Shown here: in pieces, positions 1 through 20,863 of the stretch | Numbering within the stretch: position 1 is the stretch's first letter | Layout: each line of letters starts with the position of its first letter | Assembly: GCA_041694835.1 (NCBI GenBank) | Contig: JBGFRZ010000075.1 | Location: 1-20,863 of the forward strand | Length of the DNA: 20,863 nucleotides | DNA from: Ignavibacteria bacterium | GTDB taxonomy: Bacteria > Elusimicrobiota > Endomicrobiia > PHAN01 | Reading direction: 5' to 3' | Notes under the pieces: generated by a model | Database searches by the model: none | The model's input: only the letters and a program-made list of their open reading frames with translations | What the model was told of the DNA's origin: nothing | Made by a program: the position numbers and the translations under genes

Positions 1-18
1 TTTGTTTTCGTCAGAAAT

Positions 19-47
19 ATTATAGCAATTCCGGAGAGAAAATGCAA
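19..47 (-). promoter_or_regulatory. sigma70-type promoter directed out of the left end of the window
   Basis: The minus strand reads TTGCAT (47-42), a 17-nt spacer ending in TGC (extended -10 TGn), then TATAAT (24-19). Confidence 0.7.
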
Positions 48-115
48 ATGTTTTATCGTCGGATTTACCGACGAGAATTATTTCAAAAAACTAAAGAGGG
101 TTTTTCAACGCTCTC

Positions 116-144
116 ATTATACTATTTTTCCGTCTACATTTCAA
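116..144 (-). promoter_or_regulatory. second sigma70-type promoter, in tandem with the one at 19-47
   Basis: The minus strand reads TTGAAA (144-139), a 17-nt spacer, then TATAAT (121-116). Confidence 0.65.
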
Positions 145-219
145 TGAACTCTTGCTTTTTTCAGTAAGCCCCAATTTAAAAACATTTGAACTTAAGTCAT
201 CAGCCGTATTTTCGGAGAA

Positions 220-228
220 ATTATACCA
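220..228 (-). promoter_or_regulatory. possible third promoter (extended -10)
   Basis: The minus strand reads TGGTATAAT. The nearest -35-like hexamer (TTGTAA, 246-241) is only 15 nt away, so support comes mainly from the extended -10. Confidence 0.4.
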
Positions 229-273
229 AAAAAAAACAATTTACAATCATTTAAACCGCAAATCAATAAATCA

Positions 274-1272
274 TTATCGCTTTATGTATTTTATCCCGTC
301 AGTAAGAAAAGTTATGGAGCTGGCGGCGTCGGTTCTGTATACCTTAATTTTTTTCCTGTTAAGTCTTTCTACGACCTCGTCGTGCGGATGACCGTAAGGA
401 TTTCCGCGCCCGCAGGATATAACCGCAACCGTAGGAGCGACGGCGTCAAGAAAAGGAAGAGATGTCGAAGTGCGGCTGCCGTGGTGAGGTACTTTTAGTA
501 TGGTCGATTTCAGCTCTTTTTTCCAGCCAAGAAGCTCAAGCTCCGCCTCGGTTTCGATATCCCCTGTAAACAACACTGTAAAATTTTTATATCTTAACTT
601 CGCCACAAGCGAGGAGTTATTTGTGGGCGAAGGGTCTTTTGCGGTAAAAAGCGAGCGAAGCGTAAGGAATTTCAATTCAAAATCATCTTCTTTTACAGGG
701 AGAATGTCGCCGGGTGAGGGGTTGATGTACTTTATCTTTTTGGCGCCAACCTTGTTTAGAAGTTCTTCAAGATATGGATTGGCCGATGTCTGCCCGTTGT
801 TGACAAACAAATCGACCTGGAGTGAATCTATTATTTTGATGGCTCCGCCGAAGTGGTCAATATGTGGATGGGTTATTATTATGGCATCGAGTTTTGTTAA
901 GTTGTTTTTGTTGAAATAAGGAAGTATTACGCTTTCGGCGGCATCGACTTCGGTTATCAACTCGCCCTCTTCTCCCTCTTCTATCGTAGCGCCTTTGATG
1001 GAGCCGGCGTCTATTAGTATGTTTTTCCCTTCGGGAGTCGATATTAATGCGGAGTCTCCCTGTCCAACGTCGAAAAATACAACTTTGAGGAGTTTTTCGG
1101 TCTTAAAAATTTCGCTCTCCTGAACGTTCGCCTTGACATATTTTTTTACGAAAAACCACCACAGACCGACAACGAGAAACGCGAGAAAAAATACGATGGC
1201 ATTTTCTACGGTGAATATTCTTAACGTTTTTTTCCGGGTTTTCTGATATTCTTTAAATTTTTGTTCTTCCAT
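274..1272 (-). CDS. Stand-alone ComEC/Rec2-type metallo-beta-lactamase-fold hydrolase (probable nuclease) with an N-terminal membrane anchor
   Basis: Motifs FFDVGQGDS, LIDAG, THPHIDHFGG (HxHxDH), NNSS, LFTGDIE, LKVPHHGS, NPYGHPH and YRTD are all intact. Hydrophobic helix AIVFFLAFLVVGLWWFFV near the N-terminus. GAGGA RBS at 1289-1285. Confidence 0.92.
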   Translation of the reverse strand: MEEQKFKEYQKTRKKTLRIFTVENAIVFFLAFLVVGLWWFFVKKYVKANVQESEIFKTEKLLKVVFFDVGQGDSALISTPEGKNILIDAGSIKGATIEEGEEGELITEVDAAESVILPYFNKNNLTKLDAIIITHPHIDHFGGAIKIIDSLQVDLFVNNGQTSANPYLEELLNKVGAKKIKYINPSPGDILPVKEDDFELKFLTLRSLFTAKDPSPTNNSSLVAKLRYKNFTVLFTGDIETEAELELLGWKKELKSTILKVPHHGSRTSTSLPFLDAVAPTVAVISCGRGNPYGHPHDEVVERLNRKKIKVYRTDAASSITFLTDGIKYIKR

Positions 1273-1306
1273 GATATTTTGTATTCCTCAAGCAACTACC
1301 AGAGAC

Positions 1307-1315
1307 ATTATATCA
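1307..1315 (-). promoter_or_regulatory. possible internal extended -10 promoter for the MBL gene
   Basis: TGATATAAT on the minus strand in the 67-nt gap upstream of the MBL gene and its RBS. No well-spaced -35 seen. Confidence 0.4.
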
Positions 1316-1339
1316 AATTTGAAAATTCCAAACTTTTAC

Positions 1340-3625
1340 CTATTTGAACCACCAGACGATTTTCTTCAATAAGTGAATCGGCAGTTTGAAAATGTTGCTG
1401 ACATGGCTCCCTTTTATATAGTATTTTTTCGGAATACTTCTTAAAAACGGGGAGAGCTTGTTGTGGACTTTTTTCTCCCCCCACCAAAGCCGTTCATCGG
1501 CAAAGCTTAGGTAAAGGCGCTTCTTGGCGCGGGTTACCCCCACATAAAAAAGTCGTCTTTCCTCGTCAACACGTTTCTGTTTTTCCTTTTTCGTAAGTTG
1601 CTTGTCCTCTATGTGGGCAAGCGGCACTATGCCGTCCTCTATGCCCACAAAAAATACGGTGTCGAATTCAAGACCCTTCGCCGAATGAAGCGTCATTATG
1701 TTTACAGAGGCATCCCGCGACTTTATCGCCGACTGCTCGGTCTCCTTGGATTTTGTGGCTATAGAATCGAGAAATATCTCTATCTTTTCCCACAGCGGAT
1801 ACATGCTTGCGCCCGCAAAAGTTATTTTCTCGAAATCCTCGGCTTCGGAGAGCAAATTCTTATACATCTTATAGGAAAACTCTTCTTCCTTCGTCAGATT
1901 CGCTTTGTTTTCGTAACTCAAAAGCAAGCCACTGTTTTCGATAACGCCCCTTACGGCATCCGAAAACGACCCGGCGCAGGAAAGCTCGGTTATTAAACCC
2001 TTAAATCTTCCGAGATTTTTTGAATCCACACTCTCTTCACCAAATCTCATTTGTAGTTTTTTAAATGTCTCGTCGGATGTGAGGATATCGGACATGTTTA
2101 TAAGATGTCCCGCTATAATCATCGCTTCTCCTTTGAGTTTAGCGGGCGGGAGTCCCATGATAAGTTTTATGTTCTCGTTTAACTTGTCCGCGAGGACTTT
2201 TGGAATATCTCTGCCTTCCTTCCACAGACAGTAGTACAGCAACACAGTCAGGTATCCCTTGATGTGCCTGACTTCGGGGCGGGCCCAAAATCGCGGGTCG
2301 TAAATTATACACGGGATTTTCTCTTCATCAAGAATTTTTCTTATGATTTTATTCTGGAAGTTCGTTCTATAAAGTATAGCGAAGTCGCCGTAATTCAGTC
2401 CAGCGTGAAGCGATTTGAGGCGGTTGATTTCAAACGCTACGAATTTTATCTCATCATGCTCATCCCTCGCATGATATACCGATATCTTCTCCCCCCAGTC
2501 AAGTTCTCCAGTGAATTTATTTTTCAGCGGCTCTATGATTTTGAGCAAATGCTTTGGTTTGACCGACCTGAATATCTCGTTGGCCGCGGATATTATGGTG
2601 GCCGTGGAGCGGTAGTTCTTCACGAGTTTTATCCTTGTCGTCTGGGGATAGTCCTTCTCGAAAAACAGTATGTTTCTTATGTCGGCTCCACGCCAGCCGT
2701 AAATGGATTGGTCGTCGTCACCAACGCAAAAAAAATTCTGCCTGACGCCAACGAGAAGTTTGCACATCGTATACTGGGCGTAGTTCGTGTCCTGATACTC
2801 ATCAACGAGGACATATTTGAATTTCGCATGGTAGTGCTCAAGTATGTTTGGATATTCTCTGAAAAGTTTGACGGTGTATATGAGCATGTCGTTGAAGTCA
2901 ATCGCGCCACGATTTTTAAGCAACTCCTGATATCTTTCATAGATAGCTGCGCTCGTTTTTTCCTTCCGCGTGGCTTTTTTCTTAAAGGTCTCCACATCGA
3001 GAAGCTCATTTTTCACGTGCTCTATTTTAGAGGCGATATCGTCGTATTTAACGCCTTTATGATGGCCGGAAAAAAAAGTGTCGTATGCCTCCTTGATGAT
3101 TTTATAGTTGTCTTCGATTATTCCAAAACCCGGCCTCAAGTTTACAATCTCACAGTTATACTGCCCCGTGATGTTTTCCTTGAGAATTTTTAGCGCTATC
3201 GAGTGGAACGTCCCCATCCACATCTTGGATATCTCGGTAAGAATTGGGCCGGGGTCTGAGGCGGGCAGCGCCTCCAGCCATAATTCTTCAACGAATTTTC
3301 TTATCCTTGCGCGCATCTCCTCGGATGCCTTTACGGTGAAGGTCAGGGCGATTATTTGCGACGGCTCCACACCTTTAAGGAGCAGAAAAATTATCCTGTA
3401 TACAAGCGCTGTGGTTTTGCCAGAGCCGGCGCAGGCGAGTATGAGAAGTGGCCCATCGGTTTTATGGTCATGTAGAACACTCTCCATCTGCTCCGGATTA
3501 AGGTGAGAGCATATCTTCAGAAAACCCGGAAAAAGTTTGGTGTTCTTAAAATACTCGTATTCCCTGTCGAATATTTTCCTCTGAGCGGGGTTTAGCTGCG
3601 AAGTTATCTGCGCATGCTCCGTCAT
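1340..3625 (-). CDS. pcrA: UvrD/PcrA/Rep-family SF1 DNA helicase (divergent paralogue)
   Basis: LNPEQ Q-motif, ACAGSGKT Walker A, VDEYQDTN Walker B, VGDDDQSIYGWRGA, NYRST, ILYRTN, MTLHSAKGLEF, EERRLFYVGVTRA. The start overlaps the upstream stop (ATGA at 3625-3622). The symbol denotes family; orthology to housekeeping pcrA is not established. Confidence 0.9.
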   Translation of the reverse strand: MTEHAQITSQLNPAQRKIFDREYEYFKNTKLFPGFLKICSHLNPEQMESVLHDHKTDGPLLILACAGSGKTTALVYRIIFLLLKGVEPSQIIALTFTVKASEEMRARIRKFVEELWLEALPASDPGPILTEISKMWMGTFHSIALKILKENITGQYNCEIVNLRPGFGIIEDNYKIIKEAYDTFFSGHHKGVKYDDIASKIEHVKNELLDVETFKKKATRKEKTSAAIYERYQELLKNRGAIDFNDMLIYTVKLFREYPNILEHYHAKFKYVLVDEYQDTNYAQYTMCKLLVGVRQNFFCVGDDDQSIYGWRGADIRNILFFEKDYPQTTRIKLVKNYRSTATIISAANEIFRSVKPKHLLKIIEPLKNKFTGELDWGEKISVYHARDEHDEIKFVAFEINRLKSLHAGLNYGDFAILYRTNFQNKIIRKILDEEKIPCIIYDPRFWARPEVRHIKGYLTVLLYYCLWKEGRDIPKVLADKLNENIKLIMGLPPAKLKGEAMIIAGHLINMSDILTSDETFKKLQMRFGEESVDSKNLGRFKGLITELSCAGSFSDAVRGVIENSGLLLSYENKANLTKEEEFSYKMYKNLLSEAEDFEKITFAGASMYPLWEKIEIFLDSIATKSKETEQSAIKSRDASVNIMTLHSAKGLEFDTVFFVGIEDGIVPLAHIEDKQLTKKEKQKRVDEERRLFYVGVTRAKKRLYLSFADERLWWGEKKVHNKLSPFLRSIPKKYYIKGSHVSNIFKLPIHLLKKIVWWFK

Positions 3626-4209
3626 AATTTTTCAATGCAAACCTCTTTGTACATGCACATCGCACACCTTAAAGGTTCGCAGTGACTCCTTTTGACGCTT
3701 ATTTCCTCTTTGTTTTCAATCTTCCTTTTTACCTCAGCCAGCTCCTGCGCCGCTCTTGTAATCTCGCCCAGAAACGAGGCATCGTTGACTATGGTATCCT
3801 CAGAGTTGTCCTCGAGGTATTTTATTATTCCTTTTTGGGGTCTTAAATTGTATTCGTTTTCCACAAGAAGAAAATACGCTGAAAGCTGGACTTGATACTC
3901 AATTGGCATAGTAGTTTTTTTAATGCCCGACTTATAATCTATGACGATTACTTCTTTTGTTTCTTTGTTTTTAATTACCATATCCGGCCGACCGTAGAGC
4001 ATGGTCTCGTCGTTGAGCCACATGCTAAGCGCGCCCCTTTCGGGGACATCTTCATAAATTACCTCATAATCTCCCGAAGCGGTGTAAAACTTTCCCTTCC
4101 CTGCCGTCGCTCTTTTTCGTTTCTTTCTTTGGTAAGTAAAAAGCAAATCAAGGATTATTATAAGCACCATCAACGACAAAAACGCCATCAGATAGTAGAT
4201 GTATCTCAT
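3622..4209 (-). CDS. Cas4-like PD-(D/E)XK nuclease, C-terminal body, with an N-terminal transmembrane helix
   Basis: GRPD...IDYKSG catalytic motifs, QLSAY (QxxxY) and C-terminal RCAMCMYKEVC (CxxCx5C). The N-terminal helix YIYYLMAFLSLMVLIIILDLLF is followed by the basic run QRKKRKR. Confidence 0.85.
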   Translation of the reverse strand: MRYIYYLMAFLSLMVLIIILDLLFTYQRKKRKRATAGKGKFYTASGDYEVIYEDVPERGALSMWLNDETMLYGRPDMVIKNKETKEVIVIDYKSGIKKTTMPIEYQVQLSAYFLLVENEYNLRPQKGIIKYLEDNSEDTIVNDASFLGEITRAAQELAEVKRKIENKEEISVKRSHCEPLRCAMCMYKEVCIEKL

Positions 4210-4340
4210 TTGTTTTTTTCCGGATTTGGAATTGTCGGCAGTTTTTTCTTTTTCCTCATTACTTCAAAAAGCCATTTTTTTTTGCAATAGAACCAACTGC
4301 CCAATTCTGAGGGGAGAATCCTGGTGGTTTTTTTTTCCAT
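4206..4340 (-). CDS. 44-aa peptide matching the N-terminal (first Cys) segment of Cas4-like nucleases; not in the ORF track
   Basis: Hand translation: MEKKTTRILPSELGSWFYCKKKWLFEVMRKKKKLPTIPNPEKNK*. Its ATG overlaps the comEC stop (TAATG) and its TGA overlaps the next ATG (ATGA). ILPSELGSWFYCKKKW resembles the Cas4 N-terminal pattern I-x-x-S-x-(L/I)-x-x-aromatic-x-Y-C-x-(R/K)-x-W. Confidence 0.75.
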   Translation of the reverse strand: MEKKTTRILPSELGSWFYCKKKWLFEVMRKKKKLPTIPNPEKNK

Positions 4341-7195
4341 TATTTCAGAATTGTTTTGATAGTATAATTTTCTCCGTCCGATGTCCAGATGGCGGCGCCC
4401 TGCTTGTCCGTTCTTATAGGCTTGATATCATGAATGTCTAAATTCTGGATGGTGCGTTGGATTTCGGATTCGTGGAAGTAATCGTCTGTTCTTCTCGCTC
4501 TTGGTACAAAACCATACTGGAAGACCGCATATTTAGGGGCGACAGTCTCGAGGAGTTCAGCGGTGAGAGCGGCGGGATTTCCGTTTTTTGGGAGCAAGAG
4601 CACGTCGCTTGGAAGCGCATCGGCGCGCTTTTCCACAAGTTCCCACTGAGCAGCACGGCCCAATTGTGTAGTAATCAACACGCTCGTTTTTCCATAGCTA
4701 ACCCTGACGGTTGAGGCGTTATCCTCGGCACCGGCGGCATCCGCTCCTTGCAGGAGCGCGACCTTAAATACATTGTCCCCGAATTTTCTTTCATAAATTA
4801 TATCGCCCGAAACGGCTTTTTTCACTTTTGTATTGTCTCTGGTTATAATCTCCTTAAGTTCGTACCACGCCAGATAGAGATTCGCCGCTTGAGAAGAGCG
4901 CGGATTTGCAAGAAGACGCCAGTCGCCGTAAATCGTCAAAAATTTATGATAACCGGTCCCGTAAGTCAGGTCGTCCGGGTTGTAAGGCAGATATATCTTC
5001 CCTGCCCGCCAGTGGTTTAAGATATGAGACGCTCCGCTGATGTTCGATGGCTTGATAGCGGTAAGCACAAGATAATCGAGTTTTCTTATATTATATCTGG
5101 AAAATGCCGGAGCGATGACACTGGAACCTGCCCCCCACTCCCCGCCGGTCCCGGCATCTATGAGAATCGATTTTCTATCAGGGGTTTCTATTAAGACGGA
5201 ATTGCCAAAGCCAACATCGAAAAAAGTAATTCTTGAAGTGTGTTTCTGGGTCGCATAGATGATAGATATAACGGCAGCAATCAACACAAATATGGCTGAG
5301 CCGATGTGAAAGAACCTTTTTCTCAGATACCCTTCTTCAAATACGTCCGCCAATCTCAAAAAAAGCAGCCTTGCCTGATATCTGAGCGGCGTCCAGAATA
5401 CGAAAAGCAAAACCCCAAGGTAATAAACAAGTAGCTCAAACGGCGATGGGATGCTCATATAAGGATAAGGGAAAAGCCTCGCAAAAAAAGTCGCCATGCC
5501 CATAAATAATCTGCAGCAAAGCCAGTTGAAGGCGTTTATCCACAGAGCGAGTGTTATGCCGACCGAGGAAAGTCCTACGCTCGTGAAAACGAGGTCTATG
5601 AGTCCTGCGAGAAGTCCGAACTGGACTATGAATCCTATAAGGGGTATCGCTATGAAGTTTGCATACATCCCGGCTATCGGAAATCTCTGGAAGTAAACGG
5701 CGCTCAAGGGATACATCATACCTATCTGGATCGCGAACTGTGCGTAAAAGAAGGCGACAAACCATTTTGGAAGGTATTCGATGCCGAAGCCGCTTAGGGG
5801 CGTTCTTCTCTCGCGCATTATAGCGACAGTAAAAAGAAGAGCGAAAATTATCAGATACTTTATCACGAAATCGCCGTCCTGAAATATCGCAGGATTTATA
5901 ATGACAAGAACTGTGGAGCCAAGCACAAGTGTGATAAAAACGAGAAAGAGCCAGCCACGACCGATGAATTTGAATACACGTTCAACCGGGCCCGTTATCA
6001 TCGCCAACGACCAAACGGCCATAAACGAAAGCACAAAACTTCCGTCGGGAAGTTTCAGCGGGTCGAATATCAATATGATCATCGCTGTGATGGGTATGGT
6101 GAGGACAGAAGCATGGCCGAGGCGCATCTTCATTACGGAGCGGAAGAATTCCATTATTGAAAACATTATAGCGGCGCGGCGCGTCGCCGGAGATGCGCCC
6201 GTAATCAGAGCAAATATGATAAGTCCGAATGCGACGAAAACGAAAGAAAACTTCGAAGGAAGTTTCATTATTTTTGAAAACGCTATGAGCAAGAACGCCA
6301 CAAATCCTACGTGAAGGCCGCTGACAGCCAGGACATGTGCTACGCCCGTGGCCTGAAACTCGCTTTTCACCTTCAAGGGAACGCCTCCTCGAAGACCCAA
6401 TGTAACGCCGCCTAAAAAAGCCGACTCGGGATAAGGCATCGTCTTTCTTATGGTGAGAAGTATTCTTTTTTTAAGGCCCAGCGCTATCCTCCAGAGGACC
6501 GGAATTTCCCCTGTTCCAATATAAGTGATGTCTTCCGTGCCTCTCAATGGGCGAGTGGTAGCGTATATGTTTCTCGCCTTCAGGTATGCGGCGTAGTTGA
6601 ATCCGGCGGGATTTGAGAGTTTTCTTGGTTCATTTATTGAGGAGGTGATTTCTATCCTGTCACCGTACGATATTGAGTGATAGTAATCGCCTATGCTCGG
6701 ATATATCTTGGCGCGGATATATCCTGTTTTTCCTTTCAACTTTACGACGTTCCACGGCTCTCTTTCCGGGTCGGGTATTATTTCATCCGGTAGTATGTCG
6801 ATATTCGTGAAATCATCTCTCTGGTCGGGGTCAGCTATTATCGTCCCTTTTACCTTTGTCTGAGCAAAGAAAGATGCGTCAAGAAATTTCGTTATGTGAT
6901 GTTCCGATGTGATGTCAACCTCGCGGTAGTAGTTTGCCGTGGCCGAAAAAAACGCGGCGAACATTATAAAAACCACCGCGACTTTTCTTTTTCTCGCAAG
7001 AAAATTCAAAATCCCGGCAAGCAACATAAGCCCGGCAATCAACCATATAGTCGTATTAAGCGAAAAAGGAATGAAAGACAAAAACGGGATGAAATCGCCA
7101 ATAGGCTTCCATGCGGGAAGTCCCGGAAAAAAAATAAAAGGGAAAGCAACGCCAGATACATAAGCGTAAGAAAGCCAGATTACAAAAATTTCCAT
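4340..7195 (-). CDS. comEC: ComEC/Rec2 DNA uptake channel (DUF4131/OB region, Competence domain, degenerate MBL domain)
   Basis: NPAGFNYAAYL, FQATGVAHVLAVSGLHVGF, TGASPATRRAAIM, SFVLSF and ANFIAIP, with many TM helices. C-terminal FFDVGFGNS/LIDAG/IRTDKQGA MBL scaffold lacks the metal ligands. Confidence 0.93.
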   Translation of the reverse strand: MEIFVIWLSYAYVSGVAFPFIFFPGLPAWKPIGDFIPFLSFIPFSLNTTIWLIAGLMLLAGILNFLARKRKVAVVFIMFAAFFSATANYYREVDITSEHHITKFLDASFFAQTKVKGTIIADPDQRDDFTNIDILPDEIIPDPEREPWNVVKLKGKTGYIRAKIYPSIGDYYHSISYGDRIEITSSINEPRKLSNPAGFNYAAYLKARNIYATTRPLRGTEDITYIGTGEIPVLWRIALGLKKRILLTIRKTMPYPESAFLGGVTLGLRGGVPLKVKSEFQATGVAHVLAVSGLHVGFVAFLLIAFSKIMKLPSKFSFVFVAFGLIIFALITGASPATRRAAIMFSIMEFFRSVMKMRLGHASVLTIPITAMIILIFDPLKLPDGSFVLSFMAVWSLAMITGPVERVFKFIGRGWLFLVFITLVLGSTVLVIINPAIFQDGDFVIKYLIIFALLFTVAIMRERRTPLSGFGIEYLPKWFVAFFYAQFAIQIGMMYPLSAVYFQRFPIAGMYANFIAIPLIGFIVQFGLLAGLIDLVFTSVGLSSVGITLALWINAFNWLCCRLFMGMATFFARLFPYPYMSIPSPFELLVYYLGVLLFVFWTPLRYQARLLFLRLADVFEEGYLRKRFFHIGSAIFVLIAAVISIIYATQKHTSRITFFDVGFGNSVLIETPDRKSILIDAGTGGEWGAGSSVIAPAFSRYNIRKLDYLVLTAIKPSNISGASHILNHWRAGKIYLPYNPDDLTYGTGYHKFLTIYGDWRLLANPRSSQAANLYLAWYELKEIITRDNTKVKKAVSGDIIYERKFGDNVFKVALLQGADAAGAEDNASTVRVSYGKTSVLITTQLGRAAQWELVEKRADALPSDVLLLPKNGNPAALTAELLETVAPKYAVFQYGFVPRARRTDDYFHESEIQRTIQNLDIHDIKPIRTDKQGAAIWTSDGENYTIKTILK

Positions 7196-7202
7196 AATTT
7201 AC

Positions 7203-7265
7203 CCCGTTAGAAATCCGATGTCAAAGGCATCGGCATCCTGCCATGGCGAGATTATTTCTAACGGG
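7203..7265. repeat. Small palindromic element with a perfect 12-bp terminal inverted repeat and an internal hairpin (REP/MITE-like)
   Basis: CCCGTTAGAAAT (7203-7214) pairs with ATTTCTAACGGG (7254-7265). Inner stem CCGATG (7215-7220)/CATCGG (7228-7233). Palindrome GCCATGGC at 7240-7247. Confidence 0.8.
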
Positions 7266-7416
7266 ATATACTTTTTTTTGTCACCGACGGATAATAGTTT
7301 TCATTGGTCTGATAAATCTGCTCGACAGTGTGGTCTTTTTTGACAAAGCTTATTATAGCGCCCGCTATAATCGCTACGGCAATCATTAGAATAAGTATCT
7401 TTGATGCGGCATCCAT
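7258..7416 (-). CDS. 52-aa single-pass membrane peptide, hypothetical; not in the ORF track
   Basis: Hand translation: MDAASKILILMIAVAIIAGAIISFVKKDHTVEQIYQTNENYYPSVTKKSISR*. One clear hydrophobic helix followed by KK, preceded by an extended -10. Confidence 0.55.
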   Translation of the reverse strand: MDAASKILILMIAVAIIAGAIISFVKKDHTVEQIYQTNENYYPSVTKKSISR

Positions 7417-7424
7417 AGTTAGTG

Positions 7425-7433
7425 ATTATACCA
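7425..7433 (-). promoter_or_regulatory. extended -10 promoter, probable start of the comEC transcription unit
   Basis: TGGTATAAT on the minus strand, 8 nt before the ATG at 7416. TTGCGA lies 19 nt upstream of the -10 (suboptimal spacing). Confidence 0.55.
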
Positions 7434-7437
7434 AATT

Positions 7438-7716
7438 TTACAGCCTTTTTCGCAAATGCGTTAGAAATTTATATAAAATCCATCAGGTCAACGCTCCAAA
7501 AAAAGCACTCATAAAATTCACCCTGTAAGCAACGTTTCCAAAGGGGATAAGCGAGACGAATATTTTTCCAATAAGCATATAGAGCGGATATCCGGAAGGG
7601 TGGGCGACACATAGGGTGAACGACGCTGAAATCAAATCGCCCGAGTCCCTGTAGGGAGATACTGAGGGATGAGGCGTAAATATGTAAAGAATCAGATGAG
7701 AAATAAAGTAAAGCAT
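7438..7716 (-). pseudogene. Truncated DUF2723 (TMEM260-like membrane glycosyltransferase) gene remnant
   Basis: LYIFTPHPSVSPYRDSGDLISASFTLCVAHPSGYPLYMLIGKIF...GNVAYRVNFMSAFFGALT matches the DSG(E/D)...HP(P/S)GYPLY...AYRVN N-terminal signature. There is an in-frame TGA at 7485-7483, then WILYKFLTHLRKRL* to 7438. Family members are normally several hundred aa. Confidence 0.75.
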
Positions 7717-7745
7717 ATTTTGATGCAGGGCACAAGAGCACAAGT

Positions 7746-7921
7746 CAGAGGACAGAGGACAGAGGATTAGTGGCTCGTGGTTCGTGGCTCGTTTCCGCCA
7801 GTCATCAGTCACCAGTCACCGGTCACCAGCTACTATTCGCTATTCCCTACTGCCTATTGCCTATTCCCCGCTGTTAAATATTGCCTGTTGCCTATTGCCT
7901 GTCGTATTTGCTATTCGCTAT
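7746..7921. repeat. Patchwork of different 7-nt tandem repeats
   Basis: (CAGAGGA)x3 at 7746-7766; GTGGCTC/GTGGTTC/GTGGCTC at 7770-7790; five CAGTCAC-like units at 7799-7833; five TATTSSC-like units at 7834-7868; TATTGCC/TGTTGCC/TATTGCC at 7879-7899; further TATTCGC-like units to about 7921. Confidence 0.9.
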
Positions 7922-7930
7922 TTTTTCTTT

Positions 7931-10915
7931 TTACTTCTTAATCCTTATCACCTTACACTCGTCTATATAAAAAAGAGAGCCTTCTACGGCTTGGGTGCCG
8001 TAAATCCGGCCGATGTTTCTCATGTAGTTTTTGAGCTGAAAGATATGTTTCTCTGAATACTCCTCGCCAGTTTTATATTCGATGATCTCCATGCCGCCAT
8101 CAAGAAATATTATTCGGTCTATTCTAAATTTTTCGCCTCCCGAACTCACGAATTCCACTTCATTCCTGCCGGCTTTCCCGAACCACTTCGACAATTCCAT
8201 TTTTTCCATAGCATTTAAAATAGTCGTCTTTATTTCATTTTTATCCCCATCGAATTTCATCTCAGCTGCCGAGTTGTTTATCAGCGATTCCAAAAAATAC
8301 GGGAATTCATCCAATGAATCTATCGTGTCTATCTTTGAAAGAATGTGATGGATGAAAACTCCCCTCTCGGAGCATCTCATCCTTTTGGCGTCCGTATAAT
8401 AATCTAAATCGACCTCTTCCTTTCTTATTCTTTCGCTCCAGTGCACCTTTGATTTAGAAGTCAATATCCCGCAGGGATTTTGAATCGCATCTTTGATTTT
8501 CCTGACGAATTCTGTTTCATCGCTGACGCCTATATTGCAGTTCTCAAACATGACGGTAAACGGATTCCTGTTGCGATCGCTTTCAAGCATATAGACATAA
8601 AGTTCGTCCGCGGCGCGAGTCATCCCCACATAAAGCGAGTTAAGGTCGTCGAGCAACTCTTCTTCCTCGTTTTCACACTGCATCTTTCTCAACTCGGCGG
8701 AAAAAATAAGATAGTCCTTTTTTATGTACCTCAAATCCAAAGTGCCATCTTTCACGACGTGTTTGTTTTCTTTTTTCTGGGCGGGCAGAAAAGGCAGCAC
8801 GACCACCGGATAACTCAGCCCCTTGGCTTTATGAATCGTGGATACGTTTACGGCATCAATGAACTTCGGCAGTACAACCTGAAACTCTTCCGGCTCGGCT
8901 TTTTGCCAGTGGTCGAGAAAGTTTATAAGCGAATTCTCCCTTAAGTTTTCCCGGTCTTTAAGAATCTCAAGCATCCTCATTATGAACGCATCGTGGCCGG
9001 GAAATTTTTTCTGTATATCGTATTTATCCAAAATCAATCGCACAATATCGTAAGGAGCAAGACGATTCGAAAGTTCGAGGATTTTCCCAATATATTCGTC
9101 GTAAACCGGGCCAAATCTCTCGGAGAACAAAATGTAAAGAGGTCGGCCGTCAAAAGAACCAAAAAGCCTTTTTTCTTCAAAAAAACTAAAAATTGCGCGT
9201 CTTTCAATTCCGGAAACAGCGCGAAAAATATCGCCGGAAACAAAAGACGCGAAAGAAAGATTGTCCGATGGCATTTCCAAAAAACCGAGGAATGAAATGA
9301 TTCCCCGGATAACCGAGTTTTCCCTCGCGCTCATAGTAATTTCCGAAACCACCGGATAGCTTTCCGCAAGAAGCCATGATGTGATTTTTCTCACCTCTTC
9401 GTTCTTTCTTACAAGAATCGCTATATCGCTGCGATTATATCTCGCGCACAAATCCGAAATCAGCGGTATTATGTTTTCTTTCGTCATCTCGTCGAGTTCT
9501 TCTTTGTTTTTTTCCGCAAAGAGCTTTTTGACAACCACACGGCCGCCACCCGGATCTTTCCGTCGAGACGCTTTCTGACATGCAGTGGTATATGAAGAAA
9601 GTCTGTTTTTGGCGAGACCGGTTTTGGCAAGATTTTCCATACTAAAAATTTTATTATTGAACTCGACAATCTTCTTCTTACTTCTGAAATTTCTGTCGAG
9701 AAGATAACCCTTTTTATTCTTGATGAGAAAGTCATTCTTGGCGATGTCGAAAAGACCCGCCTGTCCACCCCTAAATCGATAAAGCGCCTGCTTCTTGTCC
9801 CCCACATAAAACAAACTGCCACCTGAAGCGAGCGAGTTTTCAACAAGAGGAAATAGATTTTTCCACTGAATCTCGCTTGTATCCTGAAACTCGTCTATCA
9901 GATAGTGATTTATTTTTTCTCCAAGCATATAGTATATGGACGGCACAGAACCTTTTTTGATGTAATCGCTTACTTCCATGTTAAGATCCGATATAAAAAC
10001 TATTCTGCGGGCATGCTTGTACTCTTGAAGCTTTTCCTCGACGGCTCTGTATATGGATATGTAAGAACCAAGTCTGGTGCGGGATAGCAATTTGAAATAA
10101 TCGTCCATCTTTTTTCTCAACCGCGCGGGCATTTCCTCAAGTTGGGTTTCGGTTATTTTCTCAAAATCAAACTCTGTGGCTTTTCTGATTATCGACCCGG
10201 CTGTTCTGTTTTTCTTCAATGTTCCACCGTAATTTATCAAATCGTTTTTTATTTTTTCTCTCAAATCAACAAGTCTCTCAAGCGAGCCGCCCGATTTAAA
10301 CTTCAGTCCATATGTCTTTTCCTTCTCGTAAAGAAACTCTATATTTTTCAAGAACAACTTTTTGGGATTCCAGATGCCCGAGCTTTCGGTAGTCAGATAA
10401 GAAGTGATGAAATCATCGAAAATTCCCGATATGCGCGAGCCCGATTTCAGACCGGAGAGGACATCGTCAACCACATACTCTATGCATTCGGAAGGATTCA
10501 TCTCTATATCGTACCTCGGCGGCAGACCCATTTCCACGGATGAGGAGAGAGCCACGGTGTTTATGAAGCTGTCTATGGTCTGGACGTTGAAATCAAGGTA
10601 GTTCTCAAGTATCTCTCGAACAATCGTGATGGCATTTTTGGAGAGCTGCCTGTCGGAAAAGCGGGCGAGGTAGCCTGAATCGTCGTACTCTTTCAACTTT
10701 TTGATTGTTTTTTCATCCCCCTGAGACACTTTTTTCATCCAATCGAGGATTCTGTGTTTCATCTCGTTCACGGCATCGTTCGTGAAGGTTATGGCCAGTA
10801 CATTTCTGAAATTAAAGCCGGAAAGAATAAGAGTGACAAAGTGAAGCGTTAGCTGATAGGTCTTGCCGCTGCCCGCCGATGCCTCGAGTGTTTTTATCTG
10901 GGGTGATTTTGACAT
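7931..10915 (-). CDS. addA: AddA/RecB-like SF1 helicase with a C-terminal PD-(D/E)XK nuclease
   Basis: EASAGSGKT, AITFTN, TIDSF, IDEFQDTS, VGDKKQALYRFRGG, NFRS, TIHKAKGL and YVGMTRA; C-terminal RG...H...E...RIDR...IIEYKTG...QL..Y. The ATG at 10915 is preferred over the TTG at 10936. Confidence 0.88.
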   Translation of the reverse strand: MSKSPQIKTLEASAGSGKTYQLTLHFVTLILSGFNFRNVLAITFTNDAVNEMKHRILDWMKKVSQGDEKTIKKLKEYDDSGYLARFSDRQLSKNAITIVREILENYLDFNVQTIDSFINTVALSSSVEMGLPPRYDIEMNPSECIEYVVDDVLSGLKSGSRISGIFDDFITSYLTTESSGIWNPKKLFLKNIEFLYEKEKTYGLKFKSGGSLERLVDLREKIKNDLINYGGTLKKNRTAGSIIRKATEFDFEKITETQLEEMPARLRKKMDDYFKLLSRTRLGSYISIYRAVEEKLQEYKHARRIVFISDLNMEVSDYIKKGSVPSIYYMLGEKINHYLIDEFQDTSEIQWKNLFPLVENSLASGGSLFYVGDKKQALYRFRGGQAGLFDIAKNDFLIKNKKGYLLDRNFRSKKKIVEFNNKIFSMENLAKTGLAKNRLSSYTTACQKASRRKDPGGGRVVVKKLFAEKNKEELDEMTKENIIPLISDLCARYNRSDIAILVRKNEEVRKITSWLLAESYPVVSEITMSARENSVIRGIISFLGFLEMPSDNLSFASFVSGDIFRAVSGIERRAIFSFFEEKRLFGSFDGRPLYILFSERFGPVYDEYIGKILELSNRLAPYDIVRLILDKYDIQKKFPGHDAFIMRMLEILKDRENLRENSLINFLDHWQKAEPEEFQVVLPKFIDAVNVSTIHKAKGLSYPVVVLPFLPAQKKENKHVVKDGTLDLRYIKKDYLIFSAELRKMQCENEEEELLDDLNSLYVGMTRAADELYVYMLESDRNRNPFTVMFENCNIGVSDETEFVRKIKDAIQNPCGILTSKSKVHWSERIRKEEVDLDYYTDAKRMRCSERGVFIHHILSKIDTIDSLDEFPYFLESLINNSAAEMKFDGDKNEIKTTILNAMEKMELSKWFGKAGRNEVEFVSSGGEKFRIDRIIFLDGGMEIIEYKTGEEYSEKHIFQLKNYMRNIGRIYGTQAVEGSLFYIDECKVIRIKK

Positions 10916-10938
10916 CTTTTTACAGTTCGCAGACAAAA

Positions 10939-12120
10939 TTAAGACAGACCTATGTCGGATGGCGCCCGTCCAAGTGATTTTAGAAGCTCTATGACATCGG
11001 ATATGCGCTCGGCGATCTTCCTGCCGGAGGCTGCTCTTTGAGGATAAAGATAATAAAGCGATTGATACTCTTCGGGGGTTACATTTATCATGACGGAGTT
11101 CGCTCCCGAAAGGAGAGCCTTTTGAGCGGCATTTTTTCTATCAAGAGTTTCGGTGGCTGTAGTAACAAGTATCCGAGAGTCGGGATAAATTATTCTGGTC
11201 CTCGCTATAGTGTCCAAAACTAAATCGATAGGAGGGGCGTTAACTCCACAGAGGGGTGTGTCGGGGTTTGGAATAAGCGGTCCAAAAGAGAACATCTCGA
11301 CACCCATGGACGCCGTCGTTTTTATATCTTCCAATATATCTTTTTTCGACTGACCTGGAAGGCCAAGAAGAAATCCGCTGATTATCATATAACCGATATT
11401 TTTCAAACGACCAAGCAGCGAGAGCCTTTCTTCTAAATGGTGTCCCGGACGATATTTTTCGTATAAAGATGCGTTAGCGGTTTCAAATCTCATGAGAACC
11501 CCGCGGGCGCCAGAGTCGTAGAGCTTCTTGTATGTAGATATCTCGCGCTCGCCTATGCTTAAAACTATGAGGACCGGGTTTTTCTCCATTACCGTTTTCA
11601 CTATCGCCGCGAGTTTTTCATCGTCATAAAACGGATCTTCGCCGGATTGGAAAACAAGAGCCTTGAAGCCCAATTTATTTACGGCATAATCCGCAGCTGA
11701 GACGATATCTTCAATGCTCATTCTGTAACGGGACAAATTGACATTATCTTTTCTTAACCCGCAGTAAAGACAGTTGTTCCGGCAGTGGTTTGAAAACTCA
11801 ATTATCCCGTGAACACACGAAGAATTTCCTGTGTGTTCCCTGCGGAGCTTGTTGGCAATCTCTCTGATATTTTCCTTTTTTTCCGTAAGTCTGATATCCG
11901 TTTTGGCGAGTTCGTCGAAGAGATCCTTCCACGCCTCAATCGCCAGTTGCGCCTCTTTTTCTCCGACTTTCCTTATTACAAAGCCGCCTTGAGCGTAAAC
12001 ATAATCACCGACGGAAATCTCGTAAAAATCACTCCTGGCGCGCTTACGCTGACCGAAGTAATCAACCGTCGCAAAATTTTTTTCCACCTCTACGACTTTC
12101 CCGGGAATTGAATAACACAT
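10939..12120 (-). CDS. Fusion of a HypC/HybG/HupF chaperone domain and a HydE-like radical SAM enzyme (393 aa)
   Basis: The N-terminus MCYSIPGKVVEV...ATVDYFG...VGDYVYAQGGFVIRKV..KEA follows the HypC pattern MCxxIPxxV...VGDxV. It continues into IIEFSNHCRNNCLYCGLR (CX3CX2C), RYRM, QSGED, LSIGE, RFET, GLPGQS, FGPLIPNPDTPL, TTA, GANSVM and YYLY, typical of HydE. The start is set at the ATG at 12120 so that Cys is residue 2. Confidence 0.88.
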   Translation of the reverse strand: MCYSIPGKVVEVEKNFATVDYFGQRKRARSDFYEISVGDYVYAQGGFVIRKVGEKEAQLAIEAWKDLFDELAKTDIRLTEKKENIREIANKLRREHTGNSSCVHGIIEFSNHCRNNCLYCGLRKDNVNLSRYRMSIEDIVSAADYAVNKLGFKALVFQSGEDPFYDDEKLAAIVKTVMEKNPVLIVLSIGEREISTYKKLYDSGARGVLMRFETANASLYEKYRPGHHLEERLSLLGRLKNIGYMIISGFLLGLPGQSKKDILEDIKTTASMGVEMFSFGPLIPNPDTPLCGVNAPPIDLVLDTIARTRIIYPDSRILVTTATETLDRKNAAQKALLSGANSVMINVTPEEYQSLYYLYPQRAASGRKIAERISDVIELLKSLGRAPSDIGLS

Positions 12121-12172
12121 ATTATTGACTTGAGACCGATGACACTCCGCTAAAACCTTGCCACAAAGTAGG

Positions 12173-12708
12173 AATAGGACGCAGATTTTCGCAGATTTGA
12201 TAGATATTAAAAACATCTGCGCCAATCTTGTCAAAATCGGCATTTACCTGCGTCCAAAAATGAAGAAGCGGAGCAGAAATAGGACGCAGATTTTCGCAGA
12301 TGAGTTTATAGTTGCTTTAATCTGCGTTTATCAAAGTTGTTTCTGCGTTCATCTGCGTTCAATTATTTTTTAGGACGCAGATTTACAGGATTATCGCAGA
12401 TTAAAAACTTTACCGCGAAATCACGAAAATTAGAAATCACAAAATTCTTTACAAGTATTTTCGTGTTTTCGCGCTTTCGTGATTCAAATCTTTTTTCTTC
12501 TGCGTTCAAAAATAAAAAAGTGGTTGTAGAAATAGGACGCAGATTTTCGCAGACGAGTTTATAGTTGCTTTAATCTGCGTTTATCAAAGTTGTTTCTGCG
12601 TTCATCTGCGTTCAATTATTTTTTAGGACGCAGATTTTCATAGATTTGGTAGATATGCCAATTTTGTCAACATCGGCATTGAGCTGCGTCCAAAAATAAA
12701 AAAGCGGT
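12173..12708. repeat. Array of five self-complementary units (order A-B-C-B-A) between hydG and hypC-hydE
   Basis: TAGGACGCAGATTT begins at 12175, 12280, 12371, 12533 and 12624. The complementary CTGCGT(C/T)CAA begins at 12248, 12353, 12500, 12606 and 12684. Positions 12275-12384 and 12528-12637 form a 110-bp direct repeat with one mismatch (12301 T vs 12554 C). Confidence 0.92.
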
Positions 12709-12784
12709 TAATGAGTTTTAGTGAAGCTTCAACAATCCCGACTTACATAAAACGGTCTTAAGCCCGAAGATTATGGACTACGGC

Positions 12785-14179
12785 TTAAAAAAATTCGTCT
12801 CGCTTTCCGTCTTTTATATCCTTCAATTTTTTTTCTGTCTCTTTTTTTAGTGAAGCGTTTTTTATTTGATTTAAATACAACCCTATTAACTTATAGCCTT
12901 TCTCGTAAGTTTCTCGGCGCGAAAAATCCTCCAGATATTCGGCAAATGTAAGAAGTCCGTTCGGACGACAGTATTCGTGAATCTCTCCTGGTTTGGCAAG
13001 AGTCATGAAATCGCGCCCCGTCCGACCGCTTCTGTAGCATGCTGTGCAAAAACTCGGAAGCAATCCCTGCTCTATTATGTCGTCGACAACGGATGAAAGC
13101 GTTCTGTTGTCAGATACGGAAAACTGCGGCTCGCCGCCTGATTTCCCATAGCCGCCCACGGATGTGACCGAGCCGGCGGATGCCTGTGATATCCCTATAT
13201 GAAACGCTTTCATCCTTATCCATGGATTTTCCCTGGTGCTGATTATCATGCCAGTATAGGGGACGGCGAGCCTCAGCACCGCTATTATTTTCAGAAAATC
13301 ATCGTCGCTTACAGGTTCTTGAGGACTGAAAGGCGACACATTCGCTGATTTGAAGCGGGGAACAGATATCGTATGAGGGCCAACTCCGAATCTCTTTTCG
13401 AGATATGAGGCATGCTCTACAAGAGAAAGAACCTCGAACCTCCAATCATAAAGACCGAAAAGAACGCCGAGACCGACATCATCGATTCCCGCTTCAAAAG
13501 CCCTGTCGTGGGCCGTTATCTGTCTTTCATAGTTCGCTTTGGGGCCGCTGTGGAGCCGTGCATAAGTTCCGCGATGGTATGTTTCCTGAAAAAGTTGATA
13601 CGTGCCTATGCCGGATTTTTTAAGTTTCCGATAGTTCTCGACAGTGGTGGCAGCGATGTTGACATTGACCCTTCTTATACCATTGCCGTCTTTATCCACG
13701 GAATAAATGACTTTTATCGCTTCGGTTATATAATCCACGAGACACTCTTCCGACTCGCCGGCTTCAAGAAGCAATCTCTTGTGGCCGCTGGCGATAAGTA
13801 TCTCCGTCTGACGCGCGATCTCGTCAAGCGAAAGTTTCTTGCGGCGCAAATTTTCGTTTCTTTTGTGAAAGTTGCAGTATTCACAGTCGTTTGAGCAAAA
13901 ATCTGAAATATAAATTGGCGCGAAAAAAACTATACGTTCGCCGTAAATCTCCTTTTTGATTTCCGCCGCCGCATTAAAAAGTTCTTTCCTAAACTCTCTC
14001 CCTTCGGAATTAAGCAGTATCGCCGTTTCTTCCAAATTCAATCCTTTTTTCAAGCGCGCCTTTTCGAGGACTTTCGGCGCCGCATTATCGTACGGCTTAA
14101 GCGACTCGCGAAGTATTCGCTCGATTTTTTCCGCATTGACGATATCACAAACCGTGTTATTCAATTTTTTCACCTTCAA
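12785..14179 (-). CDS. hydG: [FeFe]-hydrogenase H-cluster radical SAM maturase HydG
   Basis: FAPIYISDFCSNDCEYC (CX3CX2C), GHKRLLLEAGE, IRRVNVNIAA, GIGTYQLFQETYH, GVGPHTISVPR (dangler-Fe His) and PSFCTAC-x22-C (auxiliary cluster CX2CX22C). The start could be the TTG at 14179 or the GTG at 14173. Confidence 0.95.
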   Translation of the reverse strand: MKVKKLNNTVCDIVNAEKIERILRESLKPYDNAAPKVLEKARLKKGLNLEETAILLNSEGREFRKELFNAAAEIKKEIYGERIVFFAPIYISDFCSNDCEYCNFHKRNENLRRKKLSLDEIARQTEILIASGHKRLLLEAGESEECLVDYITEAIKVIYSVDKDGNGIRRVNVNIAATTVENYRKLKKSGIGTYQLFQETYHRGTYARLHSGPKANYERQITAHDRAFEAGIDDVGLGVLFGLYDWRFEVLSLVEHASYLEKRFGVGPHTISVPRFKSANVSPFSPQEPVSDDDFLKIIAVLRLAVPYTGMIISTRENPWIRMKAFHIGISQASAGSVTSVGGYGKSGGEPQFSVSDNRTLSSVVDDIIEQGLLPSFCTACYRSGRTGRDFMTLAKPGEIHEYCRPNGLLTFAEYLEDFSRRETYEKGYKLIGLYLNQIKNASLKKETEKKLKDIKDGKRDEFF

Positions 14180-14525
14180 CGCTTATAATTTTTATGTCGT
14201 TTCCGCCCGCGAGAGCCAAATACGCGCCCTTGCAGACCTGGCATTCTTTTAAAATTATGCTTACTTCGGCAAAATCTTTTGTTACTTTTGCGCCGCAGGA
14301 TTTACATATCAGATACGGCTCTTCCGTCTCAATAATCACGTCCGCTCCCGAAAATTCGCCTCCTTCGAATAAATGGTCGCGAAATGAATGGATAAGGAAA
14401 TCGGGAGCTATCCCCGACGCTTTGCCTATGGAAAGTTTTATCATAGATACTTTTTTTATATTTTTTTGGGTCGCGATCTTTTTTAATTTTCTGAATATTT
14501 CCGTAGCACATGCAAGCTCGTGCAT
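14157..14525 (-). CDS. hypA: Hydrogenase nickel incorporation protein HypA/HybF
   Basis: MHE N-terminal Ni motif when started at the ATG at 14525 (GAGG about 10 nt upstream), IG..SG, two CxxC motifs (CKSC, CQVC), and a C-terminal GG.DIKIISVE. Confidence 0.92.
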   Translation of the reverse strand: MHELACATEIFRKLKKIATQKNIKKVSMIKLSIGKASGIAPDFLIHSFRDHLFEGGEFSGADVIIETEEPYLICKSCGAKVTKDFAEVSIILKECQVCKGAYLALAGGNDIKIISVEGEKIE

Positions 14526-14535
14526 AGTGATTGCC

Positions 14536-15480
14536 TCAAGAGCCTCTTTCAAAAAAATAAAGTATTTCGTTCAGGGTCGCTTTAACGCTTTTGGACATTT
14601 CTCCGGACAAACTCATTTTCTCAGGTTGAACACCTATCACGAATATTTTTGCTGTGACATTTTCCTGAAGATAATCCAAAAAAAGCCTTATTCCAAAGCC
14701 ATGCGTAGAAAAGTTTAGATTCGGTAATTGTTCGGGCGAAAAAATTCCGAGAGTGCCGGGGGGCGTTCCATTTGAAATATAAATTGAATCAAACACAATG
14801 AGTGTGTCTGGATTTCTCGCGGATATTTTTGAAACATAGTTTTCCGGAGACATCCCGGCATCAATATACAGGCATCCCGGTTTTTTCTTCGCTTTTCTTA
14901 TAACTTCGGGTCCGAAACCGTCATCCCCCTTCATGGGATTCCCCGCTCCGACAAAAACGGTGTTTTTTCCGAGTGAAAGATACAGCGCAATAAAAGCAGC
15001 GATTTTGCGGGGGGTGTTTATGTCAACAAAAACGTGTTTTTCATCGCGCCACCCCGAAAAAGACGCTCCCGCGTCCACATAAAACAAAATCGTCGACTCG
15101 TCGATGGACAACCTGGCGATGATATCATCCGCCCGTCCGTCTTTTAAAATAAATATTTTCTTAAATTCTTTTTTGCTGTAACCTTCCACGATAAGCAGAT
15201 CCAACAAATCTTCAAACTTGTTAAAAATTTCTTCCGGTTCAAAATCGGCATTTTTCCTCATTGAAAATGAGACTTTTTTATCTGATGCCACGGCGGAAAC
15301 ATGGGCGCCGGCTTCAAAAAATCGATGCGAATCCTTCCCCGGAACATCGGCGGCGAAATCCCCGCCGGAATGCTTCAACGTTCCCACTCTCAGTCCCATC
15401 GCTTTGAATATCTGCACGAGTGATTCGATGAGTTTTGTTTTACCTGAACCGCTTTCGCCGACCACAGAGATTATATCCAT
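14536..15480 (-). CDS. Fusion of a MobB-like P-loop NTPase and a HycI-type hydrogenase maturation endopeptidase
   Basis: Residues ~1-165 carry VVGESGSGKT, RVGTLKH, DVPGKDS.RF.EAGA and DLLIVEGY (MobB). Residues ~172-314 carry VGAGNPMKGDDGFG, IDAGMSPEN, PD.LIVFD, STH and IGVQP (HycI/A31 peptidase). One uninterrupted frame. Confidence 0.88.
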   Translation of the reverse strand: MDIISVVGESGSGKTKLIESLVQIFKAMGLRVGTLKHSGGDFAADVPGKDSHRFFEAGAHVSAVASDKKVSFSMRKNADFEPEEIFNKFEDLLDLLIVEGYSKKEFKKIFILKDGRADDIIARLSIDESTILFYVDAGASFSGWRDEKHVFVDINTPRKIAAFIALYLSLGKNTVFVGAGNPMKGDDGFGPEVIRKAKKKPGCLYIDAGMSPENYVSKISARNPDTLIVFDSIYISNGTPPGTLGIFSPEQLPNLNFSTHGFGIRLFLDYLQENVTAKIFVIGVQPEKMSLSGEMSKSVKATLNEILYFFERGS

Positions 15481-16377
15481 TCAATTATTGAAAATCATCC
15501 GCCATAATCTCGATATTTTCCCCGCATCGGAGCGTGAGGCAACCTTTATTCTTTCTTTTTTATCAACTGTCGCAAAACCTGCGACGGAATCGTTGAATTT
15601 AAACTCAAACAATACCTTCTTGTCACGTCTCCTCGCTTTTGATATCTGGCAGGCTAGGGGGAGTATTCCTTCATCGCTCTTTCCTCCAAGCATTTCAGCG
15701 AGATACCCGGCTATCTCCCTCCGGTCGGTTATTTTTAGCCACACAACGTCATTTTCCGATAGAGCCGGCGCAGGAACGCCATCATCATCGACAAGCGGTT
15801 CAACTTCAAGCATAATTTTCCCCGATGCTTCACACCGCTCATGTGCAGAGGGGGGGTCTATGCTGATCTGGGTTTTATACGGCTCTTCGGAATAATCGAT
15901 TGAAACCACTATGTTTTCCGTGTCAAATACCTCGTTCAGAAACTCTTTCATTTTATCTTCACAACTCTGTTCACTCTCGAAAAAAAACACCCGTTCGATT
16001 ATTCGTGGGATTTTCTCCTGCATTATGTTTGAAAAATTTGGAAGAACGCTTTCCTCAAGTTTGTATGAATAAATGGCTTTGTCGATATCTTCCCATGAAA
16101 GAGAAAAATCGAGTTCATAAATTTTAGGGTTTTCCGAAATAACTGCGCTGGTCGTAAGAATATTGGCCTGTTTTATATCAAATATAATCAGGAATGCACC
16201 GTATATGAATTTGTCGGGAAGAATGAGCCTGCCTTTCACCACGCCAAGCCCCGGGGATACTTTGTTCAAAAAATCGAGAGCTTCGGCGAAATTGCCTTTC
16301 GCACTTTTATAAGCAAGTTCCGCCTCATAGTGATTGCATCCCGCAGTTTCCATCAAAAGCTTTATTTTATTTTCCAT
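15481..16377 (-). CDS. Hypothetical protein with an N-terminal UBA-like three-helix domain
   Basis: 298-aa ORF packed between xerC (2-nt gap) and mobB-hycI (0-nt gap). KIKLLMETAGC...EAELAYKSAKGNFAEALDFL resembles the EF-Ts N-terminal/NAC UBA-like repeat. Confidence 0.75.
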   Translation of the reverse strand: MENKIKLLMETAGCNHYEAELAYKSAKGNFAEALDFLNKVSPGLGVVKGRLILPDKFIYGAFLIIFDIKQANILTTSAVISENPKIYELDFSLSWEDIDKAIYSYKLEESVLPNFSNIMQEKIPRIIERVFFFESEQSCEDKMKEFLNEVFDTENIVVSIDYSEEPYKTQISIDPPSAHERCEASGKIMLEVEPLVDDDGVPAPALSENDVVWLKITDRREIAGYLAEMLGGKSDEGILPLACQISKARRRDKKVLFEFKFNDSVAGFATVDKKERIKVASRSDAGKISRLWRMIFNN

Positions 16378-16379
16378 AA

Positions 16380-17261
16380 TTATTTTCTCAATCGCGCCTT
16401 TTCATAAACTTTTTTGAGCTTTTCAAGCGTAAAATGCGTGTAGATTTGCGTCGTGGACAGGCTTGAATGTCCTAACATCTCCTGTATGCTCTTTAAATCA
16501 CAACCCCTGTCGAGAAGATGGGTGGCGAAAGAATGCCTGAAAGTATGCGGGGTCACCCTTTTTAGCACGTAGCTATTTTTCATCCAGTTCTTGAGAAGTT
16601 TGCTTATGCCTCGCGCCGTAATTCTGCGACCTCTCAAGTTTAAAAACACCCCGGGTGACTCACTACCAATTTTTCTTCTTTCTTCGAGATATTTTTTAAA
16701 AATATAAGTTGCGGGTTCACCTATTGGGACAATCCTCTCCTTTTCTCCTTTTCCGCGGACTTTTATCATCCCTCCGAGCAAATCAATATCGCCGAGATTT
16801 AAATTCACAAGTTCAGCTATTCTTATGCCGCTGGAATACAAAACCTCTATTATGCATTTCGTTCTCAACGCCGGGAAAGAATCGGATGACGGCAATTCGG
16901 CGATTTTCTCAACCTCGTTCTCCGAAAGAAAAACCGGCGCTTTTCTCTCTTTTTTCGGACTATGGAGATGGAGCAAAATCCTCGAGTCCAGTAATTTCTG
17001 GTTTATGAGATACCTGAAGAATGACCGCACCGCGGAAATCTTTCTTATCACGGTGTTTTTCTCGAGATTCTTCTTGCTTAAATGGAGCAGATACTTCCTC
17101 ACGATATATTTGTCTATCTGCGAAAATTCCATTATATTGTTTTTCTTTAGGAAAATCTTGAGGTCACTCATGTCGTTTTTGTAAGACCCGACGGTATGAA
17201 TGGAGTAATTCCTTGTTCCTTTAAGGTAAGTGTAAAATCTTTCCAACTGAACATTCATCAT
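16380..17261 (-). CDS. xerC: Tyrosine recombinase XerC/XerD family
   Basis: RNYSIHT..SY..D, RKISAVRSFF, LYSSGIRIAEL, GKGEKERIVP, TPHTFRHSFATHLL, IQEMLGHSSLSTTQIYTH. Classic position after dprA-topA. Confidence 0.93.
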   Translation of the reverse strand: MMNVQLERFYTYLKGTRNYSIHTVGSYKNDMSDLKIFLKKNNIMEFSQIDKYIVRKYLLHLSKKNLEKNTVIRKISAVRSFFRYLINQKLLDSRILLHLHSPKKERKAPVFLSENEVEKIAELPSSDSFPALRTKCIIEVLYSSGIRIAELVNLNLGDIDLLGGMIKVRGKGEKERIVPIGEPATYIFKKYLEERRKIGSESPGVFLNLRGRRITARGISKLLKNWMKNSYVLKRVTPHTFRHSFATHLLDRGCDLKSIQEMLGHSSLSTTQIYTHFTLEKLKKVYEKARLRK

Positions 17262-17264
17262 TTT

Positions 17265-19292
17265 CTAACCTTGCGTTTTCGATTGTTTTTTTATATATCT
17301 GCATTTTGGGAATGCGCCGCAGGCCAGAAACTGCCCGTATCTGCCAGTCCTTATGACAAGTTTGCTTTTGCACTCGGGACATTCTTCGTCGGTAAGTATT
17401 GGTTCCGCTTTTTTTTCATTTTTAACATACCTGCATTTTGGGAATGCGCCGCAGGCCAGAAACTGCCCGTATCTGCCAGTCCTTATGACAAGTTTGCTTT
17501 TGCACTCGGGACATTCTTCGTCGGTAATGACAGGCTTTTCTTTAAATGAAGCCGAAGATGCCGCTTTTGACAAATCGACTGAAAATTTTTCATAAAATTT
17601 TTCTATCACTTTGGTCCAGCGACTTTTTCCCTCCGCTATCAAATCCAGCCCCTCTTCGGCCGAAGCGGTAAAATTAAGGTCAACTATGTCCGAAAAGTTA
17701 TTCTTGAGAAATTCTGTTACCGTCGTTCCGGTTTGAGTTGGAAAAAATCTTTTTTCATGAATCTCCACATACCTGCGATGTATGATGGTCGATATTATTG
17801 CGGCATAAGTCGAAGGCCTGCCGATGCCGTATTCCTCAAGCGTCTTTATAAGAGACGCTTCGTTGTATTTCGGGGGGGGCGTCGTTTCGTGCTTCCCCGG
17901 AACAAGATTTGTAAGGAGTAATCTTTCTTTTTCGCTTAAAGGCGGGAGCACGGCGTCCTTCTCCCCGTCGATATCATACACTTTGAGAAAGCCATCGAAA
18001 GTCAGAACCCTTCCATTGGAACGAAAAAGGTATGAGCCGGCTTTTATGTCGGCAGCAACGGTGTCAAAAACCGCCTGAGACATCTGGGAAGCGGCAAATC
18101 TTTTCCATATCAAATCGTAAAGTTTAAATTGTTCGCCAGAAAGGTATGATTCTACCGACTGAGGCGTTCTTTTTATGGATGTCGGCCTGACTGCCTCGTG
18201 AGCCTCCTGGGCGCCCTTGGCTTTAGTTTTATAAATATTGGGCTTTGATGGTATGTATTTGTCTCCGAAAGCATCCTTCAAAAAACTCCTGGCATGCTGT
18301 TGAGCGGAGGGGGCTATATTGAAAGAATCCGTCCTCATATATGTGATAAGACCCGTCATTCCATTGGGTCCGAGTGAAACACCTTCGTAGAGCGATTGAG
18401 CGACGGTCATCGTTTTTTTTGCGCTGTAACCCAGCCGGCGGGAAGCATCCTGCTGGAGGGTGCTCGTCGTGTAAGGTGGAGGAGGGGAGCGCTTCTGGGA
18501 TTTTTTTTCTATTTTTTCGACCACAAAACTTTCGTTTTTTATTTTTTCAAGATGACCACCGAGCGTCTTTTCATCGGACAAAATTGAATTTTTAACCTTG
18601 TAGGGGCCGGCGAAAAGATTATACTCTATATCCTTTTCAACTTTTTCACCGTTTATCTTTACAAGCTGAGCGTTAAATTCAGCATCGGAACCATCTTTTC
18701 CAAGCAATGCATCTATCGTCCAGTAATTCTGCGATTTGAAATTTTTTATCTCTTTTTCTCTTTCTACTATAAGCCTGAGGGCCACCGACTGGACGCGACC
18801 GGCGGAAAGACCGCTTTTGATTTTTTTCCACAAAAGCGGCGAGAGTTTGTATCCGACAAGTCTGTCAAGAATCCTTCTAGATTGCTGGGCATCCACAAGA
18901 TTCAAATCTATGCCCCTCGGAGATTTTATAGCTTCAAGTATGGCATCTTTGGTTATTTCGTGAAACGTTATCCTTTTTACCTTCTCGCCTGGGACATTGA
19001 GTCCATCAACTATGTGCCACGCTATAGCCTCGCCCTCCCTGTCCCAGTCGGTAGCCAGATATACCACCGAGGAGGATTCTATCATAGATTTTAGCCGCGC
19101 TATGTTCTTCTTTGATTTCGGGAGCCATGTGTATTGAGGTTTGAAGTCATTTGCTATATCCACACCGATGCTCCTTTCGGGAAGGTCGCGCATGTGTCCG
19201 TATGAACTCGTGACATTAAATGACGCCGGGAGATATTTTTTTATCGTTTTTTCTTTTGTGGGCGATTCCACTATCATCAGATTTTTTTTCAT
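17265..19292 (-). CDS. topA: DNA topoisomerase I (type IA) with two C-terminal C4 zinc ribbons
   Basis: IVESPTK, SYGHMRDL, ATDWDREGEAI, RRILDRLVGY, SAGRVQS, GLITYMRTDS (catalytic Tyr), QEAHEAVRP, GIGRPSTYA. Confidence 0.97.
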   Translation of the reverse strand: MKKNLMIVESPTKEKTIKKYLPASFNVTSSYGHMRDLPERSIGVDIANDFKPQYTWLPKSKKNIARLKSMIESSSVVYLATDWDREGEAIAWHIVDGLNVPGEKVKRITFHEITKDAILEAIKSPRGIDLNLVDAQQSRRILDRLVGYKLSPLLWKKIKSGLSAGRVQSVALRLIVEREKEIKNFKSQNYWTIDALLGKDGSDAEFNAQLVKINGEKVEKDIEYNLFAGPYKVKNSILSDEKTLGGHLEKIKNESFVVEKIEKKSQKRSPPPPYTTSTLQQDASRRLGYSAKKTMTVAQSLYEGVSLGPNGMTGLITYMRTDSFNIAPSAQQHARSFLKDAFGDKYIPSKPNIYKTKAKGAQEAHEAVRPTSIKRTPQSVESYLSGEQFKLYDLIWKRFAASQMSQAVFDTVAADIKAGSYLFRSNGRVLTFDGFLKVYDIDGEKDAVLPPLSEKERLLLTNLVPGKHETTPPPKYNEASLIKTLEEYGIGRPSTYAAIISTIIHRRYVEIHEKRFFPTQTGTTVTEFLKNNFSDIVDLNFTASAEEGLDLIAEGKSRWTKVIEKFYEKFSVDLSKAASSASFKEKPVITDEECPECKSKLVIRTGRYGQFLACGAFPKCRYVKNEKKAEPILTDEECPECKSKLVIRTGRYGQFLACGAFPKCRYIKKQSKTQG
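17299..17527. repeat. Perfect 97-bp intragenic direct repeat (period 132 nt) encoding the two TopA zinc ribbons
   Basis: 17299-17395 is identical to 17431-17527 base for base. Confidence 0.95.
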
Positions 19293-19306
19293 GTTCTTAC
19301 TGCCTT

Positions 19307-20437
19307 TCAGAGCTGTTTTACTATAAGATATTTTTTTCCCGGAAGCGAACGCACCACTCCTTTAAGCTCAAGTTTAAGCAACGTCTCGGAAATTTCGCCG
19401 ATGGAAAGCCCCGATTCCGATTCGATTGTTTCTATCGATATCCCATCTATGTCTGAACTCAACACACCGGCAATCTTTCTTTCGTTCGCATCAAGGTCGG
19501 ATGTTGAGTCGTCGGGAAGTCGACCTTTTTTTTCGGCGGTTCTATATTTTGATATCCATTTCGCCAGCGGCATTATTTCGTCTATTATGTCATTAACCGA
19601 AACAAGCACTTTCGCACCCTGCTTCAAAAGCAAGTGAGTCCCCTTTGAATACTTCGAAAAAATGCTCCCGGGGACAGCGAAGACATCCTTTCCCTGTTCG
19701 CTTGCACACCTGGCGGTAATAAGCGAGCCGGACGTTTCGTCGGCCTCGACTACAACCGTCGCCAGAGATAAAGCCGAAATTATTCTGTTTCTCCTTGGAA
19801 AATAACCCGGTTCGGGTGTTGTGTCGAGTTTAAACTCGCTTATTACGGCGCCGCCGTTTTGGGCGATTTTTTCCTGAAGCGTTCTGTTCTCCGGAGGATA
19901 AAATCTGTTCAGGGCATTCCCGAGCACCGCTATGGTTCTGCCTGAAACTTCCAACGTAGATTTATGCGTCTCCGTATCTATCCCTCTCGCCAGACCGCTG
20001 ACCGTGGCTATCTTCAACGATGACAGTTCGCGTGAAATCTTCTTTGCGACGCTCATCCCGTACGGAGTGGCGCGGCGACTGCCGACAATAGCAACGGAAA
20101 AATAATCCGATTTTTTAAGCTCTCCCTTGACATATATCGCTATCGGAGGATCGGGAATGTTTTTAAGCTCGTAAGGATATTCATCTTCTGTCCTGGTTAA
20201 TATTTTAATCCCGATTTTTTCAGCTTTTTTCATTTCGGTTTCGGCGGCTTTCAGCGACTCTTTTGAAGATATCCTATGGGCAAGCGTCGTCGAAATACCG
20301 CCGACAGAAACGATTTCTTTCACTCCCGCCTCAAAAATCGACTTTTCATCGCCGAAGACCTCTATAAGCGCCTTATATCTTAGCGGGCCTATCTCATCTA
20401 TCAGAAAGAGCGCAAGGGCGTGAATTGTGTTATTCAT
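19307..20437 (-). CDS. dprA: DNA-processing protein DprA (Smf)
   Basis: YP..LK.IPDPP, VAIVGSRRATPYG, VSGLARGID, GRTIAVLG, SEF, FPRRNRIISALS, VVVEA...SGSLITA, FAVPG, and a C-terminal winged helix LLKLELKG. Confidence 0.96.
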   Translation of the reverse strand: MNNTIHALALFLIDEIGPLRYKALIEVFGDEKSIFEAGVKEIVSVGGISTTLAHRISSKESLKAAETEMKKAEKIGIKILTRTEDEYPYELKNIPDPPIAIYVKGELKKSDYFSVAIVGSRRATPYGMSVAKKISRELSSLKIATVSGLARGIDTETHKSTLEVSGRTIAVLGNALNRFYPPENRTLQEKIAQNGGAVISEFKLDTTPEPGYFPRRNRIISALSLATVVVEADETSGSLITARCASEQGKDVFAVPGSIFSKYSKGTHLLLKQGAKVLVSVNDIIDEIMPLAKWISKYRTAEKKGRLPDDSTSDLDANERKIAGVLSSDIDGISIETIESESGLSIGEISETLLKLELKGVVRSLPGKKYLIVKQL

Positions 20438-20440
20438 ATC

Positions 20441-20848
20441 TTACAAGAGATCTTCGGAAATGCTTCCGCCGCAGCCGGCAGATTCTGTCTCCTTCGGGCG
20501 GGGTTTCTCCGATGAGACGACGCTTTCAGAAGGAATGTTCGATATTTGTTTTGCGGATAGAGGCTTATTAGACTTTATCGTTTCATGCAACGACCTTATG
20601 AAATTCTCGCTTAAAAAATACTCCTGAAACTCTGATGGAATTCTTCCCGTAAGAAATATCAAATAAGTCGAGTCAACGCCTATGAGCTTCGCAAGCTTTC
20701 TTAAAACCCTTTCTTCAGCGGGCGGGCTTCTTTTTCCCGAAAGTATTTTAGAGAAAAAAGATGGATCTATGTCTATCTGCCTGGCCACCTGCCTTACGCT
20801 CAATCTTTTATCATCAAGCGATTTTTTTACAAATTTCGCAAAATTCAT
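20441..20848 (-). CDS. XRE-family helix-turn-helix transcriptional regulator
   Basis: LSVRQVARQIDIDPSFFSKILSGKRSPP...LRKLAKLIGVD is a Cro/C1-type HTH. SD-like AAGGGTGA upstream. Ends 3 nt before dprA. Confidence 0.85.
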   Translation of the reverse strand: MNFAKFVKKSLDDKRLSVRQVARQIDIDPSFFSKILSGKRSPPAEERVLRKLAKLIGVDSTYLIFLTGRIPSEFQEYFLSENFIRSLHETIKSNKPLSAKQISNIPSESVVSSEKPRPKETESAGCGGSISEDLL

Positions 20849-20863
20849 CTCTATATCACCCTT

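Follow-up and report, generated by a model that had tools for sequence, protein, structure and literature searches.

The window analysed here, a stretch of 20,863 nucleotides, carries a rare but conserved operon, restricted to Elusimicrobiota, in which a spare ComEC and a motor helicase are accompanied by what look, from their sequences, like nucleases on both faces of the membrane. We judge it rather probable that this module is an accessory machine for DNA import, built on ComEC and an SF1 motor, and that it degrades what it imports, probably for nutrition. We found no description of a ComEC/split-Cas4/helicase/MBL module in the published literature. The first-pass annotation had suggested a membrane assembly of ComEC, an SF1 motor and nucleases, and this is still the best reading, now partly supported: the gene order recurs in other genomes, and the helicase is distinct from the housekeeping PcrA. 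The gene content, conservation, co-occurrence, motif states and paralogy reported below are direct observations.

A rare operon of Elusimicrobiota

The whole module lies on the minus strand. A long ComEC paralog (4340-7195; 951 aa; Pfam DUF4131, Competence and Lactamase_B) is followed by a 44-aa peptide (4206-4340), the 195-aa body of a Cas4-like PD-(D/E)XK nuclease (3622-4209; PDDEXK_1 and Cas_Cas4), a 761-aa UvrD/PcrA-type SF1 helicase paralog (1340-3625; UvrD-helicase and UvrD_C) and a free, membrane-anchored ComEC-type MBL nuclease of 332 aa (274-1272; Lactamase_B). The genes, three start/stop overlaps (TAATG at 4342-4338, ATGA at 4209-4206 and ATGA at 3625-3622) and the 67-nt gap before the MBL gene (1273-1339) had been described before and were borne out by the sequence at the coordinates given. 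Across loci, the peptide/body overlap is kept (ATGA in 5 of 7, with gaps of 38 and 53 nt in the other two), whereas the ComEC/peptide and body/helicase overlaps are not conserved. Directly upstream of the ComEC start, a promoter-like site (7196-7224, minus strand; TTGACA-17-TAAATT, 10/12 matches) provides weak evidence of a promoter; across the region there are 18 such sites against 13.4 +/- 3.3 in shuffled sequences, which is no clear excess.

We surveyed one sample of 401 Elusimicrobiota genomes; all genomes compared in this work are uncultured MAGs. The long ComEC occurs in 17 of the 401, the helicase paralog in eight, all among those 17, and the Cas4 body with its transmembrane (TM) anchor in seven, all among those eight and always at one locus with both. 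The same gene order is found in six other genomes from three families. The complete order of ComEC, peptide, body, (PLC-like), helicase and MBL is present in G000, G001, G059, G063 and G053, and is followed as far as the contig ends in G002 and G061. Eight further metagenome contigs also have it (named loci L047 and L050-L054; L048 is a duplicate of one that is in the count). The gene-neighbourhood survey that had been proposed as a check has therefore shown the comEC/TM-Cas4/helicase order to be conserved.

Sister forms of the module vary in content. The helicase is absent from the forms in family f3 and genome G230, and G048 encodes the helicase and MBL away from the long ComEC; the core thus does not depend on the motor, which falls outside the minimal set. 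Both f3 copies of the long ComEC that were scanned contain an SNase domain, tandem double Cas4 genes occur in f3 and G230, a Zn-dependent PLC/P1-like protein is encoded in f19 (3/3 scanned), and the next gene is an alkaline phosphatase in two of the five f3 loci whose next gene was scanned. The parts list of channel, helicase and nuclease could also describe an export machine: the cell's own DNA would be unwound by the helicase and nicked by the nuclease, and a single strand would pass out via the ComEC-like channel, for instance to serve as matrix DNA. We find this scarcely credible, since an active extracytoplasmic nuclease, and likewise an SNase domain on the outer side, would destroy what is exported, and we know of no ComEC that exports DNA.

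A ComEC paralog and a detached MBL domain

The gene had been taken as that of the DNA-import channel, but its paralog status was missed. Sequence comparison identifies it as a divergent paralog: it scores 175.5 bits on TIGR00361, under the cut-off of 190.05, while a canonical ComEC of 716 aa, which scores 220 bits (above 190), is encoded on another contig, C39, and the two share 22-28% identity. The long form has N-terminal TM helices, a DUF4131/OB fold, the Competence channel domain, extra TM helices and a C-terminal MBL fold. In this last domain, TAIKPSNISG, ITTQLG and LPKNGN stand in place of the HxHxDH, GD and HHGS of ComEC-type MBLs, and motif II, the motif IV Asp and motif V are missing from all 14 long-ComEC C-terminal domains; by these motifs, the domain has lost its metal ligands. 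In the AF2 model (pLDDT 79, pTM 0.70), the ligand-free domain is predicted still to have the ComEC MBL fold, the best solved match being the ComEC beta-lactamase-like domain 9ic4 (E 4.7e-15, TM 0.82 on target). The MBL motif of the canonical ComEC of this genome is degenerate too (TIPDIPHYGT).

The free MBL, correctly called an MBL nuclease before and assigned here to Lactamase_B, had not been recognised as a ComEC-type C-terminal domain. In NCBIfam it is matched best by ComEC_Rec2, over the C-terminal part of that model (164 bits, profile positions 441-661 of 663), and its motifs DVGQGD, THPHIDHFGG, FTGDIE and VPHHGS are intact. The metal-ligand motifs are kept in 11 of 12 free MBLs adjoining a long ComEC; the G053 copy is partly degenerate. 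The N-terminal TM anchor proposed earlier corresponds to a hydrophobic segment at residues 16-46 (2.35, Kyte-Doolittle) with the more basic flank N-terminal, and the prediction puts the catalytic domain on the outer side of the membrane. Here and below, membrane segments were called with a Kyte-Doolittle script rather than a dedicated predictor. The free MBL probably replaces the ligand-free domain of the long ComEC in trans. Three more free ComEC-type MBLs are encoded on C79, and the one-to-one pairing of the window MBL with the long ComEC is drawn solely from their adjacency.

Strand degradation by the MBL is proposed by analogy with the Bacillus ComEC C-terminal domain and with EndA of S. 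pneumoniae. EndA is not known as an MBL-fold enzyme, whereas the stand-in in the module is a detached ComEC-type MBL domain from the same operon. According to the portion of the source at hand, the ligands of the S. pneumoniae ComEC C-terminal domain are substituted and the species relies on EndA, a distinct nuclease of the membrane, so that there too an apparently inactive ComEC MBL is accompanied by a membrane-bound outer nuclease that degrades the non-imported strand (PMC8579336).

A two-piece Cas4-like nuclease and a helicase paralog

The Cas4 body matches only the C-terminal half of its profiles (PDDEXK_1, 51 bits, positions 120-247; Cas_Cas4, 31 bits, positions 55-159) and scores 43 bits on TIGR00372, under the cut-off of 65. 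The peptide matches no family on its own in domain profile scans and is read as the detached N-terminal helix of the nuclease. The first Fe-S cysteine is on the peptide; the other three and the D, DxK and QxxxY motifs are on the body. These catalytic and cysteine residues are invariant over both pieces, with P10, E12, G14, W16, C19, K22 and W23 constant among seven peptide homologues and D76, D91-x-K93, Q108..Y112, C182, C185 and C191 among 11 body sequences. The split Cas4 loci compared share no common slippery site. The N-terminal TM helix attributed to the body is present as a hydrophobic anchor at residues 1-28 (2.66, Kyte-Doolittle) followed by a basic stretch, which therefore places the nuclease domain in the cytoplasm. 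Unsplit relatives from other phyla carry, in a single chain, a Cys helix, then 2-10 TM segments and then the core.

Multimer structure prediction, which had been suggested as a check, gave 0.89 for the peptide-body pair (three runs: 0.90, 0.89 and 0.89), against 0.01 for the best of three controls. Contacts agreed to at least 85%, with a partner pLDDT of at least 73; of 157 solved pairs, 116 clear the pass mark applied, and of 215 mismatched pairs, 2 do. The model supports binding between peptide and body. Together with the conserved motifs and the conserved two pieces, it led us to reject the reading of the split Cas4 as a decayed gene; sequence and model indicate an ancient, conserved and functional two-piece enzyme.

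Like CRISPR Cas4 and solo-Cas4 (SSO0001, PDB 4IC1), the enzyme has D, (D/E)xK and QxxxY motifs and the four-cysteine C ... CX2CX5C pattern; in contrast to them, it carries its first cysteine on a peptide of its own, has a TM helix in place of the stretch that links the first helix to the core, and has no cas1, cas2 or CRISPR array nearby. Their absence, reported earlier, holds for the window: Cas1/Cas2 families gave no match among the 14 ORFs scanned and no CRISPR-like array was found, while the genome does encode Cas1 on another contig. A metal-binding His upstream of the Cas4 core corresponds, in the available part of the source, to His62 of 4IC1 (PMC13621843). No counterpart is evident in the Elusimicrobiota peptide or body, whereas outgroup N-fragments do carry a G..FH motif. 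The sole solved structure matched in sequence by the module Cas4 is 4ic1, weakly (E 0.009); the passing score of the peptide-body model may stem from its resemblance to Cas4 structures solved as single chains.

The window helicase (UvrD-helicase 263 bits, UvrD_C 171 bits) scores 469 bits on the PcrA model TIGR01073, under the cut-off of 911. The search for a separate housekeeping pcrA/uvrD succeeded: a 714-aa PcrA with a tudor domain, scoring 800 bits on the same model, is encoded on C63, and we reject the idea that the window helicase is the sole or orthologous housekeeping PcrA. It is extended by ~40 aa at the N terminus, lacks a tudor domain and ends in a basic, amphipathic tail; its clade of ~18 clusters scores 415-1234 bits and includes none with the PcrA tudor family, against at most 364 bits for canonical PcrA. 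Across 15 aligned sequences, the helicase motifs GSGKT, DEYQDTN, GDDDQSIY.WRGA, NYRS, KGLEF and TRA do not vary. Of the membrane signal claimed for this protein, the basic tail is present and conserved (muH 0.40-0.61 in nine homologues; 95th percentile within the window helicase 0.47), but it is amphipathic rather than a TM segment, of which the Kyte-Doolittle scan found none. Membrane association through the tail is only suggestive.

SF1 3'-5' helicases are paired with RecB/Cas4-family Fe-S nucleases in UvrD-Cas4 fusions and operons and in AddAB/RecBCD as well, but those, as far as the source at hand goes, are soluble and occur in restriction-modification, Dcm/Vsr and repair contexts (PMC5704561), whereas the module nuclease is in two pieces, apparently membrane-anchored and tied to ComEC. 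The words 'transmembrane', 'ComEC' and 'split' are absent from the text of that paper. It also describes operons that combine UvrD with a Cas4-like gene and are presumed to act in repair, and an AddA/RecB-like gene (7931-10936, same strand) lies upstream of the module in the window and in G001, as would suit an AddAB/AdnAB-like cytoplasmic repair set, made up of the helicase, the Cas4-like nuclease and this gene, that merely happens to sit beside a comEC paralog. This is very improbable: the Cas4-like nuclease has a predicted membrane anchor and lies beside the long ComEC and helicase in 7/7 genomes that have it, the AddA-like gene is missing from the f19 and f23 loci and is parted from the module by a glycosyltransferase gene in G001, and the gene for an AddB-like protein of 891 aa sits beside priA on C28, away from the module.

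Fusions and pairs of UvrD and Cas4 are also frequent in defence contexts in the same partial source (PMC5704561), and PADLOC models for RTasHel, GajB, LmuA, RTasMBL and Cas4 were matched, which could point to membrane surveillance that destroys invading phage or conjugative DNA on entry. We regard this as improbable. The matches are generic, the housekeeping PcrA scoring higher than the window helicase (RTasHel 415 vs 304, GajB 386 vs 284) and another free MBL of the genome matching the same PADLOC MBL models; GajA, RT and other signature partners were absent among the proteins scanned. Moreover, the surroundings are chromosomal and conserved within families, with one IS200-type insertion (G061) as the only mobile gene seen, and import through a ComEC channel is something that the cell itself initiates.

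Proposed import and breakdown of DNA

In the import-and-degrade reading that we prefer, the TM-anchored MBL nuclease outside the membrane would stand in for the dead domain of the long ComEC and degrade one strand, and the other would pass, with its 3' end leading, through the channel of the Competence domain. A PcrA/UvrD-type motor on the cytoplasmic face, which its amphipathic tail or its partners would keep close to the membrane, would reel the strand in; motors of this type have 3'->5' polarity. The imported strand would then be cut by the membrane-tethered [4Fe-4S] Cas4-like nuclease made up of the 44-aa cysteine peptide and the TM-anchored body.

In the Firmicutes ComEC-ComFA-ComFC system, DNA is likewise proposed, in the part of the source available, to enter 3' end first (PMC12663950). 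Shared with the module are a ComEC channel, an ATP-driven ssDNA motor on the cytoplasmic face, and an OB fold and MBL-fold domain that face outward (PMC12663950). The module differs in that its motor is an SF1 UvrD/PcrA paralog instead of the SF2 ComFA, the MBL domain of its paralogous channel is dead, and it co-encodes a cytoplasmic Fe-S nuclease in an operon without a ComFC gene. The check for comFC turned up a ComFC-like gene on C72, which scores 111 bits, below its cut-off.

Several observations would also suit a specialised transformation route, in which the long ComEC would bring in DNA for recombination with the helicase driving import, and the Cas4-like nuclease would do no more than trim ends or excise damaged or foreign segments ahead of DprA and RecA. 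All 16 aligned ComECs have conserved channel motifs, Tad-pilus genes (RcpC, CpaF-type) lie downstream of the MBL in both loci scanned (f19 and f23), and ComFA is reported, in the part of the source at hand, only in Firmicutes, so that another motor is needed elsewhere (PMC12663950). The dprA gene (19307-20437) shares contig and strand with the module. It and the AddA-like gene do lie nearby on the same strand, as had been pointed out, but their linkage to the module is absent in other families and both are outside the conserved module: dprA is 12 kb off, next to topA, and is not near the f19 and f23 modules. The same genomes retain a canonical ComEC, and the nucleases that have gathered in every form of the module (SNase domain, PLC/P1-like protein, tandem Cas4, with a phosphatase neighbour) fit degradation better than protection of the incoming strand. 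We consider this route unlikely.

The retained canonical ComEC and the extra nucleases of the sister forms therefore favour breakdown for nucleotides and phosphate over recombination, and such breakdown of imported DNA is, from gene content alone, the most likely purpose of the module. The haloarchaeal surface nuclease Hvo_1477 and its thermonuclease and COG2333 MBL relatives, as described in the portion of the source at hand, are without a Competence channel domain and have no reported helicase or Cas4 partner. As proposed for the module, however, these proteins consume extracellular DNA by means of surface domains of the SNase and ComEC-type MBL kinds, and they are required for growth on such DNA (PMC3929857).

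A paralogous channel, nuclease and helicase

The reading we prefer for this locus is an accessory ComEC import machine that would degrade the DNA it takes in. Five genes on the minus strand make up the module: a 951-aa ComEC ('long ComEC', 4340-7195), a 44-aa peptide (4206-4340), a Cas4-like body (3622-4209), a UvrD-family helicase (1340-3625) and a free MBL protein (274-1272). The first-pass annotation had placed these genes exactly, along with the junctions between them: the first four are joined by overlaps of TAATG (4342-4338), ATGA (4209-4206) and ATGA (3625-3622), and a 67-nt spacer precedes the MBL gene. Since both the ComEC and the helicase are non-canonical and standard copies of each lie elsewhere in the genome, the module is built from paralogs that are additional to the standard genes.

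Long ComEC matches the Competence domain (PF03772, 136 bits) and the N-terminal DUF4131/OB fold (PF13567, 72.6 bits; beta strands at residues 113-228 in the AF2 model), and the channel-region residues H287, S292-G293-L294-H295, T332-G333, P336 and R340 are among those invariant across 16 aligned ComECs, the canonical protein included. Its AF2 model has a pLDDT of 79, and the best solved match is 9ic4 (E 4.7e-15, TM score 0.82 on the target). On TIGR00361 it scores 175.5 bits, under the NCBIfam equivalog cut-off of 190.05, while the canonical ComEC of the same genome (716 aa, contig C39, beside NAD kinase) scores 220.3 bits and passes. Identity between long and canonical ComEC is only 22-28%.

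The C-terminal domain of ComEC has been reported to be an extracellular, Mn-dependent nuclease important in transformation (Silale et al., PMC8579336). Long ComEC retains the MBL fold here (PF00753, 28.8 bits), and its modelled domain resembles the ComEC nuclease domain of 9ic4. When the C-terminal domains of 14 long ComECs were aligned with the 12 free MBLs found next to them, the two groups separated clearly: all 14 of the former have lost the metal ligands of motif II (HxHxDH), the motif IV Asp and motif V (HH), whereas 11 of the 12 free MBLs retain all these motifs and the remaining copy, in genome G053, is partly degenerate. The free MBL of the window has motifs I-V intact, and the family model that it matches best is that of ComEC, in the C-terminal portion (TIGR00361 positions 441-661, 164 bits). 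The same logic is described for Streptococcus pneumoniae, where the ComEC domain has substituted ligands and a separate membrane nuclease, EndA, is used (PMC8579336); the stand-in here would be a detached ComEC domain. Such a pair, a dead ComEC nuclease domain and an intact copy detached from it, is an example of how a domain's job can shift to a separate gene. We pair the free MBL with long ComEC, rather than with another channel, by adjacency alone, and motif II of the canonical ComEC in the window genome is also degenerate. Elsewhere in this genome, three tandem genes for free ComEC-type MBLs of 308, 327 and 310 aa occupy positions 4063-6932 (minus strand) of contig C79 (locus L014).

Three genes of the UvrD family occur in the window genome. 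The window helicase reaches 468.8 bits on TIGR01073, under the cut-off of 911.2, and lacks the tudor domain PF21196; a 714-aa protein on contig C63 also stays under that cut-off, at 800 bits, yet matches the full profile and carries the PcrA/UvrD tudor domain. The two are 31% identical. The C63 protein is the housekeeping PcrA, and the window helicase, which might have been the only, orthologous PcrA, is a paralog. The C63 PcrA also served as a control for a defence explanation, which held that the module is one of the systems recognized by PADLOC (Gabija and others). Matches of the module helicase to PADLOC models were the sole support, and the housekeeping PcrA outscored it on the same models, so we rejected that assignment; no PADLOC signature partner model matched among the nine proteins scanned.

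SF1 motifs are invariant across 14 members of the helicase clade and the canonical PcrA (15 aligned), and an active ATPase would be expected on this basis. The clade has added an N-terminal extension and replaced the tudor domain with a basic amphipathic tail of 25-35 aa; the hydrophobic/basic tail noticed at first pass is basic and amphipathic, and the helicase has no TM segment. PcrA/UvrD enzymes translocate 3'->5' along single-stranded DNA. Incoming DNA is reported to pass through ComEC with its 3' end leading, and conservation of ComFA is reported for Firmicutes only (PMC12663950). If it were anchored where the channel ends, a motor that steps toward the 5' end would pull the strand inward. 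Which motor draws ssDNA through ComEC outside Firmicutes is an unsettled question, and the operon offers a concrete candidate, at least for the paralogous channel.

Helicase and nuclease might instead serve repair in the manner of AddAB. An AddA/RecB-like helicase-nuclease gene (7931-10936, minus strand) does lie upstream of the module, across a 736-nt gap, and the earlier remark that addA and dprA are nearby on the same strand holds for the window; it does not carry over to families f19 and f23, whose module loci have no AddA-like gene. The AddB-like gene of the window genome sits on contig C28, beside priA. The AddB subunit of AddAB is encoded beside AddA and unites an inactive helicase with an Fe-S nuclease, whereas the window helicase has active-type motifs and is not joined to the nuclease, which carries a membrane anchor. 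These points weaken the repair explanation.

A Cas4-like nuclease in two pieces

Taken together, peptide and body have the full set of Cas4 catalytic residues and the cysteines of the cluster pattern C...CX2CX5C. The catalytic residues D76, D91-x-K93 and Q108..Y112, together with C182, C185 and C191, are invariant in 11 aligned bodies, and P10, E12, G14, W16, C19, K22 and W23 are invariant in the peptide at the seven loci aligned. The four [4Fe-4S] cysteines are not on one polypeptide: C19 is on the peptide and C182/C185/C191 are on the body, and the pattern is complete only in trans. The body scores 30.8 bits on PF01930 (cut-off 22.7) and 43 bits on TIGR00372 (cut-off 65), and the peptide alone matches no family. 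The only sequence match to a solved structure is 4ic1 (E 0.009). A metal-binding His upstream of the Cas4 core is reported for that structure (His62 in 4IC1; PMC13621843), and no clear equivalent of it is seen in either piece from Elusimicrobiota. The window has no cas1, cas2 or CRISPR array, as had been noted from the outset, and the only Cas1 of the genome is on contig C77.

A sequencing error or pseudogene was rejected as the cause of the split, both ORFs and their key residues being kept across families at 32-53% identity. Peptide and body genes overlap by ATGA at five of the seven loci and are 38 and 53 nt apart at the other two. We also rejected a programmed -1 frameshift fusing the two: A_AAA_AAC, in frame, directly precedes the ATGA in the window, but two other genomes (G001, G002) have the ATGA without a slippery site. 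As no slippery site is held in common, translational coupling fits better. At the N-terminus of the body, a hydrophobic segment comes first and eight basic residues come next, from which the predicted nuclease would be cytoplasmic and its N-terminus outside the membrane. In a fusion, the TM helix would leave the basic peptide on the wrong side of the membrane, which further disfavours the frameshift and may be the reason for the split.

A model of the complex, in which the peptide was combined with residues 30-195 of the body and a 4Fe-4S cluster, scored 0.89, whereas the best of three controls scored 0.01; between-run contact agreement was at least 85% and partner pLDDT at least 73. Of 157 solved pairs, 116 reach the pass mark, as do 2 of 215 mismatched pairs. 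Binding of the peptide to the body is supported by this model rather than demonstrated, and the pass may stem from likeness to a solved structure, because peptide and body are halves of a fold whose solved form is one chain. A naturally split Fe-S nuclease, with a cluster that would necessarily be assembled from two polypeptides at the membrane, would be unusual and may prove a useful tool.

Related Cas4-like proteins in Acidobacteriota, Chloroflexota, Firmicutes and other groups show where the split came from. At 10 loci, an N-fragment of 78-117 aa adjoins a body whose start is a TM helix; the N-fragment contains the Cys helix and a G..FH motif and has a TM helix C-terminally. In longer relatives, a single chain runs from the Cys helix through 2-10 TM segments to the core. 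Among the best 150 representatives, a TM segment stands at the start of 85 of 102 short forms, and at least one TM segment is found in all 43 forms of 236-700 aa. Searches by blastp (1e-3) found ComEC, the helicase paralog or the MBL near none of 19 further loci with related Cas4-like proteins. Four of the 19 (L041, L044-L046) are ordinary helicase-nuclease fusions, and Pfam scans of 40 neighbouring proteins at eight of the 19 gave no common partner. From these architectures and the lack of a ComEC link, we infer that the Elusimicrobiota pair is a reduced member of a wider membrane-integrated Cas4-like family that was recruited to ComEC. We found no description of such a family in the literature searched. 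Examples of membrane-integrated Cas4-like proteins include loci L029-L034, L043, L056 and L057 and proteins P0142, P0168 and P0189, among others; some of these nucleases are two abutting genes with one TM helix each at the break.

Forms of the module and its probable purpose

One sample of 401 Elusimicrobiota genomes was searched three times, and the results are nested. Long ComEC (E <= 1e-35) is present in 17 genomes, the helicase paralog (E <= 1e-120) in eight of these 17, and the TM-Cas4 body (profile A1, E <= 1e-12) in seven of these eight. All seven have the order long ComEC, peptide, TM-Cas4, helicase and TM-MBL, which we call Form A; it is entire on a single contig in the window genome (G000), G001, G059, G063 and G053 and truncated at contig ends in G002 and G061. 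Family f19 has an additional 362-367-aa Zn-dependent PLC/P1-like protein between Cas4 body and helicase (3/3 scanned), and in G061 an IS200-type gene is also inserted between these two. The eighth helicase genome, G048, has helicase and MBL together on one contig and long ComEC on another; the profile A1 search found no TM-Cas4 in it.

A scan of metagenome contigs yielded 14 loci, nine of them of Elusimicrobiota type, one of the nine repeating a locus already counted. All those reaching far enough upstream (L047, L050-L053) have long ComEC and the peptide, and five (L047, L050, L051, L053, L054) reach the helicase downstream. The gene order, on whose recurrence in other genomes the original proposal depended, is therefore found in further genomes and in metagenome contigs alike. 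The helicase clade amounts to ~18 clusters among 5.8 billion proteins, the next scores (<= 364 bits) being ordinary PcrA, and the Cas4 body has seven representatives at E <= 1e-30 among 1.84 billion. A single member of the helicase clade, P0027, comes from Hydrogenedentota.

Form B occurs in the six genomes of family f3 and in G230. Here, long ComEC is followed by a TM-MBL and a tandem-Cas4 protein of 608-655 aa with two Cas4-like Fe-S nuclease domains, in either order, and the helicase is absent from these loci. A staphylococcal-nuclease domain is embedded in the outer, N-terminal part of the f3 long ComEC (2/2 scanned), and the next gene after the module is an alkaline phosphatase in G020 and G026 and another gene in G010, G013 and G018. 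In G007, the tandem-Cas4 gene is seen as two ORFs of 196 and 303 aa (L006:8731-10242, minus strand); either a second split that arose independently or a fault of the assembly may account for this. Forms A and B thus have a core in common, which consists of long ComEC, an Fe-S nuclease of Cas4 type and a free MBL of ComEC type; the helicase lies outside this core and was added in one branch. Two loci are of neither form: G306 has ComEC and MBL only, on a short contig, and G396 has other neighbours.

Gene content and precedent would favour degradation over recombination as the purpose of the module. A canonical ComEC is kept, the predicted nuclease would be tethered at the strand's exit point, and the sister forms show a build-up of nucleases together with a phosphatase. 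The precedent comes from haloarchaea, in which SNase and ComEC-type MBL surface nucleases are reported to be required for growth on DNA (PMC3929857). Uptake in general is favoured by the Tad-pilus genes that lie directly downstream of the module in f19 and f23 (2/2 scanned). The full proposal, which we advance tentatively and consider somewhat likelier to fail than to hold, is that Elusimicrobiota have two ComEC machines. The canonical one would serve transformation. The long one would be a dedicated DNA consumer, with an SF1A import motor, a membrane-tethered two-piece Fe-S Cas4 that shreds the emerging strand and a detached ComEC nuclease domain outside, its split Cas4 coming from a wider, undescribed membrane-integrated family of several phyla. 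For the debate on whether competence is for genes or food, a genome with a plain ComEC and another wired to nucleases on both membrane sides is a natural experiment.

The overall kind, ComEC-based DNA uptake, is already known, and UvrD + Cas4-like pairs and fusions have been published (PMC5704561). The text of that paper makes no mention of a membrane anchor, a split or ComEC, and all three are found here. In the main texts searched, we found no published description of the module. What would be new in it are a candidate SF1 motor and a membrane Cas4 made of two pieces.

Genes around the module

The window is the whole of the 20.9-kb contig C14 of a MAG (1.9 Mb, 97% complete); the organisms that carry the module are uncultured. 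Its minus strand runs from an HTH gene through dprA, topA, a xerC/D-type recombinase, a 298-aa ORF, a MobB-HycI fusion, hydG, a HypC-HydE fusion and the AddA/RecB-like gene to the gap and the five module genes. We rejected the gap (7196-7930) as part of the module, as the larger gene that has left traces in it is an unrelated one, for a TMEM260-like/TPR glycosyltransferase. Of this gene (7507-7716, minus strand) no more than the first 70 aa survive; they are 69% identical to the intact gene of 705 aa, which in G001 is situated between comEC and the AddA-like gene. The remainder of the gap contains short GC-poor repeats, and a 52-aa ORF with a hydrophobic stretch (7258-7416, minus strand) is found just upstream of the comEC start.

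The 298-aa ORF (15481-16377, minus strand), between the recombinase and MobB-HycI, has no Pfam, NCBIfam or PADLOC match, and an Rfam search of the window gave no matches at gathering scores. The HypC-HydE fusion (10939-12243, minus strand; also in G001) and the MobB-HycI fusion (14536-15480, minus strand), both beside hydG, are an unusual mix of [FeFe]-hydrogenase and [NiFe]-hydrogenase maturation parts. On contig C5 of the window genome, a 606-aa protein (L063:3623-5443, plus strand) has a full PD-(D/E)XK_1 match N-terminally and a GGDEF diguanylate cyclase domain C-terminally. In G013, an intein with a LAGLIDADG domain interrupts a UDP-glucose dehydrogenase gene (L008:770-3553, plus strand). 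Within the 3' part of topA in the window, a 132-nt tandem repeat (17287-17527; 1.8 copies, 97% matches) coincides with the two zinc-ribbon repeats of that gene.

Follow-up and report, generated by a model that had tools for sequence, protein, structure and literature searches.

A HydG and HypC-HydE-like fusion gene cluster as a candidate [NiFe] hydrogenase maturation set in an Ignavibacteria bacterium

Gene content and order at the locus

The window considered here, meaning the whole stretch of DNA that was analysed, is 20,863 nucleotides long and comes from an Ignavibacteria bacterium (GCA_041694835.1, JBGFRZ010000075.1:1-20863). Positions 10939-15480 hold four co-oriented genes on the minus strand, which by Pfam and NCBIfam profiles encode a MobB-like domain joined to HycI, HypA, HydG, and a HypC domain joined to a HydE-like domain (Table 1). 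A preliminary description had assigned six domains to these four genes, and the profile scores placed all six on the minus strand at the place it had given. The overlap it reported between hypA and hydG amounts to 23 nucleotides shared by the two ORFs (14157-14179), and none of the other ORFs in the window matched a hydrogenase or a Hyp or Hyd family, in agreement with its statement that hypB, hypD, hypE, hypF, hydF and hydrogenase structural genes are absent there. Within the genome, the cluster is surrounded by genes for DNA metabolism and lies away from the hydrogenase genes.

Table 1. Features of the gene cluster and their positions in the window
Feature	Coordinates	Strand	Evidence
HydE-like radical-SAM domain, residues 81-393 of the fusion	10939..11880	-	TIGR03956, 7o1o_A
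HypC domain, residues 1-80 of the 393-aa fusion, begins Met-Cys	11881..12120	-	Pfam HupF_HypC, 57.4 bits
Spacer with dispersed repeat, outside the system	12121..12784	.	113-nt direct repeat, five copies of a 33-nt unit
HydG, radical-SAM tyrosine lyase family (CO and CN on iron site)	12785..14179	-	TIGR03955
HypA nickel metallochaperone	14157..14525 (ORF to 14552)	-	Pfam HypA, 69 bits
HycI-type hydrogenase maturation endopeptidase domain, residues 171-314	14536..14970	-	TIGR00072, Pfam HycI
MobB-like P-loop NTPase domain, residues 1-170 of a 314-aa protein, fused to the HycI-type domain	14971..15480	-	Pfam MobB, TIGR00176

The fusion gene itself was recovered as described, but its start was not. 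The ORF extends from 10939 to 12243, and we dropped 12243 as the start in favour of a Met-Cys at 12120, with which all 25 aligned homologues begin; translation from there yields a protein of 393 amino acids, while the 41 codons further upstream run into a dispersed repeat. The fusion gene and hydG are not adjacent in the window, being 664 bp apart, as compared with a gap of 9 nucleotides in genome G061. The 113-nucleotide unit in the spacer gave 78 blastn hits over 35 contigs of the same genome, the repeat being genome-wide. A scan of positions 10800-16500 yielded 14 promoter-like sites, as against a mean of 9.7 (sd 3.7) in shuffled sequences, and 12 terminator-like sites, as against a mean of 7.0 (sd 2.5), counts that carry no information on operon structure. 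A protein of 298 amino acids encoded at 15481-16377, which had no match in Pfam or NCBIfam, was considered as a general part of the system and rejected because it was conserved only in G061 and was found at 0 of 80 loci.

Hallmarks of HydG are an N-terminal CX3CX2C radical-SAM motif and a C-terminal CX2CX22C auxiliary-cluster motif, which are found here at residues 95 and 378, respectively, and are each kept in 57 of the 58 HydG genes at loci with the fusion. The protein scored 536.9 bits against its family profile (cut-off 312.15) and aligned end to end with the solved HydG 4wcx_A (515.6 bits; residues 11-464 against 20-480 of the chain). HypA passed the Pfam cut-off of 28.9 bits, with a match that begins at residue 10 of the ORF, and remained under the cut-off of TIGR00100 hypA (58.8 against 88.1 bits). 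Its translation contains an MHE N-terminus and two CxxC pairs, both hallmarks of HypA, and the start is probably this MHE at 14525 rather than the ORF start at 14552.

The gene for the MobB-HycI protein covers 14536-15480. Its HycI domain scored 92.1 bits against TIGR00072 (cut-off 47.45) and 53.6 bits against Pfam HycI, and stayed under the cut-off of the narrower profile TIGR00142 hycI (77.2 against 119.1 bits). The MobB-like domain scored 108.7 bits against Pfam MobB (residues 3-118) and 108.8 bits against TIGR00176 (cut-off 76.2), and was the only MobB homologue that tblastn detected in the genome; G061 carries a similar MobB-HycI protein at the matching position. We considered the MobB-like domain as a substitute for HypB, which was missing from this genome and from five of five related fusion genomes, a point on the side of this idea. 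The idea was not supported, and the domain may instead be the ordinary MobB of molybdenum cofactor synthesis rather than a part of nickel insertion, since MobB-HycI fusions are rare (both domains in 3 clusters among 15 hits), the flanks of the 80 loci contained no MobB match and MoaC is present in the genome.

The HypC-HydE-like fusion

The N-terminal domain of the fusion passed the cut-off for Pfam PF01455 HupF_HypC (28.5 bits), fell slightly below that of TIGR00074 (46.7 against 48 bits) and matched the solved HypC 2z1c_A with an E-value of 4.7e-10; no other HypC match occurs in the genome. Residues M1, C2, P6 and G7 were invariant in all 25 homologues, as was a Gln within the motif YAQGGF. 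The position of this Gln is presumably that of His51 in E. coli HypC, which is important for function, and on this presumed equivalence the domain carries Gln instead of the conserved histidine.

For the second domain, HydE was the top family by far, the next being PylB with 135.4 bits, and the alignment to T. maritima HydE (7o1o_A) gave 236.6 bits over residues 82-388 of the protein and 42-345 of the chain, with the radical-SAM CX3CX2C motif at residue 113. The score against TIGR03956 (244.8 bits) was nevertheless below the NCBI cut-off of 254.6, so that of the earlier domain call the HydE-like character stands while the assignment to HydE proper does not. In an unrooted tree, inferred with a quick method and with 4 loci that duplicate others, a branch with 99% SH-aLRT separated 20 canonical HydE proteins of the same phylum from all 108 HypC-fused domains. 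The fused clade is distinguished by residues C102 and H104, with Cys-x-His where canonical HydE has His-x-Arg.

AlphaFold2 modelled the fusion as a single compact body (pLDDT 92.0, pTM 0.91). Among the clusters of radical-SAM proteins that contain HypC, 19 are 727-946 amino acids long, and the three that were tested all matched both HydE and HydG over the cut-off; by these profile matches, triple HypC-HydE-HydG fusions exist. A predicted complex of the large subunit described below with the HypC domain scored 0.51, as against 0.00 for the best control, with a contact agreement of at least 69% and a partner pLDDT of at least 75 among the runs. Among 80 solved complexes, 58 passed the mark for this score, as did 2 among 110 mismatched pairs, but scores past the mark and no higher than 0.60 included only 7 of the 80 solved complexes and both of the passing mismatches; the prediction gives a faint hint that the large subunit may bind the HypC domain.

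Co-occurrence with [NiFe] hydrogenases and Hyp proteins

The genome, which is 97.23% complete and in 89 contigs, contains a single [NiFe] large subunit (contig C59) with the motifs CGICSTSH and DPCYCCTER and a cleavable tail of 34 residues, which is the likely substrate of the HycI domain. Further Mbh-type subunits on contigs C59, C12 and C8 showed 41-71% identity to an operon in genome G103, the hydrogenase operon being spread over these three short contigs. By resemblance, the large subunit would be of group 4 (Mbh-type), with NuoB/C/H-like and Mrp-like partners.

Profile searches of the genome gave no match for HypD, HypB or HydA, and the best scores remained far from the cut-offs for HypE (56 against 251.6 bits), HypF (30.1 against 466.1 bits) and HydF (85.5 against 325.55 bits). 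The canonical HypABCDEF set is thus incomplete, with only HypA and the HypC domain represented. Two situations had been named beforehand as contrary to the first reading of the locus, complete hypBDEF and hydF/hydA sets or a genome with no [NiFe] large subunit; neither was seen, as the genome does encode a large subunit whose tail is cleavable and none of HypB, HypD, HypE, HypF, HydF and HydA exceeded its cut-off. The cluster would be best explained as the maturation set of this group-4 hydrogenase.

We compared by hand the sets of genes obtained in a six-frame profile search of 201 genomes from the phylum. A large subunit was present in 82 genomes, of which 68 contained HypD, 9 the fusion, none both and 5 neither. 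The eight fusion genomes other than ours all contained HydG and a large subunit, and HypD, HypE and HypF were found in none of them; HydF was found in one of the eight, and in G004 it adjoins HydG. HydA was absent from all nine fusion genomes in this search, for which the control genome G031 was positive for HypE, HypF, HydA, HydF and HydG. The absence of Hyp proteins is not always paired with HydG and the fusion, since the 100% complete genome G003 has four large-subunit matches and was found to contain neither these two nor HypD, HypE or HypF.

To this we added 50 fusion genomes from numerous bacterial phyla and from DPANN archaea, chosen for diversity from the best 80 loci. A large subunit was present in 47 of these and missing from 3, the completeness of the 50 being unreported. 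HypD and HypE over the cut-off were each found in a single genome and HydA in eight, and neither HypF nor HydF was found in a subset of five. The exceptions include G208, in which HypD and HypE occur along with the fusion. Co-occurrence of the fusion with large subunits where HypDEF and HydF/HydA are absent had been set in advance as a test of the proposed route, and with few exceptions both samples came out in its favour.

That the pattern is an artefact, with ordinary hypBDEF genes left unassembled in metagenome-derived genomes or too divergent for detection, we regard as extremely improbable. The division of our genome into 89 contigs, with its hydrogenase operon on three short ones, and the unreported completeness of the cross-phylum genomes would be compatible with such losses; yet the same search detected HypD, always over the cut-off, in 71 of the 201 genomes from the phylum, as against none of the nine with the fusion and one of the 50 elsewhere. 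Moreover, the losses would have to affect four separate genes in almost every such assembly, and the flanks of the best 80 loci contained HypD, HypE or HypF in no case.

At these 80 loci, HydG was located within 600 nucleotides of the fusion and on the same strand in 56, and a large subunit within 10 kb in 25. The L2 motif and the tail were found in all 27 large subunits near the fusion and the L1 motif in 24, the remaining 3 being cut by the edge of the locus. In G014, a group-3b-like operon is followed by HycI, HypA, HydG and the fusion, and in G103 an Mbh-type operon by HypA, HydG and the fusion, so that in both the module sits at the end of a [NiFe] operon.

This arrangement bears on whether the module serves some other enzyme, of the [FeFe] type or with another Fe-CO/CN site missed by our searches, and only travels with [NiFe] genes. 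The eight cross-phylum genomes with HydA, which in G207, G208, G228 and G229 is encoded within about 10-20 kb of a [NiFe] large subunit, and the presence of HydF 4 kb from the fusion at two of the 80 loci (L071 and L075) fit this explanation, and in fusion genomes with HydA or HydF the HydG protein may serve an [FeFe] enzyme too or instead. The pairing of enzyme and maturase is also loose, as archaeal [FeFe] hydrogenases are often described without known maturases (passages of PMC11216029). We nevertheless consider the explanation very unlikely overall, given that HydA was not found in 42 of the 50 genomes or in any of the nine from the phylum, that the domain is fused to HypC, whose chaperone role is specific to [NiFe] large subunits, and that the module comes after HycI and HypA inside [NiFe] operons.

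A possible route to the iron site and its relation to known systems

The reading that we prefer is that HydG and the HypC-HydE-like fusion replace HypC, HypD, HypE and HypF in supplying the Fe-CO/CN unit, which gene content and conserved motifs make probable. The HypDEF-independent route proposed in the preliminary description gains support from comparative genomics, in that the large subunit is kept and HypDEF are missing where the fusion occurs. A genome with a [NiFe] hydrogenase that lacks the usual genes and instead has HydG and a HypC-fused HydE-like enzyme, radical enzymes not known outside [FeFe] hydrogenase assembly, points to an unstudied second cofactor route.

In the canonical system, HydG splits tyrosine, and an Fe-CO/CN unit is assembled on the C-terminal cluster of the enzyme; judged from its motifs, the HydG of this locus would likewise cleave tyrosine, place CO and CN on iron and build the unit on that cluster. 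The HydE-like domain would then receive the unit and use radical chemistry to remove the cysteine scaffold, in the way known from [FeFe] maturation, with the iron staying mononuclear, without dimerising, and being captured by Cys2 of HypC, perhaps together with Cys102/His104. After adjustment of the ligands to Fe(CN)2(CO) by a further step, or with a non-canonical site, the iron unit could be passed from the HypC domain to the apo large subunit. From the roles of their families, HypA would provide nickel and the HycI domain would remove the 34-residue tail after DPCYCCTER.

The product of canonical HydG carries 2 CO and 1 CN, whereas the iron of [NiFe] enzymes carries 1 CO and 2 CN, so that a remodelling step would be needed; our search yielded no candidate gene for it. 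That the enzymes served carry a non-canonical set of 2 CO and 1 CN seems distinctly unlikely. The anaerobic source of CO in [NiFe] maturation is itself unsettled, and the misfit in ligand ratio would agree with a partial replacement in which HydG and the fusion give one type of ligand, for example CO, and the other ligand and the scaffold come from unrecognised proteins. Likewise, G208 retains HypD and HypE alongside the fusion, and the large subunits of G003 occur without known ligand-making genes. We judge a partial replacement unlikely, because the known cyanide makers HypE and HypF are missing together with HypD from eight of eight fusion genomes within the phylum, with HypE also absent from 49 of the 50 others and HypF from all five of the subset, and because both ligands are made by HydG in the canonical system (PMC11826987).

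On balance, we lean towards a complete tyrosine/radical-SAM route to Fe(CN)2(CO) without HypD, HypE and HypF, based on HydG and HypC-HydE, which would serve enzymes of groups 3 and 4 across hundreds of uncultured bacterial and DPANN species and represent an evolutionary link between the assembly of [NiFe] and [FeFe] cofactors. To our knowledge, the maturation of [NiFe] enzymes is considered to require HypCDEF in all cases, the cyanide being derived from carbamoyl phosphate. The route, if it exists, would provide a defined tyrosine-derived source for both [NiFe] ligands and would mean that parts are exchangeable between the [NiFe] and [FeFe] maturation systems. Hydrogenase capacity would also be read differently from genomes, because the genes of such loci currently carry the annotation [FeFe] maturase or 'biotin synthase', and the genomes would be counted as incapable of maturing [NiFe] enzymes. 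For heterologous production, the protease, HypA, HydG and one fusion would make a compact set.

We came across a single brief mention of the fusion in print. No paper proposing a role of HydG/HydE in [NiFe] maturation was found in a literature search that covered the main texts of mostly open-access papers; the terms 'maturation' and 'HydG' occur nowhere in the main text of a preprint on Elusimicrobia (10.1101/765248), and PMC9324843 gave no relevant passage. [quoted passage not shown] That operon differs from ours in being described with HypB, the terms HydG and HypD do not occur in the main text, and the passage in question proposes no pathway.

The hybrid [FeFe]/[NiFe] complexes of archaea, most of which are described as lacking HydEFG (passages of PMC11216029), also link the two hydrogenase worlds, and a few fusion genomes have HydA near the large subunit. 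The link in those archaea is between structural subunits, however, whereas here it is between maturation genes, and most fusion genomes are without HydA.

Compared with the maturation of the [FeFe] H-cluster by HydG, HydE and HydF, the HydG found here is a full member of its family by cut-off, both motifs and match to the solved structure, and the HydE-like domain can be aligned over its full length with T. maritima HydE. In contrast to that system, HydF and HydA were not found in our genome and the enzyme presumably matured is of the [NiFe] type; the HydE-like domain is also set apart from canonical HydE by its fusion to HypC, its place across the well-supported branch and its Cys-x-His residues. 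With the canonical [NiFe] maturation by HypABCDEF and an endopeptidase in E. coli, in which HypD is the scaffold and HypE and HypF synthesise cyanide (passages of PMC9431212), the cluster shares HypA, the N-terminal Cys of HypC, a HycI-type protease and a tailed large subunit. It differs from that system in that HypD, HypE, HypF and HypB were not found in the genome, and in that HypC is joined to a radical-SAM enzyme rather than paired with HypD.

Genes of the putative maturation module

Every large ORF of the window lies on the minus strand. Four genes within 10939-15480 encode a protein with MobB-like and HycI-type protease domains, HypA, HydG and a single protein that joins a HypC domain to a HydE-like radical-SAM domain (hereafter the fusion), and the family scores agree with the preliminary description of this set. 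The remaining ORFs encode DprA, topoisomerase I, a XerC-type recombinase, UvrD/AddA-type helicases, a PD-(D/E)XK nuclease, ComEC, a metallo-beta-lactamase-fold protein, an HTH protein and an unassigned 298-aa protein; as previously stated, their Pfam and NCBIfam matches include no hydrogenase subunits or further Hyp or Hyd genes.

Positions and family matches of the features discussed in the text
Feature	Sequence	Position	Strand	Matches (score)
HypC + HydE-like fusion (ORF)	window	10939-12243	-	Pfam HupF_HypC 57.4; TIGR03956 244.8 (cut-off 254.6)
Repeat-filled spacer	window	12121-12784
HydG	window	12785-14179	-	TIGR03955 536.9 (cut-off 312.15)
HypA	window	14157-14552	-	Pfam 69; NCBIfam hypA 58.8 (below cut-off 88.1)
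MobB-like + HycI-type protease (314 aa)	window	14536-15480	-	Pfam MobB 108.7, HycI 53.6; TIGR00072 92.1 (cut-off 47.45)
298-aa protein	window	15481-16377	-	none in Pfam or NCBIfam
Two small ORFs	own genome, contig C59 (locus L001)	1932-2622	-
HypD match in two pieces	genome G038, contig C73	8790-9807

The fusion itself was correctly described, but its start was not at 12243, since all 25 aligned homologues begin at a common Met-Cys that in the window lies at 12120. The 664 bp that thereby separate hydG from the fusion gene are packed with a dispersed repeat, the 113-nt unit of which is hit 78 times by blastn, on 35 contigs of the same genome, while in genome G061, from the same family, 9 nt lie between the two genes. 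The spacer resembles an operon insertion of a small mobile or REP-like element. The 298-aa protein is tightly packed between the recombinase and MobB-HycI genes; it is 48% identical to a G061 protein in the equivalent position and has no counterpart in the flanks of 80 other fusion loci (the best 80 of 340). The MobB-HycI combination is rare, both domains being found together in 3 protein clusters, and is the sole source of a MobB homologue found in this genome, where MoaC is also present. A role of the MobB-like domain as a substitute for HypB cannot be claimed.

The sequence of HydG appears entirely canonical, with an end-to-end alignment to the solved structure 4wcx_A, both cluster motifs and a retained histidine that we take to be the iron ligand. 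Alignment of the HydE-like domain with HydE of T. maritima covers the whole domain, but the fused domains form a separate group. A quick maximum-likelihood tree was computed from 128 HydE domains (124 different, as four loci duplicate others), and in it a branch with 99% SH-aLRT support separated 20 canonical HydE from 108 fused domains. Two residues adjoining the radical-SAM loop divide these groups without exception: all 108 fused domains have Cys102 and His104, whereas canonical HydE has Arg at the latter position in 20 of 20 sequences and, in most, His at the former. The HypC domain of the fusion retains the N-terminal Cys and has an invariant Gln in 25 aligned homologues, presumably at the position of a His in E. 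coli HypC.

The whole fusion was predicted to form a single compact body (pLDDT 92.0, pTM 0.91). A predicted complex of its HypC domain with the [NiFe] hydrogenase large subunit scored 0.51, as compared to 0.00 for the best control, with contacts agreeing by at least 69% between runs and a partner pLDDT of at least 75. Of 80 solved complexes, 58 attain the mark used for such predictions, as do 2 of 110 mismatched pairs; at scores of 0.60 or less it is attained by just 7 of the 80 along with both passing mismatches, so that the modelling lends weak support to the pairing.

Hydrogenase and maturation genes within the phylum

The preliminary description had proposed a HypDEF-independent, tyrosine-derived route to the [NiFe] iron site, and the gene content of the window's own genome (89 contigs totalling 1.9 Mb, with a completeness of 97.23%, the window being one whole contig) supports this. 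It encodes one large subunit of 396 aa on contig C59, in which CGICSTSH lies close to the N-terminus and a C-terminal DPCYCCTER precedes a tail of 34 residues. NuoH-, NuoB- and NuoC-like subunits, Mrp-antiporter-like subunits, MnhE and a ferredoxin are spread over contigs C59, C12 and C8, and these proteins are 41-71% identical to those of a single Mbh-type operon in genome G103. Six-frame profile searches of the genome gave no match to HydA, HypD or HypB, and at best distant paralogues of HypE (56 vs a cut-off of 251.6), HypF (30.1 vs 466.1) and HydF (85.5 vs 325.55). The genome has no HypC domain apart from that of the fusion.

Two small ORFs on C59, between the NuoB-like and NuoC-like genes, look by eye like a nucleotidyltransferase/HEPN-type pair, and a DUF2204 nucleotidyltransferase is located between the hydrogenase operon and hypA in G103.

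Comparing by hand the lists of phylum genomes with the fusion, HypD and the large subunit, we found the full fusion in 9 of 201 genomes (that of the window, G000, and G014, G061, G125, G103, G071, G105, G004 and G069, with a longer linker in the last two), HypD in 71 and the large subunit in 82. Among these 82, 68 had HypD, 9 the fusion, none both and 5 neither (G003, G012, G112, G179 and G200), so that every fusion genome has a large subunit and none has HypD. The eight relatives with the fusion all have HydG and lack HypE, HypF and HydA, with HydF in one (G004); a control genome (G031) was positive for all families tested in this comparison. Plain HydE, of 32-43% identity, is present in about 115 other genomes of the phylum.

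A case that counts against replacement of the HypCDEF route by the module is G003, a 100% complete genome with four large-subunit matches in which HypD, HypE, HypF, HydG, HydA and the fusion are all absent; either a third maturation route exists there or detection failed. A genome from the genus of the fusion-bearing G014 (G038, 78% complete) has a HypD match with several in-frame stops, which may be a decaying hypD; no fusion match was found in it.

Linkage and distribution across lineages

Scanning one genome per species for the fusion pattern recovered 340 stretches that encode it. The best 80 of these come from Omnitrophota, WOR-3, Elusimicrobiota, Planctomycetota (including one Scalindua record), Lentisphaerota, Firestonebacteria, Margulisiibacteriota, Zixiibacteriota, Brevinematales, records labelled Delta- or Pseudomonadota and, among DPANN archaea, Altiarchaeota, Aenigmatarchaeota, Micrarchaeota and Woesearchaeota. 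Within these 80 loci, HydG is encoded on the same strand at most 600 nt from the fusion in 56, and the flanks (up to 10 kb) contain a large subunit in 25, a HycI-type protease in 21, HydF in 2, a HydA-like match in 4 and HypD, HypE or HypF in none. In G014, a group-3b-like operon (ferredoxin-like, FAD/NAD, small and large subunits) is followed on a single strand by HycI, a short HypA, HydG and the fusion; in G103, HypA, HydG and the fusion come, in this order, after the Mbh-type operon. We examined 27 large subunits, 25 from the locus flanks plus those of the window's genome and G103. All have the metal-binding Cys motif L2 with a tail of 7-48 residues, and 24 have L1, the remaining three being truncated by the locus edge.

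HypC and radical-SAM domains also occur in single chains of 727-946 aa forming 19 protein clusters (P0121-P0139), and in 3 of 3 tested clusters both HydE and HydG were above cut-off. Some of these HypC-HydE-HydG triple fusions are from records labelled Nitrospirota and Omnitrophota, and the HydE-domain tree requires at least three origins.

For the cross-lineage comparison, we selected 50 of the best 80 loci for diversity, omitting four Elusimicrobiota-labelled loci; the completeness of the 50 genomes was not reported. The large subunit was present in 47 and HydA in 8, while HypD and HypE above cut-off were confined to one (G208). HypF and HydF were absent from all five fusion genomes searched, which represent different groups. 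The distribution of the module is thus nearly exclusive with that of HypD and HypE. Both the occurrence of the two routes together in G208 and the 3 genomes with no large subunit count against replacement, as does the presence of HydA or HydF in some fusion genomes, where both types of enzyme may be served by the module.

A putative route to the [NiFe] site

Judging from the sequences, HydG and the fusion probably take the place of HypCDEF in [NiFe] maturation. By the known chemistry of these families, HydG would convert tyrosine to an Fe-CO/CN-cysteine unit, from which the HydE-like domain would strip the cysteine scaffold by radical chemistry. Cys2 of the tethered HypC domain, perhaps with Cys102 and His104, might hold a single iron unit and prevent two from dimerising. 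The HypC domain would then pass the unit to the large subunit, HypA would add nickel and the HycI domain would cut off the tail. Two tyrosine turnovers yield 2 CO and 2 CN, so the ligand supply for a site with 1 CO and 2 CN would in principle be sufficient.

Public annotations name the fusion proteins HydE, radical SAM protein or biotin synthase, and our full-text literature searches turned up no published proposal of such a route for [NiFe] maturation. We consider it likely that known families are here joined in a wiring not yet described, in which the core of the textbook pathway is replaced.

In four fusion genomes (G207, contig C2; G208, C1; G228, C180; G229, C196), a HydA-type gene lies about 10-20 kb or less from a [NiFe] large subunit gene, and in two of them it is near the fusion and HydF as well. 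This proximity of HydA to the large subunit is reminiscent of the hybrid [FeFe]/[NiFe] complexes known from archaea.

Follow-up and report, generated by a model that had tools for sequence, protein, structure and literature searches.

An in-frame HypC–HydE fusion whose genomic company suggests [NiFe]-hydrogenase active-site assembly without HypD, HypE and HypF

The window, that is, the whole stretch of 20,863 nucleotides that we analysed, encodes a protein in which a HypC-type chaperone domain runs in frame into a HydE-type radical SAM barrel, and the genomic company of this fusion suggests that the [NiFe] active site is put together in an undescribed way, with none of the usual HypD, HypE and HypF. 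To our knowledge, HypC and these three proteins are regarded as the core that all [NiFe]-hydrogenase maturation has in common. Judged from sequence, the fusion is probably a bifunctional maturase which, together with the adjacent HydG, would supply the iron–carbonyl–cyanide unit of [NiFe] hydrogenases with no call on HypD, HypE or HypF; the basis for reading this as a replacement of the three is comparative genomics. The features of the fusion gene are as follows.

10939..12120, minus strand: hypC::hydE fusion gene, 393 codons plus stop; open frame with Pfam and NCBIfam domains
11896..12120, minus strand: HypC-like domain, residues 1–75 (PF01455 on residues 1–64, match to 2z1c, strands and helix of the model)
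12115..12117, minus strand: TGT codon of Cys2, the N-terminal iron-binding cysteine of HypC-type chaperones, from the sequence
11989..11991, minus strand: codon of Gln44, in the column of the conserved HypD-contacting His of stand-alone HypC, from the alignment
10957..11892, minus strand: HydE-type radical SAM TIM barrel, residues 77–388 (TIGR03956, match to Thermotoga maritima HydE (TmHydE), Foldseek)
11809..11817, minus strand: Cys102-Val-His104, fusion-specific residues in the columns of TmHydE H52 and R54, lower (S3) pocket
11761..11784, minus strand: CX3CX2C cluster motif, C113, C117 and C120, from the sequence; invariant in 120 fusions

The frame is open throughout, from the ATG at 12120 to the stop at 10939–10941, and its 393-residue product carries the profiles of both domains, which bears out the in-frame HypC–HydE fusion first read from the letters alone (the original prediction). 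The N-terminal domain, whose failure against a HypC profile would have counted against the prediction, was matched above the cut-off by HupF_HypC (Pfam PF01455) on residues 1–64, over model positions 1–65 of 65 (E 1.3e-15, 57.7 bits, cut-off 28.5); the NCBIfam HypC model TIGR00074 is slightly below its own cut-off (46.9 against 48 bits). In the remainder of the protein, Pfam places Radical_SAM (PF04055) on residues 107–267 and BATS on residues 282–357, and the HydE model TIGR03956 covers residues 77–384 with model positions 23–330 of 340. The first ∼22 positions of this last model are absent from the fusion, in line with the predicted loss of the HydE N-terminal region. Three further details of the prediction also held: the protein opens MCYSIPG and so has the Met-Cys start, the CX3CX2C motif is read as C113/C117/C120, and there are no cysteines beyond Y359, the optional C-terminal cysteines of the auxiliary cluster being missing. 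A longer ORF that starts at the ATG at 12243 (434 aa) is unlikely to be the true gene, as MCY is the start in 23 of 24 aligned homologues and the extra 41 codons fall within a repeat element.

It had been allowed at the outset that the fusion might be unique to this assembly, and this is not the case. Because PF01455 and PF04055 occur together in all 120 of the homologue clusters listed as the best protein homologues, and a relative is encoded by 340 of the 372 pattern-matched stretches of species-representative genomes, the fusion is neither chance nor an assembly join. Among the groups with carriers are Omnitrophota, Planctomycetota, Elusimicrobiota and DPANN archaea. The architecture also occurs as HypC–HydE–HydG triple fusions, with two representatives of 906 and 881 aa, and in forms with a long linker (P0121, P0122, P0138 and P0139), which score 263–371 bits on TIGR03956.

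Beside the fusion gene, and on the same strand, lie three further genes for maturation proteins, the nearest of them beyond a long spacer.

12121..12784, no strand assigned: spacer of 664 bp that separates hydG from the fusion gene and is filled by word repeats (GACGCAGA / TCTGCG) and a direct duplication of 113 nt, from the sequence
12785..14179, minus strand: hydG, radical SAM tyrosine lyase with C-terminal CX2CX22C (TIGR03955, 536.9 bits, cut-off 312.15)
14157..14552, minus strand: hypA, nickel metallochaperone (PF01155, 69 bits, cut-off 28.9)
14536..15480, minus strand: fusion of a mobB-like P-loop domain with a HycI-type hydrogenase maturation endopeptidase (PF03205, PF01750)

We take the CX2CX22C of the hydG product to be the C-terminal cysteine motif of a full HydG. 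In the MobB::HycI protein, PF03205 lies on residues 3–118 and PF01750 on residues 200–306, and TIGR00072 scores 92.1 bits. The gap between HydG and the fusion has a median of 16 bp elsewhere, against the 664 bp found here. A promoter and terminator scan of positions 10800–16500 gave values not clearly above those of shuffled sequence (14 against 9.7, sd 3.7; 12 against 7.0, sd 2.5). Over 80 fusion loci, HydG is present in 59, the HycI protease and the [NiFe] large subunit in 26 each, and Mbh/Mrp-type subunits in 12–16; at 43 of the 80 there is no hydrogenase gene within the DNA examined.

The genome to which the window belongs (1.9 Mb, 97.2% complete) encodes a group-4 [NiFe] large subunit with the motifs RICGICSTSH and DPCYCCTER and a 34-residue C-terminal extension, together with HydG, HypA and the MobB::HycI protease. 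Its sole HypC is the fused domain. Within this 97.2%-complete genome, HypD gave no match, the [FeFe] hydrogenase (Fe_hyd_lg_C) and HypB were not found, and the best matches to HypE (56 bits, cut-off 251.6), HypF (30.1 bits, cut-off 466.1) and HydF (85.5 bits, cut-off 325.55) lie far below the respective cut-offs.

Turning to the 50 other fusion genomes, which were reached through their loci and for which completeness figures are not given, HydG is present in every one and the large subunit of a [NiFe] hydrogenase in 49, with HypD and HypE in one genome each, HydF in three and HypF, above cut-off, in none. One genome (G044) has the module and no hydrogenase match. From these figures we infer, in agreement with the original prediction, that the fusion could stand in for HydF and HypD: neither was found in the window's own genome and both are rare among the other carriers (3/50 and 1/50), and the constancy of HydG and of the large subunit (50/50 and 49/50) agrees with this too. 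Among 151 genomes sampled from the phylum of the window's genome, a [NiFe] large subunit occurs in 68; HypD is found in 57 of these 68 and the fusion in nine, with no genome having both and two having neither. One genome that is 100% complete (G053) encodes [NiFe] large subunits without HypC, HypD or HydG, and therefore the absence of HypD is not always tied to the fusion module. As for the large subunits themselves, those of group 4 from fusion genomes and from HypD genomes intermix on the tree (an example pair in one family has an SH-aLRT of 99). Among 29 sequences there are no alignment columns that divide the two kinds, and both Cys motifs are retained in all 29.

It is conceivable that the module accounts for just some of the ligands, for example CO alone, and that cyanide arrives by an unrecognised route or maturation depends on partner organisms. 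HydG chemistry is established to yield more CO than the [NiFe] site needs, and many of the carriers are Omnitrophota and DPANN with small genomes, organisms often described as host-dependent. We nevertheless think this unlikely, given that HydG produces cyanide besides CO, that HypE and HypF, the only cyanide route known to us, are each missing in 49–50 of the 50 carriers, and that no additional conserved unknown gene is evident among the neighbour families found at seven or more of the 80 loci.

Nor is the module easily read as one for [FeFe] hydrogenases, in which HydG and the fused HydE would prepare the precursor of an H-cluster, destined for an [FeFe] enzyme or some unrecognised iron hydrogenase, with the HypC domain as a scaffold replacing HydF and the [NiFe] enzyme matured otherwise. 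Fe_hyd_lg_C has no match in 43 of the 50 fusion genomes or in the window's own genome, and the neighbours at the fusion loci are [NiFe] subunits, HycI and HypA, with no [FeFe] hydrogenase among the annotated neighbour families. The known client of HypC is the [NiFe] large subunit, and the arginines that touch the di-iron product in TmHydE are lost from the fusion. Both catalytic parts do come from [FeFe] maturase families, and archaea with [FeFe] hydrogenases mostly lack HydEFG according to passages of PMC11216029. Moreover, an [FeFe] hydrogenase is encoded in seven of the 50 fusion genomes, of which three (G013, G035 and G037) have no second HydE or HydF; in these three, the fusion may play a role in [FeFe] maturation. 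The other four (G017, G020, G024 and G049) have an [FeFe] hydrogenase and a second, canonical HydE as well as the fusion, such a separate HydE being found wherever both hydrogenase types co-occur with HydF; among the four, a second HydG-like match, below cut-off, is seen only in G049. Taken together, we consider an [FeFe]-type module quite unlikely.

The prediction would have suffered had the barrel grouped outside HydE. It does not, HydE being nearest by profile, by sequence search against solved structures, by fold and by tree. On the fusion protein of the window (P0001), TIGR03956 scores 245.3 bits, slightly below its equivalog cut-off of 254.6, and the other radical SAM profiles are all below theirs, with PylB (TIGR03910) at 135.8 against 348.2, BioB (TIGR00433) at 86.5 against 225 and HmdB/HcgA (TIGR03957) at 72.4 against 320.9. 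The TIGR03956 cut-off is passed in 30 of the 50 fusion genomes, taking the best match per genome; in four of the 30 (G017, G020, G024 and G049) that best match is the second, canonical HydE, and the fused copies there pass too. Against solved structures, the barrel sequence matches TmHydE with an E-value of 4e-69, PylB with 5e-22 and BioB with 3e-7 or weaker, and Foldseek on the model of the fusion protein (AF2, pLDDT 92.1, pTM 0.91) gave target-normalised TM-scores of 0.83–0.88 to the HydE-type (beta-alpha)8 fold. A tree rooted on two outgroups, the HydG of the window and a paralogue on contig C73 of 30% identity, places the fused domains within HydE diversity; the comparison with PylB, BioB and HmdB/HcgA is one of profile scores and, for PylB and BioB, also of PDB scores.

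Residue by residue, of the 38 columns that are conserved across canonical HydE, the fusions retain 28. The CX3CX2C motif is invariant across 120 fusion proteins, the upper pocket residues are conserved, and M276 and M344, which by hand mapping from the alignment correspond to TmHydE M224 and M291, are kept in at least 90% of both fused and canonical rows. In TmHydE these two methionines hold the Fe(I) units, as described in passages of PMC11826987. Changes are found in the lower pocket. C102 and H104 are invariant among the 120 fusions, and the 104 column has Arg in 50 of 54 canonical HydE rows against none of 29 fused rows. The columns of TmHydE R54 and R155 are occupied in the fusion by H104 and G207, with no Arg at either in the 29 fused rows. 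Mutating these two S3-pocket arginines harms canonical HydE, their roles being described in passages of PMC11826987 and PMC10114646. Next to G207, position 206 is an almost invariant Arg in the fusions, so it is possible that the second S3 arginine has been shifted by one residue. Hand mapping also places Arg362 of the fusion at TmHydE Lys309, a residue whose role is described in passages of PMC11826987. As a result of the sub-cut-off score and the loss of the two arginines, P0001 may, on its sequence, not carry out the HydE reaction. That the radical SAM domain has diverged altogether to a non-HydE reaction, on some other sulfur or iron substrate for instance, and that its link to [NiFe] is regulatory or indirect, would fit this score, the 10 of 38 columns not fully kept (the two functional arginines among them) and Arg362, but is very unlikely when the fused domains sit inside HydE diversity, 30 of 50 genomic copies exceed the cut-off, the upper pocket, methionines and cluster motif are retained, and HydG, the source of the HydE substrate, is present in 50/50 genomes, adjacent in 59/80 loci and sometimes fused.

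The HypC part is modelled as a five-strand beta barrel (strands at 7–13, 16–21, 24–29, 40–44 and 47–52), after which a long helix begins (54–78), and it matches T. kodakarensis HypC (2z1c) with an E-value of 2.3e-11. Cys2 is kept in all 22 fused domains and all 16 stand-alone HypC proteins compared, and is present in at least 90% of the 120 fusion proteins. The His of the HypD interface is found in none of the 22 fused domains, against all 16 of the stand-alone HypC proteins, which adjoin HypD. Gln44 of the fusion aligns with this His in 2z1c, and the column was confirmed; passages of PMC9002611 place the conserved His, which is H51 in E. coli and H44 in T. kodakarensis, at the interface with HypD. 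Complex prediction for the HypC domain with the large subunit gave a score of 0.37, the best of three controls being 0.00. This lends weak support to such binding: 58 of 80 solved complexes reach the mark, as do two of 110 mismatched pairs, and scores of 0.60 or less that still reach it come from just seven of the 80 solved complexes, yet from both mismatches. At least 51% of contacts agreed between runs, with a partner pLDDT of at least 74.

If the fusion is indeed a bifunctional [NiFe] maturase, the route can be set out in four steps. Canonical HydG is established to use tyrosine for making the synthon Fe(Cys)(CO)x(CN)y, and by analogy the HydG here would do likewise. The HydE barrel would then accept the synthon and remove its cysteine backbone by radical SAM chemistry, a reaction established for T. 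maritima HydE; we infer it for the fusion because the cluster motif and the iron-holding methionines are conserved. In the third step, the mononuclear iron unit would escape pairing into the di-iron product meant for HydF, leave through the lower pocket, remodelled with Cys102 and His104 in place of the canonical arginines, and be handed, as the original prediction supposed, to Cys2 in the HypC domain to which the barrel is covalently joined. Finally, the HypC domain would dock on the large-subunit precursor and insert the iron unit, nickel would be added by HypA, perhaps with help from the MobB-like domain, and the HycI-type protease would remove the C-terminal extension. This last step is proposed because of the genes present, and its order is that of established [NiFe] maturation.

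Extended to the carriers as a group, the balance tips, if only slightly, towards a radical SAM route by which these widespread uncultured anaerobes (Omnitrophota, Planctomycetota with anammox relatives, Elusimicrobiota and DPANN, among others) would make the iron half of their [NiFe] sites, in which CO and CN would come from tyrosine via HydG and a HypC-tethered HydE would process the iron unit and deliver it to the large subunit without HypD, HypE or HypF. The product of canonical HydG is Fe(CO)2(CN) and the [NiFe] site holds Fe(CO)(CN)2, a ligand mismatch with the proposed route. The [NiFe] enzymes of fusion carriers may hold, at least transiently, a non-canonical Fe(CO)2(CN) unit.

The anaerobic source of the [NiFe] CO ligand is a long-standing question, and a HydG-dependent route, if true, would name that source for many environmentally abundant anaerobes. 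It would also mean that ligand-making chemistry is common to both great hydrogenase families, and would provide a living bridge between [NiFe] and [FeFe] maturation. Annotation would need correcting, since homologues of the fusion at present go by the names ‘[FeFe] hydrogenase maturase HydE’ or ‘biotin synthase’, and carriers have therefore perhaps been mis-scored as lacking [NiFe] maturation or as [FeFe]-capable. As the module consists of only two genes, or one in the triple fusions, it would be an attractive minimal toolkit for the heterologous production of [NiFe] hydrogenases.

Our literature search, which covered the texts of papers, found no paper proposing HydG/HydE-dependent [NiFe] maturation. 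Table S3 of PMC11216029, which gives archaeal maturase matches, may include HypC–HydE fusions. The words HydE, HydG, HypC, HypD, ‘maturation’ and ‘radical SAM’ do not occur in bioRxiv 10.1101/536078. A HydE–HypC fusion described as ‘unusual’ is reported for a Legionellales symbiont, within its [NiFe] group 3c operon (bioRxiv 10.64898/2026.04.11.717937). In the passages available, it has the same domain pair and lies in a [NiFe] operon with a protease, HypA and HypB; these passages give it one sentence, within a ‘full maturation machinery’, and contain no analysis of the fusion, no link to HydG and no statement on HypD, HypE or HypF.

Among characterised systems, HcgA/HmdB of the [Fe]-hydrogenase (Hmd) cofactor is alike in being a BioB/HydE-like radical SAM enzyme that matures a hydrogenase other than [FeFe]. 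It differs in having neither a HypC domain nor a HydG partner, and its profile (TIGR03957) scores 72.4 bits on the fusion against a cut-off of 320.9.

With the HydE–HydF–HydG system (T. maritima HydE, PDB 3IIZ, 7O1O and others), the fusion shares the barrel, the CX3CX2C motif and the equivalents of Met224 and Met291, and it is always paired with a full HydG bearing the C-terminal cysteine motif. In contrast to that system, most fusion carriers are without HydF and HydA. The fusion has other residues in place of R54 and R155, has acquired a Cys and a His in the S3 pocket and is without the auxiliary-cluster cysteines, whilst an N-terminal HypC domain is added, the short form lacking ∼22 N-terminal positions of the HydE model.

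The likeness to HypC–HypD–HypE–HypF of E. coli and Thermococcus kodakarensis lies in the chaperone fold with its essential N-terminal Cys2, in the client ([NiFe] large subunits of groups 4 and 3 that carry a C-terminal extension) and in the company of HypA and a HycI-type protease. The fusion differs from that system in that HypD, HypE and HypF were not found, the fused HypC is without the HypD-contacting His, and the chaperone forms one polypeptide with a radical SAM enzyme. The ligand source presumed here is tyrosine via HydG, whereas in HypCDEF it is carbamoyl phosphate.

The maturation genes of the window form a minus-strand run, which ends with the hypC::hydE fusion gene.

14536-15480, minus strand, MobB-like P-loop NTPase domain (residues 3-118) fused to a HycI-type maturation protease (residues 200-306)
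14157-14552, minus strand, HypA
12785-14179, minus strand, HydG (536.9 bits, cut-off 312.15)
12121-12784, spacer of word repeats between hydG and the fusion gene, 664 bp
12120 (ATG) to 10939, minus strand, hypC::hydE fusion gene, last of the run, open frame of 393 codons

Pfam places HupF_HypC at residues 1-64 of the fusion, with the entire model covered (E 1.3e-15, 57.7 bits, cut-off 28.5), Radical_SAM at 107-267 and BATS at 282-357. The top-ranked NCBIfam model is HydE (residues 77-384 against model positions 23-330 of 340, 245.3 bits), with lower scores for PylB (135.8), BioB (86.5) and HmdB (72.4). Against solved structures, the barrel matched T. maritima HydE (TmHydE; E 4e-69, query 82-388) and PylB (5e-22), and residues 1-67 matched T. 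kodakarensis HypC (E 5e-10). The translated sequence starts MCYSIPG, carries the cluster motif C113-X3-C117-X2-C120 and has no cysteine beyond Y359. The three sequence statements of the original prediction, that HypC-like sequence starting Met-Cys is in frame with a HydE-like barrel, that the barrel contains CX3CX2C and that no cysteine follows the YYLY motif, are therefore correct. In the AlphaFold model (pLDDT 92.1, pTM 0.91), a five-strand barrel leads into a long helix (54-78), followed by another helix (85-97) and the TIM barrel; a Foldseek search with this model put TmHydE entries on top (target-normalised TM-score 0.83-0.88; PylB 0.77).

A longer frame of 434 codons, starting at 12243, was rejected as the true gene: 23 of 24 aligned homologues have the MCY start, and the additional codons fall inside the repeat element. 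The spacer is made of GACGCAGA / TCTGCG word repeats, in which a 33-nt unit occurs five times and a stretch of 113 nt is duplicated in direct orientation (98% identity). The spacer's 664 bp compare with a median HydG–fusion gap of 16 bp elsewhere. The flanking genes of the window belong to DNA metabolism (XerC, TopA and DprA; UvrD/AddB-like and ComEC) and are not kept as neighbours in related loci. Between xerC and the MobB::HycI gene lies a 298-aa ORF (15481-16377, minus strand); it matched neither Pfam nor NCBIfam models, and tblastn against the 80 related loci found nothing.

The fusion belongs to a conserved family and is not a product of misassembly. The homologue search scored 8000 candidates, 2172 of them at E ≤ 0.001, and the proposed domain-architecture search found PF01455 together with PF04055 in all 120 of the matches listed (120 of the 2172, query included; 381-415 aa), whose source names are HydE, ‘biotin synthase’, ‘radical SAM protein’ or HypC. 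Nor is the fusion unique to this assembly, the outcome that would have counted against the original prediction: two peptide patterns matched 372 stretches of species-representative genomes, and 340 of these encode a relative. The best 80 of the 340, used for locus comparisons, comprise by record title 30 Omnitrophota, 12 Planctomycetota (Brocadiia and Scalindua among them), 6 Elusimicrobiota, 11 archaea (Micrarchaeota, Aenigmatarchaeota, Woesearchaeota and Altiarchaeota types) and other phyla in smaller numbers. A library of 1.84 billion representatives gave 428 proteins at E ≤ 1e-30; the HypC domain was present in 21 of the best 150, and two of these 21, P0121 (906 aa) and P0139 (881 aa), are predicted single-chain HypC-HydE-HydG triple fusions. 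A further protein, P0149 (803 aa), is a predicted HydE-HydG fusion without HypC.

A tree of HydE was built by a quick method from 95 rows spanning at least 270 model positions, without 52 of the 105 canonical representatives and with the window's HydG and a paralogue as outgroups. The fused barrel groups inside HydE, in agreement with the original assignment. Short-linker fusions group together (SH-aLRT 99) within a 24-row fused clade (100) that includes one N-terminally truncated row, and a second fused type, starting MCLTIPG, adjoins it (97). Every fused row falls, with two unfused rows, in a 31-row group (80) nested in canonical HydE, and the canonical HydEs of fusion genomes are placed elsewhere. 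In eight other HydE representatives (P0150, P0157, P0159, P0161, P0216, P0227, P0238 and P0247) the N terminus is extended by ∼100-130 residues of non-HypC sequence, and four of the eight cluster together (SH-aLRT 99) close to the fused group.

The window's own genome (1.9 Mb, 89 contigs) is 97.2% complete, and HypD was not found in it. HypE, HypF and HydF gave only remote family matches, far under the cut-offs, no [FeFe] hydrogenase domain was found, and the fused HypC is the only HypC. Neither was there a HypB match in this genome, so the MobB-like domain may substitute for the GTPase of nickel insertion. The protease of other loci stands alone, at ∼163 aa. A group-4-type [NiFe] large subunit, with RICGICSTSH, DPCYCCTER and a C-terminal extension of 34 residues, adjoins a NuoC-like subunit on a 2.7-kb contig. 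Upstream of these two genes (contig C59, locus L001 1487-2622) are two small ORFs of 144 and 95 aa, which by eye look like a HEPN/nucleotidyltransferase-type pair. Folding the HypC domain with this large subunit gave a weakly supportive score of 0.37 (best of three controls, 0.00; contact agreement between runs at least 51%, partner pLDDT at least 74). Of 80 solved complexes, 58 reached this mark, as did 2 of 110 mismatched pairs; at scores of 0.60 or below, only 7 of the 80 did so, along with both mismatches.

The same gene content recurs in other carriers. In the 50 genomes with most DNA among the 80 loci (the other 30 being mostly short contigs), HydG was over cut-off in 50, the [NiFe] large subunit over cut-off in 49, HypD in 1, HypE in 1, HypF over cut-off in none, HydF in 3 and [FeFe] hydrogenase in 7. 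The single one of the 50 with HypD and HypE is G020, where both adjoin a group-1/2-like large subunit. Four genomes (G017, G020, G024 and G049) combine an [FeFe] hydrogenase with a second, canonical HydE (308-386 bits); among these, a second HydG-like match was seen only in G049, below cut-off. In two Omnitrophota genomes, G017 (contig C2, 403-425 kb) and G020 (contig C1, 404-438 kb), seven hydrogenase-related genes lie within ∼20-35 kb, including HydG, the HypC-HydE fusion, HydF, an [FeFe] hydrogenase, a canonical HydE and a [NiFe] large subunit. Across the 80 loci, neighbours include HydG in 59 (upstream in 35, downstream in 20), the HycI protease in 26, the large subunit in 26, the small subunit in 13, Mbh/Mrp-type membrane subunits in 12-16 and a group-3-type FAD/NAD subunit in 9. 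At least one [NiFe]-related neighbour is present in 37 of the 80, and no [FeFe] hydrogenase family appears among the 20 annotated neighbour families.

The control set was 151 genomes from the phylum of the window, of which 138 have a completeness of 90% or more; the genomes of this set are mutually related and not independent samples. HypD was found in 60, the [NiFe] large subunit in 68 and the full-length fusion in 7; 2 more carry a long-linker fusion, both with HydG, and 91 further genomes have canonical HydE only (32-43% identity). When the lists were cross-tabulated by hand, the 68 genomes with [NiFe] comprised 57 with HypD, 9 with the fusion, none with both and 2 with neither, and three HypD genomes had no large-subunit match at E ≤ 1e-8. 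The fusion and HypD are mutually exclusive in the genomes sampled, with none having both in the phylum set and HypD in 1 of the 50 carriers. G062, with [NiFe] and without HypD or fusion, has a completeness of 78% and encodes an unfused HypC. G053, a 100% complete genome with four large-subunit matches, yielded no HypC, HypD or HydG and no fusion match at E ≤ 1e-40, so that neither the known nor the proposed maturation system was found there.

Both halves of the fusion show residue changes. All 22 fused HypC domains have Cys2. Sixteen stand-alone HypC proteins, found in 21 regions examined beside hypD, all have His at a column where the fused domains have Gln (17), Thr (3), Tyr (1) or Ala (1). 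Gln44, invariant across the 120 fusions compared, aligns with T. kodakarensis HypC His44 (E. coli H51), which is described as located at the HypC–HypD interface and required for good interaction with HypD (PMC9002611). For HydE, the 54 canonical rows share 38 columns with a conservation of 90% or more, and the 29 fused rows retain 28 of these. Among the retained columns are, on mapping by hand from the structure-search alignment, the equivalents of TmHydE M224 and M291, reported to hold both Fe(I) units prior to dimerisation (PMC11826987). R54 and R155, which with T134 and T269 are reported to contact the cyanides of the dimer (PMC11826987), correspond by hand mapping to His104 and Gly207; the S3 site is described as a threonine and two arginines, mutation of which impairs maturation (PMC10114646). 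Cys102, His104, Ser278 and Ser342 are fusion-specific. The fusions thus retain the reaction chamber and have a remodelled lower pocket, on the product side, that has gained a thiol and an imidazole.

We infer each chemical step of the following route. HydG would produce an iron synthon bearing CO/CN, from which the fused HydE would strip the cysteine backbone. The mononuclear iron unit could be handed, perhaps through Cys102 and His104, to Cys2 of the tethered HypC, which would then load the large subunit. Completion would fall to HypA, the MobB-like domain and the protease. The route would have to yield a ligand set of 1 CO : 2 CN, and some carriers may use the module for [FeFe] enzymes as well. 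Targeted literature searches found no paper proposing a HydG/fused-HydE route for [NiFe] maturation; one preprint notes, in a single sentence, a HydE-HypC fusion in the [NiFe] group 3c operon of a Legionellales symbiont (bioRxiv 10.64898/2026.04.11.717937).

The large subunits allow comparison with the HypD system. Among 29 group-4 large subunits placed on a maximum-likelihood tree by a quick method, sequences from fusion and HypD genomes are intermixed: the subunit of G119, a fusion genome, is most closely joined, as sister, to the subunits of three HypD genomes from its own family (SH-aLRT 99), and a second HypD/fusion pair has a support of 100. Both cysteine motifs are kept in all 29, and the alignment has no column that distinguishes the two sets. 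This argues that the module of HydG and the fusion functionally replaces HypD, HypE and HypF, and that the large-subunit pocket has not been adapted.
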